A DNA stretch of 64,000 bases from a virus (lineage: Duplodnaviria; Caudoviricetes), in IMG/VR virus record IMGVR_UViG_2724679537_000002, positions 5,485 to 69,484 of that record; one strand, written 5' to 3'. The notes under the pieces are model-generated. The model was not told the origin of the DNA. It did no database searches and saw only the letters and a list, made by a program, of their open reading frames with translations. The translations under genes were made by a program, and so were the position numbers. Below, one piece after another: positions 1-64,000 of this stretch (positions are counted from its first letter, which is position 1; each line of letters starts with the position of its first letter).

Positions 1-930
1 GCACCCCTTCAGCCGCCATCGGCTCAACCCGCCTCTGCGTTCACCCAGACGGAAGCTGCCGAACGGCTGCGGCAGTTTGACCAGCTCGCCGTCGCGCCCC
101 ATCTTCCATCCGACCCCTGGCTGGTCGGATATGACGCGCCCGCACCACGGGTAGCGCAGCGCGCTGTCCTTCTGCATCAAGAAGCGGCGGCTCAGCCAGC
201 TCTCGACATAGAGCACGAAGCGCAGCCAGAACTTGAAGGTCGGCACCAGGCGAGCCGGAATCACGGCGCGGATCACCTCCAGCAAGCCGCTGGTGGCCGG
301 CCGGTTGTCGCCGGCCAGAGTGTGAGCGCTCGCCGCAATGGCCTCCAGGCCCAGCAGAATCTCCACGCGGGAGGTCAGGAACAGCTGGCTCTCGTCGGGC
401 TTGTACTCGGGCTGCGCTTCGTCGCCACGAATAATCAGCTCACCTAGCCCCCAGGAGCCGTCCAGCTTGAGGCCTGGCTGGCCCAGGAAGTTGAAGAAGA
501 AGGGGTCGCGAGGCTCGTTGAGGATGAAGGCGTCGCCGTAGGGGAAGCGCTTGTCGTGCCACAGCTGCTTGGCCTCGGAGGTGCCAGGGAACAGCAGTTG
601 CAGGTAGGTGCGCAGGAAGTGCAGGCCGCGCTTCTGCACGTCGCCCGACTTCCAGGCCCGGTACAGGTAGCGGGTAGCCGCCTCCTCGCGCTCGCCCTTC
701 AGCAACACCAGGCCGTCATGGTTCACCGTGCGGCGGACCAACTCGAAGCTACCCAGGTGAGGCGTGCCCAGCACGCTGGCGTCGAAGGTGTCGTGGGCGA
801 CCCCCTCGAACAGCTCGCCGAACAGCGTCTTCAGCTCATCCTCGATCTGCCCGTTGGCGAAGCTCTCGCGCAGCGGGGCTATGTCGGGCAGGCGCGCCCC
901 GGGGAAGTCGAACTCGTCACTGGTGCTCAA
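1..930 (-). CDS. Baseplate/tail protein, 3'-truncated by window edge (not in ORF track)
   Basis: TTG start overlapping the TGA of the upstream gene; reads MSTSDEFDFPGARLPD...RGLHFLRTYLQLLFP and appears open to position 1; follows the baseplate J-like gene. Confidence 0.65.
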   Translation of the reverse strand, partial: MSTSDEFDFPGARLPDIAPLRESFANGQIEDELKTLFGELFEGVAHDTFDASVLGTPHLGSFELVRRTVNHDGLVLLKGEREEAATRYLYRAWKSGDVQKRGLHFLRTYLQLLFPGTSEAKQLWHDKRFPYGDAFILNEPRDPFFFNFLGQPGLKLDGSWGLGELIIRGDEAQPEYKPDESQLFLTSRVEILLGLEAIAASAHTLAGDNRPATSGLLEVIRAVIPARLVPTFKFWLRFVLYVESWLSRRFLMQKDSALRYPWCGRVISDQPGVGWKMGRDGELVKLPQPFGSFRLGERRGGLSRWRLKGC

Positions 931-2426
931 AACCCTGACCCCCAGAACGGCACGTTGACGTTACCGGCGGAGACACCGACCTCCAGGCTCTCCGGCGAGA
1001 CGTAGCGCCACAGCTCGGGACGGCTGTCGCTGGTCTCGCCGCCGATGTCGACACGCAGGTCGGCGCGCCCCACGCTCAGAGCCGGCACGCGCTGGCGGAG
1101 GACCTGGTAGACCTGCTGATAGAGGGGTGTCGTGTTGCCACGCCGGGACTGGTCGGCCTGTTCGCCGAACTCCTCGAGCATGACCTGACGAACCTGCTCC
1201 TTGACCACGCCCTCGTCGTAGCTGGTGGCCACCGTAGCGACGATGGTGACCGGAAGCGGCGCCCGGATGGCGGAGTAGAAGCGGATCCGGTAACTGTCGT
1301 CGGCGGCATGGATCTTGTCGCGGATGGCGCGATGGGTGGCGGTCAACTCCTCCTCGGCAAGCTCGATGGGCCCCACCGTCTCGCCGGGCGCCTGGCTCAG
1401 CACGGGCTCGCCGCCATCGGCCGACAGGCAGGCCACGAACAGGGCGTTCATGTTGTCCACGCTCATGCCACGGTGGCGCTCCTCCACGCCCTCGTTCCAG
1501 ACCGACAGGAACTGCAAGGAGGGGAAGTGGCGGCGCACCAGGAAGTCGAACTCGCCCAGGAAAACGGCATTGTGGTTGTAGACACTGGGGTACTTGGCCA
1601 GCTCGCGCAGCGTGCGCATGGAGGGTGGGTCCTCGCCGTTGGAGAGAACCTCCTGCAGGGTCATCTCGACCTGTGCTTCGGCCGGATCCTGCATGGTCGC
1701 GAAGGCCATCGGCGAACCGGGGGAGAAGCCGTCGATGCGCCCCAGCGAGTAGTAGGTGGTCAGCGTCAGCTCCAGCCCCTCGTCGGGCTGCACGCCAACC
1801 ACGCCCGCCTGGCCAAAGCGCACGTAGACACGCTGCTGCTCGTCGGCCTCGACGTGGTAGACGCGCTCATCGGCCAGGGTGTTGGTGTAGCGCTCGCGGT
1901 GGGCGTAGGCGCCCTGCACGTCGGTCACGTGTAAGCCGCACAGCCAGGAATCGTCATCGGCCATGTCGAGCTCGACGGCATAGAAGGCCCGGCTCTCCTG
2001 AACGGTGTGCGTGCTCGCCTTCTCGTGCAGCTGCACGGCCTCGAAGGTCACGGTGTCGCCCGGGGCGGCGTCGACGGGCGTCTCGACGCGAAACGGCCGA
2101 CCACTAGCGTCCACCATGGGGCGGCCAGGGCTTGCCGAGAAGGCGCTCGCGCTGGCGTTGTGCAGGCGCACGCTCACGCGCGCGGGCTGAGACTTGGGCA
2201 CCAGGCCACGCATGGACGCATCGGCCAGCACCGTGGCGTCGCGAACTTTCTCGAAGGGCTCGGCCTGCGCCACCTCCAGCTGCTGAGAGTACATGGCCAG
2301 CATCGTGGCCATCGCGTCGAGATGCTGAAGGATGCGCGGGTCGCGGGCGCGGTACAGCGCACCGACCGCCGGATAGCGGGCGATGCTGTCCTCAATCGCC
2401 TGCTGAAAGTCTTCACGGGTCAGCAT
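927..2426 (-). CDS. Baseplate wedge protein (J/BplA-like)
   Basis: 499 aa; motif FEKVRDATVLADASMRG, RFG...G..P segment; position in baseplate cluster. Confidence 0.7.
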   Translation of the reverse strand: MLTREDFQQAIEDSIARYPAVGALYRARDPRILQHLDAMATMLAMYSQQLEVAQAEPFEKVRDATVLADASMRGLVPKSQPARVSVRLHNASASAFSASPGRPMVDASGRPFRVETPVDAAPGDTVTFEAVQLHEKASTHTVQESRAFYAVELDMADDDSWLCGLHVTDVQGAYAHRERYTNTLADERVYHVEADEQQRVYVRFGQAGVVGVQPDEGLELTLTTYYSLGRIDGFSPGSPMAFATMQDPAEAQVEMTLQEVLSNGEDPPSMRTLRELAKYPSVYNHNAVFLGEFDFLVRRHFPSLQFLSVWNEGVEERHRGMSVDNMNALFVACLSADGGEPVLSQAPGETVGPIELAEEELTATHRAIRDKIHAADDSYRIRFYSAIRAPLPVTIVATVATSYDEGVVKEQVRQVMLEEFGEQADQSRRGNTTPLYQQVYQVLRQRVPALSVGRADLRVDIGGETSDSRPELWRYVSPESLEVGVSAGNVNVPFWGSGF

Positions 2427-2728
2427 TACCGGGAGTCCTCGAAGTCATTGAGGTCGTAGGAGCGCCCAGCAACGTCCAGGGTCAGGCGCAGCCGGTCGAC
2501 TCCCTCGGGGGTGCCGTACAGCGACACCGCACTATTGGGCAGCACCTCGAGCACGCTGACGTCCTGCTTCAACTTGCGCACGAAGCTGTCGGCCTGCCCC
2601 TCGGACTGGGCACGCTGCAGCAAGCTCTTGGCGTCGGCGCCGTACCCGGAACCCAGGTAGCCGTTGACTGGCGTTTCCAGCCAGTGGCGCACCATCGCTT
2701 GAATGTCATCGCCGGTTATCGTCGTCAT
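2426..2728 (-). CDS. Baseplate protein, gp25/W-like
   Basis: 100 aa; WLETPVNGYLGSGYG motif, immediately upstream of J-like gene. Confidence 0.65.
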   Translation of the reverse strand: MTTITGDDIQAMVRHWLETPVNGYLGSGYGADAKSLLQRAQSEGQADSFVRKLKQDVSVLEVLPNSAVSLYGTPEGVDRLRLTLDVAGRSYDLNDFEDSR

Positions 2729-2734
2729 GGCGCC

Positions 2735-2775
2735 ATGCTATGCCGGCGCCCGCCTTCCCCGGAGGCGGCTTTTCC
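2735..2775 (-). promoter_or_regulatory. Putative late promoter GGAAAA-N29-TAGCAT
   Basis: Same spacing at seven sites. Confidence 0.7.
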
Positions 2776-2778
2776 GCC

Positions 2779-5700
2779 TCAGGTCATGCCACTGTAGGCG
2801 CCGGTGACGATATGGGCGATGCGACGATCCGGCACGTCGCGACTGACATCCTGCGGCCCGCGGGACGGCTGGCGGGCGTCGCCCTGCCCCTTCGGCGAGG
2901 TCATCGGCGCGCTGACGGTTGGCGCCTCGGCCACAGACGGCGCACGCGGTGCGGCAATGGTGGCGGGCGGTTGCGGCGAGACGCCCACCGGCGGATGGGC
3001 GGGGGTCAATCCCAGGGCGGCCAGGTGGTCGGTCCTCACCGTGGCGGACGCCGTGGCCGTCGCAGGCGCGGGCGCGCTCACAGGCTCGCCGGCCGGCGAT
3101 GACACCACCTCGGCCACTGACGGCGGTGCGCCGGGCGATGGCGAGACGCTGAACTCGCCGGCGCGGGCTGCGGCCAGGTACTCGTCCGTTGCCGCCTGGC
3201 GGTCGGCCAGGCCATTGGCGCCGCCATTGATCAGGCGCGTGACCTCACGGGTATCGCCCTGCTTGGCCGCTTCCGACAGGCCGTCGCGGCTCTGCCAGTA
3301 CCAGGTGGCGATTCGCGCCGCCACCTCGGGGTCGGCCGCCAGGTCGGGGTTGTTCACCAGGTCGACGCCCAGCGCTTCGCTGGCGGCGGTATAGTTGTCG
3401 CGCCCGGTCAGCTGCGTGAAGCCGCGTCCACGATAGCGGTAGCCGTCGCCGGCCTCGGTATTGCCCATGCGGCCGCCGTACATGAGCTCGGCGACCGCCT
3501 CCGGGCCCTGCGCCATCGCCGCCTCAACCGCTTCACGCCCCTGGTTGCGAGCCGTGGCGCTGACTTCCATGATCCGGTCGGCGCTGCGGTAGCTGAAGCT
3601 CTCCTCCATGGTGCGAAAGCCGCCGGACTCGTGGTGCATCTGCCCCATGAAGGCCGCCTGCTCGTTGGGGTCGGTGATGCCGGCCTCGGCCATGGCCTGC
3701 GTCAGGGCGGGAACGGCAGACGCCTCGTTGTGAGCGTTGCGCACCATGCCCACGACCGACGAAATGCCGGTCCTCTCGCCTACCCAGCTCGCCCCGGAGG
3801 AGAGGCGATTACCCAGCCAGCCGGCGGCGCGCTCGAAGCGGTCCGCGGCTGCCTCGGCTCTGTCGGCCGTCCAGGCAGCGGCGGCGTCAGCGCGCTCGCC
3901 GGCCCAGTCGGCAGCACTGCCCGCGCGCTCGGAGACCCACTCGGACGTCTCGATGGCACGGTCAGAGACCCATTGCCCGGTTTCGCGGGCGGTTTCCGCC
4001 ACGTCGACGCCGGTCTTCTCGGCAATCCATGCATTGGCGCCTTCCGCCATGTCGGTCAGCGCCCCCCAGCCCTCGGCGGCCAGGCTGACGGCGCTGTCCC
4101 ACAGCCCCTTCATCTCATCGGTGACTGCCGTCCAGCGCTCGGCGATGGTGTTCGATAGCGCCTCCCAGCGCTCGGACAGGCCCTGCGTGGCGGAATCCCA
4201 CAGGCTGCTGAAGGTGGCGGTCGCCGACTCCCAGCGCGCCGACACGCCCTCGCTGGTCTGCTCCCAGAGGCTCGACATGAAGGTGGTGGCGTACTCCCAG
4301 CGCTGGGCGAGGCCCTGGACCAGGTTGGACTTGCGAAGGTCGGTAACCCAGCCGCCGACCTTCTCGCCGACGAGCTCACCGGCATTGCCGCCGAAGAAAC
4401 CACCTGCCGCGGCGCCGATGATGCCGCCGATGGCGGTGCCTATGCCCGGCACCACGGAGCCGATGGCCGCGCCTGCCGCGGCGCCGCCGGCCATGCCGCC
4501 AATGCCGCCCAGGCCGCCACCGATGGCGCGCCCGGTCATGACATCCTTCTCGGCCCGGCTGGCATCGCTGCTTTCGCTGGCTGCGATGTCGCTGGCCATG
4601 AACCCCAGGCCCAGCAGCGCACCAATGCCGGGTATGCGGCGTGCCCCGCCTTTCAGCAGACGGCCGAATCGCCCGCCACTGCCACCACCCTGAGGCGAGG
4701 CCGACGCGGCCCTCGACGGGGAACCACCCCCCTGGCCCGGCGGTCGCGACGCAGCGGTACCAGCGGCGCCCGCCCTGGCGGCGGCGCGTCCTGCCGGCCC
4801 GCCACCGCCGCGCCGTGGCGTGGTGCGCCCGCTGCCGGGCACGGTCATGCGTCGCGCCACGCGACCAAGCCCCAGGGCGGTCAGCAATGCCTTGAGGCCA
4901 GTGATCACCGCTCCGGCCAGGGCGATCGGCAGGCCACCCAGCAACGACAGCATGCTGGTGACGGGGATCAGCAGCAGCATGAGGCCGCGCCAAAGTATGG
5001 ACCCGCTGTCGCCACCGGTCGGCTTGCGCTCGATGTTCTTCAGTATGCGGCGCTGTCGCTTACCCTCCTCGCGATCCTCGCGGCGAGAGCCGCGCATCAT
5101 CGTCCAGAAGCGGCGATACCAGCGCTCCTGTTTGCGGTCGCCGCCGTCGCCCATGATCTTGCTGAAGCCACGGGACAGCGGCTGGGCGACCTCGTTGAAC
5201 GCTTTGACGGCAGGGTCGGCCTCTTCGGTGCCGGCACCGACCTCTTGCAGGGCACCGCTCAATCGGTCGCTGAGCCCGTCGATGGAGCGCGACAGCAGGC
5301 CGGGCTCGTCATCACCGACCGCATCGCGCCCGCCACCTCCGACGAAGCGGCCATCGGGGCCACGCCCACCTTCCTCCCCGGGGCGCGTCTCGGACAGGTC
5401 GCGGCCTGGCGATGTCGTTGCGCCACGGGCGGCAAAGCGGCCGCTGGCATCGCGCTCACGCTGCGGCGTGATGGCAGCAACCGTCGGCGTCGCCCGGGGA
5501 GAAGATTCCGCGCCCTGCGCGGGAGTGCCCGCCGATGCCGACGCCTGAGGCGTGTCGGCGCCCGCCTGCCCCGCCAGACTGGTCGTCTCGGTCTCGATGC
5601 TGCGCTCGGTCTCGATGCTGCGATAGACGTATCGCCCAGGCTCCCGGCGCTCAGGGGGCGTGGCGGCGATGGCTGGCCGGTCGATGCGGATCACCACTTC

Positions 5701-5946
5701 GTCGCGACGCGCCTCGGCATCGGGCCGAGATGCCGCGTTTTCGGGGCGGACGATCGACACGGCGCCGGACGCGCCCTCGGCGGCACCGGCGGACGGCGCC
5801 CGAGGCCCCTCCCCGGGGCGCGTCTCGGACAGGTCGCGGCGTAGCTCGCGAATCTCGTCGCGGATAGCGTCTAGGCGGCCGGCGATGTCGTCGGCTTCCA
5901 GGCGCTCGCCTACCAAGAATCCTGCATTATCGTGCTTCAGTACCAT
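2779..5946 (-). CDS. Tape measure protein with C-terminal GH19 (chitinase/lysozyme-like) domain
   Basis: 1055 aa, Ala/Gly-rich, hydrophobic segments, Trp-periodic helical repeats; HESGGF, YRGRGFTQLTGRDNY and INGG motifs typical of GH19. Confidence 0.85.
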   Translation of the reverse strand: MVLKHDNAGFLVGERLEADDIAGRLDAIRDEIRELRRDLSETRPGEGPRAPSAGAAEGASGAVSIVRPENAASRPDAEARRDEVVIRIDRPAIAATPPERREPGRYVYRSIETERSIETETTSLAGQAGADTPQASASAGTPAQGAESSPRATPTVAAITPQRERDASGRFAARGATTSPGRDLSETRPGEEGGRGPDGRFVGGGGRDAVGDDEPGLLSRSIDGLSDRLSGALQEVGAGTEEADPAVKAFNEVAQPLSRGFSKIMGDGGDRKQERWYRRFWTMMRGSRREDREEGKRQRRILKNIERKPTGGDSGSILWRGLMLLLIPVTSMLSLLGGLPIALAGAVITGLKALLTALGLGRVARRMTVPGSGRTTPRRGGGGPAGRAAARAGAAGTAASRPPGQGGGSPSRAASASPQGGGSGGRFGRLLKGGARRIPGIGALLGLGFMASDIAASESSDASRAEKDVMTGRAIGGGLGGIGGMAGGAAAGAAIGSVVPGIGTAIGGIIGAAAGGFFGGNAGELVGEKVGGWVTDLRKSNLVQGLAQRWEYATTFMSSLWEQTSEGVSARWESATATFSSLWDSATQGLSERWEALSNTIAERWTAVTDEMKGLWDSAVSLAAEGWGALTDMAEGANAWIAEKTGVDVAETARETGQWVSDRAIETSEWVSERAGSAADWAGERADAAAAWTADRAEAAADRFERAAGWLGNRLSSGASWVGERTGISSVVGMVRNAHNEASAVPALTQAMAEAGITDPNEQAAFMGQMHHESGGFRTMEESFSYRSADRIMEVSATARNQGREAVEAAMAQGPEAVAELMYGGRMGNTEAGDGYRYRGRGFTQLTGRDNYTAASEALGVDLVNNPDLAADPEVAARIATWYWQSRDGLSEAAKQGDTREVTRLINGGANGLADRQAATDEYLAAARAGEFSVSPSPGAPPSVAEVVSSPAGEPVSAPAPATATASATVRTDHLAALGLTPAHPPVGVSPQPPATIAAPRAPSVAEAPTVSAPMTSPKGQGDARQPSRGPQDVSRDVPDRRIAHIVTGAYSGMT
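5373..5840. repeat. 33-bp direct repeat within tape measure gene (5373-5405 and 5808-5840)
   Basis: CCTCCCCGGGGCGCGTCTCGGACAGGTCGCGGC twice, encoding RDLSETRPGE. Confidence 0.85.
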
Positions 5947-5948
5947 GG

Positions 5949-6854
5949 CTACGGACTCATGAAGGTGTCTAGCTGTGTAAAGGTCATCTGCAGCTCCTCC
6001 ATGGCGTCTTCACGGCGCGAAAGGCTGGTCTCGCAAGATTGGGCACGGCATAGCATGGGCCCAGCAAAGGCGCCGACATCGCCGACAAAGGCATGCTGCA
6101 CCGTGATCACGATGGCGTAGTCAGCCGGTACGCCGAAGGTCCCGTCCTGCGCGGCCATGGCAACAATGTGCTCAAGAAACCAGCGCTTGAGCAGCCCGGT
6201 GCGGTCATCCATGGTGGTGATGCGGATCGCCCCCGCCTCTCGCTGCTGCAGTGTGTCAACCAGGGCGCTGCCAGCGCGGGATTTGCCGCCGGTCACCTCG
6301 CCGTAGCCGCGCTCGATATCCGTGCAGAACAGATTGAACTCATGCGAGTAGTCGCCTACCAGATTGCTCTGCACCTTGAGAAGGAACAGATTCTTCTTGG
6401 CGCGCCGGGCATCGATGGCTTCCTGGTAGATGCGCTTGGCCTCGGACGGCGTGATACCGCCGTACAGCATGTTGACCCCGCTCCAGTAGCGGCCCTGGCT
6501 GGCCTGGCCGCCCAGCAGGTTGCCCAGCGCGTCGCCGGCCAGGCCGGACTCCAGCGCGGTCAGGATCCCGCCCTCGATATCGCCGCCGGCGATCTGACTG
6601 GCGGCCTGCGCGCCGGCATTGATGGTGTTGCGCATGCCGGGCGGGATGTGGCTGTTCATCGCCCGACTGACGGCCCGCCCGCCCATGGCGGCGCCCGCCT
6701 GGCTGACGGCGCTGGCCAGCTTGCCGCCGCCGGCTAGGCTGCCGACCTGTTCGCCGATGCTGCTGGCCCCGCTGCGTATCGCGCCGTCGGCCTGACCAAG
6801 AGCGTTGCCGCTGGCCCCGGCTGCCGATATTTTGTCGAACAGGCTCATGGCCAC
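5949..6854 (-). CDS. Tail tube initiator/baseplate tube-like protein
   Basis: 301 aa; C-terminal beta-rich tube-like segment (ETSLSRREDAMEELQMTFTQ); next to tape measure. Confidence 0.5.
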   Translation of the reverse strand: MAMSLFDKISAAGASGNALGQADGAIRSGASSIGEQVGSLAGGGKLASAVSQAGAAMGGRAVSRAMNSHIPPGMRNTINAGAQAASQIAGGDIEGGILTALESGLAGDALGNLLGGQASQGRYWSGVNMLYGGITPSEAKRIYQEAIDARRAKKNLFLLKVQSNLVGDYSHEFNLFCTDIERGYGEVTGGKSRAGSALVDTLQQREAGAIRITTMDDRTGLLKRWFLEHIVAMAAQDGTFGVPADYAIVITVQHAFVGDVGAFAGPMLCRAQSCETSLSRREDAMEELQMTFTQLDTFMSP

Positions 6855-8389
6855 CCCTGGCCGCCGCCGCCTTCATCCTTGCCCATCTCCGCCAGCTCGG
6901 CGTAGAGCTTGGCCTGCTCCTCGTCCAACTGCATGGTGTCGGTCAGGAAGGCCTCCATGATCCGCTTGTCGGCGCCCATGTCGCGCATGGCACCGATGGC
7001 CTGCGTCAGACCGATGCCGACGCTCATGCCGTCGTTGAGGGTGCGCTGACGCTCGGCCTCGAGCGCGGAGATGGAGCCGTAAAAGTTGATCTTCCACGGT
7101 CGCTCGCTGGCCGGGAAGACCATGCCGTAGCGCTTCAGGGTGTGCATGTCGATGATGTGGTTAAAGGACTCGGCCAGGGCTACGCGGATCACGCGGGCGC
7201 TCTCGGCTGCCTGCGCGGACGTGCGGAAGAACCCGCCTTCACCTAGCCCACCGCTCATCTGGTCGGCGAAGCCAATCATCGACAGGTCGACGCCGATGGC
7301 GCCGGAAAGCAGGCGGGCGTGCAGCATGACGTCCTCGATGCTGATGCGGTCGGAGCGCCCGTTCTGTCCACCGCCCTCCATCCGCGTCAGCTGCTTTTCG
7401 CCAAACACGGGGATGACGTGGCGCACGCGCTCCATGATGGGCCGGCCGCCCTTCACCGCCTCCTCGGCGATCTCCTTGGAGCGCGTCAGCATGTCCTTGA
7501 TGGAGCCCATGAACTTCTTCTGCATGTCCTGCGACATGTCGTTGAGGTTCACGGTCAGCATCTGTTCGTCGATCGAGTCCATCCAGCGCTGGCCGACTAG
7601 GCCCAGTAGGCTGGCCGTCAGCTTGTCGTAGGGCTCCTCGGCGGGATAGATCAGCGAGCCGCCGGCCATGGCGGGCATCAGCGGCAGGTCGTTGACGTCA
7701 TCGGTGCTTAGGGCCAGCTTCAGCGACTTCTCAAACACGCCGTGCTGCGGCACCCACTGGCTGCGTGGCATCTTGAGGCGCGCCATCTGCGTGGTGTCCA
7801 GGCGCTGGAAGTTGCGCTCGCCGGTGTAGATGGCATAGCCCACGGTGCGGCTGCCGCGGTCGAACGGCTGCACCAGGGGAGGCCTGACCAGCTCGTCCAC
7901 GTAGAGGTCGACGACACCACGCTTGTCCGTGTAGATGCGGGCGTAGCTGTCGCCGAACACGCTGCCCAGGTAGGCCATGGGGTAGGCGGACCGATTGAGG
8001 ATGCCGGACAGGTCCTCGCGGATCTCCTCCACGATCTTGCCCAGCTGTTCGTTCTGCTCGGCGGCCGGGCGCTTCTCGATGAAGACGATATCGCCCGACG
8101 TCTCGTGCCCGCCCAGAGCGGAGGTCACCAGCAGTTTGATGGCGGACGACACGATGGGGTCGGCCTCCATCTGCGCCCACTTGTCGTAGATGGCCTGTCG
8201 CGTGCGCGCCTGGCGTGACCCCGACGCCAGCAGGCTCGCGACCGTGGTCGTGCCGGCACCATAGAGCATGGTGTCGGACGGCGATATTTCGTGGCTCTCG
8301 GGGAGGTACTCGTTCTCCCACTTCTTGGCACCAATGCCGAGTCGTGAGAGAAGCCCTCGCCGATGCCCAGTGGAAGATGATTTAGGCAT
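6845..8389 (-). CDS. Portal protein (P1 Prt/T4 gp20-like)
   Basis: ~514 aa; YDKWAQMEADPIVSSAI and FGDSYAR motifs; start placed at ATG 8389 based on the promoter position. Confidence 0.8.
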   Translation of the reverse strand: MPKSSSTGHRRGLLSRLGIGAKKWENEYLPESHEISPSDTMLYGAGTTTVASLLASGSRQARTRQAIYDKWAQMEADPIVSSAIKLLVTSALGGHETSGDIVFIEKRPAAEQNEQLGKIVEEIREDLSGILNRSAYPMAYLGSVFGDSYARIYTDKRGVVDLYVDELVRPPLVQPFDRGSRTVGYAIYTGERNFQRLDTTQMARLKMPRSQWVPQHGVFEKSLKLALSTDDVNDLPLMPAMAGGSLIYPAEEPYDKLTASLLGLVGQRWMDSIDEQMLTVNLNDMSQDMQKKFMGSIKDMLTRSKEIAEEAVKGGRPIMERVRHVIPVFGEKQLTRMEGGGQNGRSDRISIEDVMLHARLLSGAIGVDLSMIGFADQMSGGLGEGGFFRTSAQAAESARVIRVALAESFNHIIDMHTLKRYGMVFPASERPWKINFYGSISALEAERQRTLNDGMSVGIGLTQAIGAMRDMGADKRIMEAFLTDTMQLDEEQAKLYAELAEMGKDEGGGGQGWP

Positions 8390-8395
8390 GGCCCG

Positions 8396-8436
8396 ATGGT
8401 GGGCCATGCCAGAGCAGGATCAGCGGGGCGTTTTCC
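8396..8436 (-). promoter_or_regulatory. Putative late promoter GGAAAA-N29-CACCAT
   Basis: Upstream of portal. Confidence 0.65.
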
Positions 8437-8439
8437 GGC

Positions 8440-8859
8440 TTAGGTGTCGGCTAGGCGGGATTCCATGTCCTCGTCTTCCAGGGTGTAGGTGGCGCCGGTC
8501 TCGCCATCCAGGATGAACTGGTTGGTGCCCACCGCCTGCGTGGCCAGGTGGCGGGTGCGGAACTCGTCGGCCATGACGATGGTCTCGGCCGGCGTCTCGC
8601 CCTGGTAAATGGCACGCACCATCGGGTCGTCGCGCTCACCCAGATCCCGGCCGCTGTCGATCAGCAGCGCCTTAAGCGCCCACCAGTAGGGCCCATAGTC
8701 CCGGTACCGAAGCGGATCCTTGGCCAGGCGGCGCTCGACCACTCCCAGCGCGAAGCCGGGGAAGTCTGAAAAGCCGCGATTCTCCTTGAGGGCGGCGGCC
8801 CGCTGCCGGGCCAGCGCCTTGATCTCGTTCTCGTCGAACAGGTGTTCCGTGAATGCCAT
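8440..8859 (-). CDS. Hypothetical protein directly downstream of DarB-like gene
   Basis: 139 aa ORF, 1 nt after darB stop; YGPYWWALK motif. Confidence 0.7.
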   Translation of the reverse strand: MAFTEHLFDENEIKALARQRAAALKENRGFSDFPGFALGVVERRLAKDPLRYRDYGPYWWALKALLIDSGRDLGERDDPMVRAIYQGETPAETIVMADEFRTRHLATQAVGTNQFILDGETGATYTLEDEDMESRLADT

Positions 8860-8860
8860 G

Positions 8861-11800
8861 TCAGTCTCTCAGGTTGAGTTCTTGGGCGGCGCGCGGATGG
8901 TCGGCGATCAGCGCGTTCCAGGCCTGGCGGCGCACGCGCCATGCCGTCTCCTTGCGCACCCAGCGTCGGTAGCTGCCGTGCCGGGTGCCGTACTCCTTGA
9001 TGCGATCCTTCCAGGCGCGGGTATCGCCTTCGATCAGCACCATCTCGTCGGGGTCGCCGTCGTCGCTTCCCGTGGGCGCGGGCTCGCCTGCCGGCGTGCT
9101 GCCGGTGTCGTCGGGCAGTTTCTCGGCAATGGCAATCATGGCCCGGCGCTGCAGGTGGTGCGGCAAGTATGAATGGCCTTCGCCGTCGAAGTCGAACCAC
9201 GGCGCGTGCGCCTCCATGAAGGCCTCGACGTTGTGACCAATCTCGTTGCCATCCTCGCCGACCAGGGTCGCGGCGAAGGCCTCCTCGTCCAGGCCCTCGC
9301 GAATCAGTTGGCGCAGCCGATAGAGCTCGCCGGGCAGGTCGGACGCCTTGAGCTTGAGGCCGTGGGCAATGGCGTAGTCGCGCAGCGCCTCCGCCTTGGC
9401 CGGGCGGTCGCGAACCACCTCGACGTCGTTGCCGACCACGAAGTCGGACCCCTCCCAGCGCTTGATGACGGCCTTCTGCTCCTCGACGATCTTGGCTAGT
9501 ACCTCAGACCCCGCCAGCACCTCCTCGGCGCGCACCGCCAGCGGGAAGTGCGGGGCCGGCAGCGAATAGGTATAGCTCGAGTAGGCGGCCGACACGTCGG
9601 TCTCGCGGCGCGTGGCCACCGCCGGGCAGGCCGTGGAGTAGGTGTTGAGCGTTTCGCCGGCGCGCTCCGCCGCATCCTCGATGCTGGCGGCTCGGGTCAG
9701 GCACTCCTCGTACTTGGCGGACCCCGGGTAGACGATCTCGCCCACTGGCACCAGGGCATACAGCAGGGCGCGGCGCTCGCGGCCGTCTACCACGGCCGTG
9801 GCCCCTGGGCGGAAGTCGGACAGGCCTCCGCGACCGACCACGAACAGCTCGCCGTCAGCCAGTACGAAGCATTCGGCGATCACCGGCTGGTCGCCCACCA
9901 GTACGCCGTTGCCGGCCTCGAAGGCCTCGGCCACACCATCGGGCAGGCCGCCGGCTTCCTTGGCCTGGCGCTGGTAGCTCTCCACCGCCTGACGGCGCAT
10001 CTGACGCGCCATGTCGACCTCAGACTCCCACTCGTTGACCAGCTCCGACTCGTGGTCGACATCGATATCGACGGCCCCGAAGCCCAGCCGCCCCCGGCGC
10101 AAGGCCTCCACCAGGTCAGACGCACGATTCTCGCCACGCTTGGCGCGGTCCAGGAAGGTGGTCACCACCTCACGCGGGCTCAGCGGGGCATCGCCGCTGC
10201 GCTCGTTCTGGCGGGTCTGGTAGTTGTAGCTGGCTCGGTGAAAGGTCGCCGCCTCCTCGATCTGGCGTTGCAGGCCGCGCTCCTTGACCTCCAGCTCGGC
10301 CAGCAGGCCCTCGTTCTTGGCGCGGGCCGACTCGCTCATCTTGGGGCGCGACAGCCGCTTGCGGACCTTCTCGGTCTGCCCCATGGCGCTCATCAGCTGG
10401 CCCACCTTGCGCGCAATCCAGTCGCTGGCCTGCTCGTTGTCGGCCAGGAACTGATTCTGCTTGTCGATGGTGTCCAGGTTGATGCGCTGACGCTCGCGGT
10501 TGGTCGTGGCCCGGCGCTCGGCCTCCTTGGCAGCCATCGCCTCCTGAATGCGGGTCACGGCATCGGCATCGCCCACGACATCGATCAGCGCCTCCATCTG
10601 CTCGCGGCTCATGCCGCCGCTGATGGCCAGGCTGTCGCCGCCGTCAGGCTTCATCATGGCGCCAATCCAGTCCGCCTTACTGTTGACCAGGGAGCGCTTG
10701 GCGGTGTCGAAGGTGCCGTCGGCATCGTAGTGGTAGACCGTGACCTGCTCGGTCTTGTTGCCCTGGCGCACGCCGCGACCGTTGCGCTGGGTCAGGCTGT
10801 CCGGCGTCCAGCCGATGGTCAGGTGGTGGATGGCCTGCGTGCCCTTCTGCAGGTTGATGCCGACCTCCGCCTTCTCGTTGGCGATGATCACGCGGTATTT
10901 GTTGGCCTCCCCCGGCGCGTTGAAGCCATCCTGCACTTCCATGATCTCTTCTGGGCTATTGTTACGCTGCCCGGTAACAACGGCAATGGCCGATGCCGGT
11001 ACGCCAGCCCGGCGGGTTAGCAGCCGACGAATTTTGTTGTGAAGGCCCAACAGGTCGCAAAAGATGATCTGCTTGGCGTGCGGAATACGATTGCCCTCGG
11101 AGTCTACGCCGCGCGGGGTTGCCGCCTCAGTCTGGAAGTTCTCAAGCATGGCAGCCAGCTTGGGCGGCACCGAGACGTCGAGCTCGACACCGGCCTTGTC
11201 GGCCATGGCCTCGAAGCGGTCCTGCGTGTCCGAGCTTACGGTGTCGAGCACAACGGCGCCGTTCTCGATCCAGGCCTTGACCGGCATCTTGTACTGGCGG
11301 CCGACCACCTCGCGATTGGCGTCGCGGATGGTCTTCACGCTGACCGCCTCCTCCGCCGTGGCATTGGGGCCCGGGCGGGTGCGCTGCTCAGTGGGCGGCT
11401 TGGCATTCCACTGCTCCACCAGGGCGCGGGCCTGCTCCTCCTCGCCGTCGTTGATCACGTAGCGCGACACCCGGGCATCGAGGTCGGGGTCGGCGATGAG
11501 CATGGTCATCTTGTTGATCAGGTTGAACGGGTGGCCGATAAGCTCCATCGGCTCGCCGAACTTGCCGGCGATGCGCTCGAAGGCCGCCGCGTCGCCGCGA
11601 TTCTCGCCACGCTCCGCAATGGCGTCGGCGGCGTAGCGATAGGCCTGCTTGTACTCCTCCAGCTGCACCACGGTCGCATCCGGCAGCTGGATGTTGCTGG
11701 CCCGCTCCGGGGCGTCCGGCACCTTGATCTGGCTGCCGACGTCATCGGCGTTCTTGATGGTGGCCACCTGGCGCATGGCGCCGCGCAGCATCTCGACGTT

Positions 11801-14800
11801 GTTGAGCCCCTTGAACACGTTGATGGCCCGGCTCTCGCCGTCGATGGACTCGTCGTCCTCGTTCTCGATCTGGCACACGGTGTTCATGAAGCCGTCGGCG
11901 CCCGATGTGCCGATGAACATGTCGTTCACGCGGTCGTGACCCACGGCTAGAGCCATCATGGAGTAGATCTCCAGCGGGCTATTGGTGATGGGCGTGGCGG
12001 TCAGCAGCATGACGCCATCACCCCGCGCGCCGCTGCCGCCACGGATGGCCCAGGCCTTGGCCTGCGCATCGAGGCCGCGCTTGGACGCCGGCGACTGCGA
12101 CAGGTACTTGCCGCCCTTGAAGTCCACGGTGGTCGCCGAGTTCTTGAACACATGGGCCTCGTCGATCACCAGCGAATCGATGCCCATGTCTTCCAGGAAG
12201 GGGGCGGCGCCATCCTTCTTGCCCAGCACGTCGACGATGGTCGCCGCCTTGCCCTTGGCGCGCTCGTCGGCCTTGCGGTCCTCGCTCTCGGCGAAGGACT
12301 GGTCGGCGCTGCGCATGTAGGCCTCGTAGCCGGTGATGGTGTCGTCGCGCAGCCGGATCCGCTCGAAGGCCTCCATGGTCATGAAGATCTTGCTGTGGCG
12401 GTTCTCCATGACCCGTGCCAGGTCTTCATCGTAGGCCGAGGAGTCCACGCGGCCGTCGCTCAGCCCCACGTAGAGGCAGTCATCAGTGCTGGCGTAGGCC
12501 TTGGCGCTCTCCTTCTGCCAGTTGGACAGCACGGAGTTGGGCACCACGAAGACGGTCTTCTTCTTGGCGCCGATGGACTGCACGTACTGGGCGACCGCCA
12601 GCGCGGTGAAAGTCTTGCCCAGTCCCACGTCGAAGCCGTTGATGCCGGAGAAGTCGCGCGCCCGTGAGCGCACGTAGGCGTTCTGGTAGCCGTGAAGCTC
12701 GAGCTCGGGGTTCATGCCCGGGATGGCCAGCGGGCTCTCGTCCTCGGGCTGAGCGAAACGCAGCTTCTCCGGGTCGTTGGCCTGGCTCTCCAGCCTCGAT
12801 ACCACATTGGCATTGCCCCGTGCCCAGCCGTTGAACTGCTCGTTGGCCTTGTTGACCAGGGCGCGCAGCTCGCGAATGCCCTCGGCGTCGCCCATGTCCA
12901 GCTTGGTGCCGCCCAGGGTGATGGTGCCGTTCTTTAGGTAGGCGCCGATGCGGCGGATCAGCTTCTCGCGGTCGGTCAGCTGGCTGCCCGGGATGTCGAA
13001 CTCGATGCGCGGCTCGCTGGTCTTGTCGTCGAAGGTGACCACTGCCCCGGGATGCACGAAGCGACGCAGGAACTCGGCTTTCTCCTCGAGGGTGACGTAG
13101 GGGCTGAACAGGTTGAAGGAGATGCGCGACACGTCCACGCGATCAATGCGCCCGGCAGCCACCGCCTTCTGTCGCATCAGCTTGGCGCGCACCTTGTCGT
13201 TGGGCGCCGCCGCCATCTCGGCGTCGATGCGCTTCACGAACTCGCCATAGCTGCCCACGTAGTAGTCGTCGGCGCGACTCACCTGGCTGCCGTCGGCGGA
13301 CACGCACCAGTCGTCGTCGGCGAACGGGTCGAAGCCATCGCCCAGCACGGTGCGCGCCTGCTCCAGGCTGACCCAGCTTGATTGATTCTCGTACAGCAAG
13401 CCCTCGAAGCCGTGCTCGGCACTCACCTGTACTGCGGGCGCCTCCTGCACGTCGCCACGCCACAGCGCGCTGTAGCCGGCCTTGCGCTGGTAGTGGGCGG
13501 CCAGCTCGCCCAGGCCGCGACGCAACTCGCCGTCCACGCCCTTAACCCGCCGCGCGGCGGCTGCCTGGCGCTTCATTGCTTCGGAGAGCTTGGCGTAGCC
13601 GGACAGGAAGTCGGTCCCGCTACCCCGCCCGTTCTCGTCCAGCACCTGAGACACGGCCAGGCCTACCAGGCCGGGCGCCCACGCGCGGGCGCGGGCATCG
13701 TCGTCGGGCAGCTTGTCCAGGGTGGCCAGCGCCGACGCCAGCCAGCCCGGCATGTCCAGGGTCTGGGAGGTGTCGCGCATGTACTGACGCAGGGTCAGCG
13801 CATCGTCATAGCCCATGCCGGCGTCGAAGGCGGTGTAGGCGTCCTTGAACCGCCCCAGCAGCTCGGCGCCGCGCACGTCGCGGCTACCAGCCTCCAGTGG
13901 CACCCACTGGCCGTCCTGCATCTGCAGGGTCTGGCCGGCCTGAGTCAGGGTGTCGCCCTCGTGGTAGATGATGGGCTGGGTTTCGGCGGCTTCCAGCAGC
14001 GTCCAGTCGACACGACTTCCCGGCAGGCGACGAATCAGCTTGGCCACTTCGGGGATGCTGGCCGGATTCTTGACGCGATCGACGTCACGGAACTTCTCGG
14101 GATCCTTGGGCACGAACTCGCCGAGCACGAAGCGCTTTCCTTCGCCCTTGAAGTAGCGCCCCTCGACGAACTCGCTCCACATGACCTTGGCCTCGGCCAG
14201 GGTCTCGGGCGCCTGTTCGTGCAGCTCCTCGATCTTCTCGGCGGCGTCGCGGCCGTACTTGCGGAAGAAGATAATGTCGGTGATCGTGTCCGCGTCGGCG
14301 GCGCCGAACACGCTGTTGGGCAGCCGGTAGGCGCCCAGGAATTCGGCCTTCAGGCTGGCCCGCTGGCGTAACTTGACCTCGGCACCGCCCCGGCCCGATA
14401 CGCAGCGCGGCGGCACCACGAAGGCCGCCAGACCGCCAGGCTTCAACTTGTCCAGGGAGCGCAGGATGAAGTAGGCCTCCAGGGTCTCCTTCTGGTACTT
14501 GGGGTCCAGGTTCTGGTTGCCGCCACGGTCGGCCACGGTGCCGAACGGCACGTTGGTCACCACCGCGTCATAGCTCTCGTCAGGCGTGGCGGCCGCCACG
14601 GCCTCGAAGGGCGATACCGTGGCCGTGTAGCCGGGCCCGGCATTGACCAGGGCATTGATGGTGCCCGACGTCTCGTCGAGCTCCACGGCATCCACGGCGG
14701 CATGGCGCGGCGCCGTGGCGCCGATCACGCCGGTACCGGCCGCCGGGTCGAGAATCTTGCCGCCGCTGAAGCCCATCGCGCCCAGGGCGTCCCAGATGCC

Positions 14801-15307
14801 CTCGGCAATCGGCTTGGGCGTGTAATACTCGTAGGCCGACCCCTTCTTGCCGTCGGCGCCGACCAGGGCTCCGCCGTTGCCGGAGTAGCCGGCCAGTACG
14901 GCGCGATCCTCGTCGGTCAGCTCCTCGCGGGAGACCTCGCCGGACTGGATGCGGGCCAGCAGCCCGACGGCGGCATTGTTGGCCTTCTGGCGTTGCCCCT
15001 TGGTGCGCTTCTCGTCGTGGCTGTACAGTCCCGCCGTGGGCTGTCGCGGCGCCTCGACGGGCTCCGGCGGGTCGCGCTCGGCCTTCATCGCCTTGCCCGG
15101 GTCGGCGGCCAGGGTGGCCGCCTTGAGCTCGGTGCGAATCTCATTGGCCCGCTTCACCAGCGTCAGGCGCTGCGCCATGGCGGCGATGCCTTGCGGCAGG
15201 GCGATCAGCTCCTTGCGCACGCGACCAAGCTCGGACACCAGCTTGAGCCGGGCCATCATCGCCTGAGCGCCGCCACCGGCAGAGGCATCGTCGTAGATAG
15301 GTTTCAT
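8861..15307 (-). CDS. DarB-like antirestriction protein (N6-adenine MTase plus SF2 helicase)
   Basis: 2148 aa; EYYTP, ILDPAAGTG, NVPF (MTase); VGLGKT, DEAH, TATP, QRNGRGVRQGN (helicase). Confidence 0.9.
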   Translation of the reverse strand: MKPIYDDASAGGGAQAMMARLKLVSELGRVRKELIALPQGIAAMAQRLTLVKRANEIRTELKAATLAADPGKAMKAERDPPEPVEAPRQPTAGLYSHDEKRTKGQRQKANNAAVGLLARIQSGEVSREELTDEDRAVLAGYSGNGGALVGADGKKGSAYEYYTPKPIAEGIWDALGAMGFSGGKILDPAAGTGVIGATAPRHAAVDAVELDETSGTINALVNAGPGYTATVSPFEAVAAATPDESYDAVVTNVPFGTVADRGGNQNLDPKYQKETLEAYFILRSLDKLKPGGLAAFVVPPRCVSGRGGAEVKLRQRASLKAEFLGAYRLPNSVFGAADADTITDIIFFRKYGRDAAEKIEELHEQAPETLAEAKVMWSEFVEGRYFKGEGKRFVLGEFVPKDPEKFRDVDRVKNPASIPEVAKLIRRLPGSRVDWTLLEAAETQPIIYHEGDTLTQAGQTLQMQDGQWVPLEAGSRDVRGAELLGRFKDAYTAFDAGMGYDDALTLRQYMRDTSQTLDMPGWLASALATLDKLPDDDARARAWAPGLVGLAVSQVLDENGRGSGTDFLSGYAKLSEAMKRQAAAARRVKGVDGELRRGLGELAAHYQRKAGYSALWRGDVQEAPAVQVSAEHGFEGLLYENQSSWVSLEQARTVLGDGFDPFADDDWCVSADGSQVSRADDYYVGSYGEFVKRIDAEMAAAPNDKVRAKLMRQKAVAAGRIDRVDVSRISFNLFSPYVTLEEKAEFLRRFVHPGAVVTFDDKTSEPRIEFDIPGSQLTDREKLIRRIGAYLKNGTITLGGTKLDMGDAEGIRELRALVNKANEQFNGWARGNANVVSRLESQANDPEKLRFAQPEDESPLAIPGMNPELELHGYQNAYVRSRARDFSGINGFDVGLGKTFTALAVAQYVQSIGAKKKTVFVVPNSVLSNWQKESAKAYASTDDCLYVGLSDGRVDSSAYDEDLARVMENRHSKIFMTMEAFERIRLRDDTITGYEAYMRSADQSFAESEDRKADERAKGKAATIVDVLGKKDGAAPFLEDMGIDSLVIDEAHVFKNSATTVDFKGGKYLSQSPASKRGLDAQAKAWAIRGGSGARGDGVMLLTATPITNSPLEIYSMMALAVGHDRVNDMFIGTSGADGFMNTVCQIENEDDESIDGESRAINVFKGLNNVEMLRGAMRQVATIKNADDVGSQIKVPDAPERASNIQLPDATVVQLEEYKQAYRYAADAIAERGENRGDAAAFERIAGKFGEPMELIGHPFNLINKMTMLIADPDLDARVSRYVINDGEEEQARALVEQWNAKPPTEQRTRPGPNATAEEAVSVKTIRDANREVVGRQYKMPVKAWIENGAVVLDTVSSDTQDRFEAMADKAGVELDVSVPPKLAAMLENFQTEAATPRGVDSEGNRIPHAKQIIFCDLLGLHNKIRRLLTRRAGVPASAIAVVTGQRNNSPEEIMEVQDGFNAPGEANKYRVIIANEKAEVGINLQKGTQAIHHLTIGWTPDSLTQRNGRGVRQGNKTEQVTVYHYDADGTFDTAKRSLVNSKADWIGAMMKPDGGDSLAISGGMSREQMEALIDVVGDADAVTRIQEAMAAKEAERRATTNRERQRINLDTIDKQNQFLADNEQASDWIARKVGQLMSAMGQTEKVRKRLSRPKMSESARAKNEGLLAELEVKERGLQRQIEEAATFHRASYNYQTRQNERSGDAPLSPREVVTTFLDRAKRGENRASDLVEALRRGRLGFGAVDIDVDHESELVNEWESEVDMARQMRRQAVESYQRQAKEAGGLPDGVAEAFEAGNGVLVGDQPVIAECFVLADGELFVVGRGGLSDFRPGATAVVDGRERRALLYALVPVGEIVYPGSAKYEECLTRAASIEDAAERAGETLNTYSTACPAVATRRETDVSAAYSSYTYSLPAPHFPLAVRAEEVLAGSEVLAKIVEEQKAVIKRWEGSDFVVGNDVEVVRDRPAKAEALRDYAIAHGLKLKASDLPGELYRLRQLIREGLDEEAFAATLVGEDGNEIGHNVEAFMEAHAPWFDFDGEGHSYLPHHLQRRAMIAIAEKLPDDTGSTPAGEPAPTGSDDGDPDEMVLIEGDTRAWKDRIKEYGTRHGSYRRWVRKETAWRVRRQAWNALIADHPRAAQELNLRD

Positions 15308-15319
15308 CCTTGGGTCTCC

Positions 15320-18300
15320 TTACAGGTCTTCGGTGGCGGACAACATGGCGCGCTCATAGGCGGCACCCGCGCGTTCGATCAGGTCTTCCATCTCGGCGTC
15401 GCCGGACTGGCGCTCCATGACGGCCAGGATCCGGTCGGCCAGGTCCGGGGACAGCATGTCGGGCACCGTGCCGTCGATCACGGATTGCAGGAACTGGCGG
15501 TCGTTACGGCGCATGGCCTCCTCCTCGTTGTCGGCGGGCGCAGGCGGCTCGGCGCCCGGCGCCGGGTCGGCGGCGGGCTTGCCCTCGGCGGCGCTCGGCA
15601 GCCAGGCTTTGAGCTCGTCGACGCTCATCTCCTGCGTGCTGCCCAGGCCATCCCAGCCGGCGCGGTAACTGGACAGGTAGCCCTGCTCGGCAGCCTCCTT
15701 GGTGGCGAAGCCCAGCATCACCTTGTGCTCGTCCAGCTCGCCGTCCTTGCCCACCTGATTGATGACGAACACGCGCTCGCTCTCCAGGTCGGGGCCGATG
15801 AACACGTCCACCTCGTCGCCATCGGCGCCCTTGGTGCCCTTGATGTAGCCGTAGTCGTGGGCCATCGATACCGACCACTCTTCGCCTTCCTGCGTGGTGC
15901 CCGAGCGCTCGCTGCCCTTGGGGTTCTCGATGGCCACCGTCAGGCCGAGAATCTCAACCTCGCCCTTGGCGTAGTCGCCGCTTTCCTTCTCCGCCTCGGT
16001 CGGCTCGGTATCGGTGGCCTGGCGAGCCTGCTCGATGTCGTCCTCGCTTGGCTGTCCATCACCGGCGGGCGCTTCGTCCGGGGGTGCGCTGAACATGTCC
16101 AGCGACTCGATGGCGTAACTGCCCTCGCCGTACTCCTTCTCCAGCTCCCGGTTGGCGGCGTCGATGATCTGCTCGAGACTGGCCTGCTGGCCCTCGCCGA
16201 ACATGTCCACGGTCTGGCCGCGCTCGGCTTCCTGGCGCACGAACGCCGCCATGGCCTTGAAGGCCAGCCCCAGGCGCTTGGCGCTGCGGTTGTTCTGATT
16301 GATGAACAGGGCCATGGCAGAGGTGGCCGGCGGAATATCGCCGAACAGCCCCATCTGATTGACCACCTCCTCGACGCTCGACCCGTCCGCCTTGGCGCGG
16401 CGCACCAGGTTGGTGGCGTCGATGATGGCCTGCACCGCCTGCTCGTTCAGCGATACCTCGACGCTATCCACCAGCTGATTGGTCAGCGCGTCAGTACCGG
16501 CCTGGTCGGCGGCCTGTGCCCGAATGAACTCCGGAGCGGCCACGTTGAGGGCGTTGACCACGTTGGCCACTTCCGGCTTGCTGGCGTCGGCGGTCATCTC
16601 CAGCAGGCGGTCGTCGTTGTACGCCTTGGCGAAGATGGCGGCCTGAATGCGCGCCACCAGCGCCCCGGTGGGATTACCGTCACTGGTCATGTACTGGGCG
16701 GCCTCGGTGTCGCCCAAGGACTGCAGGAAGCCCATGATGAAGTCGCGGTTGGACGCCGCCAGCAGGTTGCCGTCATCGGCCAGCTTGGCGACCAGGGCCT
16801 CGTCCAGCCGGTCGGCATCGGCGCGAGCCTTCTCGGTACCGGTCATGCTCAGCTTGTCGTCCTGGTTGGCCTCGACGGCGAACTCCCGGCGGTCCAGCGC
16901 GGACGTGCGCACACGCACGAGCACGGGCGCCTTCATGGCGCGCACGCGGGCGGCATCCAGGTTGTAGTGGTGAGCCTCCTCGATCAGCCATTCGCGGTAC
17001 TCGTCGGCGCTGCCGCTGCGGTACGCCTCCTGAATGGCCATGGTGCGACCGTTGCCGGACTCCACGACGCGGTCCGGGCCCACGATGGGCGCCCCGGTGT
17101 CGGCGCGACGGGTGCGCCCCAAGCTGTCAGGATCCAGCTGGCGGGCGGTCTTCTTGACCCAGGCGATGGACGCATCGCGCCCGCGATCACGCGGCTGAAG
17201 CTCGGTCGGGAAGGCAGGGTTGGGGTCGCCGTTGATGTCATGCGAGGCGATCAGCTCCTCGGCCTCGACCACGGTGAAGCCGGTCTGCACCTCAGTACCC
17301 TTGGCGGTCTTCACCACGTTCTCGGCGCCCTCGGGCTCGAGCTCGCCGTCGGCATTGACGCCGGTCGGCGTGTCCTTGCCGGTGGGCTCGGCGGGCGGCT
17401 CGCCCGCGCGGCTGACGACCCCCAGGTCGATGAGCTCCGCCAGCTCCTTGGGCGTATGCTCCAGGGAGTCGCTCATAAAGAAGCCGGGGACGCCGGATAG
17501 CGTGTAACTCACGCCCACCGCGTTGCCGCCGGCGCCCACCTGCTCGGTATTCACCACCAGCGTGGCACCTCCTTTCGACAGGTCGCCGTAGGGCTCGCCG
17601 TCCCAGCCCAATTCGCGCAAGGCGTTGCGAACCTCAATGACGCGACCCTGGAAGAAGCTGTCGAGCTGGTCCCGGTAGCGCTCCTTGGCCTCATCGCCGG
17701 CCGCGATGATGCGCGCGAAGTCGTCAGCGGTCTGCGGATTTTGAGGGAGGGCGCCGGGTGCATCGGCGGCATCCGGGAAGCCCTCGACCTCCTGCTCCGA
17801 GCCGCCTTCTCCGCCTTCGCTCACCGCCTGGCTCAGCGGCTTGGGCTCGAAGTGCAGGTCGAGTTCCACGCCGGCATCGGTCAGCTCGTCGACGCCGATG
17901 TAGCCAAGCTCAGGGGAGCCCTGCCCGGGGTCGGCCCAGCCGAAGGCCTGCTCGGTGCCATCGCCCTTGGCGTCCTTCTCGGTGATGTACCAGTCGCCTC
18001 CGCCGCGAAAATAGTGCAGATAGGCGGTGGCCTCCATGCCCTTGCCGTCCTGCTCGTAGCTCTTGGCCATGCCGTCGATGATGCTGGCCAGCGCCTGCGC
18101 ACGATCGATATAGGCGGCCCCTTCCTCGCCCTTGCGAATGACGTCGGCCATCGCCCGGTACTGCTGACGGGAGAGCCACGGGCGCAGCTCGTCCAGCAGG
18201 TCAAGGCCTTCCTGCTTGGTCAGCGGCTTGGGCGTGTTCAGCGCCTTGTCCTCGGCTTCAATGCGGGCAATCTCGATCTGCCGGGTCAGGCCGTCGAGTT

Positions 18301-18919
18301 CGGTTTCCAGCTCGCCGATTTCGCCCTTCAGGGACTCGATGTACGCCAGGCGCTCGGCACGCTTCTGGTTCATGCGCGCGAAGGTCTTGGAGTTCTTCTC
18401 GGCCAGCTTCATGATGCGCCTCGCCACCTGACGAATCGGCAGGTCGCTGCCGCGTTCCGGAGCCACCACGATGGTGATGTCCTTCTTGTTGAGCATCCAC
18501 TTCCAGCTAATGAGCTCATCGGTGGGCTTCAGCGACTTGGCGGTACCGGCGTCGGGGTTGTGGAACATGACGGTCACGGTCTGGCCGTCGCTCAGCTCGA
18601 AGATGGCGGCGACATTGACCACGCCCTGGCGCTTGAAGGGGCTGGACACCTGCGAGGCCACGACTTCCAGCTCGCCGCCGCCGGCCGACATGACGCGCTC
18701 CAGGCTGCGCACCTTGCGCCCCAGGCTGGATTGTGTGGCAACCAGGGCGTCCAGTTCGAAGATGGCCTCAGCCTCCTCCAGGATGTCGTCGAGCGTCACG
18801 CTGTCGAAGATCAGGCCGTCGTCGGCGTCGGAGCGTCGGATGCGGTACAGCAGTTGGTCCAGCGACATGCCCACCGGCATGGCGCTACTGTCGTTCCACA
18901 GAACAGGAGGTGCAGACAT
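15320..18919 (-). CDS. DarA-like polyvalent head protein (DarA-N, DUF2958-like, DdrB/ParB-like and pyrophosphatase-like domains)
   Basis: 1199 aa; FELSDGQTVTVMFHNPD...WKWMLNKKDIT; YLHYF..GDWYITE; QPRDR...GAPIV...VESGNGR; IENPKGSERSG...YGYIKGTKGADGDEVDVF. Confidence 0.8.
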   Translation of the reverse strand: MSAPPVLWNDSSAMPVGMSLDQLLYRIRRSDADDGLIFDSVTLDDILEEAEAIFELDALVATQSSLGRKVRSLERVMSAGGGELEVVASQVSSPFKRQGVVNVAAIFELSDGQTVTVMFHNPDAGTAKSLKPTDELISWKWMLNKKDITIVVAPERGSDLPIRQVARRIMKLAEKNSKTFARMNQKRAERLAYIESLKGEIGELETELDGLTRQIEIARIEAEDKALNTPKPLTKQEGLDLLDELRPWLSRQQYRAMADVIRKGEEGAAYIDRAQALASIIDGMAKSYEQDGKGMEATAYLHYFRGGGDWYITEKDAKGDGTEQAFGWADPGQGSPELGYIGVDELTDAGVELDLHFEPKPLSQAVSEGGEGGSEQEVEGFPDAADAPGALPQNPQTADDFARIIAAGDEAKERYRDQLDSFFQGRVIEVRNALRELGWDGEPYGDLSKGGATLVVNTEQVGAGGNAVGVSYTLSGVPGFFMSDSLEHTPKELAELIDLGVVSRAGEPPAEPTGKDTPTGVNADGELEPEGAENVVKTAKGTEVQTGFTVVEAEELIASHDINGDPNPAFPTELQPRDRGRDASIAWVKKTARQLDPDSLGRTRRADTGAPIVGPDRVVESGNGRTMAIQEAYRSGSADEYREWLIEEAHHYNLDAARVRAMKAPVLVRVRTSALDRREFAVEANQDDKLSMTGTEKARADADRLDEALVAKLADDGNLLAASNRDFIMGFLQSLGDTEAAQYMTSDGNPTGALVARIQAAIFAKAYNDDRLLEMTADASKPEVANVVNALNVAAPEFIRAQAADQAGTDALTNQLVDSVEVSLNEQAVQAIIDATNLVRRAKADGSSVEEVVNQMGLFGDIPPATSAMALFINQNNRSAKRLGLAFKAMAAFVRQEAERGQTVDMFGEGQQASLEQIIDAANRELEKEYGEGSYAIESLDMFSAPPDEAPAGDGQPSEDDIEQARQATDTEPTEAEKESGDYAKGEVEILGLTVAIENPKGSERSGTTQEGEEWSVSMAHDYGYIKGTKGADGDEVDVFIGPDLESERVFVINQVGKDGELDEHKVMLGFATKEAAEQGYLSSYRAGWDGLGSTQEMSVDELKAWLPSAAEGKPAADPAPGAEPPAPADNEEEAMRRNDRQFLQSVIDGTVPDMLSPDLADRILAVMERQSGDAEMEDLIERAGAAYERAMLSATEDL

Positions 18920-18972
18920 AGCAAGGCCCCTTGATGGGTTGAACAGGGCGCCGATGGGCGCGCTATAGGGCC

Positions 18973-19013
18973 ATGCTATGGGAGGGAGTGAGGCGAGCCG
19001 GGTCGGCTTTTCC
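18973..19013 (-). promoter_or_regulatory. Putative late promoter GGAAAA-N29-TAGCAT
   Basis: Upstream of darA-like gene. Confidence 0.7.
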
Positions 19014-19039
19014 TGGCCGTGACGGGCTCCATGGCGGGC

Positions 19040-19330
19040 CTAGCCGCCGGCAAACACGTCACCGGAGCCGGCCGCCACGGCAGATCCACAGTCCACGGGG
19101 TCGCCGACGCGCCCCAGGGGTCTGCCGTTGACGTTGACGCTCCCCGACCCGGCAGCCAGTGCGCCGCCATGACAGACCGGCACGTCGTTGCAGTGCGTGG
19201 CCCAGCCGTCGCCCACGCGGTGGGCCGGGATGCCGTTGACCATGACGTCGGAGCTTCCGCTCGTGCTGTTGCGCGGCGGGAACGACCCGTGACCGGTGCA
19301 GCTGTCGCCTTGTCTCGTGACCGCTGGCAT
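19040..19330 (-). CDS. PAAR-domain spike tip protein
   Basis: 96 aa; PAVTRQGD, NGIPAHRVGD, NGRPLGRVGD repeats with Cys/His ligands. Confidence 0.95.
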   Translation of the reverse strand: MPAVTRQGDSCTGHGSFPPRNSTSGSSDVMVNGIPAHRVGDGWATHCNDVPVCHGGALAAGSGSVNVNGRPLGRVGDPVDCGSAVAAGSGDVFAGG

Positions 19331-19339
19331 AGAGCCTCC

Positions 19340-19819
19340 TTAGGCCGCCGCGAGCTCGGCGAGCTGCTGGCGGGCGTCTTCCACGGCTTCCCTGAGGGCG
19401 TCGCGCTTCTCCTCGAGGCGCTTCTCCATACGTGGCGCCGCCGTCTTCATGCGCTTGGGCAGTTGCACCTTGGCCTTGGCCAGACGCTTCTGGAAGGCGG
19501 TCCGGCCCCGGTCCATGGCCTGCACGATCTCACCGATGGCCTTGGCGTGGTCGTCCTGGTGGCGCATCGGCATGACCTTGCGGTTGAGCATGACCTGAAA
19601 GATGTCGCCCGGGCGCTTGATACGCAGCTTGACCACCTGACTATCGGAGAAGGTCAGGCTGATTTCGCGGTAGCTGACGCCGCTGGTGCGCTTGATGCGG
19701 GAGTCGACGTCGACACTCACCGGAGTGGTGCCCGCGCGTTTAAAATACTTTTCGAGCTCTTTGACAGCCTTATCCTTGCGGGTCAGGTCGTCGAAGGAGA
19801 ATAGGAGATTGGCAGCCAT
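19340..19819 (-). CDS. Hdf-like (DarA N-terminal homolog) protein
   Basis: 159 aa; KRTSGVSYREISLTFSDSQ...GDIFQVMLN resembles the DarA-N region of 15320-18919. Confidence 0.7.
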   Translation of the reverse strand: MAANLLFSFDDLTRKDKAVKELEKYFKRAGTTPVSVDVDSRIKRTSGVSYREISLTFSDSQVVKLRIKRPGDIFQVMLNRKVMPMRHQDDHAKAIGEIVQAMDRGRTAFQKRLAKAKVQLPKRMKTAAPRMEKRLEEKRDALREAVEDARQQLAELAAA

Positions 19820-19832
19820 GGCGGCCTCCTTG

Positions 19833-20303
19833 TCAGTTCAGGTTGATCATGCTGGCCAGCTGCGAGATATCGTCTGGCGTCAGGGTGATGGAGGAGCTGC
19901 CCACCTGCAGGGTGATGCTGTCCTTGGCGGTCACGTGCACCAGACCGCCGGAGTTCAGGCGCATCTCGACATCGGAGAGCAGCTGTATGTTCTCCTTGTG
20001 CCAGCGCCGCCAGCCGACGGAGTTTCCGGTCGTCGGATTCCGCCAGCCGGTGATCAGCGGGTAGCGCGGGTCGCCCTGTATGAACTCCACCCACACCTTG
20101 TCGCCGGCCAGCACCTCAATCTCGGTCATGGTCTCGTGCCGAGACTTATCTCCGATGGGGTACTCGATCTCGGCGATCAGTCCGCCCTCGGCGCCATCGG
20201 TGATGCCCGGAATGCTGACCTCGCAGGTGCGAGTGTCGCCGTCGTAGGACGTGATCACCGCCGGCCACTTACCGGCCAGCAGGCCGCCTCCGGTCGCGCT
20301 CAT
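19833..20303 (-). CDS. Baseplate central spike (gpV/gp5-like, OB fold)
   Basis: GDKVWVEFIQGDPRYPLI motif; ATGA overlap with upstream gene. Confidence 0.8.
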   Translation of the reverse strand: MSATGGGLLAGKWPAVITSYDGDTRTCEVSIPGITDGAEGGLIAEIEYPIGDKSRHETMTEIEVLAGDKVWVEFIQGDPRYPLITGWRNPTTGNSVGWRRWHKENIQLLSDVEMRLNSGGLVHVTAKDSITLQVGSSSITLTPDDISQLASMINLN

Positions 20304-21199
20304 CGCTCCCACCTCCCCAGCCATACGCGGGTGAATTGCTCTGGGGCGTCACCGTCCGCCCCGGGCGCGAACAGGGTGGCTACCGTCATGGCCACCAGCG
20401 GCTCCCCGCCGACGACCTTGATCAGGTCACCGGCGGCGATCTTCTGTGTGTACTTCAGGCGCGTGACCTTGGTCAGCACCAGGCAGCCCGTCATGTTGCG
20501 CAGCGTCATCGCGTTAGCGCCGGGCTGGAAGCGCGCGGCGCGCGGCTTGCCGCGATTGCCATACACGAACTCGCCATCGGCATTCAGGCTGTAGAACCAC
20601 GGGATGTCGTGGCGCTCCAGGAAGCCGGACTCTACGTCATCGGAGGCAGAGTCGACGATGGTGTCCACCGGCTCCTGGTCGAACAGCGAGCCCAGCGGGA
20701 TGAATGCCAGACGGCCGTTTCGCCACCTGACGACGCCGCCCGCTTCCTGCAGGGCGCGGGCGATGTGATAGGTGTGGGCCTCGCCGGCTAGGCAGACGAA
20801 GCGCGGTACCGCGAAGTCGCCCTCGATGCCGCGCAGCGTGGCCCCGCACGCGCGGTAGACCTCGGCCAGGGTGGCACCGTGCTTGATTACCGCCCGGGGC
20901 TTGATGAACGCCACCGGCGTCACCGGCTTCAGGGTGGCGATCAGCCGCACATAGCCGGACATGTCGTCGCCCTGCATGCGCGCCTGCTGAACGTGCTCGG
21001 ACTTGATGATCTCCAGCTCGTCACCGTCATAGGTGGTAATCGAGCGCCCGACCTCGAAGAGCTGGGCGGTCTCGGTACCGACGCGGATCTCGGCTTCCAG
21101 GGTGAGCGGTATCGGCACCAGGTCGGAGCGCAGCACCGCCCGGCGAATGAAGTCGCCGCGGATGCGCTGGTCGCCGTTCTCGCCGAAATACAGCTCCAT
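20300..21199 (-). CDS. Baseplate hub protein
   Basis: 299 aa immediately upstream of spike; VLRSDLVPIPLTLE. Confidence 0.6.
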   Translation of the reverse strand: MELYFGENGDQRIRGDFIRRAVLRSDLVPIPLTLEAEIRVGTETAQLFEVGRSITTYDGDELEIIKSEHVQQARMQGDDMSGYVRLIATLKPVTPVAFIKPRAVIKHGATLAEVYRACGATLRGIEGDFAVPRFVCLAGEAHTYHIARALQEAGGVVRWRNGRLAFIPLGSLFDQEPVDTIVDSASDDVESGFLERHDIPWFYSLNADGEFVYGNRGKPRAARFQPGANAMTLRNMTGCLVLTKVTRLKYTQKIAAGDLIKVVGGEPLVAMTVATLFAPGADGDAPEQFTRVWLGRWER

Positions 21200-21209
21200 G
21201 TCCTACCCC

Positions 21210-21587
21210 CTAGATCGTGATGACCGGGTGATAGAAGACGCGACGCGGCAGCTCGGCCTCCATCTGGGCAATCTCGCCGCCCACCTCGGAGCTGGAGCGC
21301 CCGAAGCCGCCGCCGGCGCTGAGGATGCCGGTCGCCTCCAGCTGTAGCGCGTTCTCGCGCTCGACGTAGAGCACGAACAGCGGGCGAATCTCCGCCCACT
21401 CGGACACCGTGACGTCCAGGGTGTCGTCGATCTCCGCGCCGTCGACCAGGTGCGTGAGCTCGGCGAAGCCGGCGTAGTACGACACCGCCGCCACGGCCAG
21501 AGCCGTGACGGATTCGGGTGGCAAGATGTTGGCGGCCCCACGTTCGTTCTCGACGAACCGGGCCACCAGGTTCGCCAGGATGGCCAT
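21210..21587 (-). CDS. Virion structural protein (possible neck/adaptor)
   Basis: 125 aa, coupled to the tube gene. Confidence 0.5.
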   Translation of the reverse strand: MAILANLVARFVENERGAANILPPESVTALAVAAVSYYAGFAELTHLVDGAEIDDTLDVTVSEWAEIRPLFVLYVERENALQLEATGILSAGGGFGRSSSEVGGEIAQMEAELPRRVFYHPVITI

Positions 21588-22087
21588 CAGCGATAATCCG
21601 CGCTATTGCCTTCCACGATCTCACCGAAGTAGTGGAAGAACATGGTGCCGCTGAAGGTCAGGACCTGGCTGCGGTTCTCCCAGTCGCGATCGGGATCATC
21701 AATCTGCAGGAAGGCATCGGTAATACGCTTGTAGCGCAGGTAGCGCTCTGGCGTGCCCTCGTAAATCTTGGCGTTGAAGGTGCCGCCGTTGGTGATGATG
21801 TCAACCAGCATCTGGTCGATGCTACCGGCCGTCACCTCCATAAAGGTCACCTGGCCCTGGTGGTTGACGCGGATCTGCTGCGGCTCGAACAAAGCGGCGC
21901 CCAGCGGCGACGGCACCTCGATCTCGCCTTGCACGGCCACGTCCGGCCACGGGCACTGCCGGGCCAGCAGGTAGTTCTGCTCGAAGCCCTCGATCTCGAA
22001 GGTGAAGTCGGAGTTCACGACCTTCTGGCCCATGGCCTTGGTCTGGTCGTAGAAGCCCTTCAGGTAAGAGGCATTGGATACGGTCAT
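21587..22087 (-). CDS. Tail tube protein (P1 BplB-like)
   Basis: 166 aa beta-rich; size and own late promoter fit an abundant tube protein. Confidence 0.65.
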   Translation of the reverse strand: MTVSNASYLKGFYDQTKAMGQKVVNSDFTFEIEGFEQNYLLARQCPWPDVAVQGEIEVPSPLGAALFEPQQIRVNHQGQVTFMEVTAGSIDQMLVDIITNGGTFNAKIYEGTPERYLRYKRITDAFLQIDDPDRDWENRSQVLTFSGTMFFHYFGEIVEGNSADYR

Positions 22088-22159
22088 GGCGAAGCTCTCA
22101 TTGGGTCAACGGAGGTCGGATTACGACACAGCCATGGCGCACCATGGCCTTGAGATGTC

Positions 22160-22200
22160 AGCGTATCGCCGCCCCATCCTCCGAGACTGAGAGATTTTCC
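22160..22200 (-). promoter_or_regulatory. Putative late promoter GGAAAA-N29-TACGCT
   Basis: Upstream of tail tube. Confidence 0.7.
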
Positions 22201-22237
22201 TGCAGCCACACCTTCACGTTGGCGCGCTCAGGGAATC

Positions 22238-22492
22238 TCAGTGAGTCGTGCGGATGATGGCCTCCAGGTGCCGAACATGGCCCTGCAGGGTGGCGTCGCG
22301 CGCGGCCAGGGCTTCATAGGCGTCATCGGGCAGGCACGCCATGGCGTCGGCCGGGATGCGCGGCAGCGCGGGCCGGTCGGGTACCGGCAGCGGTTCCTGC
22401 ACGAAGACGGTCTCAGTCCTCGTGGCGCATCCAGCCATCAGCAAAATGGTCGCGCCGACCGCTGCGCGCTTCAGTGCGGACTTGCTCGACAT
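22238..22492 (-). CDS. o-spanin (Rz1-like lipoprotein)
   Basis: Lipobox LLMAGC followed by Pro-rich mature part; overlaps the i-spanin gene. Confidence 0.8.
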   Translation of the reverse strand: MSSKSALKRAAVGATILLMAGCATRTETVFVQEPLPVPDRPALPRIPADAMACLPDDAYEALAARDATLQGHVRHLEAIIRTTH

Positions 22493-22706
22493 GGCGCTCC
22501 TCCTCCTCCTTGGCCTCAGCGCTGGCCGTGTCGGCGGCCTGGCGCTGGGCGATGCGTTGTTCGGCGGTATCGGCCCGGCGGGCCTGGCGGTCGGCACGCT
22601 GGCTGGCGTTGTCGCGTTGTCGTTGGGCGTTCTGCAGCAGGAAGCCCAGCACGGCGGCGGTCAGCCCCAGGGCACCAGCGACGATCTTCCATAGGCGGCT
22701 CATCAC
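22413..22706 (-). CDS. i-spanin (Rz-like)
   Basis: N-terminal TM helix followed by coiled coil. Confidence 0.75.
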   Translation of the reverse strand: MMSRLWKIVAGALGLTAAVLGFLLQNAQRQRDNASQRADRQARRADTAEQRIAQRQAADTASAEAKEEEERHVEQVRTEARSGRRDHFADGWMRHED

Positions 22707-22984
22707 GTGCGACCCTCCCGGTTGCCCAGCATGGCCAGGCCGCTATCCGCCATGTAGCCGGCGGCAAAGGCCCCCATCGCGGTCACCTGGCCGCTGTCGA
22801 TCATGAAACCCATGGCTACGGCACTGCCGGCCATGCCCAGCGCCGTTCGGTAGCGCCGACCCTTCACGTAGTCGACGACCCCCACGTCCTGCCCGCCCGC
22901 GCGCGCCTCGACGACGCGCTTCAACAGGTGCACCAGGTGGCCAAGCATGGCCATGGCAATCCCGATGACGATCTCGAGCATCAT
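22703..22984 (-). CDS. Holin-like membrane protein
   Basis: 93 aa, 2-3 TM segments, in lysis cassette. Confidence 0.6.
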   Translation of the reverse strand: MMLEIVIGIAMAMLGHLVHLLKRVVEARAGGQDVGVVDYVKGRRYRTALGMAGSAVAMGFMIDSGQVTAMGAFAAGYMADSGLAMLGNREGRT

Positions 22985-23661
22985 GCAAGCCTCCCGCCCT
23001 GTTGCTGGTAGTAGGCCAGCAGGTCATCGGCAGCCACTTCACGCTGGCCGTAGCCCGCGCCCGGGAAGGAGGCCCAGATGTTGGCGCACTTGCGGATGGC
23101 GTCGCTGATACGCCCGGCCAGCACGTCGTCATAGGCACGGCGCTCCCGGATCTGCTGGACGGCGTAGCGGTCCTGTGATGCCGGGCCGAAGTCGGGCAGG
23201 CCGAGCTGCGCCTGGTAGTGCTTCCAGTAGCGGTGCAGGATCTGGTACCGGCCGGCCGCCGTGGAGTAGATGCCATAGGCCGGCAGCCAAACTCGCTTGT
23301 TGGGGTGGTCGCTGAAGTCGGTGAACAGCTCTCCGCCGACAATCACGTCGTAGCCATCCTGGTTCCCGTAGCGGTCAGTGCCCTCGGCATGGGCGATCAT
23401 GTCCAGGAAGGCACGCAGATTGGCCTCGCCTTGCCCGGGGAGCGGCTGTTCCGGAGCGGCGCCCAGCGCCCCGCGCGTGGCGGGGCCGACCAGGCCGTCA
23501 GGCGTCAGCCCCCGGCTGCGCTGGAAGGCTTTGACCGCCCGCTCGGTGGCAGGGCCGAACACGCCGTCATCGACGAGCCCGGCACCGGCCTGGCGATTGA
23601 GTTCTTGTTGCAGGGCGCGCACGGCCTCGCCGCGGCTACCTCGTCTCAGTAGTGCCGTCAT
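22981..23661 (-). CDS. Endolysin: peptidoglycan-binding domain plus lambda R-type lysozyme/transglycosylase
   Basis: LRRGSRGEAVRALQ...DGVFGPAT...DGLVGPAT; AFLDMIAHAEGT, STAAGRYQ, WASFPG. Confidence 0.92.
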   Translation of the reverse strand: MTALLRRGSRGEAVRALQQELNRQAGAGLVDDGVFGPATERAVKAFQRSRGLTPDGLVGPATRGALGAAPEQPLPGQGEANLRAFLDMIAHAEGTDRYGNQDGYDVIVGGELFTDFSDHPNKRVWLPAYGIYSTAAGRYQILHRYWKHYQAQLGLPDFGPASQDRYAVQQIRERRAYDDVLAGRISDAIRKCANIWASFPGAGYGQREVAADDLLAYYQQQGGRLA

Positions 23662-23944
23662 AGGACATCCTCATCAGGGTGGCGACATTGCCCCGCGCAC
23701 GCAGCGTCAGGACGCAGAACAGGATGGCGAGCACGGCCTGGAACAGGCTCACCTCGGGCTTGAAAAACACGACTTCGAGGCCGGCGCACAGCAGGGTGCC
23801 AATCAACACGCTGGCCAGTAGCGACACGCACGGCTTGTAGCGGCGCGCGCCGCGCCGGAAGGCGGCCAGTCGCACGGCTGCAATGAAGTAACTGCAGGCC
23901 GCCACGACGGGCACGATGTTATGGATAACGCCTGTCTCAGCCAT
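23636..23944 (-). CDS. Phage holin family protein
   Basis: 102 aa, 3 TM segments, C-terminal RGNVA motif. Confidence 0.75.
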   Translation of the reverse strand: MAETGVIHNIVPVVAACSYFIAAVRLAAFRRGARRYKPCVSLLASVLIGTLLCAGLEVVFFKPEVSLFQAVLAILFCVLTLRARGNVATLMRMSYDGTTETR

Positions 23945-23953
23945 TGCTTCGCC

Positions 23954-24307
23954 TCACTTGCCTTTGCGGCGGTCAAGCCACGTCGCGAGGTCGAACCTTT
24001 CGACGTGCTGGATGAGTTTCAGCGACAGCGGGACGATCACGATGGCGCCGATGAAGCCGCCGGCCCCGTCATGGGTGACCGGGGTCTGAGCGACGATCTC
24101 GGGCGTCATCAGATAGCCGCACAGGGCGGAGAACAGCAGCGCGCCGATGCGCTGCCAGGCCCGAAGGTCGGTCTTGGTGTAAGCCACCAGGCCGGCCCCC
24201 AGGGCGGCCCCCATCAGGGAGCTGGCGTTGATCCAGGGCAGCAGGGCCGCCAGCCCGATACCGGTCGCTGTCGCTGCCGCCGCTGCGCTGGTCGTTGGTT
24301 CTGCCAC
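23954..24307 (-). CDS. Putative holin
   Basis: GTG start after GAGGAGGG; AEPTTSAAAA...GAALGA, multiple TMs, basic C-terminus. Confidence 0.7.
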   Translation of the reverse strand: MAEPTTSAAAAATATGIGLAALLPWINASSLMGAALGAGLVAYTKTDLRAWQRIGALLFSALCGYLMTPEIVAQTPVTHDGAGGFIGAIVIVPLSLKLIQHVERFDLATWLDRRKGK

Positions 24308-24349
24308 ATCGCCCTCCTCATTGCGCATGGCCGGACACCTCGCGACGCC

Positions 24350-24628
24350 CTACCGACGCCCCAGTGATGCCACCGTCTTCACGATTGCGCCGCAGGCGCG
24401 AATCACACCGTTGAGCCGGTCGTTCACGGCTGCCTGCAGCTTCAGTTCCTGCTCTTTGCCCTTGCGCCACTCGGCGTAGGCCTTGCCCTCGAAGAAGGCC
24501 TCGGCCTCGCTGTGCGTCATGCGTAGCGCCTCGGGCAGCGATGTCGACGAATATAGGGTCAGGCTATGGGCCAGCAGCCGCTGGTTTTCCGCCCAGGTAT
24601 CGCGCGAGCTCGGTGATGCAGGAGCCAA
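24350..24628 (-). CDS. Tail assembly chaperone C-terminal ORF (start uncertain: frameshift product or ATG 24520)
   Basis: Overlaps the end of 24564-25322 in the +1 frame. Confidence 0.5.
   Translation of the reverse strand: MAPASPSSRDTWAENQRLLAHSLTLYSSTSLPEALRMTHSEAEAFFEGKAYAEWRKGKEQELKLQAAVNDRLNGVIRACGAIVKTVASLGRR
24550..24590 (-). promoter_or_regulatory. Putative late promoter GGAAAA-N29-TATATT
   Basis: Intragenic, upstream of lysis cassette. Confidence 0.55.
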
Positions 24629-25322
24629 CTGGAAATCGCGCCGGCGGCTTTTCAGCCGCGCTATCCTCCCTTGGCAGGGCCATCAGGCCGTGCTCGTCGG
24701 CTTCCAACAGGAATAGGTGGTCGAGCTCGTGTCGGGCAGCCTCGAAGGCGTCCAACAGCTGCACGAAGGCGCTCTCCGGGTAGTTGGCGATGACCCGCAT
24801 GCGCTCGATCAAGGCGGCGTCGACGTCGCCGGCAGATGGCACGGCGTCGCCGTTGACGATGAGTTGGGCCGCCATGCGCCCGATACGCCAGTGCGCGTGA
24901 CCGGACACGCCGGGCAGCTCGCCCTGCAGACGCTCGATGGCGCCGGCCAGAGCCCCAGTCAGGTGGCGCGCCTCCCAGCGGTCGCCCTCGATGGTGCCGA
25001 CCTCGACATGCTCGCTGGGGTAGTCCTGCTCGCCCAACAGGTAGTCGGAGAAGTTGGCCTTGCCGCCGGCTAGGCTGAAGTCAGGGCCGTCGTCCAGGGT
25101 CGACGCCATGTAGTGGCAGACGGCCATGGTGCGCTCCTGCACCGTCCAGTCCTCGGGGTTCTCCACCCCTTGCACGTCGTCGACGGCGGAGCGAAGGAAG
25201 GCGGTCGTGGCCTCCTCGTTGAGGTGCGGCGGTATTGCCGCCAGGGCGATGGCATCGATCATCGCCAACTCCCTCATGCGCACCGTCAGGCGTCGGGTGC
25301 GCAGCACCGGGAAGTGGATCAT
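24564..25322 (-). CDS. Tail/baseplate hub assembly chaperone-like protein
   Basis: 252 aa; WTVQERTMAVCHY; position in tail operon. Confidence 0.5.
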   Translation of the reverse strand: MIHFPVLRTRRLTVRMRELAMIDAIALAAIPPHLNEEATTAFLRSAVDDVQGVENPEDWTVQERTMAVCHYMASTLDDGPDFSLAGGKANFSDYLLGEQDYPSEHVEVGTIEGDRWEARHLTGALAGAIERLQGELPGVSGHAHWRIGRMAAQLIVNGDAVPSAGDVDAALIERMRVIANYPESAFVQLLDAFEAARHELDHLFLLEADEHGLMALPREDSAAEKPPARFPVGSCITELARYLGGKPAAAGP

Positions 25323-26080
25323 TGCGAGTCTCCTTTCATGGCGTCCCAGTCATGACGATCGATGGCGGTCAGCGTGCTGAACGTCACCGGCAACTGGAGC
25401 TGGATGAAGCGGCCGAACTTGTCGGAGGGGGAATTGAGCGGTACGCCGATGCTCTCGACGACCATCGGGGCATAGGTGCGCCCCTTGTAGCGGATGGCCA
25501 GCAGGGTCGGCGCCGCCGACGGCATGGCGGCCTCGACGAAGCCGTTCACGTCGCGCTCGCCCTGCTGGTACCAGTCCAGGGCCGCGGTCAGCAGCGTGCC
25601 CTCGGGGGCCAGGTACTGGGGCAGCACCCAACGCATGATCTGGTCCAGCGGCTCCTCGACCTCGGCGCTGGGGTCTCGCCAGGCGCGCAGCATGATCGTG
25701 GCCTGGAGGCGGACAGGCGGCATACCGCTGAACACCTGAGTGGAGTTCAGCTTGGTGATGCCCGTTCGCCCGCGCGCGGTCTCGCTGACTTCCTTGGTGG
25801 CATTTCCCGCGCCCTCGCCCAGGCGCTCGGCAATCGGCTGAATGGCCCCGCTTTGCAGCATGGCGGCCAGCGTCGGCGCCCTGGCCTCGGGGCCGGCGCC
25901 GTCAAATGGCGACTGCCAGTTGAAGGTCGCCTCCAGATTGGCGTCGTCGACGAACAGGCAGCGCACGCGCGCGCTCTCGTCCAGCGGCTCGCCCTTGTGG
26001 TCGACCTCGTAGATAGTCGCCACCAGGTGCGGATTGATGCCGTCCCACAGCGGGCCCAGGCCGGTAAATGGCAGCACCAT
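25319..26080 (-). CDS. Tail tube initiator-like protein (PmgG-like)
   Basis: 253 aa; NWQSPF, STQVFSGMPP, PMVVESI motifs of tube-fold baseplate proteins. Confidence 0.55.
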   Translation of the reverse strand: MVLPFTGLGPLWDGINPHLVATIYEVDHKGEPLDESARVRCLFVDDANLEATFNWQSPFDGAGPEARAPTLAAMLQSGAIQPIAERLGEGAGNATKEVSETARGRTGITKLNSTQVFSGMPPVRLQATIMLRAWRDPSAEVEEPLDQIMRWVLPQYLAPEGTLLTAALDWYQQGERDVNGFVEAAMPSAAPTLLAIRYKGRTYAPMVVESIGVPLNSPSDKFGRFIQLQLPVTFSTLTAIDRHDWDAMKGDSQ

Positions 26081-26096
26081 GTCAGACTCCCGTCAG

Positions 26097-26119
26097 AAAA
26101 AAGGCGGCCACTGGCCGCC
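26097..26119 (-). terminator. Rho-independent terminator
   Basis: Minus strand GGCGGCC-AGT-GGCCGCC followed by TTTTTT. Confidence 0.8.
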
Positions 26120-26141
26120 AAACGCCCCACCCATCATCTGG

Positions 26142-26855
26142 TTACATGCCCGCGCGGCGACGCACCTTCATCGACTTCAGGCGACGCGCCTTGGCCCGCG
26201 GGCTGTGCGCCTTCCGGCGCGCCTTGCGGATGGCCAACTTCTGCTTGCCGGACAGCCGCACGTTGCCGGAAACGCGCTTGTTGACACGCTTCTTCTTGCC
26301 GCCTCGCACCACGGTGCGCTTGCGGTAGGCGGCGTCGAAGATCGCCTCCTGGTCGGCCTCGTCGAAGGTGAAGTCGTCGATGGCGTCGAAGGCGGCGTCC
26401 CCGTCGGGCAGCGCGGCGGCCACGGCGTCGCGGATGCGCTCGGCGGCCTCGTCGTCCCAGTCGTCCAGCAGCAGGGCGATATCCTCGTCATCGATCCCCA
26501 GGGCGGACAGGTAGTCCCAGGCCGCCTCACGGGCGACGTCGACCACCTCGTTCTCGTCCTCGTCGAGCTCGCCATCCTGGTTGTCGTCGGCAATGCCGAC
26601 CATCATGGCCAGCAGCCGGTCGGCGCTGCTCTCGCCATCGTCCAGGTCGTCCTCCTCGATCCACTGCTGGATGACGGCAACCGCATCCATGCGCAGGCTC
26701 ATGTGCTCGTACTCGCCGGCGGAGTCGAGCACCGGCTCGCCCGCGTCGTCGAGCACCAGGAAGCGCCGGGGCGCGCCCTCGGACTCGGCGGCGGGCTTGG
26801 GTTCACGCTTCGCGGGATACATCAGCCCGCGGAGCACGTTCTGCAGTTCACTCAT
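26142..26855 (-). CDS. Prohead core-like protein
   Basis: 237 aa; very acidic body and very basic tail (RKARRKAHSPRAKARRLKSMK) reminiscent of T4 gp68-type core proteins. Confidence 0.5.
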   Translation of the reverse strand: MSELQNVLRGLMYPAKREPKPAAESEGAPRRFLVLDDAGEPVLDSAGEYEHMSLRMDAVAVIQQWIEEDDLDDGESSADRLLAMMVGIADDNQDGELDEDENEVVDVAREAAWDYLSALGIDDEDIALLLDDWDDEAAERIRDAVAAALPDGDAAFDAIDDFTFDEADQEAIFDAAYRKRTVVRGGKKKRVNKRVSGNVRLSGKQKLAIRKARRKAHSPRAKARRLKSMKVRRRAGM

Positions 26856-26864
26856 GGTTTCTCC

Positions 26865-28517
26865 TTAGCGGCTCAGCGTCTGGGTCACGTGGATCTGGCG
26901 AGTGGTGCCGTCGTAGCGCAGCCAGTAACGGACATCCATCAGCTCATAGGGCCGCTGCTCGTTGGGCTGCACCTCGAAGCGCCAGGCCGCACCATTCATG
27001 GCTGGATCGTCGGACGGCACCAGCCAACCGGATGCCTGAGCCGCCTCGAAGTGCGTGGTCAGGAAGTCGCGCATCTTCTTGATGGCCACCGACATCGGCA
27101 GCTGCAGGATGTCCTTGCCGAAGCGGGTCACGGCGTCGTCGATGGAGGTCGACATGTCGGCGACGGCGATCAGCTTCTTCAGGCTGGAATCGACCATGGC
27201 GCTGGTCAGCGAGTCGCGGAACACGTAGCGCCCGCCCCCGGAGTAGTTCTCGAAGATCACCGGATTGATCTTTGCCCGAGCCAGGGCGTTGAGCTCCTGG
27301 TTGTTGGGGCTGTAGGTCTGCACGATGCCCTGGCGGCTGACCGGCCACTCGCGGCCGGCAATCGGGTAGTTCTTCGGCGCGAAGCCCTTGGCGTTGACGC
27401 GCGCGTTGCGGCCGCACGCCATGGCGATGTTGAGCGTGGCCGTGCCGAAGTGGCGCTTGCCGTTGATGCCGGTCGGGTCGTTGCTCTTGAGCGGCGCCCA
27501 GAAGGCGTGCAGCAGGTGAGCCTCTTGCTGGCCGCCCAGGTTCATCTGCTCCACGAAGGCGATGGCGCCCTCGACGTCCAGTCCACCGGGCACGTCGATG
27601 CGCAGCTGGCGGTTGGTGTCGAAGGCGAGGCTCGCCAGCTCGGCGATCAGCCCCGGGGCCTCGCTACCGCCGGAGGCGATGTAGGCATAGCCGTGCTGGG
27701 TGCCGTACAGCTGCTCGCGGGCGCGCACGTAGTCGTCGACGGTGTACGCGGTTCCGCCCTCGTCGAAGTAGTCCATGACCGCTGAGGTCGACCACTTCTC
27801 GCGATACATGGCGTCGTAGCCGTAGGCGTCGGAGTCGGGCACGATGCTGGTCGTGGCGCCGGTGATGACCTCCAGGCGGTCGGTACGCGCCTCGATGACG
27901 GTCGGCAGGTAGAAGGAGTTGCCGTTGTCGTCCTTGGCGTCGCGGTCAAGCGAGCCGGTGATCTCGATCAGCTTCTCGCCGTTGGGCTCAAGCAGGCGCA
28001 GGGTGATGACGTCATTGGCGACGCTGACCCCGCCCTCGCGCTTCTCGTCGGCGCGGAACTCGACCATAACGCCATCGTTGAAGCACTCCAGGTGCTTCAC
28101 GGCGAACAGGAAGTCGGTTGCCGGCTCGGTCTCGGAGACGCTGAAGGCAATCTCGCCGGTCGGCTCACTGGACACGTCGTCCAGCACCTCGGTGGCAACG
28201 ACCCAGCTCAGCTTGGCGGTCTCGGAATGCAGGCGGCTCACCACGGCCTCGTAGGCCCCGTTGTCCAGCGCCTCACGGACGTGGGCATAGGCCTCGTTGA
28301 GCTCGTTGTCGCGCATCGGCTCGCCGTGGCCCAGCCGCTGGCGGACGTTGCTGCGGTTGGCTTTGAAGGCACGATCGATACGCCCGCGCGTGGCGCGCAT
28401 GGCGATAGCGAATACCTGGTCTTCATTTCCCGTGGTCGGGATCTCGGAGCTGTCGACCAAGGGGTTCAACTGAACCCCCGATTCGGCCCCGAGCTGTCGA
28501 ACGGATGACACGCTCAT
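26865..28517 (-). CDS. Contractile tail sheath protein
   Basis: 550 aa; ELNALARAKINPV...DSLT sheath-like C-terminal domain. Confidence 0.85.
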   Translation of the reverse strand: MSVSSVRQLGAESGVQLNPLVDSSEIPTTGNEDQVFAIAMRATRGRIDRAFKANRSNVRQRLGHGEPMRDNELNEAYAHVREALDNGAYEAVVSRLHSETAKLSWVVATEVLDDVSSEPTGEIAFSVSETEPATDFLFAVKHLECFNDGVMVEFRADEKREGGVSVANDVITLRLLEPNGEKLIEITGSLDRDAKDDNGNSFYLPTVIEARTDRLEVITGATTSIVPDSDAYGYDAMYREKWSTSAVMDYFDEGGTAYTVDDYVRAREQLYGTQHGYAYIASGGSEAPGLIAELASLAFDTNRQLRIDVPGGLDVEGAIAFVEQMNLGGQQEAHLLHAFWAPLKSNDPTGINGKRHFGTATLNIAMACGRNARVNAKGFAPKNYPIAGREWPVSRQGIVQTYSPNNQELNALARAKINPVIFENYSGGGRYVFRDSLTSAMVDSSLKKLIAVADMSTSIDDAVTRFGKDILQLPMSVAIKKMRDFLTTHFEAAQASGWLVPSDDPAMNGAAWRFEVQPNEQRPYELMDVRYWLRYDGTTRQIHVTQTLSR

Positions 28518-28538
28518 TGGTTGCTACCCCCTTGCTCT

Positions 28539-29051
28539 TTACTCTGCGGCCTCGGCGGCTGCCTTGGCTTCCTCGAAGGCCTTCAGGCCGCCGGCGGTCA
28601 GTGTGCCGTCTTCCCGCACCTGGTTGCGCAGCGGCTCGAAGCGCACGCCCTGCACCTCGACGATGAATGCCTCGTCGTCGTCCTGAACGATGGTCACCGC
28701 CGGGTCGTCGGACTGGCTGTCGCCGGCTTCGCCTTCGGTAGAGGTCTCGCCACCAGCACCCACCTCGGTCTCGCCGGCGTCGAGCTCGACCAAGGCCTTG
28801 GCGTTGTTGAGCTTGGCGATCTGTTCCAGGCTCGACACCGCGCGCTGCAGGCGGTCGAAATTGCGGAAGGTGGCCACGCCACTGGCCAGCGGGCGCAGCT
28901 TGATGTTGGCCTCGGGCAGACTGAGCGTGACCGTCATCTTGTTGACTACCTTGACGTTCAGCGGGAACTCGGCCCCGCTGAACGCTGCCTTGGCCTTCTG
29001 GTTGGCGCCGTCCTGGCCCAGGACGGGCGCTCCAATCACCAGTCGAGTCAT
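28539..29051 (-). CDS. Hypothetical virion protein
   Basis: 170 aa between capsid and sheath genes. Confidence 0.65.
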   Translation of the reverse strand: MTRLVIGAPVLGQDGANQKAKAAFSGAEFPLNVKVVNKMTVTLSLPEANIKLRPLASGVATFRNFDRLQRAVSSLEQIAKLNNAKALVELDAGETEVGAGGETSTEGEAGDSQSDDPAVTIVQDDDEAFIVEVQGVRFEPLRNQVREDGTLTAGGLKAFEEAKAAAEAAE

Positions 29052-29063
29052 GTGCTACTCCCC

Positions 29064-30740
29064 TTAGAACAGGTTGGTGACGTTGATCAGCGCGCAGCCG
29101 GTGGAGCTGGGCTGGTGCGGGTTCACGCTGGTGAAGTTGCGCGCGTAGAAGCCGGCGCCGGACTTCAGGTCGGCGTTGGTGGCCAGCGGGATCACGGTCG
29201 GCGGCACGGCATCGCCCAGCACGAACGGGTTGCGGGTCACGTCGGTAGCGCGGCCCACGCACAGCACTTCAGCGCTGCCGCCGCTCTCGAGCACCACCTT
29301 GGGGCTGTAGTAGACGTCGTAGCGGCCGAACAGGCGGCCCAGGCGGAAGATGCCGGGACGCTCGACGACACCGGAGGGTTCCCAGATATCGGCGGGCAGG
29401 CCCTGCATCTGGGCGGCGACGTTCTCGCCCACGTAGAGGTGGGTGACGCCGTGGTTCATGGTGGTCAGCGCCATGCGCTGGCTGACGGCGCCGACGACGG
29501 CGTTGAAGTCGCGCCACACGTCGGAGCGTGACTTGTAGTCGCCCTGCGTCGCCCAGGCGAAGTCGAAGCTCTCCTGGTTGCGGGACGCCAGGCGGCGAGC
29601 CTTGCGCAGCACCTCGTAGTGGCGCTCGTTGGCGAACTGCGACTGGATGCCGAGCACGCCCTCGCTGTACGGATCAAGACCCAGCTCGTTGGCCATCTGC
29701 GTGCGGCTGTCGATGGTCTGGTGGGTGGTCACGCGCCACGGCTTGGCGAACAGCTGGAAGGTGTCGACGGCGGTGATGATCTCCGGGGTCAGCTCCGGGG
29801 CCCGCTCGTAGTCGATGAAGGCTTCCACCAGCACATGCGCGGACTCGGGCAGAGGAGGATTCGCGGTCAGCGCGATGTCGCCGGTGTCTGGGTGGATGGT
29901 GCCGCCAATCTGGTGGGTGGTGCCGCCGATGTCGACCTGGCCGCTGACGGTAGACGCACCGCTGCCAGTGGCGTTGACCTCCTTGGCGACGATCATGCCG
30001 TCGAGATAAACCAGCGAGCGGCCGCGCAGCAGCTTGACGGTAGCGGCGTTCGGATCGCAGGTCTCCGGCGTGTCCTGCACGGCGGTGATCTTGCCGGTGA
30101 TGTCGCCAGTCGGGCCGTTGGTATCGGTCACGATGGCGCACTTGTGCTCGCGACCGGAGGTGATGTAGGCGTCGCCACTGTTGCCGCCGTCCATGATATC
30201 GCCCACGCCGTAGCTGCCGTAGTCGCGGCCAGCCTGGTGGGTCATGATGGCCAGCTTGGCCTCGTTCGAGTTGATGTCCGCCGGCAGGTAGTGGGCGAAC
30301 GGAATAGCCTCGGTCAGGGTGGCTAGGATGGCGACCACCGCCCTGTTGGGCTGCAGCGAGTGAACGTCGCTGGCCTCACTGGTGGCGGAGTCGAGCTGCA
30401 TGCCCATCTTGCGGCGGGCATCATTGGTAGTGGCGTAGGCCAGGTGCATCGCCTGCTGCATGACGTCGGCCGGGCAGGACGTGCCGTGGGCCTGCTCGTA
30501 GATAGCCACGCCGTCCAGGATGGCGCGGGTTACCATGCTGGCGGTCTTGTCGTCGGCCTCATCGAGGGCGACTTGCAGTTTCTCCGGCACCTTGACGCCG
30601 GTGGACTGGTTGATGGCGTTCGCCAGGAAGTCGTCAGCGGCGGCCGAATCGAAGACGCCGCCCTTGACCGACTCATGCTTCAGGCTGTCGATGAACTCGG
30701 CGACCTCGGCGGTCTCGCGGCTGTAGTAGTGCTGAGGCAT
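29064..30740 (-). CDS. Major capsid protein (P1 gp23-like)
   Basis: 558 aa from ATG 30740 with AAAGGAG RBS; size, internal insertion domain, IFRLGRLFGRYDVYY; own promoter. Confidence 0.85.
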   Translation of the reverse strand: MPQHYYSRETAEVAEFIDSLKHESVKGGVFDSAAADDFLANAINQSTGVKVPEKLQVALDEADDKTASMVTRAILDGVAIYEQAHGTSCPADVMQQAMHLAYATTNDARRKMGMQLDSATSEASDVHSLQPNRAVVAILATLTEAIPFAHYLPADINSNEAKLAIMTHQAGRDYGSYGVGDIMDGGNSGDAYITSGREHKCAIVTDTNGPTGDITGKITAVQDTPETCDPNAATVKLLRGRSLVYLDGMIVAKEVNATGSGASTVSGQVDIGGTTHQIGGTIHPDTGDIALTANPPLPESAHVLVEAFIDYERAPELTPEIITAVDTFQLFAKPWRVTTHQTIDSRTQMANELGLDPYSEGVLGIQSQFANERHYEVLRKARRLASRNQESFDFAWATQGDYKSRSDVWRDFNAVVGAVSQRMALTTMNHGVTHLYVGENVAAQMQGLPADIWEPSGVVERPGIFRLGRLFGRYDVYYSPKVVLESGGSAEVLCVGRATDVTRNPFVLGDAVPPTVIPLATNADLKSGAGFYARNFTSVNPHQPSSTGCALINVTNLF

Positions 30741-30799
30741 AGCCCTCTCTCCTTTGCTCACAGGGAAGTGCAAGGCCGACCAGGTGGCCGGATGGTTCG

Positions 30800-30840
30800 A
30801 GTCTGAAGGCGCCGCGACGGCCGGTTTCGGGCGTTTTTCC
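30800..30840 (-). promoter_or_regulatory. Putative late promoter GGAAAA-N29-CAGACT
   Basis: Upstream of major capsid gene, just after a terminator. Confidence 0.7.
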
Positions 30841-30853
30841 GGGTTTGCGGCAC

Positions 30854-30876
30854 AAAAAAGCCGGCGCTAGGCCGGC
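30854..30876 (-). terminator. Rho-independent terminator
   Basis: Minus strand GCCGGC-CTAGC-GCCGGC followed by TTTTTT. Confidence 0.8.
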
Positions 30877-30900
30877 AACGATCGACAGCAGCAGCTGTGG

Positions 30901-31428
30901 TCAGGCTATGGTGTCGTCCTCGGGTGCGGACGGGTCGATGATGTCCAGGTCGTCGCGGCGGTTGACCACGTAGCGAGGCACGAAGGGCGGCACGTTGACC
31001 ACAGCCTCGACCTCGACGATCTCGTAGGCCACTTTGGGCGCGCTCTCGCCCTCGCCCAACAGCAGGTAGATAACGTCACGCTTCAGCACCTCGAAGCCGC
31101 CGGGGTCGCCGACCATCTCCTCGGGCTCGACCAGGAAGCGCAGCTCGTCGGCATAGCCGTTGTTCGCGTCGCGGCGGTCCATCATCGGCGACGGCTGGAA
31201 CTGCTCGGCTGGCAGAGCGAAGCCCAGGCCGACCAGCTCCCATCGAATATCGTCCTCGTCCTCGGAGCTCATGACCGCCATACCGCCCAGCGTGGGCGCG
31301 CCACCGACCTCATCGGTACTGGTGCGGCCGACGCGGCGCCGGTAGACCTCGCAGTTGTAGGCGTTGGGGTGGTTGATGATGACGTTGCGGGCCATGGCGT
31401 TGATGCCCGTCGGCACGTTGTTGAGCAT
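30901..31428 (-). CDS. Head-tail connector-like protein
   Basis: 175 aa beta-rich; position in structural operon. Confidence 0.45.
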   Translation of the reverse strand: MLNNVPTGINAMARNVIINHPNAYNCEVYRRRVGRTSTDEVGGAPTLGGMAVMSSEDEDDIRWELVGLGFALPAEQFQPSPMMDRRDANNGYADELRFLVEPEEMVGDPGGFEVLKRDVIYLLLGEGESAPKVAYEIVEVEAVVNVPPFVPRYVVNRRDDLDIIDPSAPEDDTIA

Positions 31429-32481
31429 TTACTTGCCTCCCTGAAGAATGGCGATGGCCTGCTCGGGCGTCAGGCCCAGCTCGCGGGCGGTGGCGATCAG
31501 CTTGTCACGGGCGGCGGGCGAAGCGCCCAATGCCTGCATGCGCTTGCTGCCATTGGCCGTGCGCTTGGGCTTGGTGGTGGTGGCCCGGCTCTGCCGACGC
31601 AGGGCGCGCCGGGCGCGGTCGAAGTCGCGGTCGCCGGTATTGGCTGGCCCGCCCCGGGGGCGCTTGGCCTGCTTCTCGGCCAGCCTCTCGGCCTCCCTCT
31701 GCCGCTGGCGAATGTGTCCGCTACCGTCCTCGGTCTGGCGCCCCTTCTCGATGGCTCGAGCCAGGAAGGCTTGTACGGCACTGCCACCCTCGATCTCCGA
31801 CATGACGCGCAGCACGTGCTTGCACGCCACACCGCTGAGCTTGGGGTTACGGATCTTGGGATAGCCGGTCTCCGGGCGGCCGGCGTTGTAGCGGCCGATG
31901 GTTGCGATGTAGCGGTACCAGTAGCGGTGGCGCCCACAATCGCAGTCGAAGCGGATGCCCTCCTTGCGCAGGCGGGCGGCCGCCCGCTTCACGCTCTCCG
32001 CCCCGGAGGCGATGGCCGTCTGGTAGCCGGTGAACTCCACGGTGACGTGGTGGCGGCTGACGTCGCTGTCCGGGCCGGCATTGGTGATGAAGCGCACCTC
32101 CAGGGCGGACACCTGGCGGTTGCTGCTGCGCACGCCACGCGCCGCCGACGGCACCGCCATGGTGATTTGCCGACGGGCGCGGTCGCGGTCGACGGACAAC
32201 GACAGGTCGATGACCTGGCGCGCCGTGATGCCTCCCTTGAAGCGCTGACCGGCCGTGCGCGCATTGTGGCGGAACATGGCTAGGTCGTCGGCGGTGACGG
32301 GTCGCACCTCGCCACCCAGAGTGGTCATCAGCATGCGGCTGGCGTCGTAGTCGCCGCGCACCTCGTTGGGGTTGAGGATATTGGGCGCCGCCTGACGCTC
32401 CTGCCTGTCTTCCGCGGCGCGGGCGCGGGCCTCGGCGGCACTGCCGCTAAGACGGGATATTGCCCTCGGGTCGCCTGCCAT
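31429..32481 (-). CDS. Morphogenesis protein with SWIM-like Zn finger (P1 gp25-like)
   Basis: FDCDCGRHRYWYRY...RNPKLSGVACKHVLRV. Confidence 0.65.
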   Translation of the reverse strand: MAGDPRAISRLSGSAAEARARAAEDRQERQAAPNILNPNEVRGDYDASRMLMTTLGGEVRPVTADDLAMFRHNARTAGQRFKGGITARQVIDLSLSVDRDRARRQITMAVPSAARGVRSSNRQVSALEVRFITNAGPDSDVSRHHVTVEFTGYQTAIASGAESVKRAAARLRKEGIRFDCDCGRHRYWYRYIATIGRYNAGRPETGYPKIRNPKLSGVACKHVLRVMSEIEGGSAVQAFLARAIEKGRQTEDGSGHIRQRQREAERLAEKQAKRPRGGPANTGDRDFDRARRALRRQSRATTTKPKRTANGSKRMQALGASPAARDKLIATARELGLTPEQAIAILQGGK

Positions 32482-32819
32482 CAGTCAGTCCTCCATGTCG
32501 CGCCGTCACGGTCGCGGTGGTCGGCGCGCGACTCGAAGCCGGCGCGGCGCTTGAAGGCGCGCAGCCGGTCGGCGCTGGGCAGCACTAGGCGCTGTTGGTC
32601 CAGGGGCTGGTCGACAGTCTCCATGCCGGCGGCGGCCATGATGGCCAGGAACTCGCCGGCGTCACCGTAGACCTTGCGCGCGGTCAGCGTGATGTCCCAG
32701 CGCTCGTCCGGGGCCACGTCGTGATAGATGGCCTGCTCCCAGGGCTTTACCGACTGCGAGAAGTCACGCACCAGGCGATAGAACACCCGTGCGGCCTGGC
32801 TTTTGCGGTCGACGCTCAT
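32481..32819 (-). CDS. Baseplate protein with LysM-like fold
   Basis: 112 aa; DERWDITLTARKVYGD...IMAAAG. Confidence 0.6.
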   Translation of the reverse strand: MSVDRKSQAARVFYRLVRDFSQSVKPWEQAIYHDVAPDERWDITLTARKVYGDAGEFLAIMAAAGMETVDQPLDQQRLVLPSADRLRAFKRRAGFESRADHRDRDGATWRTD

Positions 32820-33301
32820 ATGGTCACCGCCTGGCCGGCCAGCAACCGGGAGAGCTCATCGGCCATGGTCAGAGTGTCAGCCACCGCGCCGTAGTGCTTG
32901 GCGTAGCGGCACAGTGCCAGGGCGCCCACCTGTGCGTTGCCGGCGTCCGGCGAGATGCGATAGATGGGCCCCGTTACGTCCACGCCGTCCATCTCGATGC
33001 CGCCAGCCGGGTCGGCGCGCATGGCGCGCTCCATGAAGCGCAGGCAGGCGCTACGGCCGTCGGCGGCCACCGTGCCCTTGAGGTCGTAGTAAGCGGTGAT
33101 GGCCTCCTTCAGGTCGCCGTACTCGAACAGCGAATCGCGGTCGGCGCGTGTGTTGGTGTCGATCACCACGCAGCCGTCGCGGCGAGGCATGACGTCGGTC
33201 ACGGCGGCCACCACCAGGATGCCGGTCTCCTCGTCGAGGGCGCCCAGCACCGTGGCGGGCCTGCCGGCGAAGCCGCTGATATTGGCCTGCAACTGGATCA
33301 T
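32816..33301 (-). CDS. Hypothetical protein
   Basis: 161 aa, translationally coupled in operon. Confidence 0.7.
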   Translation of the reverse strand: MIQLQANISGFAGRPATVLGALDEETGILVVAAVTDVMPRRDGCVVIDTNTRADRDSLFEYGDLKEAITAYYDLKGTVAADGRSACLRFMERAMRADPAGGIEMDGVDVTGPIYRISPDAGNAQVGALALCRYAKHYGAVADTLTMADELSRLLAGQAVTI

Positions 33302-34023
33302 GGGGCGACCTCTCTCTCCTCGGGATCGACCTCGGACACCAGCGGATAGCCGGCCGGGTCGTCGGTACCGGGAACGCCCTTGCCGTCGTTGGGCTCGCCA
33401 GCCTTGGGCGCCATGAACAGCGGCACCGTGACTTTGAGCACCAGGTCGACAGCCAGGATGGTCAGGTTCTTGTTGCCGGTCTCGACGTTCATCGCCGGAT
33501 TGTCCGGGGCCTCCACCTGTGCCGGGTACTCGTGCTCAAGGCCGGCGAACGGGTAACGGGCCAGGAATCGGCGACGGCTGGGCGAGTCCAGGTACAGCAG
33601 GAATTGAGCGGCTAGGCTCTTGGCCGTGGGCTCGTCGCTGGCGAAGAACGCCAGCTGGGCGCGAACCTCGCCGGCCACGGTGCGCACGCGGAAGTAGCGC
33701 TGCTTGGGGTCGTCGGGAAAAGTGATGTCCACCGGGTCGGCAATCTGCGCGGTGAAGCTGCGCTCGGCCGGCGTCCAGTCCTTGGCTGCGGCGACTAGGA
33801 TCACCGGCAGACTGGGCGGTCGGGTCGGGGCCTGGTGCGTGTCATTGCGCTGCCACTGCGACAGCATCTCCTCGGCCTTATCGACCATGCGTGCCGGCGC
33901 CCAGGCCGCGCAGTACGGGAAGCCGCGCTCGACGAACTCCTGCAGGGGCTTGGTAGTGGGCACCACTTCGGCGTAGAAGTCCTGCAGAAACTCGCCGAGA
34001 CCGACCTTCACGGGCTCAAACAT
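33298..34023 (-). CDS. Tail terminator/completion-like protein
   Basis: 241 aa; SLPVILVA segment; position. Confidence 0.5.
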   Translation of the reverse strand: MFEPVKVGLGEFLQDFYAEVVPTTKPLQEFVERGFPYCAAWAPARMVDKAEEMLSQWQRNDTHQAPTRPPSLPVILVAAAKDWTPAERSFTAQIADPVDITFPDDPKQRYFRVRTVAGEVRAQLAFFASDEPTAKSLAAQFLLYLDSPSRRRFLARYPFAGLEHEYPAQVEAPDNPAMNVETGNKNLTILAVDLVLKVTVPLFMAPKAGEPNDGKGVPGTDDPAGYPLVSEVDPEEREVAP

Positions 34024-34846
34024 GGAAGAACATCCGACGCTTCAGGCGCAGGTAGTCACGGTCGTGCTCCTCCCGGGCCTCGGGGTTCTGAAAGCGCGGC
34101 AGCGCGGAGTCCATGAAGAAGCGGCGGTCGCGATCCAACTGGCGAGCCGTGTCGGCAGCGGCCGCGCTGTCGGTGACCAGGGCCGCCTGGCTGGCTTGCT
34201 CCTCGCGCTTGCTCAGCAGGTCGAGAAGCTCGCTGTTCTCGTGCTCGAAGCGGGTCGCCGAATCCATGGCCAGGCGCAGGTTGGCCTCCATCATCTCGAA
34301 CAGCCGGTTCATGGCGTCGACCTGCTCGGCATGCTCGGCGGACAGCACGTCGTCGAAGGTCATCTCGCCGCTGGTCACGCTATCCAGCACCAGGTCATAG
34401 CCGCGATTGGTCGAGTAGTTCGGGTCGTTGACCCAATCGAAACCGTAGAGCTCGGGCTTGCGCGGGTCGATGGCGGTCGAGAAGCCGCCCACCCGATTGG
34501 CGTACATGCGCGACGCCAGCTGCCCGGTGGCGGTGTCAAGGAACTCGGTCTGGTGCTCGATGGTGCCGTCGTCGTAGGCCTTCAGGTGGGTAGTGACCAC
34601 GGCGGGCTCGATGGCGTGCGCCTTGCCCTCGGCTAGCCCGCCCTCGGCAGGCTCCATGCCAAAGCGTACCCGCGGCCAGTGGCCGAAGTAGCCCAGCATG
34701 CCGCGCGTCTGCACGCGCTCCTGAGTGGCCGGGCCGTTGATGCTGGCCACGATGGCCGGAATGTCGAAGTGACGCTCTACGCCGCGATGCTGGCGGCCAC
34801 GATCCTTCAGGTTGTACTTGATCAGCGGAGGTTGCTGCATGGTCAT
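34016..34846 (-). CDS. Prohead maturation protease (P1 Pro-like)
   Basis: YNLKDRGR, GYFGH, GGFSTA, GFDWVNDPN (His/Ser/Asp motifs of S77/S78-type head proteases). Confidence 0.8.
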   Translation of the reverse strand: MTMQQPPLIKYNLKDRGRQHRGVERHFDIPAIVASINGPATQERVQTRGMLGYFGHWPRVRFGMEPAEGGLAEGKAHAIEPAVVTTHLKAYDDGTIEHQTEFLDTATGQLASRMYANRVGGFSTAIDPRKPELYGFDWVNDPNYSTNRGYDLVLDSVTSGEMTFDDVLSAEHAEQVDAMNRLFEMMEANLRLAMDSATRFEHENSELLDLLSKREEQASQAALVTDSAAAADTARQLDRDRRFFMDSALPRFQNPEAREEHDRDYLRLKRRMFFHV

Positions 34847-34874
34847 GCCCCTCACGGTTGTTTCCCATGAGGGC

Positions 34875-34915
34875 ATGATGCGGGGTGAGTATCACCGGCC
34901 GGAGGGTGTTTTTCC
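34875..34915 (-). promoter_or_regulatory. Putative late promoter GGAAAA-N29-CATCAT
   Basis: Upstream of prohead protease. Confidence 0.65.
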
Positions 34916-35221
34916 TATCCGAGCGCAGCGGTGCCGGATCAGGGCGGCCAGCAGGACAGCCCTCCCGGTCGGCGAGCAGGCGCAGGCCACAGCAAGCAAA
35001 CAGAGCGCAATCGCGATCACCAGCCACGGAGCGACGATCACTACCAAGACGCAAGAGGTGTAGACAGCAAGCGCGGCGATGAGCTGCGCCCAATCAGTGC
35101 CTGCACTGCCGCTCCAAGGAACGAACTCCCGGCACCCAAGGCTGCTAGGGTGGCCATCAGAAAGACTCAAGCGAACCACTCCAGCGGCGCTGCCTGACAT
35201 CATATTGCCCCCGGTAATCAT
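34892..35221 (-). CDS. Hypothetical membrane protein
   Basis: 109 aa, two hydrophobic segments; ATGA overlap. Confidence 0.45.
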   Translation of the reverse strand: MITGGNMMSGSAAGVVRLSLSDGHPSSLGCREFVPWSGSAGTDWAQLIAALAVYTSCVLVVIVAPWLVIAIALCLLAVACACSPTGRAVLLAALIRHRCARIGKTPSGR

Positions 35222-35433
35222 GCTTTCTCCTTGCGCGCCAATCGCGCCGCTCTAGCCAGCCTGAGAGCCGTTAAAGCCCGCTTCTGGTCTAGGCTCTCGA
35301 CAAAGTAGCGCTCTGCGATATAGCGAACCCTTGCAGAGTCATCCCACGGATGGGGGTAACGGGCTCTTGCGTCTCGGATGATGGAGCGCAAGAGGCGGCG
35401 GCACCGGAAGCGCTGAGAGACCGACCTCAGCAT
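35218..35433 (-). CDS. Hypothetical protein
   Basis: 71 aa, coupled. Confidence 0.55.
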   Translation of the reverse strand: MLRSVSQRFRCRRLLRSIIRDARARYPHPWDDSARVRYIAERYFVESLDQKRALTALRLARAARLARKEKA

Positions 35434-35711
35434 GTCGGATACTCCATAGACCAGCCTTTCCGACGCTTATTGGCCATCTCCCAGGCGAAGTGCATGGGGT
35501 GGCTGGGCGAAAACGGGTTGCTGGGCTTTTCGCGCAGCCCCAGGTTCTCGATCATCTCGCCGATGCGCTCCGGGGTCAGCAGCTTGCCGGCCTCGCTCTC
35601 GACGGAATCGAGCATGCTGGCCGCCAGGGCTCGCTCTATGCCGCTGGGCTGCCGGGCCTTAGCGTCAGCGGACACCGCCTTGCCGATGATGGTCACGCTT
35701 TCAGGGATCAC
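35427..35711 (-). CDS. Hypothetical protein
   Basis: 94 aa, GTG start after GAGGAG. Confidence 0.6.
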   Translation of the reverse strand: MIPESVTIIGKAVSADAKARQPSGIERALAASMLDSVESEAGKLLTPERIGEMIENLGLREKPSNPFSPSHPMHFAWEMANKRRKGWSMEYPTC

Positions 35712-35727
35712 GGGCTTCTCCTCACAC

Positions 35728-36180
35728 TCACATGCCTGCCAGGGACAGCGCGGCCAGCACGCTACCCAGATGCGGATTCAGGGTCTCGGACTTCATGCGC
35801 TCGATCGAGGCCGGGCCGAAGTCGTTGGCCGCCATGCGCTCCTCGATGCGGGCAATCGCGGCGTCGGCCCGATACTCTAGCACCGGCAGGCGGCCCTGCT
35901 CTTGCGCGTAGCCTGCCTCAATGGTGGCGGCGGCCACGTTGGCGATGCCACACGCGGCGGCGACCACCTCGGCATTGCCAGTGGCGGCTACCAAGTCTTC
36001 CCAGCACTGACGCTCCGCCCGGTACATCTCAGCCGCCCCGCCATACTGGTAGGCGTTGTACATCATGGTGGTGATCTCGCGCACCTGGTCATTGGTGACC
36101 AACGGCTCGGCATGGGCCGTGCTGGCGAACAGGGCAGCGGCGCCCAGGGTGGTGGCGATGGCGTGGCGGATTCGGGTCAT
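35728..36180 (-). CDS. Hypothetical exported protein
   Basis: Sec-type signal peptide MTRIRHAIATTLGAAALFASTAHA/EP; two Cys. Confidence 0.7.
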   Translation of the reverse strand: MTRIRHAIATTLGAAALFASTAHAEPLVTNDQVREITTMMYNAYQYGGAAEMYRAERQCWEDLVAATGNAEVVAAACGIANVAAATIEAGYAQEQGRLPVLEYRADAAIARIEERMAANDFGPASIERMKSETLNPHLGSVLAALSLAGM

Positions 36181-36220
36181 TCCATGGCTCCGTGGCATTG
36201 CGATGATAAGAGCGATAAGT

Positions 36221-37744
36221 TTACACCACGTCGCCAAAGAGCGCTTCAACCTCGCTCTCCAACGACTCACCCAGAGTGCGCCCCTCCCCCGGCCCTTCCT
36301 GGCTTGCGGTGTAGACCAGGCCCTCGATAAAAGCGAAGCACACCGCGTCCCAGAGGTCGGGCGACGCCATACCCTCCCACTCCTTGCTGTGTTTGGGCGG
36401 CACCCGGATGCGCCCCTTGTCAGTGAAGGTCTTGGGAATGCGGCTGGACTGCGACAGCATGGCGTTGCGGTGCTCGCCGGTCAGGATCGACAGCCGCCCC
36501 TCCTTGGCGGCGCGCGCGGCCTGGTGCATGGCCTGTGCGCGGAGGTTCAGATAGCGCTCCTTGTTCTTGTTCTGGAAGCATGGATTGCCCCAGTTGATGC
36601 GATGCAGAGGCTTGCCCATGTCCTCCAGGTCCTGGCAAACGTTAATGCCCAGGCCGCCGGAGTCGACGGCGTAGGTCACGCCATCATAGGGGTCACCCTG
36701 CTCGGCCACGGCGCCGGCGAAGACGTTGGCCCGCACGTTGTTGGTCACCACCGGAACGGACACGATCTCCACGCGCCGCGCATCGGGGCCGCGCTCGCCG
36801 TAGCCGATAACCCGCGCTACGACGATGGTCGACTTGTCGCGCAAGCCCTCGCCACTGGCGATATCGGACAGCACCACCCAACCATAGGGCTCGTCGTCTC
36901 CAATGATGCGCCCCCGGCGATACATGGCCTCGGCCACGGGCAGGTTCATCATGTGCTTGCCCGACTCCTGCGGGAACTGGCCCAGCAGGCGCACACGACG
37001 CTCGTCGTCGTCGTAGCTCTCCCACAGCTCCTTGAGGGCCTGGTCGCTGACCAGCGGCGACTCCAGCGAGGAGAACACCAGCGGCGTCCAGTCGCCGCCG
37101 TTGAGCTTGCTCAGGTCGTGGTGCGTCCGGTAGAAGAACCCCGAGTTGCGGGTCGGCTGCGAAGTCAGCAGCATGCGGTTGTGTTCTTCGGTCAGGGCGC
37201 CGCGCAGCGTGGTCAGCACCGCGTCGGGCAGCGTTGATGCCTCGTCGCCGATGATCATCAGCCATTCGCCGTGGCGCCCTGCCATTTTGTTGGCGGTCTT
37301 CTCGTTGGCGGTCTTGGACTCAACGAACCACGTATCCTTGAAGCCGATGATACGCATCACGCCGTTGGACAGGATCTCGATATGCTCGGCCAGCCAGCCG
37401 TAGGCCCCCTTACGGATGCGTTCGACGGCCAGGCCGATTTCTTTCCACAGCGTGGCCTTGAGCTGCGCCATGTCGTTGGCGGTCAGCAGGGTGATCGACT
37501 GCGGGTAGCACAGCAGGTGCCAGAGCACGATAGCGGCAATGCTGGTGGTCTTGCCGGTTCCGTGGCCAGACGCCACCGAAACCATGGAGCGCGACGGCGC
37601 CACGCTGCGGAACAGCCGGATCTGCTGTGGCGTGGGCCGCATCTCCAGCACCTCGACCTGGAAGCGCACCAGGTCGCCGGCATAGGCCTCGCAGAATGGC
37701 AGCCAGCGCGGGTCTTCATGCAGCAAGGCGCGCTTCTTACGCAT
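36221..37744 (-). CDS. Terminase large subunit (P1 PacB-like)
   Basis: Walker A SGHGTGKT, Walker B IIGDEAS, LLTSQPT, C-terminal nuclease acidic motifs (SDIA, VDSGG, SPDLWDA). Confidence 0.93.
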   Translation of the reverse strand: MRKKRALLHEDPRWLPFCEAYAGDLVRFQVEVLEMRPTPQQIRLFRSVAPSRSMVSVASGHGTGKTTSIAAIVLWHLLCYPQSITLLTANDMAQLKATLWKEIGLAVERIRKGAYGWLAEHIEILSNGVMRIIGFKDTWFVESKTANEKTANKMAGRHGEWLMIIGDEASTLPDAVLTTLRGALTEEHNRMLLTSQPTRNSGFFYRTHHDLSKLNGGDWTPLVFSSLESPLVSDQALKELWESYDDDERRVRLLGQFPQESGKHMMNLPVAEAMYRRGRIIGDDEPYGWVVLSDIASGEGLRDKSTIVVARVIGYGERGPDARRVEIVSVPVVTNNVRANVFAGAVAEQGDPYDGVTYAVDSGGLGINVCQDLEDMGKPLHRINWGNPCFQNKNKERYLNLRAQAMHQAARAAKEGRLSILTGEHRNAMLSQSSRIPKTFTDKGRIRVPPKHSKEWEGMASPDLWDAVCFAFIEGLVYTASQEGPGEGRTLGESLESEVEALFGDVV

Positions 37745-38738
37745 CGTCGCCCCCCGCGCCACCTCCGGCACCTATCCCGATGTCGTCATGATCGATGGTC
37801 AGCCCCAGGCGCTCGGCACGCCCCTGCATCTGGCGCTCGACCTCGGCGGCATGCTCCAGCGCCTCGCGGTAGACGCGCCCCAACGCCTCCTTATCGACCA
37901 GCGCAAGCGTGGGCTGCTCCTCGATCTCGACCTTCTCCTTCCATAGCTCGGGCTGGCGATTCTTGAGCCAGAACTTCGCGGCCTCGGTGTCCGGGGCGAC
38001 GATCTCGGTATAGGGCACCACCACCGGCGCGCCCTGGTACTGGAACACCTTGACCGCCTGGTGCGTGTAGCCGGTGGCCTTCTTGTATAGCGAGCGCGCC
38101 ACGTTGGCGTCGGCATCGACGCGGCCCTGCTCCATTGCGGCGGCGAACTCGGCATGGGTATCCATCCAGCGATAGACGGTGACCTCATCCACTTTCAGCA
38201 AGTCGGCGACATGCTTCGGCGTGGCGCCCAGCAGGCAATGCTTGTAGGCCAGCTCGGCGAAGGCCGGGTGATATTTGCTGCCGCCACGGGGCGCGTCATA
38301 GACCTCAGCCAGCGGGCTCTCACCCAGGTCGTCCTCAAGCGATCGTGTGCGCACGCGCGTTAGGGTTGCATGATGAGATGCGCCACCGACCTCCTCCCCC
38401 GCCTCATCGAACGGGATGGAATCGGCTTCATCCAGCGGTACCGCCTTGTCCTCGAGCCCCGGCGGCAGCTCCTCCAGCTCCTCGACGGGGGCTTCCGGTT
38501 TCCGCCGTGGTTTTCGGTTTTCGGTTTTCGGTTTCTGTGCGGTTTTCGGTTTCCGAGCCGGTTTCGCCTTGGGTTTGCCGCCGCCCTTGCTCCACTCATC
38601 TTTGAGGGCGCGCTTGCGCACGGCGGGGCCCGACACGTCGAGCTCCAGTTCCCGAATCAGCCAGGCGTACCCGTCGCGGGAATCCGCCTCCCAGGTGTCT
38701 CTCGCCTTCTGCCACTGCTGCTCCGTCAACTTCGCCAT
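37737..38738 (-). CDS. Terminase small subunit
   Basis: 333 aa; HTH (LLGATPKHVADLLKVDEVTVYRW), PDTEAAKFWLKNRQPELWKE. Confidence 0.88.
   Translation of the reverse strand: MAKLTEQQWQKARDTWEADSRDGYAWLIRELELDVSGPAVRKRALKDEWSKGGGKPKAKPARKPKTAQKPKTENRKPRRKPEAPVEELEELPPGLEDKAVPLDEADSIPFDEAGEEVGGASHHATLTRVRTRSLEDDLGESPLAEVYDAPRGGSKYHPAFAELAYKHCLLGATPKHVADLLKVDEVTVYRWMDTHAEFAAAMEQGRVDADANVARSLYKKATGYTHQAVKVFQYQGAPVVVPYTEIVAPDTEAAKFWLKNRQPELWKEKVEIEEQPTLALVDKEALGRVYREALEHAAEVERQMQGRAERLGLTIDHDDIGIGAGGGAGGDDA
38497..38577. repeat. Cluster of nine GGTTT(T/C/G) units inside terS (candidate pac site)
   Basis: GGTTTTC/GGTTTC repeated, four in tandem at 38509-38535. Confidence 0.7.
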
Positions 38739-39412
38739 CAGGTGTACACCAGCTCCAGTTCGGGTTGCACACCCCCGGCAGCGGCGCGGGCCTCGCGATG
38801 CAAGCGCTTCAGCTTCGACTCGGCAGTACGCCCGGTGGCGGCGGCCCGCTCAACGGCGGATTGCAGCCGGGCCCCGCCCTTCACGTTCTCCCAGCGACGC
38901 GGGTTCAGTTCCTCGACGCGGGACAGGGCGTCTTGTGCTTCCTGGAGCTGTTGCGCCATGAGCATGGCCATCTCCTCCACGGCCTCGACGCGCTCCTGCA
39001 CTTCACGGGTCACCAGCATATCCCGCCAGCGATGGCGCTCCCACTCCTCACGCATCAGGATGATGGTGTCACGGGCAGCGTGGCAGCGGCGCTCGTCGAC
39101 CTCCATGCTCTCTGTGTTGCCGAGCAGGTAGTCGATAGACACGTCGTACAGCAGGGCGGCGCGCTTCACCACCCACAGCGGAATCTGCGAGCTATCGCGA
39201 CCGCCCTCGATCTTAGCCAGCTTGGTGGAATTGGCATAGCCCAGCAGCTGGGCGGCCTTGACCTGCGAATACCCCTGCATCTCGCGGGCTTCGCGCAGCC
39301 GCTCCCCCACCTTGCACGCCAGTAACACCTGCTCCTGGCGAGACGGGACACCGCGCCCACCCCGACGCTTGCGCCCTACTGCCGCATTGGCTGCCGCTTC
39401 GACCTGCTCCAT
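38738..39412 (-). CDS. XRE-family HTH regulator
   Basis: VGERLREAREMQGYSQVKAAQLLG...LAKIEGG...YDVSIDYLLG plus coiled coil. Confidence 0.85.
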   Translation of the reverse strand: MEQVEAAANAAVGRKRRGGRGVPSRQEQVLLACKVGERLREAREMQGYSQVKAAQLLGYANSTKLAKIEGGRDSSQIPLWVVKRAALLYDVSIDYLLGNTESMEVDERRCHAARDTIILMREEWERHRWRDMLVTREVQERVEAVEEMAMLMAQQLQEAQDALSRVEELNPRRWENVKGGARLQSAVERAAATGRTAESKLKRLHREARAAAGGVQPELELVYT

Positions 39413-39439
39413 GCCCTTGCTCCCCCTCAGACCGATTCG

Positions 39440-39676
39440 TTATTGCTGTGCTGCTCGCCTAGCCTTATGCTGCTCTGCAATGCGCCGAGCCTGATTGCCG
39501 TTCTCTGCTGTGCCTATTTCGCTGCTACCGCGATAAGTCAGAAACAGATCAACACCGCCGCAGGTGAACTTGCTTATCCGGTACTCGCCACAATCAGAGA
39601 CGATGCAGCGGTCGTTGGCCTTGTCTTTGAGCCGCCACTTCACGCTGACATCTCCACAGGAATAATCTCGACCCAC
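39440..39676 (-). CDS. Hypothetical protein (start uncertain)
   Basis: Short ORF in nin region. Confidence 0.5.
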   Translation of the reverse strand: MGRDYSCGDVSVKWRLKDKANDRCIVSDCGEYRISKFTCGGVDLFLTYRGSSEIGTAENGNQARRIAEQHKARRAAQQ

Positions 39677-40008
39677 GTGCCAGTTGCCGCCTTCCGGTCA
39701 ATCTCTGGCGGCTCCATGATGACGCGGCGCACGTACTGGCCACGGTCGTCGGGCAAAATCCCAGCCGCAACCAATCCATCCTCGATGTGCTTCACGTTGA
39801 TCGAGTAGTTGCTGGTATCCCGGCGGGGCACGCCTTTACCCAGCCGTGGGCGAAACACGATATCGACCTGCCCGTTTACCGGCTTCATCCCTTGGCAAGC
39901 CGCTTTGACGGCCAAGGCCGCGCGCTTCACGTCTTTGCGCCGCTGCTGGTAGTGCTGACGAATGGCGGTATTGGTGGAACAGGCGATGTAGGGCACGAAT
40001 AGGATCAT
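39640..40008 (-). CDS. RusA-like Holliday junction resolvase
   Basis: RRDTSNYSINVKHIEDGLVAAGILPDD matches RusA DxxN..K...D.L......DD. Confidence 0.85.
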   Translation of the reverse strand: MILFVPYIACSTNTAIRQHYQQRRKDVKRAALAVKAACQGMKPVNGQVDIVFRPRLGKGVPRRDTSNYSINVKHIEDGLVAAGILPDDRGQYVRRVIMEPPEIDRKAATGTWVEIIPVEMSA

Positions 40009-40172
40009 CAGTCGCCCTCCGCTTGATGGTGGCGGTCTTTAATAGCCTCGTTGATGGCGTACTCCATCGGCTCGCCTTGATCATCCAGTCCGTGAAAAAT
40101 GAACGCCGTGAACGCGATCAGCACTACGGCTCCAATGCCCAGCAGGGCGGGAATGGTCCATAGAGCTGTCAT
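40008..40172 (-). CDS. Small membrane protein (not in ORF track)
   Basis: 54 aa MTALWTIPALLGIGAVVLIAF..., GAGGTG RBS, coupled to rusA-like gene. Confidence 0.55.
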   Translation of the reverse strand: MTALWTIPALLGIGAVVLIAFTAFIFHGLDDQGEPMEYAINEAIKDRHHQAEGD

Positions 40173-40308
40173 AGATTCACCTCAATTCCGTACTGCTTGT
40201 TTACTCGCGCTATTTCGCGATCAAGGGATAGTGCAGCGCGGCCAATAATCGCTTCTCTGATTGGGTCGCTATCGGGCACGCCAGCGCGGAATAACTGAAC
40301 CGAGAGAT

Positions 40309-40650
40309 TCATACAGCCTCCCTGGCGTCGATGAAAGCGAGCGCGCGCGTCAGCTGCTCGCGGATGTCGGGATCATTGGCGAATTGAGTCAGACCGGCGC
40401 GAATCGTCTGCTGCAGCCACTCCACCTGCCAGGGCTGCCACTCGGCGCACTGGTGGACCATACGATGCGCCCACGGGGTCAGCGGCATCACGAAGGCGTC
40501 GGGTGCCTTGAGGCCCCAGCCGGACAGTCCCCAGCCGAGCCCGATAACGTGATGGGCCTCACAGCCCTCCTCGCCGGTCATACAGCACGGCAGGCTGCGC
40601 ACCCATGCCAGATAGCGCTCGCTGCGCCAAGCCTTGCTCTTGGGGATCAT
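40309..40650 (-). CDS. DUF968/NinG-like HNH-type nuclease
   Basis: RSERYLAWVRSLPCCMTG...EAHH...MPL...H..VH. Confidence 0.75.
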   Translation of the reverse strand: MIPKSKAWRSERYLAWVRSLPCCMTGEEGCEAHHVIGLGWGLSGWGLKAPDAFVMPLTPWAHRMVHQCAEWQPWQVEWLQQTIRAGLTQFANDPDIREQLTRALAFIDAREAV

Positions 40651-41105
40651 TGGCGCGCCTCCTTGTATTCCTCGTAGAGGGCCAGCGCGGGCTCGCTCCA
40701 CTGGACGCCCTGCTCGGTGCCGAAGGCGTACATACACTCGATCAGGTCGCAGAACACGCGCTTGCTCATGCGACTGGTGCTAAGCCCCACCATGACAATA
40801 CCCCCATCAATCCCGGGCACCATGCGATGGCGCTTCAATGCTGCCGTAGAGAAGTCCTTCCACTCGGTCGGCGAGAGCTTGTAGCCGTACCAGGTGACCT
40901 GCTCAGAGAGGTCGTTCAGCATCGGCCATAGCTTGCGGTTCTGGCTGTCGGTACGCTTCTCCTCGATGCGGGTCAGAATCACGCGCACCGGGCCACCCTT
41001 GAGGCCGCGGCCGGCCATCTCCATAGCCTGACTCATGACCGGAGCGAGCTGCTCCGGGTGCTGAATCACGTACTCGACCTGGTTGGCGGAGGCGGTGCGG
41101 GTCAT
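40647..41105 (-). CDS. ninB: NinB (Orf) recombination mediator
   Basis: KRTDSQNRKLWPMLNDLSEQVTW...STSRMSK...LIE...AFGTEQGVQWS. Confidence 0.88.
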   Translation of the reverse strand: MTRTASANQVEYVIQHPEQLAPVMSQAMEMAGRGLKGGPVRVILTRIEEKRTDSQNRKLWPMLNDLSEQVTWYGYKLSPTEWKDFSTAALKRHRMVPGIDGGIVMVGLSTSRMSKRVFCDLIECMYAFGTEQGVQWSEPALALYEEYKEARQ

Positions 41106-41614
41106 GGCTCGACGCCTCCGGCGGTCAACAGCTGCTTGCCCGTCTCGGCCAACCACAACAGATCACCAGCAGCGCCGACCTCCCCTCGCTGATAAGCGGC
41201 ATGGGCCTGCGCCCACAGGGCCTGGTGCATGGCGGCGCAGCGACCGACCAGCTCGGCCGGCATCGCGGCAGGCTCTTGGCGAGAAATGGTGGCGATAACG
41301 GTGGTGTCTGGCCCTTTGGCAGGATCCATGCCCACGCTCTCCGGGGCGGGCTCGGGCTTGGCCTCCCCAGCCTGCTCGACGGCCTCCAGGTCGACAGTCA
41401 TGCCGTGCACCGTCGGCAGCCAGGCGCCGTAAGCTACCCCTGCCAACCCCTTGTCACGAAGGCGGCGCAGGGCACGGTTCACGGCGCTCACCTCAGCCTG
41501 GCTCGCGGCATTGCAGCCAATGCAGATGATCTGCACCGTGACGGGACGCCGCGTCTGCCGGTGTTCGTCGCGGATGACGGACAGGGCCTCACGCTCGTAT
41601 CGCGTCATGGTCAT
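41102..41614 (-). CDS. Hypothetical protein, possible winged-HTH N-terminus
   Basis: VNRALRRLRDKGLA; coupled at both ends. Confidence 0.6.
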   Translation of the reverse strand: MTMTRYEREALSVIRDEHRQTRRPVTVQIICIGCNAASQAEVSAVNRALRRLRDKGLAGVAYGAWLPTVHGMTVDLEAVEQAGEAKPEPAPESVGMDPAKGPDTTVIATISRQEPAAMPAELVGRCAAMHQALWAQAHAAYQRGEVGAAGDLLWLAETGKQLLTAGGVEP

Positions 41615-42435
41615 GCGGCGGCCTCCTTCCGGTAGCTCCCCCAGTCGAGTGTCAGCGTCATGCCACCGCCCTCGCTCATACGGTCGATGATCCGCTCCCC
41701 CAGGTAGTCGCCCAGGCCGACAGCATCGACATTGGAGATCAGGATGGTGGGCAGCATCTGCTTGTAGCGCTCGTTCACGATCTTGAAGAGGATCAGGCGC
41801 TCCCACTCGGTGCCCAGCTGGGCGCCGACCTCGTCCAGGATCAGCAAGTCGAGCCCGCCGACGAAGGCCTTGATTGCTTCACGCTCGCTGCCGCCCTTCT
41901 GGCTGAAGGCGCGCTCCTTGATCAGATCGATCAGCTCGTAGACGTCGATACCCATGACGCGGTAGCCGCTGGCCAGCAGTGCGTTGCCGACGCCATAGGC
42001 CAGGTGGCTCTTGCCTGCCCCCACGGAACCGGTCAGCACCATGCCGCCGCCCTGAGCCAAGCGATCCTCGAAGCGCTCGACATAGCGCTGGCAGGCCGCC
42101 TTGGCGAATGCCTTGCCCTCATGCCCATCGACGTTGAACCCCTCCAGGGTGCGTGATGCGAAGCGCTTGGGGATCATCGAGTTTTCGCGCAGTTTCTCCA
42201 GCTTGGCGGTGCCGGCCTGCCCGGCGCGCTGACGCTGCTCGTCCCGGCGCTGGCGGTCTTTCTCCTCCTCGAGACAGGCCGGGCAGGTGAACCACTGGCC
42301 GTTGGGCATCAGCGTGGCAGTGTAGGGGCCGTGGGCGCGGCAGGTGTCGTGTCGATCCTTGGTCTGCCCCGATAGGATGCTGGCCAGGTGGCCGCGAACT
42401 TCCGGGGTGGTTGTCATCGGTTGTGCCATGCTCAA
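41611..42435 (-). CDS. DnaC/IstB-like helicase loader
   Basis: N-terminal C..HG..CPAC, GSVGAGKSH, LLILDEVG, RIIDRM. Confidence 0.92.
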   Translation of the reverse strand: MSMAQPMTTTPEVRGHLASILSGQTKDRHDTCRAHGPYTATLMPNGQWFTCPACLEEEKDRQRRDEQRQRAGQAGTAKLEKLRENSMIPKRFASRTLEGFNVDGHEGKAFAKAACQRYVERFEDRLAQGGGMVLTGSVGAGKSHLAYGVGNALLASGYRVMGIDVYELIDLIKERAFSQKGGSEREAIKAFVGGLDLLILDEVGAQLGTEWERLILFKIVNERYKQMLPTILISNVDAVGLGDYLGERIIDRMSEGGGMTLTLDWGSYRKEAAA

Positions 42436-43346
42436 TCCCTCATCCAGTCGGGCAGGTTATCCATGTCGGTCGGCGTGTAGGTGCCCTGCGGCTGCGGCTG
42501 GGCAAAGCCTTTGCGGCCGTCCTGGCGAGCAGGCCTGCGCTGCTGCTTGACCTGCTTCGCCAGCTGGTCCCACTTGGCGCGCATCTTGGCGGGGGACAGC
42601 ACGATCCCCGACCAGAACTCATGCGTGGCCGTCCAGGTGATCAGGTAGCGAATTTGCTCAACGGTGCGACCATCGCTTTCTCGCATCAGGCGAAACTCGT
42701 TGGCCCAGGTGGTGGGGTTATGCTTCACCGGGGCGTCGAGGTCAGCGCTCACCGCGGCGACCATCTCGGTCACCAGCTCGTGGTCGATCTCCTCACCCCA
42801 CTTTCGCCGCTTGGGTTTCGATTGCTCGGACGTATTGTTACTACCGTTAGGTAGTAACTTGTCTTCTGTCTTTGGTGTGCACCCCCGTGGGGTACAATCT
42901 TTGTCACCCCCGTGGGGTACAGTGTCACCCCTTTTGTCACCCCCCTTGATCGGGGTGTGAGAGGCCGTTAAATCCCATTCAACGAAGTGCTTGTTGAGAG
43001 AAAGCAGGCCATGCCCAGCGCCCTCGATATTCAGCACGCGCTTCGCAACCAGCTGCTGCTTGATGCGGTTGACCTTCTGGCGAGGGAGATGACAGACCTC
43101 GGCAATCTGGCTATCAGCAATGCGGTCCGCCTTCTTGTTCCAGCCATACGTGAGCCGCATCACGGCGAGAGCGACACGGCGCTCACGGTCGGTCAATGGG
43201 GCGCTGATAATCGCCTCAAACAGCTCGTTCGCGATCCTCGTGTATCCATCCTCCACTTGTGGCCCCCTTGGCGTTTCTGCGGGTGCCTGCGGCTCCTCTG
43301 ATGGCTGCTCGTGGTAGCGCTCGGGGAACTTCAGTACGTTGCTCAT
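42432..43346 (-). CDS. Replication initiator (lambda O-like)
   Basis: EDGYTRIANELFEA...VMRLTYGWNKK..RI; C-terminal FWSGIVLSPAKMRAKWDQL. Confidence 0.92.
   Translation of the reverse strand: MSNVLKFPERYHEQPSEEPQAPAETPRGPQVEDGYTRIANELFEAIISAPLTDRERRVALAVMRLTYGWNKKADRIADSQIAEVCHLPRQKVNRIKQQLVAKRVLNIEGAGHGLLSLNKHFVEWDLTASHTPIKGGDKRGDTVPHGGDKDCTPRGCTPKTEDKLLPNGSNNTSEQSKPKRRKWGEEIDHELVTEMVAAVSADLDAPVKHNPTTWANEFRLMRESDGRTVEQIRYLITWTATHEFWSGIVLSPAKMRAKWDQLAKQVKQQRRPARQDGRKGFAQPQPQGTYTPTDMDNLPDWMRD
42830..42945. repeat. Replication origin iterons within the O-like gene
   Basis: CACCCCCGTGGGGTACA at 42880 and 42905; TGTCACCCC at 42902, 42923, 42935; adjacent AT-richer stretch with hairpin GTTACTACC-GTTA-GGTAGTAAC. 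Confidence 0.8.
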
Positions 43347-44002
43347 GCCGCCACCTCCAGCCCATAGGCTTCCATCCACACGTCGGCGTGATACGCCTTG
43401 ACGGTTCCGTAGTTGGCGTCGAACACGTCGATGGCAGGAATGCCCAGGTCTTGAGATGCGGACTTCAGTAGGCGCCAGTTGTACTTCTGGCCATGAGTCA
43501 GCATCGACATGCGCTTGATAGTGCAGTAATCCTTGGAGCGATCCAGATCGCGCTCCAGCTTTGCGGCACGGCGAGATGCGGCGCTGGCGGTCGCCATGGC
43601 CGTGGCTTCTCGCCGACTGCCAATCTCTGCCTTGGTGGCAATGGCGGCCTGCTCGGCCTTTTTGGCTTCGATCCACGCCTCGGCAGCAGCAATCGGATCG
43701 GAGAAGTCGGGAAGCGATGGCTTGGCGGCCTGCTCCTCAAGCTCTTGCCAGCGATCGACAAGGCGCGCCGTGAACTCAGGCGACAGCTGTGCCACGATCA
43801 CATAGCTATCTCGCTTGCCAACGCGGTAAACGGTCGCCGGACGCCCGCCAGTGGACTTCTCCCCCACTGGGGTAAAAGTGATAAGGCCGCGCTCGGCCAG
43901 CCTTTCGATGGATTGCTTCACCTTGTCGTGGCGAGACTCCACCAGCTCGGCAATATCCCTGCTCGACATCGTGAGCGCCGGCATCTCCATGGGCATGCTC
44001 AT
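43343..44002 (-). CDS. Rha family regulator/antirepressor
   Basis: TMSSRDIAELVESRHDKVKQSIERL...VAQLSPEFTARLVDRWQELE. Confidence 0.88.
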   Translation of the reverse strand: MSMPMEMPALTMSSRDIAELVESRHDKVKQSIERLAERGLITFTPVGEKSTGGRPATVYRVGKRDSYVIVAQLSPEFTARLVDRWQELEEQAAKPSLPDFSDPIAAAEAWIEAKKAEQAAIATKAEIGSRREATAMATASAASRRAAKLERDLDRSKDYCTIKRMSMLTHGQKYNWRLLKSASQDLGIPAIDVFDANYGTVKAYHADVWMEAYGLEVAA

Positions 44003-44301
44003 ACGTTGCCTCCCGCCTTGCGGCACTGAGTTTCCAGACGGCGCAACGCATTTCGCTCAACGCGGCGAGCCTCGACGAAAGCTCTGTAGGCGTCGTCAGT
44101 GGCGTTGAAGAACTCGGGGTCTTCCATGGCATCACGCATGGTTCGCCCGTGGCTGTTCTCCCTCAGCCAGCGGTTGCGGATCTCGGCGTAGGCCTGACGG
44201 GAGCGCTTGCGCTCCTGCATGGCGCGGTGATGCTCGACCGCCGCTTGACCGGTCTCTGCCAGGGCGATCATCAACTGGACGTTTATCGGTTTGTCGTTCA
44301 T
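43999..44301 (-). CDS. Hypothetical protein
   Basis: ~100 aa from MNDKPINVQ, GGAG RBS. Confidence 0.65.
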   Translation of the reverse strand: MNDKPINVQLMIALAETGQAAVEHHRAMQERKRSRQAYAEIRNRWLRENSHGRTMRDAMEDPEFFNATDDAYRAFVEARRVERNALRRLETQCRKAGGNV

Positions 44302-44374
44302 AATCATCTCCATACATGAAGTGACATCAACGCCCCGCGGTGGCAGCCGATCGGGGCGTTGTTGTGTCCGGGGG

Positions 44375-44620
44375 TTACCCGGCGTTTTGCACATCGGAAA
44401 CCTCAACCGTCTCCCCGGCCTCAAGCCGAGAGAGCTCCGACGTGCTGATGCCCGCCAGGTCGGCGAGCACTCGGCGGTAATGTTGGGCACGGCGCTTGGG
44501 CTGCGCGGGAAGCCCCTTGGTGCGCCAGTGCCAAGGGGTGGCGTGGTGGACGTCACAAGCAGCAGCCAGACGGCCATTGCCCACCACATCGATCAATTCC
44601 GATACGCTGGAAACAATCAC
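44375..44620 (-). CDS. Small putative DNA-binding protein
   Basis: 81 aa; LAAACDV...W.W..KGLP Cro-like pattern. Confidence 0.5.
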   Translation of the reverse strand: MIVSSVSELIDVVGNGRLAAACDVHHATPWHWRTKGLPAQPKRRAQHYRRVLADLAGISTSELSRLEAGETVEVSDVQNAG

Positions 44621-44623
44621 GGG

Positions 44624-45247
44624 TCACCCTCCGCTCTTGGCCACCGCCAGTCGAACGCCGGGGTTGCGACCCAGCACTTTTCGTTCGATCAGCGAGCGCG
44701 TGCTCATCAGCGCGACGATGGCGTCGTCAATTTCGGCCAGCGCCTCGTCGGCCATGGGCAGGTCTGCCGGGCTCAGCTTGTTGTCGTGAAGCATCCGCGA
44801 CATGACGGCCATCACGTCGCCGGTTTCTCGGCTCACCTCGCCAAGTGCGGCAAACCCGCAGGAAATCTCATCCCCGCTCTCGGGTCGCTTTACCCCCATG
44901 AACCCGTGGCGGCGCGTCAGGCTGACGCGAGCAAAGTCGTCACCGAATACCTCAAGCGCTGCACACCAGGGCTCTTCCAGCCAGGCCGGGAACTCTACGG
45001 CGCCGCTGGCCCAGCGCTGCACGCGCTTGGCCCAGCTCATCACCGCGTGGTCGTACTCGTCCCCTACCGTGGTGAAGCCATCCAGGTCGGGCAGGTGCAG
45101 GTCAGCCGCCTTGGCCGGGCAGCACGCCATAACCTGGCGATTCAGTTCGCGGGCGAAGCGCTCGCAGGCGATGCCGCGCTGTTCACGCAGGCGACCAAGG
45201 GCGTCGCGCAGTAGAGCGTCACGGCTGGGGTGTCGGGTGTAGGACAT
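44624..45247 (-). CDS. CII-like regulatory protein
   Basis: 207 aa directly after cro; C-terminal EVSRETGDV...DNKLSPAD. Confidence 0.6.
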   Translation of the reverse strand: MSYTRHPSRDALLRDALGRLREQRGIACERFARELNRQVMACCPAKAADLHLPDLDGFTTVGDEYDHAVMSWAKRVQRWASGAVEFPAWLEEPWCAALEVFGDDFARVSLTRRHGFMGVKRPESGDEISCGFAALGEVSRETGDVMAVMSRMLHDNKLSPADLPMADEALAEIDDAIVALMSTRSLIERKVLGRNPGVRLAVAKSGG

Positions 45248-45280
45248 GGCAGGAGCTCCCTTCTCTGGATAGGGTGAAAG

Positions 45281-45478
45281 TTAGGCGGCGCGCGACTTCA
45301 GTTCGGCATGCATCTCATCGATAGCCCTGCCGGTGGAGTACAGCGGATTGGCGATAGCCCCAGACCTGATGCGATAGATCGTTGAGGCGTCGCATCCAGC
45401 ACGCTCAGCGATCGCCTTGTACGTAACGCCGGAAGCAAGAAGAGCCTCCAGCTTTTCTGCGAGTTCTGTGCCGTGCAT
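45281..45478 (-). CDS. cro: Cro-like repressor
   Basis: 65 aa HTH (TYKAIAERAGCDASTIYRIRSG), divergent from cI. Confidence 0.88.
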   Translation of the reverse strand: MHGTELAEKLEALLASGVTYKAIAERAGCDASTIYRIRSGAIANPLYSTGRAIDEMHAELKSRAA

Positions 45479-45508
45479 GGCTGTAACCTCGGAAGACGTT
45501 TCTATGTC

Positions 45509-45593
45509 ACAGGATATGCATCAATGCATAATTGTCAACGTGAAATGCATTTGCCCTATGCATCTGGTCGGGCAATCATTGCATCCATGCAAA
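45509..45593. promoter_or_regulatory. OR/PR region: TTGACA-N16-TATCCT (minus) with operators TATGCAT-NN-ATGCATA
   Basis: -35 at 45533-45538, -10 at 45511-45516; palindrome at 45515-45530, degenerate copy at 45578-45593. Confidence 0.75.
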
Positions 45594-46270
45594 AAGAGAA
45601 AACGAAAGACGTCTTGGCACGACTGATCGGGGCGTCGGGAAAAAGGCCGACTGAGGTTGCTCGCGAAAGCGGCGTGGCCCAGTCGACGCTGTCCAGAATC
45701 CTGCAAGGGAAAATTGAGAGCCCAACGGATAGGCAGTTGCAGAAGCTCGCTGAATATTTTGGCGTGACCACAGACCAGCTCCGTGGCCGACAGCCTGTTG
45801 ATCTCGCCGACCTGTTCTCCCTTCGGACTCACGACCTGCCTAAGTCAAAAGACGTAGCCCCCGCCCCTCAGGCCACCGGCATGTGCCCAGAAATCAGCTG
45901 GGTGCAGGCCGGTGCCTGGACGGAGGTCTGCCACGTTGAGCGCGACCCGGACGCCATCACCTGGCACCCTCGCCCTGCCGGCGCTTCGGAGCAGACCTTC
46001 GTGCTCAGGGTGGTCGGCGAATCCATGGTGCCCGAGTATCTGCCGGGCACGCTGATTTATGTGGACCCGGAGCGCGCGCCCGAGAACGGCAAGGACGTGG
46101 TGGCCGTCATGACCGAAACCGGTGAAGCCACGTTCAAGCGGCTGATCGAGGAGCCGGGACATGGCCGCATGCTCAAAGCGCTGAACCCGGCCTGGCACGA
46201 GCCCTACATCAAGATCAACGGCAACTGCCGCGTGGTGGGCGTGGTAGTCGCTGACATGCGATTGCGCTGA
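45587..46270 (+). CDS. cI: CI repressor (HTH plus S24 peptidase)
   Basis: EVARESGVAQSTLSRIL; ISWVQAG cleavage site; VVGESM; ATFKRL. Confidence 0.95.
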   Translation: MQKEKTKDVLARLIGASGKRPTEVARESGVAQSTLSRILQGKIESPTDRQLQKLAEYFGVTTDQLRGRQPVDLADLFSLRTHDLPKSKDVAPAPQATGMCPEISWVQAGAWTEVCHVERDPDAITWHPRPAGASEQTFVLRVVGESMVPEYLPGTLIYVDPERAPENGKDVVAVMTETGEATFKRLIEEPGHGRMLKALNPAWHEPYIKINGNCRVVGVVVADMRLR

Positions 46271-46280
46271 AGGAGTTCAC

Positions 46281-47138
46281 ATGGATGTCGAGCAGTTCAA
46301 GATACTATTTGGGGATGCGCAGACACTCCCGAAGGATATAGAAGCTATCCGCCAATTATTTTCCGATAAGGGCATTCCTTGTCTTGAGGTGTCGAAAACG
46401 CCACAGCTCAATGCGCACAGCCTTATCCATCCAGCGACTGATGCTGGGCAAACTATTATTGAGCGCCTGGAAGGATCGCCAGCGCAGAACATCACTCTTG
46501 TTGTTATCGAGAAGACCGAGCTTTGTCCAGATAAATACGAAAGGACGGCCATCGGCTATAACCCACTCCACCACTTCAGCTTTCTGTTTGGCGCTGATAC
46601 GCCCGAGGAAAACGCTCGCAAAGAGCACAAGGCGTTGACCAACAAGCCGATGGGGATAACTGTCTACCTGTTCGCCGCGAATGGGCTGTGCTTCGCTTAC
46701 AAGCGTGCTTCGTGGCAATCTCTCGTGTTGGACCAAACCGATGAAGACCCCTTCATCGACGATGAATACGATGAATACGATGACCCTCTTTACGACGAAG
46801 CCGAGGAAGCAGCTTACCAGGAGCGCCAAGAGAAGGAGGCTAAGCTGGGGCAAGAGCTGGCCCACGCCCCTGGCTGGGGGTTATGCAGCAATCACCAGCA
46901 GCGCCTTTATTTCGCAAACAAGTTCTTTGCTGATCGCGATAATGTTGAGCAAGGCCATATATACGGCGCTGTTGAAAGGGCGAAACTCATCTTCGACATG
47001 GAGATTCTTCCTGAAAAGGTCGCCGCTCTCCACAAGGATGGCAAGACCCCGAAAGAGATCGCGGCTGAGACCGGATGCAGTCAAGCCAAGGCGAAGCGAA
47101 TTATTGCTCAGCTGGTTGTTTCGCAGGAGGCTCAATGA
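46281..47138 (+). CDS. Accessory protein co-transcribed with cI
   Basis: 285 aa, AAGGAG RBS, visibly lower GC, acidic linker, C-terminal HTH-like segment. Confidence 0.85.
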   Translation: MDVEQFKILFGDAQTLPKDIEAIRQLFSDKGIPCLEVSKTPQLNAHSLIHPATDAGQTIIERLEGSPAQNITLVVIEKTELCPDKYERTAIGYNPLHHFSFLFGADTPEENARKEHKALTNKPMGITVYLFAANGLCFAYKRASWQSLVLDQTDEDPFIDDEYDEYDDPLYDEAEEAAYQERQEKEAKLGQELAHAPGWGLCSNHQQRLYFANKFFADRDNVEQGHIYGAVERAKLIFDMEILPEKVAALHKDGKTPKEIAAETGCSQAKAKRIIAQLVVSQEAQ

Positions 47139-47228
47139 CCGAAGACTACGAGAAGCGCATTGCCAAACTTGAGTCCGCCATGCGCTTCCTGCCCGCCTAA
47201 CGCCCAGAAAACCCGCCTCGACCCACCA

Positions 47229-47253
47229 AGACCCGCCGCCCGGCGGGTTTTTT
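47229..47253 (+). terminator. Rho-independent terminator after cI operon
   Basis: ACCCGCC-GCCC-GGCGGGT followed by T-run. Confidence 0.8.
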
Positions 47254-47285
47254 GTTGCCTGCAAGCTACTGACATGGCGAGAAAA

Positions 47286-47348
47286 TATGCATGAATGCAA
47301 AATTATCTGCACGAATGCATTGACAGGATATGCATCAATGCATAATCT
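47286..47348 (+). promoter_or_regulatory. OL/PL region: TTGACA promoter with three operator copies
   Basis: TTGACA 47320-47325; operators at 47286, 47306, 47329; 24 bp identical to 45509-45532. Confidence 0.8.
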
Positions 47349-47385
47349 TCATTTCAACAGCACGGCACACCGCCCACTGGATCAC

Positions 47386-47397
47386 CGCTCTTTCACA
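47386..47397 (+). promoter_or_regulatory. boxA antitermination element
   Basis: CGCTCTTTCACA, one mismatch to consensus CGCTCTTTAACA, just downstream of PL. Confidence 0.7.
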
Positions 47398-47813
47398 ATC
47401 TGCGATCCCCTCCCCCTGGGGCCACAAGGGGGCACCACCCGAGAAACCGGGCAGGTGGGCACGGCCTCACCCGCATGAGGAACGGCATTCCAACAGCATT
47501 GGCTCTGTCGTCGCGGGGCGCTCCCTAAGAGAGGTGGGGGCGCGGCCTGGCAGCCGCCGGCGCGACCGGCAGCCGTGTCAGCTGGCCCTGAGCATATCAG
47601 GGTCATCGAGAAGCGCCTTGGCGCTACAGGTCTCTGACCCTCCCGCCGTTGTGGCGTCAGGGTGCTTCTCGATGCAGTGAAAGATACGCCCCAAAGCGGG
47701 TGCTCCCGTATGCCTTATCGGTGGGGGTTAATGGAACGAAAAGATAGGGCCGCTGCATCACCCGGCCCACCAGGGCGTTATCTGGCGGGCATCACTTCAG
47801 TTCCCTGCACATT

Positions 47814-47838
47814 GCCCGGCCTCCCGTCGGGCTTTTTT
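47814..47838 (+). terminator. tL1-like terminator
   Basis: GCCCGGC-CTCCC-GTCGGGC-TTTTTT. Confidence 0.8.
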
Positions 47839-47891
47839 ACGGACACCTGGAGCCTGGTATGACACCAGTCACGAATCGAGAGGAAGTCGTC

Positions 47892-48125
47892 ATGATCCCT
47901 ATTCATCAGGGCAAGGTGGTGCACCTTGTCAATCGCAGAACCCGAGTCGTCGACCTGGTCCGCGAACAGGGTCGCGCCCTGGTGTGGCGGCGCAAGGCCA
48001 TCAGCCGCCGGGCGATCGAAGACGGGCCGGCCAATACGACGGAAGCGGCCAACGCTCGCCGAGAGGCCGAGTACGTATCCCGGCGCAACGGACTTAAGCC
48101 CGCCCTGCTCCAGATCTGGAAGTAG
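47892..48125 (+). CDS. Hypothetical basic protein, first ORF of the early operon
   Basis: 77 aa, GAGG RBS. Confidence 0.65.
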   Translation: MIPIHQGKVVHLVNRRTRVVDLVREQGRALVWRRKAISRRAIEDGPANTTEAANARREAEYVSRRNGLKPALLQIWK

Positions 48126-48152
48126 CGCCCCGCGCGTTAAAGGAGGCTGATC

Positions 48153-48431
48153 ATGATGCCCACCCGTATCGCCGGCATCCCCTGCTTGGTGGATGTCACC
48201 AGCTACACCCCGGCCGACCCCGGCAGCTTCTTCGAGCCGCCCAGCGGGCCGGAAATCGAGTACGAGGTCTACGACCGTCGCGGCTACAAGGCGGGCTGGC
48301 TACTGGCCAAGCTCACCGACGCCGACGACGACGCCATCCTGGAGCAGTACGAAGCCAGCCTGCGCGAGATCCGAAGCCAGGCGCGCATCGATGCCTACAT
48401 CGACAGCCTGGAAGCCCGCGCCTGGACATGA
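48153..48431 (+). CDS. Hypothetical phage protein
   Basis: 92 aa, AAGGAGG RBS. Confidence 0.8.
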   Translation: MMPTRIAGIPCLVDVTSYTPADPGSFFEPPSGPEIEYEVYDRRGYKAGWLLAKLTDADDDAILEQYEASLREIRSQARIDAYIDSLEARAWT

Positions 48432-48516
48432 AAAAGCCCCACCCCAGTAGGCGCTGGAGTGAGGCCCGTTGCAGTGACCGACAACCGTATCGCATCACCC
48501 GAATGAGGATAGCACT

Positions 48517-49614
48517 ATGAGCATGACCATTGAACAGGCCAAACACGAACTGATCACCAACCATCGCGTCGCCACCCTGGATATGCCCGAGGAGGTGTGG
48601 CTGCAGCTGCGCGGGCTCGGCATCGGGGCCAGCGAGGCCGCGGCAGCCGTCGGGGCTAGCGAGCACCGCACCCCGTTCGATATCGCCGAGCGCAAGCTGG
48701 GCCTAGTCAGCGACGACGCGGACGCCAACTACCGCCGCCGCCAGAAGATGGCCATGGGCCACGTCATGGAGCCGGTGACCGCTTCCCGCTTCGCGGAGTT
48801 CACCGGGCTCAACGTCCAGAACTTCAACTGCATGCTGGCCCACCCCGAGCACCCGTTCATGCTGGCCAACATCGACCGCCGCATCGTCGGCGTCACCGAT
48901 GCGCAGTCGGCCTGGCTCGAGCTGGTCATGGGCCAGACCGTGAAGGGCCCGGGCGTGGCCGAGCTCAAGAACGTCGAGTTCGCGCAGGGCTGGGGCAGGC
49001 CGGACAACGTGCACACCACCGGCGGGCTGTGCACCACAGGCGAGGTGCCGGAGGACTACTTCATTCAGGTGCAGCACCAACTGGCCGTCACCGGCTACGA
49101 GTGGGGCTTCCTGGTGGTGACTATCGCCGGTTGGGAGACTCGCTGGTACCCCATCCTGCGCGACGACGAGCTGATCGACGACCTGATCGCCCTGGAGGGC
49201 GAGCTGTGGGCCACCATCCAGCGCGGCGAGATGCCGGAGATTGATGTTGAGCACCCCAAGGCCATCGAGCTGCTCAAGCGCCTGCACCCGGGCACCGACG
49301 GCAGCATGGTCGACCTATCCGCGCTCGAGCATTGGCGCAAGGTCGAGCAACAGGCCAAGGAGGAGATCAAGGCCCTGGAGACCACCGCCAAGGTGGCCCG
49401 CGCCCACATCCTCGAGGCCATGGGCGATGCTGCGGTGGCCACCTTCGGTGACGACCAGGTGATGCGCCGCAAGGTGACCAAGCGCAAGGCCTACACCGTC
49501 GAGGTCGGCGAGAGCGAGTACGTCGACATCCGCTACGGGAAGATGAACAAGGCCGAGAAGGACCAGCTGGCCGCACAGGCCGATGATGTCGAACAACAAG
49601 GAGAAGCCGCATGA
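48517..49614 (+). CDS. YqaJ/lambda-exonuclease family recombinase exonuclease
   Basis: GIGASEAAA, GHVMEP, MLANIDR, ELKN, YFIQVQHQLAVTG. Confidence 0.92.
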   Translation: MSMTIEQAKHELITNHRVATLDMPEEVWLQLRGLGIGASEAAAAVGASEHRTPFDIAERKLGLVSDDADANYRRRQKMAMGHVMEPVTASRFAEFTGLNVQNFNCMLAHPEHPFMLANIDRRIVGVTDAQSAWLELVMGQTVKGPGVAELKNVEFAQGWGRPDNVHTTGGLCTTGEVPEDYFIQVQHQLAVTGYEWGFLVVTIAGWETRWYPILRDDELIDDLIALEGELWATIQRGEMPEIDVEHPKAIELLKRLHPGTDGSMVDLSALEHWRKVEQQAKEEIKALETTAKVARAHILEAMGDAAVATFGDDQVMRRKVTKRKAYTVEVGESEYVDIRYGKMNKAEKDQLAAQADDVEQQGEAA

Positions 49615-50666
49615 CTACTGCACCCCTCAACGCACAGCAGTTCCAAGCCCCCGCCGAGAGCCAGGCGGCGGCGCCGTCGATCCAGACGCAGGAGGAGATG
49701 CAGAACCTGCTGTTCAACCACAACGCCATGAGCCAGCTCTACAACCTGGCTCAGGTGATGGCCAAGGGGCAGTCGACGGTGCCCCGCCACCTTCAGGGCA
49801 ACGCCGGGGACTGCATGGCGGTGGTGATGCAGGCCGCGCAGTGGCGCATGAACCCCTTCGCCGTCGCGCAGAAGACCCACCTGGTCAACGGCACGCTGGG
49901 CTACGAGGCTCAACTGGTCAACGCTGTGATCAACACCATGGCACCCACCACCGGGCGGCTGCAGTACGAGTGGTTCGGCGAATGGACGAAGATCATCGGC
50001 AAGTTCGTCGAGAAGCAGGGGCAGAAAGGCACCTACAAGGCGCCGGGCTGGACCTCGAAAGACGAGGAAGGGCTGGGCGTTCGCGTGTGGGCCACGCTCA
50101 AGGGCGAAGACGAGCCCCGTGTACTGGAGATCCTGCTGACCCAGGCCCAAACCCGCAACTCCACTCTGTGGGCCAGCGACCCCAAGCAGCAGCTCGCCTA
50201 CCTGGCCATCAAGCGCTGGGCGCGCCTGTACTGCCCCGACGTGATCCTGGGCGTCTACACCCCCGACGAGGTGGACGGCTACGGCCAACAGGCCGGCGAG
50301 CGTGACGTGACGCCGCGCCAAGCAGCGCAAGGACCGGGCTCTCTGCCCAGTAATGCCCAAGGCAGGGTCAAGGCCAAGCTCTCTCAGAAGCTCCAGTCGA
50401 AGGCGCAGCAAGCGCGGCATCAGGAGGCACCGCCGGCCAGCGACCCCGCCGAGGCGCCGACGGGTGAGCCCGAGGATGCCGCCCCCGGCGGCGAGATCAC
50501 CTGCGCTTACGTCTGCGAGCAGATCAAGAAGGCGTACAGCCCGGACGAGCTGGCCGAAGCCGCCGATATGGCCCGCCACCTGCCGGAAGGCGACCAAGGC
50601 GTAGCCCGGGAGGCCTACAAGGCTCGCCTGGCCACGCTCAAGCAGCAAGCTGACGGCGGCCAGTAA
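49611..50666 (+). CDS. recT: RecT-family single-strand annealing protein
   Basis: VPRHLQGNAGDC...NPFAVAQKTHLVNGTLGYEAQL...WARLYCPDVILGVY. Confidence 0.9.
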   Translation: MTTAPLNAQQFQAPAESQAAAPSIQTQEEMQNLLFNHNAMSQLYNLAQVMAKGQSTVPRHLQGNAGDCMAVVMQAAQWRMNPFAVAQKTHLVNGTLGYEAQLVNAVINTMAPTTGRLQYEWFGEWTKIIGKFVEKQGQKGTYKAPGWTSKDEEGLGVRVWATLKGEDEPRVLEILLTQAQTRNSTLWASDPKQQLAYLAIKRWARLYCPDVILGVYTPDEVDGYGQQAGERDVTPRQAAQGPGSLPSNAQGRVKAKLSQKLQSKAQQARHQEAPPASDPAEAPTGEPEDAAPGGEITCAYVCEQIKKAYSPDELAEAADMARHLPEGDQGVAREAYKARLATLKQQADGGQ

Positions 50667-50782
50667 GCCGCCACTCCTCGACCCCGCACGACGGGGCCTT
50701 CACCACCAGCCGGAAACACATGGCGCCAAGCCCGCTTGGGGCTGCCGCGCGCCCGTACCCCGGCGCAATAGGAGCCACGACG

Positions 50783-51367
50783 ATGAAAACCGTCACCCTG
50801 AAACTGACCGGCATTTCGCCGCTTCTCATGCACAGCGACCGCTATGCGAACCCGCTCGACCCCATGACCAAGGCCCATAAGGTGCTGACCGGAAAGCGCA
50901 AGAAGCTGGACGAGGATCACGAAGCCATCGCCAAGTCCGAATGGATGGGCGGCCTCTACCACGATAAGGACATGGGCCCTTATCTGCCGGGCCAGAACAT
51001 CAAGTCTGCCTTGGTGGGTGCTGCCAAGCTCAACCGCCTGGGCGCCGCCTTCAAGCGCGGCGTCATGGTGCTGGAAGAGCGCGTCAAGCTCGACTATCCC
51101 GGCCCGCGCGACCCGGAAAAGATGTTTGCCGAAAGAAAGTTCGTCGACTGCCGCTCGGTGGTAGTCAGCCAATCGAGGTTGATGCGCTATCGGCCCAAGA
51201 TTCATGACTGGTCGCTTCAGGTCGACGTGATGTTCAGCCCAGAGATGACCGAGCAAGACAGCATCGCGCGCGCTGCTGAGGACGCCGGCATGTTCGTCGG
51301 CCTGGGCGATTACCGTCCCGAGAAGGGCGGCACCTTTGGGCGCTTCAATGTGGAGGTTGTGCAGTGA
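50783..51367 (+). CDS. Stand-alone RAMP/Cas7-like protein
   Basis: 194 aa; N-terminal strand KLTGISPLLMH, PYLPGQNIKSAL, C-terminal Gly-rich loop VGLGDYRPEKGGTFGRF: RAMP (Csm3/Cmr4-type) motif order. Confidence 0.8.
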   Translation: MKTVTLKLTGISPLLMHSDRYANPLDPMTKAHKVLTGKRKKLDEDHEAIAKSEWMGGLYHDKDMGPYLPGQNIKSALVGAAKLNRLGAAFKRGVMVLEERVKLDYPGPRDPEKMFAERKFVDCRSVVVSQSRLMRYRPKIHDWSLQVDVMFSPEMTEQDSIARAAEDAGMFVGLGDYRPEKGGTFGRFNVEVVQ

Positions 51368-51834
51368 GCAAGGACACCACCTGGATGGAAGGCGCCATCG
51401 CCGCCTTCGACCGCGAAGGTTTCAAGGATGGCGACCTGATCAGTCACGAGTGGCTTGACTGGGCGCTGGATATGCCAGCGCCCGCCACCGTAGCCGAATA
51501 CGAGAAAGCGCGCTGGGAGGAGCGGAGCCGCCTCAAGAGCTTCTTCACCTACCTGATGGAGGAGCGCTGCATCGTGGTCGCCAACGTCTGGGGCGAGGGC
51601 TACCGAATCGTCCCGCCTGACGACCAGGCCGGCTTCGCCATCCACGCCCTGACCAGGGTAATCAACAAGAGCCTGAGCAAGACACAGCGCATCCTGGCGC
51701 ATGCCCGCTTCGACGAGATGAGCGACGAAGGCGCTCGCCGCCACGTCGACGCTCAGGCCCGGGTGGCGGGATTCCAGCAGCTGATGAATCGGCAGCAGAA
51801 GCGCCTCACCCTTCCCTTCCATCCCGCCGAATAG
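51364..51834 (+). CDS. Accessory protein coupled to the RAMP gene
   Basis: 156 aa, GTGA overlap, GGAGG RBS; NVWGEGYRIVPP. Confidence 0.8.
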   Translation: MSKDTTWMEGAIAAFDREGFKDGDLISHEWLDWALDMPAPATVAEYEKARWEERSRLKSFFTYLMEERCIVVANVWGEGYRIVPPDDQAGFAIHALTRVINKSLSKTQRILAHARFDEMSDEGARRHVDAQARVAGFQQLMNRQQKRLTLPFHPAE

Positions 51835-51841
51835 CGCGATT

Positions 51842-52184
51842 GGCTCAGCGCGCGGCATGCGATGGCATGGCTCGGTCCGGCCAGGCATCGCGTGGCAAGG
51901 GCTGCGTATGCAGCGGTCTGGCGGCTTGCGAGCCGCCCTTCCGGTGCAGATGCACCAAGGGCGCGGCCCGGCGCCGTCTGGCAAGGCAGGGCGGGGCACC
52001 CCAAGGGCTACAACGTAGCGGTCTGCCCTCTCGGCGAGAGGGCTTTCCGGTGCGAAAGCGCTACGTGGCTTTGCACGGCGGGGCATGGCGCGGCCCGGTA
52101 TGGCAAGGATTGGCACGGCACCCCAAGGGCTGCAACGCAGCGTGTAGCGCCTTCTTCGAGGGCGCTATGCCGTGCGCATGCACG
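51842..52184 (+). ncRNA. Array of three structured RNAs: (GGY-NN)n tract plus three-hairpin tail
   Basis: 5-nt periodic tracts at 51854-51898, 51960-51999, 52067-52121; each followed by AAGGGCT (51897, 52003, 52125) and covarying hairpins. Confidence 0.8.
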
Positions 52185-52210
52185 CACCTGAACACGAGAA
52201 AGGAGCCGAT

Positions 52211-52774
52211 ATGGCACGCGGAGTGAACAAGGTCATCCTCATTGGCAACCTGGGTCAGGATCCGGAGGTGCGCTTCATGCCCTCCGGCAACCCGGTCGCC
52301 AACCTACGGCTGGCCACTACCGACAGCTGGATGGACCGTCAGAGCGGGCAGCGACAGGAGCGCACCGAGTGGCACAGCGTCGTGCTGTTCAACAAGACGG
52401 CCGAAATCGCCCAGCAGTACCTGCGCAAGGGCTCCAAGGTCTACATCGAGGGCCGCCTGCAGACGCGCAAGTGGCAGGGGCAGGACGGCCAGGACCGCTA
52501 CAGCACCGAGATCGTCGCCAACGACATGCAGATGCTCGACTCCCGCGACGACCAGCAGGGGCAGTCGGCCGGCGGCTACGGCGGCCAGCCACAAGGCGAC
52601 TACGGCCAGGGCGGCCAGCAGCAGCGCAGGCAGCCGCCTCAGAGTCAGCCGCCCGGCTACGGCGCCCCGCCGCCCAGCCAGGCCCCGCAAGGCGGAGGCG
52701 GGGGCGGGGGCGGCTTCAGCGACTTCGACGACGAGATCCCGTTCGCCCGGTTCCCGAATATCGCCGGGGGCTGA
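52211..52774 (+). CDS. ssb: Single-stranded DNA-binding protein
   Basis: [21 protein letters not shown]...DFDDEIPF. Confidence 0.97.
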
Positions 52775-52799
52775 CCCGGGCAGCTATCAAGGAGGCAGC

Positions 52800-53897
52800 A
52801 TGCCAACGATTGATCGAAACGGCACCGTGAGCTTCGGCGATGCCAGCCTGAACGTCCTGAACGTCTGGGAGGAACCGGAGCGTCAGGGCCCGCTTCAGTG
52901 GCAGGCATGGGAGCGCCAGTTCAAGAAGGATGTCTTCCTTCGCATTGCCCAGCAGCTTCGCCGGATTGGCTGGCAGACGGAGGTGCCGGCGGACATGGTC
53001 GAGCGGTACGGCCGGCGCTTCGCCGAAGGTTACCGCTACTGCCGAAAGGGCGACCTACAGGGTCGACTCGAAGTCACCGGTCGCTGCATCAAGTTCGAGA
53101 TGTGGCAGGACGTCGCCAGCGTCGAGAATCCCAACGGCGGGCGCTACGACTTCGATAAAGAAAAGCGGATGCCCTATCTACTTTGGCTGGAGATGGAGCG
53201 CACCCGCCGCCGACTGCGCGCCTACCTATGCAACGTCTTCGCCGGCTACGAGTTCAACCACAAGCCGCGTGACGGGCGCACTGCGAAGCGCGGTCCCGGG
53301 GCGATGACAGCAATGGAGTGGGTCGAGGAATGCTGGCGTACCAGCTGGCATTTCAAGGGCGACACCAGCGCTTACGCGATCAGCGACGTCAACAGGAAGT
53401 CGGCCGATGGAAAGCTGATCGAGCACGGCCAGCGCGTCTACTTCGCGGATCGGAAGGGCCGCATGTGCGTCGGCACCGCCTACTACAACATCAACAACAT
53501 GTGGTGGGTGGTTACCGGCAAGTACGGCGTCACCAATGAGGCCAGTTTCGCTCTCTACGTCGACAGCCCGGGCGACCTTCGGCGAAAACGAAACGATGGC
53601 CTGAGCCGGAAGCGCCTTGAAAGCGAACTATCCCGGGCCGTCAAGGCGATGGACTTCCGACGCGCCGAGACTCTGAAAAACATCCTGTTCCCGCCCGAGG
53701 AACCGCTCTACCTCATCTGGCACAAGGGACACGACGCCTATCACCGCCCTGGCGCCTGCGGCTACACAACCGATGCAAACCAGGCTGGCAAGTTCACATG
53801 GGAGGAGCTGGGGCGCTTTCGCCCTACCGACGGCAGCATGGAAGATCATCTGAGCCTGATCGTGCCGCTGGCGGGCGAGCAAGCAAAGGCAGCATGA
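52800..53897 (+). CDS. Hypothetical phage protein
   Basis: 365 aa from ATG 52800, AAGGAGG RBS; NGGRYDFDK, AYYNINNMWWV. Confidence 0.8.
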   Translation: MPTIDRNGTVSFGDASLNVLNVWEEPERQGPLQWQAWERQFKKDVFLRIAQQLRRIGWQTEVPADMVERYGRRFAEGYRYCRKGDLQGRLEVTGRCIKFEMWQDVASVENPNGGRYDFDKEKRMPYLLWLEMERTRRRLRAYLCNVFAGYEFNHKPRDGRTAKRGPGAMTAMEWVEECWRTSWHFKGDTSAYAISDVNRKSADGKLIEHGQRVYFADRKGRMCVGTAYYNINNMWWVVTGKYGVTNEASFALYVDSPGDLRRKRNDGLSRKRLESELSRAVKAMDFRRAETLKNILFPPEEPLYLIWHKGHDAYHRPGACGYTTDANQAGKFTWEELGRFRPTDGSMEDHLSLIVPLAGEQAKAA

Positions 53898-53923
53898 CCG
53901 TTCCCCGCACGCGCGGGGCTCTA

Positions 53924-54064
53924 CTTGCCTGCCGCACAGGCAGCTCAGAAAACGTGGCCAACGATCCCGGCGCCGCCGTGGTGCTTGCCTGCCGCACAGG
54001 CAGCTCAGAAAACTACAGACCCGCCCTGATCGAGCGGGAACTCCTTGCCTGCCGCACAGGCAGC
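53924..54064 (+). CRISPR. Type I-F-like CRISPR mini-array (2 full repeats, 1 truncated, 2 spacers), no cas genes in window
   Basis: CTTGCCTGCCGCACAGGCAGCTCAGAAA at 53924 and 53984, first 21 nt again at 54044; 32-nt spacers. Confidence 0.92.
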
Positions 54065-54104
54065 CCTATCATCCACCCTGCCCCGCCCTGCCGCGGGGCT
54101 TCCT

Positions 54105-54146
54105 GTTTCTGGAGGACACCATGCAGTTTCTGGAGGACACCATGCA
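54105..54146 (+). repeat. 21-bp tandem duplication containing RBS and start codon
   Basis: GTTTCTGGAGGACACCATGCA twice. Confidence 0.9.
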
Positions 54147-54435
54147 GTGCGATTGCCAAACCAAGGTCGCCGAGAAGCTGGCCGAGCACGTCAAGGCGAA
54201 GCTGCCCGAGGGCTTCAAGGACTTCGATGCCAAGCTCCAGGGCTATGGCTTCACCCTGACCGGCAATCAGATGTCGTCGCCGCTCATGATCGGCTACCAG
54301 GGCGAGGTCTGGGTCCCGAAGAAGGATCCGACCAAGGGCATGAAGCGCCAGAAGATCGACACCTTCGTCACCGCCAACCTCTGCCCCTTCTGCGGCAAGG
54401 CGGCCAAGCCCGACGACGACAAGGAGGCGGCATGA
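54142..54435 (+). CDS. Hypothetical Zn-binding protein
   Basis: MQCDC...CPFCG. Confidence 0.8.
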   Translation: MQCDCQTKVAEKLAEHVKAKLPEGFKDFDAKLQGYGFTLTGNQMSSPLMIGYQGEVWVPKKDPTKGMKRQKIDTFVTANLCPFCGKAAKPDDDKEAA

Positions 54436-54704
54436 GCCAGACACACACCATCGTCGTGAGATTCCCCGCCGGGATTGTGCCGCGATACAGCGCAGCCACC
54501 GAATTTCAGGGCGGCCAGGTGGTGGCCGTGGACTTCGACGGTAACCGATTGCACGTCTGTCAGCAGCTGGAGGAGGCGCTGGAAGCATGCCTTGAGCTGA
54601 TCGATACCATCTCGCCTCTGGAGGGTGATGTGGTTCGCAAGACGCGCGCGGCCCTGGAGCTTGCCCGGAGCGCCCCGGCCAAAGCCAGAGGAGATAGCTC
54701 ATGA
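54432..54704 (+). CDS. Hypothetical protein
   Basis: 90 aa, ATGA-coupled. Confidence 0.7.
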   Translation: MSQTHTIVVRFPAGIVPRYSAATEFQGGQVVAVDFDGNRLHVCQQLEEALEACLELIDTISPLEGDVVRKTRAALELARSAPAKARGDSS

Positions 54705-54895
54705 CACCCCACCCTGACAGCCCCAACGCCAAGTGGGCGCGCCACGGCTACCAGGTCGAGCGCATCCCGCGCCGCGGGAGCGGCGGCCATCACCGCATCA
54801 TCCGCGACCCCGAGGGGCGCGTTGTGCTTCAGGACGCCGGCCACGCCGGCGAACTGGAGTGGATCAAGGCCAACCTGGAGGGGCATGACCCATGA
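54701..54895 (+). CDS. Hypothetical protein
   Basis: 64 aa, ATGA-coupled. Confidence 0.65.
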   Translation: MTPHPDSPNAKWARHGYQVERIPRRGSGGHHRIIRDPEGRVVLQDAGHAGELEWIKANLEGHDP

Positions 54896-56670
54896 ACTAC
54901 GGCAGTGTTTGCAGTGGAATCGAAGCGGCCTCAGTAGCCTGGGAGCCGTTAGGCATGACGCCCGCATGGTTCTCTGAAGTCGAAGCGTTTCCCAGCGCCG
55001 TGCTAGCGCACCACTGGCCTGACGTGCCGAACCTTGGCGACATGACCAAGATAAGCTGCCGCATCCTCTTGGGCGAGATTGAAGCGCCTGATGTGCTGGT
55101 AGGCGGCACGCCCTGCCAAGCGTTCAGCGTCGCGGGAATGCGGGGGGGAATGGCCGATGCGCGCGGCCAGTTAACAATGAAATACGTGGAGCTAGCCAAT
55201 GCAATCGACACTGTTCGAACTCGGGCCGGAAATGCCGAAGCCGTCATCGTCTGGGAAAACGTCCCCGGCGTCCTCAGCGACAAGCAAAACGCCTTCGGAT
55301 GCTTTCTTGGCGCGCTCGCTGGGGAAGACCGCGAATTGCAGCCTTCAGGGAAAAAATGGACGAACGCTGGTTGTGTGTATGGACCCCAAAGAGCAGTCGC
55401 ATGGCGGGTTCTTGACGCCCAATATTTCGGAGTGGCCCAACGACGCCGCCGTGTGTTCGTTGTCGCAAGTGCTCGAACAGACTTCGATCCCGCAGCGGTA
55501 CTTTTTGAGTCCGAAGGCGTGCGCCGGGATACTCCGCCGCGCAGAGAAAAGGGGCAAGGCTTTACCCACGATGCTGCTCCATGCCTTACAAGCTCAGGCC
55601 GCGGCGTTGAACGACCTGGAGAAACCAGAGGGCAAGACCCCGTAGTTGCGGTTCCGCTGCTGGAACCCGGCGCCCGTACTGGGAAAAGCACCACCGACCC
55701 TCGCGTAGGAATGGGTATCGGTACCGACGGTGACCCCATGTACACCTTGCAGGCTGGAAAGCAGCATGGCGTGGCAGTCGCCTTCGGACAAAACCGTCAA
55801 TCAGGGCCAGCAGAAACAAGCCACGCCCTCAACGCTCATAGCGGCCCGCACGGTCGCCTTGATTTTGAGAGCGAGACGTTCCTGGTTCAGTCAGTTACTG
55901 GAAATATCTCGCACACCCTAAACACCGCAAACAACGGAAAAGGCTGCAGCGAAGATGGCACCGGGCGCGGTGTGCCCACGATTGCCTTTAGCTCCAAAGA
56001 CTATGGCGGCGATGCGCTATCAGAATGCTCGCCAACACTACGCGCAGGCGGCCACTCTGACAGCCATGCCAATGCGGGCGTGCCGCCAGCGGTGACGGTG
56101 GCTCTGCGTGGCCGCGAGGGTGGCGCGACTGCCGAGCTAGGCGGCGAGGTTGCCACAGCGCTTCGGGCATCCACCGGTGGGGGTGATAAGCCGCACGTAC
56201 TGACAGTTCACGGCACCCAAGACCCTTGTGTCAGCGATAGCACGGCGTTCGCTTTGGGCCGCAATCATGGCGGGGAAAATACGGTTCTTTCTGGTGTTGA
56301 TACGTACAATGGAAGCGTTACTGGTGACGTTGCTCATACGCTGCGCGATGGTAACTCAGAAGGCGCGCCCGCAGTAGTATCGAATCTCTCCGTCCGCCGC
56401 CTAACCCCACCCGAATGCGAGAAACTGCAAGGCTTTCCGCCCGGCCACACGCTAATACCCACTGCCAAGCGCAACTGGCACCGCGAGTTGGAGGAAATGC
56501 GCGACTATTTCCGCCGCACGCACCCTGACGTCACCGACGACGAGATTATCCGGCTGGCAGCCGATGGCCCGCGCTACAAGGCTATCGGCAACTCGATGGC
56601 CGTGCCCGTCATGCGCTGGATCGGACAGCGCATTCAGCAGGTCGACTCACTACCCACGGCCGCCCACTGA
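54892..56670 (+). CDS. DNA (cytosine-5) methyltransferase with long variable region
   Basis: SVCSGIEA, GGTPCQAFS, WENVPG, QRRRRVF, RRLTPPECEKLQGFP, YKAIGNS. Confidence 0.93.
   Translation: MNYGSVCSGIEAASVAWEPLGMTPAWFSEVEAFPSAVLAHHWPDVPNLGDMTKISCRILLGEIEAPDVLVGGTPCQAFSVAGMRGGMADARGQLTMKYVELANAIDTVRTRAGNAEAVIVWENVPGVLSDKQNAFGCFLGALAGEDRELQPSGKKWTNAGCVYGPQRAVAWRVLDAQYFGVAQRRRRVFVVASARTDFDPAAVLFESEGVRRDTPPRREKGQGFTHDAAPCLTSSGRGVERPGETRGQDPVVAVPLLEPGARTGKSTTDPRVGMGIGTDGDPMYTLQAGKQHGVAVAFGQNRQSGPAETSHALNAHSGPHGRLDFESETFLVQSVTGNISHTLNTANNGKGCSEDGTGRGVPTIAFSSKDYGGDALSECSPTLRAGGHSDSHANAGVPPAVTVALRGREGGATAELGGEVATALRASTGGGDKPHVLTVHGTQDPCVSDSTAFALGRNHGGENTVLSGVDTYNGSVTGDVAHTLRDGNSEGAPAVVSNLSVRRLTPPECEKLQGFPPGHTLIPTAKRNWHRELEEMRDYFRRTHPDVTDDEIIRLAADGPRYKAIGNSMAVPVMRWIGQRIQQVDSLPTAAH
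55199..55645 (+). CDS. Nested +1-frame ORF, candidate second (beta) MTase polypeptide
   Basis: 148 aa ending SLSQVLEQTSIPQRYFLSPKACAGILRRAEKRGKALP. Confidence 0.6.
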   Translation: MQSTLFELGPEMPKPSSSGKTSPASSATSKTPSDAFLARSLGKTANCSLQGKNGRTLVVCMDPKEQSHGGFLTPNISEWPNDAAVCSLSQVLEQTSIPQRYFLSPKACAGILRRAEKRGKALPTMLLHALQAQAAALNDLEKPEGKTP

Positions 56671-56696
56671 GGCGGCCTTCCTACGGAGGCTGCCCC

Positions 56697-57539
56697 ATGC
56701 AATGCCCTGTCATGCGTTACCACGGCGGCAAGTGGCGCATCGCCAGCTGGGTGATATCGCACTTCCCGCGCCACCAGGTCTACGTCGAACCCTTCGGCGG
56801 CGCCGCTGGCGTGCTGATGCAGAAGCCGTCGGTATCGGCCGAGGTCTACAACGACCTCGATGGCGAGATCGTCAACGTGTTCCGCGTGTTGCGTGACCCA
56901 GCGAACGCCGAGCGCCTGGCGGAAGCCTGCCGCTTCACACCCTACGCCCGCGCCGAGTTCGACCTTTCGCAAGAGCCGGTCGACGACCCCATCGAGCAGG
57001 CCCGGCGCACACTGCTGCGCGCATGGGCCAGCTTCGGCTCGGCCGGCGCCACGCGCGGCAACTCGGGGATGCGCACCTTCACTCGACCGGATGGCGTCTA
57101 TCTTGGCGTGGCGCACGCCTGGGCCCGCATTGCTGACGCGATACCCGAGTTCGCCAACCGCTTTCGCAACGTGGTGATCGAAAGCCGTCCGGCCATCGAT
57201 GTCATGGCGCAGCACGACAGCCGGGAAACGCTGCATTACGTCGACCCGCCCTATCTGCCGGAGACGCGCAGCCAGGGAAGCAGCCGCTACTACCGTCACG
57301 AGATGACTGTCGAGGAGCACGAGGCACTGCTGGATACCGTCAGGCACCTGCAGGGCTTCGTCGTGATCAGCGGCTACGACTCCACGCTCTACAACAACCG
57401 CCTACCCGGCTGGATGCGCGTGACGCTGCCCACGTCCGGATCCAGCCGCTTCGGCAGTGTGAAGCGTACTGAATGCCTGTGGCTGTCGCCGAGGGCGGCA
57501 GACCAGCAACGCCAGCGCGACATGTTCGCCACCGCCTAA
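56697..57539 (+). CDS. DNA adenine methyltransferase (Dam/D12 family)
   Basis: RYHGGKW, YVEPFGGAA, NDLD, YVDPPY. Confidence 0.93.
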   Translation: MQCPVMRYHGGKWRIASWVISHFPRHQVYVEPFGGAAGVLMQKPSVSAEVYNDLDGEIVNVFRVLRDPANAERLAEACRFTPYARAEFDLSQEPVDDPIEQARRTLLRAWASFGSAGATRGNSGMRTFTRPDGVYLGVAHAWARIADAIPEFANRFRNVVIESRPAIDVMAQHDSRETLHYVDPPYLPETRSQGSSRYYRHEMTVEEHEALLDTVRHLQGFVVISGYDSTLYNNRLPGWMRVTLPTSGSSRFGSVKRTECLWLSPRAADQQRQRDMFATA

Positions 57540-57584
57540 CCCGGCGCGGACAGCGTGCCGCGCCCTTCAACCTGGAGAATCGCC

Positions 57585-58742
57585 ATGTGGTTCAAAAACC
57601 TTCGTCTGTATCGCCTGCCCGCCGCCGGCAGCATCGCCGTTGAAGCCCTGTCCGAGGCCATGAGCAGCTTCGCCACCCGCGACATGGGTGGCCATGAGGC
57701 CAAGCACCTTGGCTGGGCGCCGCCGGCCGGCCGCAAGAGCGACACCCTAGTGCACGCCATCCAAGGCCAGTACCTGCTGACCATGCTTCGCCAGGAACGG
57801 ATCCTACCCTCCTCCGTGGTCAAGGAGGAGGTGGAGGCCCGCTGCGAGGAGATCGAGGCCGTGCGCGGCGGCCCGGTACCGCGCGCGGAGAAGATGGGCA
57901 TCAAGGAGCAGGTCTACGAGGAGTTCCTGCCCCGCGCCTTCGTGCGCAGCCATCGGGTCGACGTCTGGTGGGACATGGCAGGCGGCATGATCGCCGTCAA
58001 CACTTCGTCGGCGAAGCGTGCCGAGGAGGCGCTGGACCTGTTGCGCGCCACGCTGGGCAGCCTGAAGGTGGTGCCGGTTGCCACCCACTCGCTGCCCATG
58101 CGGGTCATGACGCACTGGCTGCAAGACCCAAGCCTGCGCCCGTCCTGGCTGGAGGTCGGCGACAGCGTGCAGCTCCGCGAGAAAGGCGACGACGGCAAGG
58201 TGACGGCCAAGAACGTCGACCTCGACACCGACGACATGCAACAGCTTCTGGAATCCGGCCGCCAGGTCGCCCAGCTGAGCATCACCCTCGACGAGCGGGT
58301 ATCGCTGACGCTGACCGACGACCTGACGCTCAAGGGGCTGCGCTTCTCCGACGCCCTGCTGGACGAGGCCAGCCAGACCGACGATGGCGACGACGCCATC
58401 ATCCGAATGGAAACCGACTTCATCCTGATGGCCAACGCTCTGCGTGACGTCATCAAGCTGCTGTTGACCGGGCTGGGCGGCGAGGCCGTTCCCGAACTCA
58501 AGAGCCTGGAGGAGGCAGCACCGACGCCCGCCTCGCCCGGCGCCGATGATCCCGACCCGCTGCTGGGCGAGGTTCGCGGCTTCGTGATCGAGAGTCGCAA
58601 GGCGTCGATATCGGCCGTGCAGCGTCACTTCAAGATTGGCTACAACCGCGCGGCGCGCCTCATCGAGGACCTGGAGCGCCAGGGCGTGGTTTCCCCCATG
58701 GACAACAGCGGTTCCCGCAAGGTGCTCAAGGAGGCGGCATGA
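57585..58742 (+). CDS. rdgC: RdgC recombination-associated protein fused to FtsK-gamma domain
   Basis: MWFKNLRLYRL, ERILPSSVV, LPRAF; C-terminal KASISAVQRHFKIGYNRAARLIEDLERQGVVS. Confidence 0.9.
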   Translation: MWFKNLRLYRLPAAGSIAVEALSEAMSSFATRDMGGHEAKHLGWAPPAGRKSDTLVHAIQGQYLLTMLRQERILPSSVVKEEVEARCEEIEAVRGGPVPRAEKMGIKEQVYEEFLPRAFVRSHRVDVWWDMAGGMIAVNTSSAKRAEEALDLLRATLGSLKVVPVATHSLPMRVMTHWLQDPSLRPSWLEVGDSVQLREKGDDGKVTAKNVDLDTDDMQQLLESGRQVAQLSITLDERVSLTLTDDLTLKGLRFSDALLDEASQTDDGDDAIIRMETDFILMANALRDVIKLLLTGLGGEAVPELKSLEEAAPTPASPGADDPDPLLGEVRGFVIESRKASISAVQRHFKIGYNRAARLIEDLERQGVVSPMDNSGSRKVLKEAA

Positions 58743-59008
58743 CATCACCGACCCATACCCCTGCCCCAGTCGCGACGACGGACTGCCCGTTCTGCGAGCA
58801 GGTCCTGCAGCGCAACCAGGAGCTGGAAGACGACAAGGCGCGACTCGCCGAACAGCTCGAGGACCAGGAGGAGGCGTTGCGCCTCCTCGATGAAGTCATG
58901 CGCCGCGCCGGTATGCACAAGAAGCCCACCACCTTCCTGGAAGCCGTGGCCGCCGTCTGCGAGGACAACCACGAAATTCGCCGGCAGCTGGCCAACCATC
59001 GCGCCTGA
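58739..59008 (+). CDS. Hypothetical protein
   Basis: 89 aa, CPFC plus coiled coil. Confidence 0.65.
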   Translation: MTSPTHTPAPVATTDCPFCEQVLQRNQELEDDKARLAEQLEDQEEALRLLDEVMRRAGMHKKPTTFLEAVAAVCEDNHEIRRQLANHRA

Positions 59009-59032
59009 CGCCCGCCCACCACCGATGGAGCC

Positions 59033-59797
59033 ATGATGAATACACACGCCCACGCCAGCGAGGGCGCGCCCGCGCGCGCCTTGCTCGACCCCTACGACGA
59101 GGCTATCCGCCTGGCCCTGGACAACAAAGACATGCGACAGGAGCTGGCGGCCGCCCAGCGCCGCGCCGAGAGCGCCGCCGCCAGCCGTGACAAGGCCAAG
59201 GCCGACGCCGACCAGCAGCGAGAACGCGCCGACCGCCTGGCCGCCGAGAAGGCAGCCGGCAAGAAGGAGTTGACTCAAGTTCGCCACCAGCTTGGCCAGC
59301 GAGTCCAGCAGCTGGAGGCCGAGCTGGCCCGCAAGGAGAACGCGCCCGCCGAGAAGACCGGCGAGGATCCGGGGCCGCACGCCACGATCAAGAGCGACGA
59401 CGGTGCCGTGATCGTGCAACTGGCCTTCAATCAGGTGCACATCCACGAGCCCGACCGCTGGTACATGGTCAGCAGCAAGCCGCTCGACAAGGCGGAGAAG
59501 CACCGCATGATCTTCTGCGGGCTGATCGACGGCATCATGGCCGGCGAGCACGCCACCTTCATCAAGGGTGCCATCCACCGCTTGGCCGGCCACTGGCGCA
59601 AGGAGAACGGCTGCCAGCGCATCGAAGACCTCGACCTGCCGGGCCGTGTCGTCAACCAGCTCGAGGACGCCGGCTACGAGCTGCTGAGCGAGATCGACAC
59701 TGAGGGCAAGCGTAAGTCGCTCGCCGGCATCAAGGGCATCGGCCCGGCCACCATCCAGAAGATCGCGCGCGCCGTGCGCAAGGCAGGTGGCAAGTGA
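59033..59797 (+). CDS. Coiled-coil protein with C-terminal HhH (RNAP alpha-CTD-like) domain
   Basis: IEDLDLPGRVVNQLEDAGY...LAGIKGIGPATIQKI. Confidence 0.7.
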   Translation: MMNTHAHASEGAPARALLDPYDEAIRLALDNKDMRQELAAAQRRAESAAASRDKAKADADQQRERADRLAAEKAAGKKELTQVRHQLGQRVQQLEAELARKENAPAEKTGEDPGPHATIKSDDGAVIVQLAFNQVHIHEPDRWYMVSSKPLDKAEKHRMIFCGLIDGIMAGEHATFIKGAIHRLAGHWRKENGCQRIEDLDLPGRVVNQLEDAGYELLSEIDTEGKRKSLAGIKGIGPATIQKIARAVRKAGGK

Positions 59798-60309
59798 CCA
59801 ATTTCGAGCTTAACGACAAAGCCCAGCAGCTGGCCGATACCTCGTCGGCCTATGAGCTGGCCCGGCGGCTGATAGAGATGGAGCAGGAGCGCGACCAGCT
59901 GCGCGGCTGCTTTTACAACGCCTGTGGGGAGCTGACTGCCCTGAAGGCTGCGCTGGTGAACGAAGGCGATGAGGCTCCGATAGGGGCGGCGCTGTCGCTG
60001 GTGGAGAGGCTGAAGGCGGAGCGTGACGCCTCGGCAGCATACGCCGAGGATCTTCGCAAGGCAGGAAACCGAGCCATCTGCTACGGCGGCGCCGAGAGCT
60101 CGGACGAGTGGCACCGCCTGCTCAGCGAGCGTAGCGAGGGAGCCGCCAGCATCGCCCGCATGAAGGCCGCCATGCTGCTGGATCTGGCCCGCGACTACCG
60201 CGACATGAACGTTGACACCGACGTGATCGAGAACCTGCGCGCCCGGGCGGGCATGGAGTTGTCCACCGTGGGCATCCCCCTTCAAGTCTTCGAGGAGAAC
60301 CAATCATGA
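59794..60309 (+). CDS. Hypothetical protein
   Basis: 171 aa, coupled. Confidence 0.7.
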   Translation: MTNFELNDKAQQLADTSSAYELARRLIEMEQERDQLRGCFYNACGELTALKAALVNEGDEAPIGAALSLVERLKAERDASAAYAEDLRKAGNRAICYGGAESSDEWHRLLSERSEGAASIARMKAAMLLDLARDYRDMNVDTDVIENLRARAGMELSTVGIPLQVFEENQS

Positions 60310-61658
60310 ACGAGACAGCACTGACACAGCGGCTTCAAGCAGCCGAGCAAGAGAACGAGCGACTGAAGGCGGAGAACGAGCGCCTGGCCAACGTCTCGCC
60401 CCACGGTCATGTTCAGAACACACGGGCGCTGCTGGAGATGGAGGAGAAGCTGGCAGCCGCTACCGACTACGCCGAGGACCGGGCCCGGATGCTGGGCATG
60501 GTCGCAGAGCGCCTGGGCGTGGCTGGCGAGCCCCACCAGGGTCGGGACGAGCGAATCCTAGAGGCGCTGGACACCCTCATCGAGCGCAGTCGCCGCATGG
60601 AGGAGGCCATCGACTTCGCTTGTGCGCCCGACATGTGGGAGGAGCGCTCCGGACTGGCCGGCGAGATCTACGAGTACAAGTACCTGGAGTGGTATGTCGA
60701 CGTGTTGCAGGAGGCCGTGACGCCCCGCGAGCTGCACCCCGATGACGCCATGGTGGAGACCGCGGCGCTGGCCATGCGTAAGAAGCTCGCCGCCAAGCGC
60801 AAGGAGGGGCGCGGCGGATGGGAGGAGATGTCACTGGGCGCGCTGAACAGCATGCTGGTCAACCATATCGCCAAGGGCGACCCGGTGGACGTGCTCAACT
60901 TCGCTGCCATGATTCATGCCCGCGGCGAGCGCACCAGTCTCGATCGTGTGGCCCCGAGACAGCCTGGAGAGGCGCCGCGCTGGTACGTCACCGACAACAA
61001 GCCGTGGTTCGCCTACTGCCCTGACCAAGGCCTGATGGCGTTCGGCACCGAAGCCGAGGCCGTCGAGCAGGCCGCCGACTTCATCGACAGCTGGCTGGAT
61101 GGCGACACCGGCTGGGACGAGCAAGTCGACCAGGTGTTCGTCGGCCGCGCCACGCAGATCAGCAGCCAGGTAGATCGCGTCGACCGTCCGGACGAGAGTC
61201 AACTGGATGAAGACGATTGCGACTCCGAGGGTTTCCACTGGGGCGACTACGAGTACGTATGCAACTACAAGGTGCAGCCGGTGGTTAGCGATTCCGCCAA
61301 GGCATGGGCAGCCACCAGTGGTGGCGATACGTCCGGCTACGACCTGGTGGCGCACATGCGCCGACAGATCGCCTTCTCGAAGCGGGCCTTTGGTCCCGGC
61401 GACCGCCAGGCCGGCGTGGTCGACCATATCCGCAAGGAGCTGAAGGAGATCGAGGGCGCCCCGCATGACCTCGAGGAGTGGATCGACGTCGTATTGCTCG
61501 CTTTGGACGGCGCCTGGCGTGCCGGCCACTCCGCCGAGCAGGTGGCGACCGGACTGGATGCGAAGCTCACCAAGAACGAGGGGCGCGATTGGCCCGACTG
61601 GCGCACCGCCGACCGGACCAAGGCCATCGAACACAACCGGCAGAGCGAGGAGGCATGA
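60306..61658 (+). CDS. Mosaic protein with C-terminal DUF550 (MazG-like dNTP pyrophosphohydrolase) domain
   Basis: FSKRAFGPG...HIRKELKEIE...DLEEWID...KLTKNEGRDWPDW. Confidence 0.75.
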   Translation: MNETALTQRLQAAEQENERLKAENERLANVSPHGHVQNTRALLEMEEKLAAATDYAEDRARMLGMVAERLGVAGEPHQGRDERILEALDTLIERSRRMEEAIDFACAPDMWEERSGLAGEIYEYKYLEWYVDVLQEAVTPRELHPDDAMVETAALAMRKKLAAKRKEGRGGWEEMSLGALNSMLVNHIAKGDPVDVLNFAAMIHARGERTSLDRVAPRQPGEAPRWYVTDNKPWFAYCPDQGLMAFGTEAEAVEQAADFIDSWLDGDTGWDEQVDQVFVGRATQISSQVDRVDRPDESQLDEDDCDSEGFHWGDYEYVCNYKVQPVVSDSAKAWAATSGGDTSGYDLVAHMRRQIAFSKRAFGPGDRQAGVVDHIRKELKEIEGAPHDLEEWIDVVLLALDGAWRAGHSAEQVATGLDAKLTKNEGRDWPDWRTADRTKAIEHNRQSEEA

Positions 61659-61945
61659 TGGCAACCACAACCAGCGAGAACGGCGAACAGCGCGCCACGC
61701 TCACCCTGAGCATCGAGGGCGCCCGGTTCAGCGACATGGGCATGGGGCGCGTCGGCGAGATATTCGGCCTGCTGGCCAAGATTGCCGGCGAGGACTCTGT
61801 ACTGGTCCGCTACTCGGGCGGCGAGATCATCGTCAAGGAGGGTCGCCCGGGCGGCGCCTCAGTAATCATTGGGCGCGACGAGGCAGAAGAACCCCGCAAG
61901 GACATAGACCCCCCGATGCCTGTGCTGAAAGGAGGAGAGGCGTGA
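61655..61945 (+). CDS. Hypothetical protein
   Basis: ATGA-coupled, GGAGG RBS. Confidence 0.6.
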   Translation: MMATTTSENGEQRATLTLSIEGARFSDMGMGRVGEIFGLLAKIAGEDSVLVRYSGGEIIVKEGRPGGASVIIGRDEAEEPRKDIDPPMPVLKGGEA

Positions 61946-62226
61946 TGCAAATTCTCGAAATAGAGATCAGGGGCCCCGTCGGCTCAGGGAAGACGGAAGT
62001 GATGAAGGTGATCAGCGACGCACTGGTGGCCTATTACGGCCCCCACACACAGGTGGCCAGCTATGACCTCAGCCTTGAGGAGAGGTCGTCTAGCGAAGGT
62101 GTTATTGCTGACGCCAAGTGCACCGGGCAGCGATGCCGACAAGAAGACACGGTTTTCATCTTGAGGGAAACCCCTGATGGCGCCTTTGAGCGTGATCCCC
62201 GGAAGAAAGGAGATGGCCATGCCTAG
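61945..62226 (+). CDS. Hypothetical protein with P-loop-like motif
   Basis: MQILEIEIRGPVGSGKT; AGGAG RBS. Confidence 0.6.
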   Translation: MQILEIEIRGPVGSGKTEVMKVISDALVAYYGPHTQVASYDLSLEERSSSEGVIADAKCTGQRCRQEDTVFILRETPDGAFERDPRKKGDGHA

Positions 62227-62581
62227 CTTTGTATGGCGGCCGAAGCCGCCCACCCTGGATGAAGTCAGGGCCGCGGGTGCCCAGTTCGGCTGTGAGGTCT
62301 ACTACTGGGTCCGCGGCTGGAACTTCAATCGACCGGTTATGGCTTGCGCCATCATCGGGGGGCGTCGCCAGCCAGATGGCGCATTTGGGCCCGAGCTGCG
62401 CTTCCAGGTCCCGGCTTCGCGAAACCTATCCGACGGCACCTGGGCCAGAGACTTCGAGGGCGGCCATGTCCCCAAGGATGGCGACTCCGAGAAGGTCAAG
62501 AGCCTGAAGCGCCTGATGCGAAACAGCACCTGGCGCCCGCTGGAATGGGCGGGGCCCGTACCTATGCCGGAAAGTGACTGA
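62219..62581 (+). CDS. Hypothetical protein
   Basis: ~120 aa ending WAGPVPMP. Confidence 0.65.
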   Translation: MPSFVWRPKPPTLDEVRAAGAQFGCEVYYWVRGWNFNRPVMACAIIGGRRQPDGAFGPELRFQVPASRNLSDGTWARDFEGGHVPKDGDSEKVKSLKRLMRNSTWRPLEWAGPVPMPESD

Positions 62582-62597
62582 AGGAGGTAAAGTAATC

Positions 62598-62786
62598 ATG
62601 GTCAAAGGCTATCTGACCACCAAGGACCTGTGTGAGCGCTACAAGGTCGAACGCACCACCCTCTATCGGTGGATGAAGCGCGAGGAGAACCCCCTGCCGG
62701 CGCCGCGCATCAGTGGCAAGGCGGGCCTCAATCGCTGGGCAATCGACGACATCGAAGCCTACGAGGCGTCGCTGGAAGCGGCCTGA
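62598..62786 (+). CDS. Excisionase (AlpA/Xis-like HTH)
   Basis: YLTTKDLCERYKVERTTLYRW...PAP; AAGGAGG RBS; adjacent to integrase. Confidence 0.88.
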   Translation: MVKGYLTTKDLCERYKVERTTLYRWMKREENPLPAPRISGKAGLNRWAIDDIEAYEASLEAA

Positions 62787-64000
62787 TCGGCCGCCACCAT
62801 CTGCTGCAACCTCTCCCACCAAGCCTGGTAGGCCTCCTTCTGCTCTGCCAGGTAGTCATAGTGATCGTAAACCCGCCACTGACCAGGCATGGTGTGCCCT
62901 AGCATCTTCTCGGCGATATGCGGTGCCGTGAGGTCCGACAGGTTGGTTCGCACCGTGCGCCGGAGGTCGTGCATGGACCAGTGCTCCATCTCGACCTTAC
63001 GGTGCCGGCGCAGCCACTGCATGATGTTGTAGGGCAGCGGCAACAGCGAACTACGGCTGATCCTTTCCCTGCTATCCCTGTTGTTGAACAGCGGCCCCTC
63101 CGTAGGCGATGCCGAAAGCTGCATGGCCTCCCTCACCAGCTCCTTCACGGGCTCAATGATCGGCCTGACGATCGGCAGTCCCGTCACCTTCCCTGTTTTG
63201 TGATTCTCGGGCGGAACCGCCCACACTCCCTTGTCCAGATCCCAATGCACCTTGTCGCTCAACCGGAGCTCGCCGGTGCGGCATCCAAAGGCCAGACACA
63301 GCATGACAAAGAGTGCATTTTTGCGCGTCATGCGGGAGCGATCCAGAGCCTCCCAGACCAGGCTCACTTCCTCCCTGTCCAGGACCCGCTTCCCGATGTT
63401 CTTCTTGATGTGGAGGTCAGTGCGAGTGCCGACATGCGCGATCACGTTCGTCGGCACCCGTTGACGCCTCACCCCCCACTTCAGCATCTGCTTGGAGTTG
63501 ATGACCAGGCGCTCGGCAATCGAGGGCGCTCCCACCTGCACGCGCTCGAACTGCTCCATCCAATGGCGCAGCTCCAGTTGATCGGCCGGCAGGTGCCCGA
63601 TCTCGGGGAACAGGTGGATCTCGAAGCTGCGCTTGATCAGGTGGGCATTGGATTTGTGCTTGATGCAGTATCTCTCATACCACTCATTGAATAGCTGCTC
63701 GACGCTGGGCGTCTCAGCCTGTGACAGTCGCTCGAGCTCCTTGGCGAGCTTCGGGTCTTGGCCATCCTCGACCATGCGGCGGATGTCCTCAGCCTCTGCC
63801 CTGGCCGCCTTGAGGCTCTTGAGCGGGTAGGAGCCGATATCGATACGGTTCTGCTTGCCGTTGAGCCAGTACCGAACGTAGAAGGTCAGCTTGCCCTTCT
63901 TGGAGACCCTGACCCCCAGTCCGTTCTGGTCGCTCCGCGTCTGTATTCTGTCTACGGCCTTGCCGTTGTTGGCCTTCAGCCAACTGTCGGTGAGTGGCAT
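62759..64000 (-). CDS. int: Tyrosine integrase (P4-like, N-terminal arm-binding domain)
   Basis: MPLTD..., GCRTGEL, HDLRRT, EKMLGH, VYD. Confidence 0.95.
   Translation of the reverse strand: MPLTDSWLKANNGKAVDRIQTRSDQNGLGVRVSKKGKLTFYVRYWLNGKQNRIDIGSYPLKSLKAARAEAEDIRRMVEDGQDPKLAKELERLSQAETPSVEQLFNEWYERYCIKHKSNAHLIKRSFEIHLFPEIGHLPADQLELRHWMEQFERVQVGAPSIAERLVINSKQMLKWGVRRQRVPTNVIAHVGTRTDLHIKKNIGKRVLDREEVSLVWEALDRSRMTRKNALFVMLCLAFGCRTGELRLSDKVHWDLDKGVWAVPPENHKTGKVTGLPIVRPIIEPVKELVREAMQLSASPTEGPLFNNRDSRERISRSSLLPLPYNIMQWLRRHRKVEMEHWSMHDLRRTVRTNLSDLTAPHIAEKMLGHTMPGQWRVYDHYDYLAEQKEAYQAWWERLQQMVAADQAASSDAS

Follow-up and report, generated by a model that had tools for sequence, protein, structure and literature searches.

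The region at positions 50783-52187 of the 64-kb window (the whole stretch of provirus DNA analysed here) is very likely a type II VIPR system of a temperate phage, a kind of system that is already known. VIPR (Viral Interference Programmable Repeat) systems are in print in three bioRxiv preprints of 2026 (including 10.64898/2026.04.26.720920 and 10.64898/2026.04.26.720927), whose available text describes vrRNAs in two parts, a tract of tandem YNNGG repeats and, after it, an invariant structured tail, and a mechanism in which one protomer is used per repeat with a 1-nt skip on the DNA target. The provirus locus lies on the + strand and comprises vipr (50783-51367), which encodes a 194-aa stand-alone RAMP (Cas7/Csm3-like) with a guide RNA-binding role predicted by homology; a translationally coupled, 156-aa vap1-like accessory gene (51364-51834); and, at 51854-52187, three vrRNA genes that form an array. 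Because both the homology and the array match a system already in print, we regard the locus as a new member of type II VIPR. The initial annotation had noted a resemblance to VIPR, and this identity was borne out by full-length homology to the Vipr protein of phage SUSP1, by homology of the accessory gene to vap, and by the two-part build of the RNAs.

The vipr ORF was found at 50783-51367 with all three of the motifs originally quoted for it, and an AGGAG ribosome-binding site is located 8 nt ahead of its ATG. In a phmmer search of the PDB, residues 1-193 of its product aligned to residues 1-190 of 36pp_D, 'SUSP1 Vipr protein' (E = 3e-39); the protein was also assigned to phrog_4652 (E = 1e-63), and no Pfam family matched it. 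Foldseek comparison of its AlphaFold2 model (pLDDT 93.4) with the PDB gave a list of top matches made up entirely of Csm3 chains and of chains from CRISPR effector complexes of type III or type VII (best E = 5e-6; 6ifn_E among the listed matches). The RAMP/Cas7-like fold originally suggested for this protein thus held up, with Csm3/Cas7 subunits placed first in the PDB. According to the available text of the bioRxiv 2026 VIPR preprints, residues H17, K33, R39, K82, G87, R138, D177, W178 and R179 of SUSP1 Vipr touch GGY or DNA. Pairwise alignment showed that H17, K33, R39, K82, G87, R137, D176 and R178 are kept in the provirus protein, in which the last three correspond to SUSP1 R138, D177 and R179; SUSP1 W178 is replaced by Tyr177, and K88, which is not conserved, by Ala. 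The G-loop motif GLGDYRP aligned to SUSP1 GVGDWRP. Across 24 Vipr homologs, K82, G87, R137 and R178 were invariant and H17, K33 and D176 nearly invariant, with R39 and Y177 belonging to neither group.

The coupled 156-aa ORF reported to follow vipr was also present (51364-51834), starting with GTG and overlapping the vipr stop by 4 nt (GTGA). Its product belongs to phrog_5926 (E = 3.5e-25), with no Pfam family and no sequence relative in the PDB. By BLASTP it was related to the gene after vipr in the Felixounavirus phage heid (heid_98; E = 1e-14, 27% identity over 140 aa), which is itself a member of phrog_5926. Based on synteny and on the near-identity of the heid and SUSP1 Vipr proteins, we infer that heid_98 corresponds to vap1 in the VIPR papers; on sequence comparison, the provirus gene is homologous to vap of SUSP1-type phages. 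Fold matches of its AlphaFold2 model (pLDDT 94.1) were weak (E = 0.08 or worse), most of them being DNA-binding domains of transcription regulators, chiefly of the OmpR/PhoB type. In 75 of the 80 related viral loci, too, the gene after vipr is a coupled ORF, 141-249 aa in length.

Downstream of the accessory gene, the initial annotation had described ~340 nt of non-coding DNA composed of three units with 5-nt periodicity. The non-coding stretch was confirmed, but it measures 376 nt (51835-52210, up to the SSB start); the three units were likewise recovered, with the sequence of the third exactly as quoted, but the periodicity is confined to the 5' 45-60 nt of each. Each unit measures about 106-121 nt in total, and the three are arranged head-to-tail on the same strand as vipr and the vap1-like gene. 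The first of them, vrRNA1 (51854-51959, +), consists of nine GGY-NN units (51854-51898; NN: AT AT AT TC CC CA AT GT AA) and a 63-nt tail (51897-51959), with a doubtful extra unit at 51849. It is followed by vrRNA2 (51960-52065, +), with nine units (51960-52004; NN: GC CC GC CT AA AG GG AC AA) and a tail at 52003-52065, and by vrRNA3 (52067-52187, +), with 12 units (52067-52126; NN: TT AC GG AT GC CC AT AA TT AC AC AA) and a tail at 52125-52187. For comparison with these tracts of 9, 9 and 12, a type II vrRNA is expected to have a minimum of 4, and typically 9-16, tandem YNNGG/GGY-NN units. GGY is intact in 7/9, 7/9 and 9/12 units, respectively, which leaves 7 of the 30 deviating from GGY. When runs of nine 5-nt units were scored for GGY on both strands of the window, scores of at least 6 were confined to 16 start positions, which form three + strand clusters from 51844, 51950 and 52057; the best score on the - strand was 5. 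The 116-nt spacer upstream of vipr contained no GGY tract. Tandem Repeats Finder reported nothing in the array region, because the NN positions vary, and neither sigma-70 promoters nor intrinsic terminators were predicted in 50400-52400.

Each vrRNA ends in a structured tail of 63 nt starting AAGGGCU, with two helices that have covariation support. In the tail alignment, 94.7% of cells were paired, compared with 35-64% when the partner columns were slid, and the number of double-change cells (119, against a shuffle mean of 41) was reached in none of 500 shuffles. The tail model (R1) scored vrRNA1, vrRNA2 and vrRNA3 at 54.8, 65.9 and 51.3 bits, all three tails being part of its training set. 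Elsewhere it gave 177 matches, spread over 76 loci and without exception on the vipr strand. Built from the provirus clade, it detected nothing in the SUSP1-type locus (L089); a pseudoknot is reported for the SUSP1-clade tail in the available text of the bioRxiv 2026 VIPR preprints. Folded as single sequences, the vrRNAs had only a slight advantage over shuffles (z = -2.3, -1.7 and -0.5).

The same arrangement recurs in relatives. A single Vipr query retrieved one locus each from genome and viral contigs, and an alignment query retrieved 80 loci. Adjacent GGY tracts, which the initial annotation had proposed to look for in homologs, were carried by 68 of these 80 viral loci, with 180 tracts on the vipr strand and 0 on the other. 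Measured from the vipr start, the tracts lie 73-914 nt ahead of it or 1031-1435 nt beyond it; block-shuffled versions of the loci contained no GGY tract. In LESphi2, Medea1 and P. typographi, the tracts are likewise on the vipr strand. Among 110 unique tail-anchored guides, GG had a frequency of 0.85-0.98 in the nine units closest to the tail; for the eight units that lie above the anchoring unit, the entropy of NN was 1.86-2.00 bits. Conserved GG, near-random NN and compensatory changes in the tails point to selection at the RNA level.

VIPR is embedded in an early recombination operon, with the order exonuclease, RecT, VIPR and SSB on one strand. Pfam and PHROGs identified a YqaJ/RecE-like exonuclease (48517-49614, +; PF09588, E = 2e-28) and RecT (49611-50666, +; PF03837, E = 1e-42); the SSB gene (52211-52774, +; PF00436, E = 4e-42) starts 24 nt past the last vrRNA tail. 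The array lies inside the phage's own exonuclease-RecT-SSB module. The 15 annotated ORFs around vipr (42432-61658) are phage recombination, regulation and methylase genes, with no cas gene among them, in agreement, for these ORFs, with the earlier remark that no other cas gene is present. As to membership of CRISPR-Cas (class 1), no CRISPR-like repeat-spacer array was found in the 64-kb window either; no Rfam family was detected anywhere in it, and no tRNA was predicted. The host is probably a member of Halomonadaceae, the family of the nearest named relatives of the provirus RecT. A host search in an order-level genome sample yielded one genome (G410, 58% identity), with no Vipr in 38 genomes of the family of G410, and a Vipr search in a 401-genome order sample gave a match in P. 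typographi only. The locus is also contained in marine and rock metagenome contigs, near-identical copies being present in four runs from as many studies, in contigs that are probably of DNA, and no close phage genome was found in GenBank.

The reading put forward in the initial annotation, in which a lone RAMP acts on a GGY-NN RNA with the NN dinucleotides as a discontinuous code, is supported, with the mechanism at the provirus locus modelled by homology on the SUSP1 and P. fulva systems. The array would be transcribed into RNAs of about 105-120 nt, onto which Vipr protomers would load one per pentamer, holding GGY and presenting NN. The resulting filament would read double-stranded DNA as NN-x-NN-x, with one target base skipped per unit, and would keep the gene to which it binds from being transcribed; this gene would most probably belong to a rival phage or another mobile element. 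At the 3' end of the vrRNA, the structured tail would act as a cap, and Vap, probably a DNA-binding protein, may enhance silencing.

We then searched for targets of the three guides. No self-target with an NN match of at least 80% was detected in the provirus for any of them, an absence likewise reported for published VIPR systems in the available text of the bioRxiv 2026 preprints. With up to three mismatches allowed, vrRNA1, vrRNA2 and vrRNA3 each had 0 matches in the provirus's own record; the best vrRNA1 and vrRNA2 score in the 64-kb window was 12/16. In 401 Pseudomonas-genus genomes (one per species, from the genus of P. typographi, which is probably not that of the host), vrRNA3 (22 specified bases) had two matches at three mismatches, and so did a control pattern. 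It had 0 exact matches in IMG/VR and 0 in JGI metagenomes, and masking of its two degenerate units, which leaves 18 specified bases, again gave 0 matches in IMG/VR. For vrRNA1 (16 specified bases), 33 exact IMG/VR matches were obtained, 31 of them in loci with G+C ≤0.45, one at 0.56 and one at 0.63. The latter falls in a DnaB-like helicase gene (L103), where it spans codons for MMISPQIV and the skipped bases fall on wobble positions, and was judged a chance match; neither flanking unit matches. The two exact matches of vrRNA2 (16 specified bases) equal the number expected by chance on a rough composition estimate. Taken together, the exact matches of these two guides look like chance matches. 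Within the vipr loci, a score of 19/22 for vrRNA3 came from L087 and L088 and is circular, because both had been chosen by the same vrRNA3 pattern; once they were removed, none reached 80%. A score of 14/16 for vrRNA1, at a site just after vap shared by L048, L049, L062 and L080, was rejected as well, being reached by 13 of 100 shuffled guides. Overall, these target searches are weak, because they either required exact matches or used genomes of probably the wrong genus.

Several other readings of the locus were weighed against a functional, DNA-silencing VIPR. The periodic tracts might be chance G+C-rich sequence or coding DNA, given that ORFs of 109-268 aa cover the array region on both strands (e.g. 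51840-52226, +, and 51310-52116, -). However, a 5-nt period is incompatible with a codon period, the three tracts are the sole 5-nt-spaced GGY sites in 64 kb, and such tracts occur in 68 of the 80 homologous loci but never in shuffled sequence; together with conserved GG beside near-random NN and the compensatory tail changes, this makes such an origin extremely improbable. We also judge it highly improbable that the system acts on RNA transcripts in the manner of a type III Cas7 backbone and not on double-stranded DNA, even though, VIPR structures aside, the solved folds closest to Vipr belong to RNA-targeting subunits of the Csm3/Cmr4 type and, in the available text of the VIPR cryo-EM paper, Vipr-vrRNA can pair with single-stranded RNA. 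In the same literature, as far as its text is available, RNA targets of SUSP1 led mostly to incomplete filaments and no triplex, and silencing in SUSP1 worked with either DNA strand as the target; moreover, K82 and R39, which clamp the non-target DNA strand, are kept in the provirus Vipr.

Decay is the remaining alternative: the locus could be VIPR by descent and no longer working, its guides leftover and its degenerate units blocking the filament. This would fit the lack of a target in any search run and the 7 of 30 units that are not GGY. Nevertheless, it seems improbable, as both ORFs are intact, the SUSP1 contact residues are kept except for W178 (Tyr) and K88 (Ala), the three tails score 51-66 bits under a model trained partly on them, and near-identical copies occur in contigs of four runs, each belonging to a separate study. 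Nor do the two points in its favour weigh heavily, since working vrRNAs are often internally degenerate according to the available text of the bioRxiv 2026 VIPR preprints, and the target searches relied on exact matches or on genomes of probably the wrong genus.

Contigs of three runs are 90-99% alike, and the differences listed for the array cluster in the vrRNA2 guide, where variants carry dense substitutions and insertions, one of them, among the differences listed, a whole GGCCG unit; none of the listed differences falls in the tails. Guides could conceivably be exchanged as cassettes via homologous recombination between the 63-nt tails that flank every guide, a conjecture that we hold as rather doubtful. 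If the tails did serve as arms for recombination, guides could turn over in VIPR by a simple route that needs no Cas1; the available text of the 2026 VIPR preprints offers no mechanism for the origin of new guides.

Compared with known systems, the provirus locus resembles the type II VIPR of SUSP1 (PDB 36pp) in its full-length Vipr homolog, its vap homolog, its GGY-NN units and the order vipr, vap and intergenic array, the SUSP1 intergenic region also holding three vrRNAs; Vipr copies of Felixounavirus are about 36% identical to that of the provirus. Unlike SUSP1, a lytic Felix O1-type phage, the provirus is temperate and has no vrRNA upstream of vipr, and its tail is of a different class from that of the SUSP1 clade. 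The closest named Vipr proteins (70-73% identity) are those of LESphi2 and P. typographi (L001 and L003), which share the vap family and the AAGGGCU tail class. However, their arrays of 3 and 6 vrRNAs lie upstream of vipr, as do vrRNA1-3 in the order vrRNA1-3, vipr, vap1 given for a P. fulva prophage in the available description of the VIPR papers, whereas the provirus array comes after vap; furthermore, the LESphi2 VIPR adjoins cI, and that of the provirus sits between recT and ssb. More distantly, the Cas7-family backbone subunits of type III and type VII CRISPR effectors (Csm3, Cmr4) have a similar fold (Foldseek E = 5e-6 to 1.5e-4, TM 0.37-0.52) at 9-15% sequence identity. Going by the available text of the VIPR papers, Cas7 backbones and Vipr both use one protomer for each fixed RNA step and have a base-flipping thumb, but the step is 5 nt in Vipr and 6 in Cas7, three of the five RNA bases are hidden, and Vipr silences DNA where type III Cas7 effectors cleave RNA. 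The three guides, without a convincing match so far, would be candidates for a pangenome search once genomes of the host can be had. The locus leaves the known mechanism unchanged and adds a well-delimited type II VIPR of a temperate provirus, with a tail class distinct from that of the SUSP1 clade and an array placement unlike that of its Pseudomonas prophage relatives.

The 194-aa product of vipr (50783–51367, + strand, with an AGGAG ribosome-binding site in front) had one real match across all PDB chains in a phmmer search, namely 36pp_D, "SUSP1 Vipr protein" (E = 3e-39, residues 1–193 against 1–190), and its translation contains the three protein motifs quoted in the initial annotation. 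In the accessible text of the cryo-EM preprint, SUSP1 Vipr is described as holding G1 of each guide unit through H17 and D177, G2 through R138 and W178, and Y3 through R179, while K33 contacts the target backbone and K82, G87 and R39 the non-target strand. All of these positions were matched in the window protein in the 36pp_D alignment (R137, D176 and R178 in its own numbering), with Tyr in place of W178; K88 of SUSP1 Vipr is replaced by Ala. Among 24 Vipr homologs, K82, G87, R137 and R178 were invariant, and H17, K33 and D176 nearly so. An AlphaFold2 model built on the homolog alignment (mean pLDDT 93.4) was compared by Foldseek with a PDB copy extending to 2026-04-08. The RAMP/Cas7-like fold proposed initially was borne out, the best-ranking matches being type III and type VII CRISPR effector chains and Csm3 (E = 5e-6 to 1.5e-4); they included 6ifn_E, named in the available preprint text as the Cas7 query of the VIPR authors. 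Since no Vipr entry was among the matches listed, the predicted RAMP fold is confirmed independently of the sequence match to 36pp_D.

Guide tracts were sought by scoring GGY in nine consecutive 5-nt units at every window position on both strands. A score of at least 6 was reached from 16 start positions, which all fall in three plus-strand clusters (from 51844, 51950 and 52057), and the top score on the minus strand of the whole window was 5. The corresponding tracts, all on the plus strand, comprise nine units in vrRNA1 (51854–51898, 7/9 GGY), nine in vrRNA2 (51960–52004, 7/9) and twelve in vrRNA3 (52067–52126, 9/12), the last agreeing with the unit 3 sequence as first quoted. Without a break in register, each tract passes into AAGGGCU and a tail of 63 nt, and the three vrRNA units abut head to tail, measuring 106–121 nt apiece. 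The 5-nt periodicity, initially ascribed to three entire units, is thus limited to their 5' parts, the remainder being the tail, which had been overlooked. The stretch without a credible gene between vap and the SSB gene is likewise real but spans 376 nt (51835–52210) rather than the ~340 nt first estimated.

The initial annotation had also suggested looking for such tracts beside homologs. In 80 IMG/VR loci (46–71% identity) retrieved with the Vipr-homolog alignment, at least one tract (GGY in at least 6 of 8 units) was found in 68, giving 180 tracts, every one on the vipr strand and lying either 73–914 nt upstream of vipr or 1031–1435 nt downstream of its start, i.e. after vap; there were none on the opposite strand of the 80 loci and none in block-shuffled copies. 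LESphi2 carries three tracts upstream, P. typographi six upstream, and Medea1 one downstream. Across 110 unique tail-anchored guides, GG frequency was 0.85–0.98 in the nine tail-proximal units, the third base was mostly C or T, and, for the eight units above the anchoring one, NN entropy was 1.86–2.00 bits, the final AA being set by the tail anchor and hence uninformative.

An alignment of 42 tails supports a short hairpin (GCUR...YAGC) and a long one. Pairing held in 94.7% of tail cells, against 35–64% with partner columns slid, and 119 cells were changed on both sides, against a shuffle mean of 41, with the observed score reached in 0 of 500 shuffles. The tail covariance model recovered the three window tails, which are training sequences, and otherwise nothing of note in the window; in 76 other loci it scored 177 matches, every one of them on the strand of vipr, and in the SUSP1-type locus of phage heid it had no match. 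Clades thus differ in tail class, with two or more classes that are not spanned by one model. Two sub-forms were also seen (alignment A2, columns 21–23/44–46): an internal loop with UCU opposite UUU in window tails 1 and 2, versus full pairing in window tail 3 and several tails of the P. typographi locus (L003). In some upstream arrays (L021:2464, L046:479, L032:117), the last vrRNA has a short single-hairpin tail, with the vipr ribosome-binding site and start following directly.

Contigs from three metagenome runs cover the stretch at 90–99% likeness, and a fourth run provided pieces at ≥99%. Of the 13 substitution rows listed within the array, 10 fall in 51954–51994, the vrRNA2 guide, and all 12 insertion rows listed lie within 51958–51979, one being a whole GGCCG unit; the rows listed for the contigs of the first three runs include no difference in the tails. 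This vrRNA2 cluster is consistent with guides turning over while the scaffold stays fixed, and suggests the idea of guides as recombination cassettes.

No convincing vrRNA target emerged from exact-match searches of IMG/VR and JGI metagenomes, or at up to three mismatches in one genome per Pseudomonas species, and this lack is weak evidence because the searches covered either exact matches or Pseudomonas, probably not the host genus. No self-target in the provirus record reached 80% NN match; the VIPR authors, in the available preprint text, likewise report none for their own systems. Four related loci share an in-frame site ~90 nt past vap (near 3645 in L048, L049 and L062, and near 3642 in L080) that agrees with the vrRNA1 code at 14 of 16 informative bases, a candidate rejected with 13 of 100 shuffled guides scoring as high. 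The same code is matched exactly (16/16) at L103:12371–12393 (− strand), within the part of a DnaB-like helicase gene that encodes the N-terminal region, on a viral contig of 63% G+C, where the skipped bases of the match are at wobble positions and the flanking units are unmatched.

The coupled 156-aa ORF was present as first described (51364–51834, + strand), with a GTG start and a 4-nt overlap with the vipr stop. It belongs to phrog_5926, and a Pfam search of it returned no family. The gene after vipr is also phrog_5926 in the Felixounavirus phage heid (BLASTP E = 1e-14 to the window ORF), LESphi2 and Medea1. Because heid, whose Vipr is nearly identical to that of SUSP1 (430 bits), shares this family, we infer from synteny that phrog_5926 is the vap1 of the VIPR papers. 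A coupled ORF of 141–249 aa lies 3' of vipr in 75 of the 80 related loci, and two of the five without one (L063, L067) stop ~300 nt or less past vipr. In the AlphaFold2 model of Vap (pLDDT 94.1), the N-terminal part forms a small alpha/beta domain and the C-terminal part two long helices; the model's PDB matches, all weak (E = 0.08 or worse), are mostly DNA-binding domains of transcription regulators, chiefly of the OmpR/PhoB type, a resemblance of the model that is no proof of DNA-binding function.

Upstream of vipr on the plus strand lie genes for a YqaJ/RecE-type exonuclease (48517–49614), RecT (49611–50666) and, further away, a CI-like repressor (45473–46270), with a CII-like and a replication O-like gene on the minus strand; SSB (52211–52774, +) follows the array, and beyond it come a phrog_7674 gene, two DNA methyltransferases and another exonuclease. 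These neighbours, and the window's source in a 69,484-base IMG/VR provirus record, put the VIPR locus in a temperate phage of lambdoid style, within its early operon of recombination type. The methyltransferase genes (592 and 280 aa) adjoin at 54892–57539, a few kb 3' of the locus in the same operon direction, and the beginning of a small ORF carries a perfect tandem duplication of 21 nt (2.1 copies, 54105–54148). Among named RecT proteins, those of Halomonas/Vreelandella (72% and 68% identity) and Kushneria (61%) are the closest, so the host is probably in Halomonadaceae; contigs with the locus came from marine and rock metagenomes. The closest named Vipr relatives, in contrast, are from Pseudomonas, which may mean that the module has passed between phages infecting different hosts.

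VIPR systems are described in three preprints (bioRxiv 10.64898/2026.04.26.720920, 10.64898/2026.04.26.720927 and 10.64898/2026.10.15.759431), whose available text describes a RAMP protein (Vipr), in most cases a vap gene, and vrRNAs in which 9–16 YNNGG repeats precede an invariant tail, with one protomer bound per repeat; GGY is sequestered while NN pairs with DNA, every third target base being skipped, and rival phages and satellites are thereby silenced at the level of transcription. The window locus displays all sequence-level defining features of VIPR; the initial observation is confirmed and its reading supported, the feature being real and, judged by homology, almost certainly functional. 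On its sequence, the locus is accordingly not a new kind but a further member of an already published one, type II VIPR, of which SUSP1 and a P. fulva prophage are the examples in those preprints. As in SUSP1, the array follows vap. With Pseudomonas-type prophages the locus shares the Vipr and tail clade, but their arrays lie upstream of vipr, where the window locus has no vrRNA, and its position between recT and ssb is unlike that of the described examples.

Follow-up and report, generated by a model that had tools for sequence, protein, structure and literature searches.

Organization of the locus

The window analysed here is a stretch of 64,000 nucleotides (positions 5,485 to 69,484 of the IMG/VR record IMGVR_UViG_2724679537_000002), its GC content is 60-68%, and the locus described is part of a provirus record. 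On the + strand, a vipr homolog is followed by an accessory gene of the vap1 type, and the gap between the ORF ending at 51834 and the start of ssb at 52211 (51835-52210, both genes on +) holds three tandem units (51854-52184, +), each made of 9-12 GGY-NN pentamers and then a tail of three hairpins. The pentamers were parsed backward by fives from GGGCT at 51899, 52005 and 52127, which gives the following features:

50783..51367, + strand: vipr, Vipr RAMP protein of 194 aa; ATG at 50783, with AGGAG 8 nt upstream
51364..51834, + strand: vap1-like accessory gene coding for 156 aa; the start codon overlaps the stop codon of vipr
51854..51956, + strand: putative vrRNA 1; guide tract 51854-51898 with 8 variable NN and a constant AA; nine pentamers with the NN string AT,AT,AT,TC,CC,CA,AT,GT,AA; hairpins A 51901-51914, B 51915-51942, C 51943-51956
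51960..52062, + strand: putative vrRNA 2; guide tract 51960-52004; nine pentamers with the NN string GC,CC,GC,CT,AA,AG,GG,AC,AA; hairpins A 52007-52019, B 52020-52048, C 52049-52062
52067..52184, + strand: putative vrRNA 3; guide tract 52067-52126 with 11 variable NN and AA; twelve pentamers with the NN string TT,AC,GG,AT,GC,CC,AT,AA,TT,AC,AC,AA; hairpins A 52129-52141, B 52142-52170, C 52171-52184
52211..52774, + strand: ssb (Pfam SSB, E=3.9e-42); a neighbor, outside the VIPR system

VIPR is a phage-borne system of RNA-guided DNA silencing, first described in preprints of 2026. Its components are the RAMP protein Vipr, a vap gene and the vrRNAs, which measure about 100 nt, are co-purified with Vipr and consist of 9-16 YNNGG repeats ahead of a constant tail at the 3' end (10.64898/2026.04.26.720920). 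Its dsDNA targets are read as NN-x-NN-x (the "1-nt skip"), on either strand and with no PAM, and the transcription of competing phages and satellites is silenced; the type examples of type II VIPR are SUSP1 and a prophage of P. fulva, perturbation of GGY abolished silencing, and no self-targeting is reported (10.64898/2026.04.26.720920). The accompanying structural preprint places one Vipr protomer on each repeat, identifies the residues by which G1, G2 and Y3 are held, and has K33 contacting the target backbone beside the skipped base (10.64898/2026.04.26.720927).

The product of vipr in the window matches the 'SUSP1 Vipr protein' (PDB 36pp_D, E=4.3e-39; query 22-214 against chain 1-190) as well as phrog_4652. 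A longer ORF starting at 50720 is probably not used. Five of the six contact residues that were checked are identical between the window Vipr (H38, K54, R158, D197, R199) and SUSP1 (H17, K33, R138, D177, R179), and the sixth, W178 in SUSP1, is Y198 in the window, a tyrosine also being reported for P. fulva; the helix-1 pair E71/M72 of SUSP1 is Q92/N93 here and is not conserved. Overall identity is 36% to the SUSP1-type homolog of phage Alf5, whose sequence differs little from that of the SUSP1 chain when the alignments are compared, and 72% and 66.5% to the nearest Pseudomonas prophage Vipr proteins found. A genome scan for close Vipr relatives returned one, the P. typographi prophage (72% identity), and a protein-based scan of IMG/VR for such relatives returned none that was confirmed. 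The vap1-like protein matches phrog_5926 and is related to the gene that follows vipr in Alf5 (27% identity, E=1e-14) and to its counterpart in Pseudomonas phage LESphi2 (29% identity, E=6e-23), the assignment to vap1 being based on these two homologs and not on a published vap1 sequence. Pfam gave no match for either the Vipr or the vap1-like protein. A marine metatranscriptome contig overlaps part of vap (51383-51593, 4 differences); that run, one of four public runs compared with the locus and all available as contigs, covers only this segment and part of ssb, and as DNA carry-over is possible, it is not taken as evidence of expression.

Among the nine ORFs scanned with Pfam between 48517 and 56670, four could be named (YqaJ, RecT, SSB and C5 methylase) and five had no match. 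The YqaJ-like exonuclease and the RecT recombinase lie directly upstream of vipr (48517-50666), with a GC-rich hairpin, ccccgcacgacgggg, at 50682-50696 after the recT stop. Downstream, a 592-aa ORF (54892-56670) carries in its N-terminal third a domain of C-5 cytosine DNA methylases and is the part of the window closest to other phages, with 75-83% nucleotide identity to methylases in phages of several genera. Megablast of positions 40000-64000 against phages returned just short matches to ssb and to the methylase; for the intergenic DNA, ssb was the sole match among phages, and none was found among plasmids.

The array starts 20 nt past the end of vap, and the end of vipr lies 487 nt before it on the same strand. 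In all three units the final NN is AA, and AAGGGCT starts at 51897, 52003 and 52125, where the guide tracts pass into the tails. The earlier note, which had been made from the letters of the window, is borne out in these particulars: the pentamer parse recovers its NN strings exactly in all three units, AAGGGCT stands at the three tract ends that it gave, and the sequences of hairpins A, B and C are in every unit as it wrote them. Departures from GGY also occur (GCG, CGC, CGT, TGC and GGA), and CCC takes the place of the last triplet in units 2 and 3; both count against reading the array as VIPR. Units 2 and 3 share a 15-mer, GGCACCCCAAGGGCT (51995-52009 and 52117-52131), in which CCC replaces the last GGY triplet, this triplet being almost always GGC in relatives of the window units. 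The shared 15-mer could reflect a recent duplication of a unit end or a variant tolerated at the last protomer site. The pattern CAAGGGCTRC-N3-4-GYAGCG occurs three times in the window and not once in 100 shuffles, and the covariance model described below found no vrRNA unit in the window beyond the three. The region is without a match in Rfam. A search of 50600-52300 for promoter-like or terminator-like sites gave none, which also counts against the VIPR reading.

Structure of the tail

The three-hairpin fold was obtained with RNAalifold from 38 aligned units and has 5 pairs in hairpin A, 11 in hairpin B and 4 in hairpin C. Across these 20 pairs, 94.5% of the alignment cells are paired, against 73.7% in shuffles, and two-sided changes are found in 16 of the pairs, including all 11 of hairpin B; 147 cells are changed on both sides compared to 49.8 in shuffles. 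None of 500 shuffles reached the observed value for pairing or for double changes, and controls in which the structure was slid gave 35-60% paired. G-U pairs are frequent (for example, in 13, 25 and 10 sequences at three of the pairs) and fit a + strand RNA only. With a covariance model made from these 38 units, units 1, 2 and 3 of the window score 57.9, 69.4 and 60.2 bits on the + strand, high values that are expected since the window units were part of the seed, and the - strand of the window reaches at most 19 bits. The many G-U pairs and the difference in score between the strands together assign the RNA to the + strand.

When units 1 and 2 are folded as single sequences, a long composite hairpin is favored over the three hairpins, and this is counted against the VIPR reading. 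Hairpins A and C have arms that can also pair with each other, over 19-24 nt and with 74-75% complementarity (51903-51954, 52014-52054 and 52136-52176), so the long hairpin competes with the three-hairpin fold. As the main fold it was rejected, being weaker on the alignment, with 86.5% of cells paired overall against 94.5%, and 72.5% and 54.3% in its outer helices. It may represent an alternative state of the tail.

The available part of the first preprint gives a tail structure for the SUSP1 clade only, a pseudoknot drawn from five sequences (10.64898/2026.04.26.720920). For this reason the three-hairpin model, with the covariation behind it, may be a small addition for the Pseudomonas-type clade.

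Related units in other loci

Scanning IMG/VR with a pattern gave 119 loci, chiefly chance matches, of which 16 have genuine arrays. With L099, added through a wider unit search, and with the P. typographi prophage, LESphi2 and Medea1, the collection came to 51 distinct units, and 38 of them were aligned. Six near-duplicates were left out (L053:833, L078:4581, L081:1667, L081:1788, L108:2620 and L122:2310), as were seven units with visibly different tails (three of L050, and L032:4620, L122:2434, L121:2926 and L103:12876). Leaving out the latter seven favors the three-hairpin model; three of them still score 33-37 bits with it.

In the guide tracts of 47 distinct units, outside the part covered by the model, the first three positions of the pentamer are G in 95%, G in 93% and C or T in 94%, and positions 4 and 5, the NN, have 1.96 and 2.00 bits; the NN string is distinct in 46 of the 47 units. 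The covariance model found 55 units, non-seed units among them, in 18 of the 100 loci searched; among the 82 that remain, L050 and L124 are true VIPR loci whose tails are of other types. A vipr homolog adjoins the array on the same strand in all 18 loci. The array lies upstream of vipr, and not beside ssb, in 17 of them, and that of Medea1 follows vap, like the array of the window.

Other tails were observed in several of these loci. The IMG/VR contig L050 (- strand, three units) is an AT-rich relative placed upstream of a vipr homolog; it retains the GGY-NN tract and hairpin A (GGGCTAC-ttt-GTAGC), and the remainder of its tail, rich in A/T, does not resemble hairpins B and C. In L032 (4600-4703), L122 (2434-2537) and L121 (2926-3018), the unit nearest to vipr has a different tail, scoring 33-37 bits only, with a larger loop in hairpin A (GGGT or similar) followed by one long hairpin; after the latter, an ACCCC-type stretch could pair with the hairpin A loop as a pseudoknot. 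Phage Alf5 (L124) is of the SUSP1 type, having GGT-NN arrays on both sides of vipr-vap (2120-2520 and 3545-3950), a promoter-like site (TTGACA...TATACT) before the first unit and a repeated block, GGTCTTTAA-n-GGGTCTTTTAA, between units.

Variation of the guides

Differences between close relatives of the locus were taken from contigs of public runs, most likely DNA, and are read as variation and not as expression. One relative, seen in such contigs, spans 50700-52684 with 97 differences, and those listed for unit 2 fall almost all on NN positions, together with short insertions. In another run, three pieces flanking unit 2 (about 180-275 nt each) have 0-3 differences, and the loose ends read a different GGC-NN string at unit 2. 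Near-identical copies of the prophage have vipr, vap, the unit 1 tail and the final part of unit 2 in common with the window, but the NN string of their unit 2 is wholly different. This turnover of guides between near-identical loci is a small addition to what is known of VIPR.

It is conceivable, if rather doubtful, that guides are exchanged as whole cassettes between the conserved tails, with the long hairpin formed by A and C leaving room for a switch of fold that would be tied to unit maturation or to Vipr loading. Should the exchange proceed by recombination between constant tails, it would be a Cas1-free gain of new phage specificities, which is an open point in the story leading from VIPR to CRISPR.

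Search for targets

Targets were searched on both strands with the skip rule, in which each GGY becomes one wildcard. Within the window, the best self-targets of the three guides (G1, G2 and G3) matched 13/18, 13/18 and 16/24 bases, which is the level of shuffled NN orders (means of 12.9, 13.5 and 15.8; maxima of 15 to 18). G3, with 22 bases and up to two mismatches, was found in none of 401 genomes of the genus of the P. typographi genome, which may not be the genus of the host. Exact seeds of 8 NN in IMG/VR gave 46 loci for G3(1-8), 33 for G3(4-11), 33 for G1 and 2 for G2, and rough arithmetic puts the chance expectation at about 30 matches per 16-base pattern if the collection has about 6e10 bases.

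The best extension of G3 reached 20/22 in a terminase large-subunit gene of four contigs with 48% GC, where the skipped base falls on codon position 1 and not on the wobble position. G1 matched 16/16 in a DnaB-like helicase on a contig of 63% GC (L218), where the wobble position is the one skipped. For G2, 16/16 bases matched in L238 and in a tail gene of L239, the latter wobble-aligned and on the opposite strand. In metagenomes, the full G3 had no match, and its NN 2-11 matched two homologous genes for HtrA-like proteases on soil-type contigs of high GC. The counts of these external scans are at chance level and the best matches are in unrelated genes, which is counted against the VIPR reading; as no match stands above chance, the terminase, helicase, tail-gene and HtrA-like candidates were rejected and no target is named.

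Proposed function and alternative explanations

Here it is proposed that the region very probably encodes three vrRNAs of a type II-like VIPR system in a high-GC prophage. In favor of this are the Vipr homolog with its contact residues, the vap1-like gene, the number of repeats, the variability of NN, the covariation of the tail, the linkage of the arrays to vipr, the lack of a self-target and the variants of the unit 2 NN string in relatives. The points counted on the other side are those given above, to which the difference between the three-hairpin tail and the pseudoknot of SUSP1 is added.

Much of this had been anticipated in the earlier note. Its idea of a variable dinucleotide code matches both the published VIPR and the hypervariable NN of the family, the structure that it saw conserved in the tail is the one that no shuffle equals in pairing, and the covariance model that it had called for recovers the family in 18 loci. 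Its inference of guide RNAs of ~105-120 nt with a scaffold tail agrees with the vrRNAs of about 100 nt that the preprints report from experiments on the SUSP1 and P. fulva systems, and with the presence of vipr and vap directly upstream. The gapped reading of targets, NN-x-NN-x, which it had suggested as a search template, coincides with the published skip rule; the matches to such targets did not rise above the level of chance or shuffled strings. The idea of a gapped code could therefore be recovered by a reader from the raw sequence alone.

The array would be transcribed from the + strand, probably as one transcript with vipr and vap, given that 50600-52300 has no site resembling a promoter or terminator, and the transcript would be cut into units of about 103-118 nt. 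By analogy with the SUSP1 and P. fulva systems of the preprints, each Vipr protomer would bind one pentamer, holding GGY and presenting NN, and the resulting filament would bind dsDNA by reading NN-x-NN-x. A gapped R-loop would then spread from the tail end and block the transcription of a competing mobile element. In SUSP1, the structural preprint describes a 3' pseudoknot as a cap and an R-loop that grows from the 3' end (10.64898/2026.04.26.720927); the three-hairpin tail would replace this cap as the constant 3' handle and probably sets the ends of the units.

An improbable alternative is that these are orphan or decoy vrRNAs that would mainly serve to divert the VIPR machinery of other phages, and not to arm the phage's own Vipr. 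Solo and decoy vrRNAs are known in satellites and phages from a further preprint, which deals with satellite conflict (10.64898/2026.10.15.759431), and no natural target was found for the window guides. However, the array follows an intact vipr-vap pair on the same strand at a distance of 20 nt, and the tail type of the window adjoins vipr in each of the 18 related loci, both of which speak against such a role.

Far less weight is given to an element that acts as DNA, whether iterons, protein-binding sites or a single-strand promoter or origin serving ssb. The position directly upstream of ssb and after the RecT/YqaJ module would suit such an element, as would the recurrence of GGC at spacings of 5 and 10 nt; against it, 17 of the 18 related arrays are found upstream of vipr and away from ssb, the G-U pairs fit only a + strand RNA, and the NN positions are fully variable.

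The two remaining explanations deserve practically no credit. A decayed pentanucleotide microsatellite or a functionless chance repeat would account for the GGY triplets being imperfect in places, but Tandem Repeats Finder reports nothing in the region, so the array is not a simple microsatellite, and the reading, which the earlier note had also turned down, is already contradicted by the covariation of the tail, by the family in 18 loci and by a GGY that is conserved while NN is at maximal entropy over 47 units. A protein-coding region (ORFs 51840-52226 or 51862-52191 on +, or 51310-52116 on -) has in its favor open frames such as any sequence of 65% GC contains, and is opposed by the 5-nt period, by unit spacings of 106 and 122 nt that are not multiples of 3, by the short insertions inside unit 2 among related contigs and by a conservation that base-pair covariation explains. 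Four early ideas (a TRAP-like ring-protein site, a RecT/SSB-linked ssDNA element, a G-quadruplex and a pentapeptide-coding repeat) were dropped because the upstream gene matched Vipr.

Read as vrRNAs with their own Vipr, the locus would be a well-defined natural VIPR system in a high-GC prophage, far from the two that have been studied, and would supply three native guides together with a covariation-backed tail model for the Pseudomonas-type clade. According to the structural preprint, the register of the RNA in the P. fulva complex could not be set, this complex having no marker like the SUSP1 pseudoknot (10.64898/2026.04.26.720927), and for that reason a defined tail could help to set it.

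Comparison with known systems

The locus has features in common with several systems that use short RNA motifs or guide RNAs. Ring proteins of the TRAP type read RNA triplets spaced by 2-3 nt and regulate their own mRNA. The likeness is in a protein oligomer on a short RNA motif every ~5 nt; in contrast, the conserved triplet is the scaffold here and the variable bases carry the information, and there is no homology.

Class 1 CRISPR systems also have a RAMP protein that polymerizes on a guide RNA with a constant handle and a variable part, and in those of the Cas7 type the thumb breaks the pairing at regular steps. The window differs in having no repeat-spacer array, no cas1/cas2 and no contiguous spacer, and in a period of 5 nt with just 2 read bases: the array has no identical direct repeats with unique spacers and no Rfam CRISPR match, and no cas family was found by Pfam among the nine ORFs of 48517-56670.

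The closest likeness is to type II VIPR, with which the window shares the pair of vipr and vap1, the GGY/NN pentamers, a constant structured 3' tail and tandem intergenic units in a phage or prophage setting, its units of 9, 9 and 12 pentamers being within the published range of 9-16; as a difference, it has no vrRNA upstream of vipr. Its array is downstream of vap, as are three of the four vrRNAs of SUSP1, but its Vipr is only 36% identical to the SUSP1-type protein and its tail has three hairpins where that of SUSP1 is a pseudoknot. The aromatic residue of the G-loop is Y, as in P. fulva. Because VIPR had already been described in 2026, the locus is not a novel kind of system, and the system in the window is of the kind described in those preprints.

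What the first reader, a model, noticed from the sequence alone, without database searches (positions are those of the whole stretch)
53924..54064. Phage-borne cas-less type I-F CRISPR mini-array
Seen: 28-nt repeat CTTGCCTGCCGCACAGGCAGCTCAGAAA with exact 60-nt period. Spacers are ACGTGGCCAACGATCCCGGCGCCGCCGTGGTG (53952-53983) and ACTACAGACCCGCCCTGATCGAGCGGGAACTC (54012-54043). The third repeat keeps the hairpin and lacks the 3' handle, which is all that is needed for two mature crRNAs. There is no AT-rich leader and no cas1/cas6. Known: the CTGCC-N5-GGCAG stem with an 8-nt handle and 32-nt spacers is the Cas6f/Csy signature, and phage mini-arrays can borrow host Cas to target competitors. Inference: it hijacks a host I-F Cascade against other phages or host genes, or acts as a decoy RNA.
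Basis: partly seen in the sequence, partly recalled or inferred. Interest (0 to 1): 0.85.

Follow-up and report, generated by a model that had tools for sequence, protein, structure and literature searches.

The report
Phage mini-CRISPR array targeting a plasmid element
A Halomonas-type prophage carries a tiny CRISPR array without any cas genes whose two spacers match one mobile element on Halomonas plasmids, so the phage most likely borrows its host's CRISPR machinery to attack a rival, and close relatives carry a two-type version of the same array.

Summary
Three copies of a type I-F repeat sit at an exact 60-nt period with two 32-nt spacers. They lie between two early genes of a provirus that has no Cas6f, Cas1 or Cas7f gene.

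The 23-nt hairpin-plus-handle core is identical to chromosomal I-F repeats of three Halomonas species.

Both spacers hit one phage-like integrative module on Halomonas sp. THAF12 plasmids:
- S1 matches 30/32 with a CC PAM, and 31/32 with a CC PAM in another Halomonadaceae genome.
- S2 matches 30/32, with both mismatches at the non-pairing positions 6 and 18, but its flank is CA.

In a close relative (L199/L202) that site holds three I-E spacers followed by one I-F spacer. All of those spacers hit the same plasmid, with AAG/AGG or CC PAMs respectively.

Best reading: a functional cas-less mini-array for conflict between mobile elements, and part of a dual I-E/I-F array locus. Viral mini-arrays are known. 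I found no printed description of the compound two-subtype form. No RNA or interference data exist.

The parts
52800..53897 (+). Upstream early gene (PHROG 7674 family, function unknown). Its stop codon ends 1 nt before the repeat units. The start is uncertain: the ORF as listed is 52242-53897, and an SSB-like gene overlaps its 5' part in another frame.
53898..53923 (+). Solitary type I-E terminal repeat unit, CCGTTCCCCGCACGCGCGGGGCTCTA. The hairpin CCCCGC-ACGC-GCGGGG is kept and the 3' handle is lost. It is 26/26 identical to the last repeat of the I-E part of the compound array in L199/L202.
   Evidence: host I-E arrays with the same stem and the CTCAACCG handle
53924..53951 (+). Type I-F repeat R1 (28 nt). 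It supplies the 8-nt 5' handle CUCAGAAA of crRNA 1.
53952..53983 (+). Spacer S1 (32 nt). The protospacer lies in the integrase gene of a phage-like module: 31/32 with CC PAM in G115, 30/32 with CC PAM in pTHAF12_a and pTHAF12_c, 27/32 with CC PAM in pZM3H1 and G251.
53984..54011 (+). Type I-F repeat R2 (28 nt, identical to R1)
54012..54043 (+). Spacer S2 (32 nt). The protospacer matches 30/32 in a 262-aa hypothetical gene of the same plasmid module. The mismatches are only at positions 6 and 18. The 5' flank is GACA (CA, not CC).
54044..54064 (+). Terminal type I-F repeat R3. The first 21 nt, including the whole hairpin, are identical to R1/R2; the handle is replaced.
54080..54099 (+). GC-rich hairpin (7 G-C pairs, 6-nt loop) followed by TTCCTGTTTC. 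It is terminator-like. It is conserved after the repeat units in L124, L215 and L202, and it resembles an I-E repeat with a 2-nt larger loop.
54121..54435 (+). Downstream small gene (PHROG 7033 family, function unknown), conserved next to the array site in relatives. The 21-nt tandem duplication 54105-54146 adds an upstream in-frame ATG; the start is probably 54142.

Best explanation
This is a working, cas-less mini-CRISPR array of a temperate phage of Halomonas-like bacteria (Halomonadaceae).

Proposed mechanism:
- The array is transcribed with the rightward early operon (RecE/RecT, SSB, methylases, RdgC).
- The host's Cas6f cuts at the 3' base of each of the three hairpins. This releases two 60-nt crRNAs, each made of CUCAGAAA, a 32-nt spacer and CUUGCCUGCCGCACAGGCAG.
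- The host's type I-F Cascade (Csy complex) loads these crRNAs and, with Cas2/3, destroys DNA carrying the matching CC-flanked protospacers.
- The target is a phage-like integrative module carried on small MOBV mobilizable Halomonas plasmids and on related elements. The module has AlpA, integrase, excisionase-like, replication, cI-like, tail-like and PmgG-like genes.

The array is one state of a variable dual-subtype locus. The 26 nt in front of it are the terminal repeat of a type I-E array that is fully developed in a close relative. There, I-E and I-F spacers stand in tandem and aim at the same plasmid.

Shown: the anatomy, the host-like repeats, the protospacers and their PAMs, and the variation of the locus among relatives. 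Inferred: transcription, Cas6f processing, Cascade loading and interference.
For: Repeats and position:
- Exact repeats and period, and a CRISPR-DR4 match.
- The array lies between phage genes on the same strand, and the record has no Cas6f, Cas1 or Cas7f.
- The 23-nt core is identical to I-F arrays at 60-nt period in three Halomonas genomes (L023, L025, L042) and in many other Proteobacteria.

Host lineage:
- 7 of 342 Halomonadaceae genomes carry the neighbouring phage gene; 4 of them at 74-79% nt identity.
- A prophage in G034 is 79-82% identical across the site.
- Cas6f is in 122/342 and Cas6e in 78/342 of the family's genomes.

Protospacers on the 23-kb plasmid pTHAF12_c:
- S1 matches 30/32 with flank GACC, inside the integrase gene.
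- S2 matches 30/32 with mismatches only at positions 6 and 18, about 3.1 kb away.
- 180 shuffled spacers reached at most 24/32, and that once.
- BLAST gave E 2e-4 for S2 against 7.3 Gb of plasmids.
- S1 matches 31/32 with CC in G115.

Independent spacers in the relative L199/L202 hit the same plasmid with type-appropriate PAMs:
- E1 28/32, AGG.
- E3 28/32, AAG.
- F1 25/32, CC.

Locus variation:
- L124 and L215 have only the I-E unit.
- The window has two I-F spacers.
- L199/L202 has three I-E spacers (two identical) plus one I-F spacer.
- Contigs of runs X3 and X4 show the L202-type differences.

In situ acquisition: every I-F repeat copy within a phage shares a phage-specific prefix, CTTGC in the window and CTTAC in L202. 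That prefix is seen in 0 of 120 host loci. This fits duplication of the phage's own repeat during spacer acquisition in place.
Against: - No 32/32 protospacer was found anywhere. IMG/VR scans for S1, S2, F1 and E3, with N at every sixth base, gave 0 hits each.
- The S2 protospacer was found in 0 of 342 Halomonadaceae genomes at up to 3 mismatches.
- The S2 protospacer's flank is CA, not the CC PAM, in both records that hold it.
- F1 at 25/32 is only just above the shuffle maximum of 24.
- There is no RNA evidence: the runs laid were contigs, and no RNA run held more than 5% of the words.
- No promoter-like site precedes the array, so in a lysogen it may be silent.
- The host of this very provirus is not known, so its cas content is unknown. 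The host of relative L215 (G034) matched neither Cas6f nor Cas6e.
- Repeat positions 1, 4 and 5 differ from the common host consensus, and the Rfam score is below gathering.
Confidence: 0.68

Rival explanations
1. RNA anti-CRISPR (Racr) or crRNA-like repressor (Cracr). The repeat units soak up Cas6f/Cas7f (and, for the I-E unit, Cas6e/Cas7e), or they guide Cascade to cas or creT promoters. The aim would be to blunt host immunity against the phage rather than to cut a rival.
For: Racrs are solitary viral repeat units that inhibit I-F, I-E, I-C and V-A systems (PMC10651486; abstract and passages). The window does hold a solitary I-E unit with no spacer (53898-53923). L124 and L215 have that unit alone. 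[quoted passage not shown] Any abundant phage crRNA would compete for Cas proteins as a side effect.
Against: The I-F spacers are the canonical 32 nt, while viral I-F Cracr spacers are reported as mostly 17-21 nt. Both spacers match a plasmid module nearly end to end rather than only in a PAM-proximal stretch. No site with CC plus at least 9 of 10 seed matches was found in three Halomonadaceae I-F loci, 42.5 kb in all. That sample is small.
Confidence: 0.15
2. Inert passenger: a scrap of a host CRISPR array picked up by illegitimate recombination, neither expressed to any effect nor selected.
For: No leader, no predicted promoter of its own, a degenerate last repeat and no perfect protospacer. 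The closest relatives L124 and L215 do without it.
Against: The same site holds arrays with different spacers in related phages, and all five distinct spacers, of two CRISPR subtypes, hit one 23-kb plasmid with mostly correct PAMs. The repeats carry a phage-specific prefix absent from 120 host loci. An identical array stands in a contig of run X1, and a contig of run X2 spans it. The last repeat keeps exactly the part needed to finish the second crRNA.
Confidence: 0.1
3. Self-regulation or host-gene control: the crRNAs target the phage's own genome or the host chromosome.
For: None found.
Against: Within the 69-kb record the spacers match only themselves; the next best hit is 12 nt. No significant hit was found in five Halomonadaceae genomes (best E 0.07). 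The S2 protospacer is absent from 342 genomes.
Confidence: 0.03

Closest known systems
Virus-borne mini-CRISPR arrays for inter-virus competition (surveyed by Faure et al. 2019; shown for Sulfolobus viruses by Medvedeva et al. 2019, PMC6858448; summarised in PMC11656645)
   Same: One or two spacers, no cas genes, host-like repeats, and spacers aimed at another mobile element related to the carrier. Two genes of the target module are 57-60% identical in protein to genes of this phage. I read passages of the review PMC11656645. For PMC6858448 I saw only the search listing. Faure et al. is recalled.
   Different: The host is bacterial and the system type I-F. The target copy found sits on mobilizable plasmids. 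The array abuts a type I-E repeat and belongs to a locus that in relatives joins two CRISPR subtypes in one tandem array.
Racr RNA anti-CRISPRs (RacrIF1-3, RacrIE1-2; Camara-Wilpert et al. 2023, PMC10651486)
   Same: Phage-borne CRISPR repeat mimics of types I-F and I-E without cas genes. The 26-nt I-E unit at 53898-53923 is a solitary repeat unit by anatomy.
   Different: The I-F part has full repeats with canonical spacers and real protospacers. Racrs have no targeting spacer and act by forming aberrant Cas6f-Cas7f complexes (abstract and passages).
Viral Cracr arrays (Liu et al., bioRxiv 10.1101/2024.10.29.618823)
   Same: Multi-spacer, cas-less, repeat-bearing transcription units on phages that are matured by host Cas6 and loaded into host effectors.
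   Different: Cracr spacers are short (I-F: mostly 17-21 nt) and match cas or creT promoters. Spacers within one Cracr array are reported always to aim at loci of a single subtype (sections 7, 9 and 11). Here the spacers are 32 nt and match a plasmid module, and the relatives' array mixes I-E and I-F repeats.
Vibrio phage ICP1 type I-F CRISPR-Cas against the PLE satellite (recalled, not read here)
   Same: A phage uses I-F crRNAs against a parasitic or competing integrative element of its host.
   Different: ICP1 carries its own cas genes. This phage carries none and would depend on the host's. It is not shown that the target here is a satellite.
Isolated type I-F arrays moved by mobile elements in Pseudomonas aeruginosa (PMC13142298; abstract only)
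   Same: An I-F array far from cas genes that works with a cas operon located elsewhere.
   Different: Those arrays have a leader nearly identical to a cas-adjacent array and serve host immunity. This one is leaderless and sits inside a phage operon.

Membership tests
Type I-F CRISPR array | 28-nt direct repeats with the CTGCC-N5-GGCAG stem-loop and an 8-nt 3' part that becomes the crRNA 5' handle | tested here: met
   R1 and R2 align over 28/28 positions of Rfam CRISPR-DR4, with the stem-loop and AGAAA conserved. The 23-nt core is identical to arrays in at least 120 genome loci. The score is 33.6 bits against a gathering score of 35.
Type I-F CRISPR array | 32-nt spacers, giving a 60-nt period | tested here: met
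   Spacing is 60 and 60 and the spacers are 32 nt each. Host Halomonas arrays have the same 60-nt period.
Type I-F CRISPR array | Protospacers flanked by a 5'-CC PAM (the PAM is recalled from the I-F literature) | tested here: inconclusive
   S1 has CC in 5 of 5 places found: pTHAF12_a, pTHAF12_c, pZM3H1, G115 and G251. S2 has CA in both records that hold it. F1 of the relative has CC.
Type I-F CRISPR array | Adjacent cas genes and an AT-rich leader | tested here: not met
   No Cas6f, Cas1 or Csy3 in the 69-kb record. A gene stop codon and a GC-rich I-E unit lie directly upstream. The locus is therefore an orphan mini-array, not a CRISPR-Cas locus.
Viral mini-CRISPR array (inter-element conflict) | Carried by a virus, one or two spacers, repeats like the host's | tested here: met
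   The record is a provirus with integrase, RecET, NinB and structural genes. There are two spacers. The core is identical to Halomonas repeats. The host is inferred, not known.
Viral mini-CRISPR array (inter-element conflict) | Spacers match another mobile element | tested here: met
   Both spacers match pTHAF12_c at 30/32, against a shuffle maximum of 24/32. S1 matches 31/32 in G115.
Viral mini-CRISPR array (inter-element conflict) | crRNAs are made and interfere with the target in the host | not testable with these tools
   No RNA reads were available over the locus. This needs bench work.
Type I-E repeat (the 53898-53923 unit) | A 29-nt repeat with the CCCCGC-N4-GCGGGG hairpin and a handle ending AACCG, at a 61-nt period | tested here: inconclusive
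   The window's unit has the hairpin but not the handle, and it stands alone. In L199/L202 the same unit ends a regular array of three 29-nt repeats at a 61-nt period. Those repeats share the stem and the CTCAACCG handle with 24-215-copy arrays in 11 Halomonadaceae genomes.
Racr (RNA anti-CRISPR) | A solitary repeat unit on a virus that inhibits the cognate system | not tested
   The anatomy of the I-E unit fits a solitary repeat unit. Inhibition cannot be tested here.
Cracr (viral crRNA-like repressor) | A short spacer with a PAM-proximal match to a cas or creT promoter | tested here: not met
   The spacers are 32 nt. No site with CC plus at least 9/10 seed matches was found in 3 I-F loci, 42.5 kb.

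The most novel reading that the evidence does not exclude
A clade of Halomonas temperate phages keeps a leaderless, cas-less compound array. In it, type I-E and type I-F repeat-spacer units stand head to tail in one transcript, so the phage is armed whichever Cascade its current host has. Cas6f is in 36% and Cas6e in 23% of family genomes, and both are in only 13 of 342. The spacers would be acquired in place by the host's own adaptation enzymes, because the phage-specific repeat prefix is copied into every unit. All of them are aimed at one integrative, phage-like element that carries homologues of two of the phage's morphogenesis genes. That element may be a satellite that parasitises this phage, which would make the locus a cas-less counterpart of ICP1 against PLE.
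Probability: 0.3. Interest if true: 0.85.

Novelty: new variant of a known kind. Interest (0 to 1): 0.68.

Why it matters
Mini-arrays on viruses are an accepted idea, but according to the review I read their use has been validated only in archaeal viruses.

This locus offers a bacterial case in which the whole chain can be read from sequence:
- host-identical repeats;
- two spacers in this phage and three distinct spacers (four spacer units) in a sister phage, all hitting one 23-kb plasmid;
- PAMs that switch with the repeat type (AAG/AGG for I-E, CC for I-F).

The tandem of two CRISPR subtypes in one phage array is not described in the papers I could search. The recent Cracr survey states that co-arrayed viral spacers always address a single subtype.

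If the array is real and active, three things follow:
- A phage can hedge across hosts with different CRISPR types.
- Host adaptation machinery can write into a leaderless phage array.
- Phage-plasmid or phage-satellite conflict in Halomonas becomes directly testable with cultivable strains.

Tried and rejected
Searches that found no related array or relative:
- Rfam at gathering threshold: no hit in the window.
- IMG/VR scan for the 26-nt repeat with the window's prefix: 0 hits.
- Megablast of window 1-25000 against phages: one short Xanthomonas phage hit and no close relative.
- Of 70 IMG/VR loci holding the upstream gene's relatives, 0 have an I-F repeat and only L124 has the I-E-like unit.
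- BLAST of the window against the 120 host array loci: nothing outside the array.

Protospacer searches without result:
- The own record and all loci held at that time.
- The phage collection with the array as query: 13 records. These were only 19-26-nt chance-level matches (E 2-8) and I-F repeats in a Zymomonas record.
- IMG/VR exact scans for S1, S2, F1 and E3 with N at every sixth base: 0 each.
- S2 in 342 Halomonadaceae genomes at up to 3 mismatches: 0.
- Five Halomonadaceae genomes with the array as query: best E 0.07.

Target element:
- The S2 target protein has no relatives in IMG/VR by the search for related loci.
- The target module is absent from the phage collection.
- It is present in only 3 plasmid records and 5 of 342 family genomes.

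Rejected readings and weak tests:
- Cracr test: no seed match in three I-F cas loci.
- Folding the 226-nt transcript shows all five hairpins in the MFE structure, but the energy is not unusual (z -0.88), so folding energy adds nothing.

Sequencing runs (only contigs were laid, so nothing can be said about transcription or processing):
- Run X1's contig is identical over 53298-54627 apart from the 21-nt duplication. X1 may be the source sample.
- Run X2's 470-nt contig spans the array with 8 differences. Only two of them were listed, both upstream of the array, so I do not claim identity.
- 31-nt records of high depth in X3 and X4 resemble the repeat. This may be a host array and is no more than a hint.

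Literature:
- A search for hybrid, chimeric, composite or dual CRISPR arrays found nothing relevant.
- Supplementary tables of PMC10651486 and of bioRxiv 10.1101/2024.10.29.618823 list viral repeat units and arrays from IMG/VR.
Full report
1. The observation. There are two identical 28-nt repeats, CTTGCCTGCCGCACAGGCAGCTCAGAAA, at 53924 and 53984. A third copy at 54044 is identical for 21 nt, through the whole CTGCC-GCACA-GGCAG hairpin, and then diverges. Between them lie two 32-nt spacers, and the period is exactly 60 nt. The 21-nt pattern occurs three times in the window and never in 100 shuffles. Rfam's CRISPR-DR4 model aligns R1 and R2 end to end (33.6 bits, E 4.7e-6 in a local search). That score is just under its 35-bit gathering score, which is why the whole-window scan at gathering threshold was empty.

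2. Setting. The window is bases 5485-69484 of a 69,484-bp IMG/VR provirus record with 79% estimated completeness. The array lies on the + strand inside a rightward early operon. In order, that operon holds:
- a RecE-like exonuclease and RecT;
- two PHROG families of unknown function;
- an SSB-like stretch;
- a PHROG 7674 gene ending at 53897;
- the repeat units;
- a small PHROG 7033 gene;
- a C5 and an N6 DNA methyltransferase;
- an RdgC-FtsK-gamma protein;
- a dATP/dGTP pyrophosphohydrolase-domain protein.

A tyrosine integrase sits at the right end. NinB, an IstB-like ATPase, a DarA-like protein and structural genes lie on the other strand. The record has no match to Cas6f, Cas1 or Csy3. No promoter-like site precedes the array. 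A terminator-like hairpin follows it at 54080-54099.

3. The repeat is a real I-F repeat of the likely host lineage. Most are arrays at 60-nt period with up to 133 copies, in Burkholderiales, Lysobacterales, Halomonas, Shewanella and others. Three of the loci are Halomonas genomes whose repeat is GTTCG or CTTCG plus the same core. The window's prefix CTTGC occurs in 0 of the 120 loci.

Several lines point to Halomonadaceae as host:
- Early genes match Halomonas genomes best among five genomes tried.
- 7 of 342 family genomes carry the neighbouring phage gene, four of them at 74-79% nt identity.
- A prophage in G034 is 79-82% identical across 52200-54440.
- The runs that hold near-identical DNA are rock, marine, fermentation and shale-gas metagenomes.
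- Cas6f is present in 122 of 342 family genomes and Cas6e in 78 of 342. By my reading of the two lists, 13 genomes have both.

4. The 26 nt from the upstream stop codon to R1 (53898-53923, CCGTTCCCCGCACGCGCGGGGCTCTA) form a CCCCGC-N4-GCGGGG hairpin.

Two metagenome contigs (L199, L202) come from a sister phage. Its flanks are 83-95% identical to the window's, and a different gene precedes the site. At the same place, read left to right, they carry:
- three 29-nt repeats CCGTTCCCCGCGCCCGCGGGGCTCAACCG at a 61-nt period, with 32-nt spacers E1, E2 (identical to E1) and E3;
- the very 26-nt unit seen in the window, as the degenerate last repeat;
- immediately after it, an I-F repeat (CTTAC prefix), one 32-nt spacer F1 and a hairpin-only I-F repeat;
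- the same terminator-like hairpin and the same downstream gene.

The I-E repeats are host-like. Of 78 Cas6e-positive Halomonadaceae genomes, 14 match the stem plus CTCAAC, and 11 of them have 24-215 copies. In the three loci read, the period is 61 nt and the repeat is C[C/T]GATCCCCGCAG[G/A]CGCGGGGCTCAACCG. BLAST of the L202 array also lands on I-E arrays of E. coli, Salmonella, Streptomyces and others.

Two further relatives have only one I-E-like unit followed directly by the terminator-like hairpin, with no spacer at all. These are L124, an IMG/VR provirus about 85% identical, and L215, the G034 prophage.

Contigs of runs X3 and X4 differ from the window exactly as L202 does: CTTACC, the replaced S2, and the changes at 54069-54090. 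So the compound form is seen in two JGI contigs and two further runs. The site is therefore a variable dual-subtype array locus, and the window shows the state 'I-E: terminal repeat only; I-F: two spacers'.

5. Targets. The array region was used as a BLAST query against 72,556 plasmid records. It hit two plasmids of Halomonas sp. THAF12 with S2 (E 2e-4) and a Halomonas sp. ZM3 plasmid with S1. An exhaustive ungapped comparison with the complete 23,068-bp plasmid pTHAF12_c gave these matches:

| Spacer | Match | 5' flank | Mismatch positions | Gene hit |
|---|---|---|---|---|
| S1 | 30/32 | GACC | 10, 26 | site-specific integrase |
| S2 | 30/32 | GACA | 6, 18 | 262-aa hypothetical, 3.1 kb away, opposite strand |
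| E1 (=E2) | 28/32 | CAGG | 9, 21, 23, 27 | replication-protein-like gene |
| E3 | 28/32 | GAAG | 3, 4, 24, 27 | hypothetical |
| F1 | 25/32 | GACC | 12, 14, 18, 24, 27, 31, 32 | tail-like |

One hundred and eighty shuffled spacers reached 18-24 matches, and 24 only once.

Every sixth base of a type I guide is not paired with the target; this is established knowledge of Cascade structure, recalled here. S2's two mismatches fall on exactly such positions, which has a chance of 10/496. Three of F1's seven mismatches do too.

The flanks follow the repeat type. AAG and AGG for the I-E spacers are among the interference PAMs recalled for E. coli I-E. CC flanks two of the three I-F spacers. All three I-F flanks read GAC[C/A], so the A before S2's protospacer may be a PAM escape in this copy; that is inference.

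S1 also matches 31/32 with GACC in a related element of genome G115, and 27/32 with GACC in pZM3H1 and G251.

None of the spacers matches the phage's own record beyond chance. No 32/32 match was found in any collection.

6. What the target is. pTHAF12_c has a plasmid backbone: Rep, a MobV relaxase, BrnT/BrnA, ParA and RelE/ParE. Next to it lies a roughly 14-kb phage-like module containing:
- AlpA, an integrase and an excisionase-like HTH protein;
- a PHROG 9432 replication protein;
- a cI-like repressor;
- a PHROG 4315/1722 tail-like protein;
- a PmgG-like head-morphogenesis protein.

All five protospacers lie in this module. The last two proteins are 60% and 57% identical to products of window ORFs 31429-32481 and 25319-26080. 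The same module is part of the 169-kb pTHAF12_a. It is 75% identical in pZM3H1, absent from the phage collection, and present in 5 of 342 family genomes. It is too small to be a whole phage. It could be a decayed prophage or a satellite-like element. I could not decide between these.

7. Mechanism. The following rests on established I-F biology, which I recall rather than tested. Cas6f cuts the pre-crRNA at the 3' base of the hairpin and stays bound. The mature crRNA has an 8-nt 5' handle from the repeat upstream and a 20-nt hairpin from the repeat downstream. Csy/Cascade finds CC-flanked targets and recruits Cas2/3.

The window's anatomy gives exactly two such crRNAs. R3 needs only its first 20 nt, which are intact. 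Transcription would come from the early operon, since no promoter of its own is predicted, so the crRNAs would appear on infection or induction. That timing suits an attack on a resident rival.

Within each phage, all I-F copies share a private prefix: CTTGC three times in the window and CTTAC twice in L202. Host arrays do not have it. This is what duplication of the first repeat during spacer integration would give, so the spacers were probably acquired in the phage array itself. That is inference. Recombination between repeats would explain the gain and loss of units and the duplicated E1/E2.

The spacer-less I-E unit in the window may be a mere remnant, or it may act as a Racr-like decoy in I-E hosts. 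This is untested.

8. Comparison with what is known. Viral mini-arrays with host-like repeats and spacers against related viruses are described, and were validated in archaeal viruses (review PMC11656645, passages read). Solitary viral repeat units act as RNA anti-CRISPRs against I-F, I-E, I-C and V-A systems (PMC10651486; abstract and passages). Viral crRNA-like 'Cracr' arrays repress cas or creT promoters. Their I-F spacers are mostly 17-21 nt, and spacers in one array always concern one subtype (bioRxiv 10.1101/2024.10.29.618823; abstract and sections 7-11).

The window's I-F part is thus a new bacterial member of the mini-array kind. The fusion with an I-E array in one locus, aimed at one target, is a variant I did not find in print (and the statements). 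The closed supplementary tables of the two surveys might list it.

9. Verdict. I put 0.68 on a functional targeting mini-array, 0.15 on a mainly anti-CRISPR role, 0.10 on an inert relic and 0.03 on self or host regulation. Novelty: a new variant of a known kind. The main weaknesses are the lack of any RNA or interference data, the unknown host of this particular provirus, the CA flank of S2, and the absence of a perfect protospacer.

Noticed in passing
window 54105-54146: A perfect 21-nt tandem duplication (GTTTCTGGAGGACACCATGCA twice) covers the ribosome-binding site and start codon of the downstream gene. One copy is missing in the contigs of all four sequencing runs laid, and L124, L202 and L215 have a single copy. 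It is either a polymorphism of this record or an assembly artefact.
   Followed up: partly
L195 8200-8275 (- strand) and L196 2517-2592: Two IMG/VR contigs carry one I-F core repeat, a spacer of about 25 nt and a hairpin-only second repeat (53-nt period), placed just after a gene stop. The short spacer is in the size range reported for host crRNA-like regulators rather than for canonical crRNAs.
   Followed up: no
L193 about 4925-5080 (- strand): An IMG/VR contig has four I-F-like hairpin units at irregular spacing, some with the AGAAA handle and some without, between two genes. It could be a mixed Racr and mini-array cluster.
   Followed up: no
L198 6419-6571: An IMG/VR contig has three full I-F repeats (GTTCA, GTTTA and GTTCA prefixes) and two 32-nt spacers, with no degenerate last repeat. 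It appears to lie inside GC-rich, coding-like sequence.
   Followed up: no
L194 about 4587-4837 and L197 31-2265: In two provirus records, a solitary I-F repeat in one orientation lies near an I-F array of a slightly different repeat in the opposite orientation. These may be host arrays at provirus borders.
   Followed up: no
window 15320-18919 (-) and 8861-15307 (-): A 1199-aa protein has DarA-N, ddrB-ParB and inorganic-pyrophosphatase domains. Next to it is a 2148-aa ORF, part of which resembles a gene annotated 'chromatin remodeling complex ATPase' in Xanthomonas phage Rb1. Together with two DNA methyltransferases at 54892-57539, the phage carries a large anti-restriction set.
   Followed up: no
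window 57555-58742 (+): An RdgC domain is fused to an FtsK gamma (KOPS-binding) domain in one 395-aa protein.
   Followed up: no
G034 (host of prophage L215): This is the only family genome found with the spacer-less form of the locus. It matched neither Cas6f nor Cas6e. With a single case, this may mean nothing.
   Followed up: partly
L233 (pTHAF12_c) 18345-19391 and 20804-21694: A mobilizable Halomonas plasmid carries homologues (60% and 57% protein identity) of a tail-like and a PmgG-like head-morphogenesis gene of this phage. They sit beside integrase, AlpA, a replication protein and a cI-like repressor. The layout is satellite-like.
   Followed up: partly
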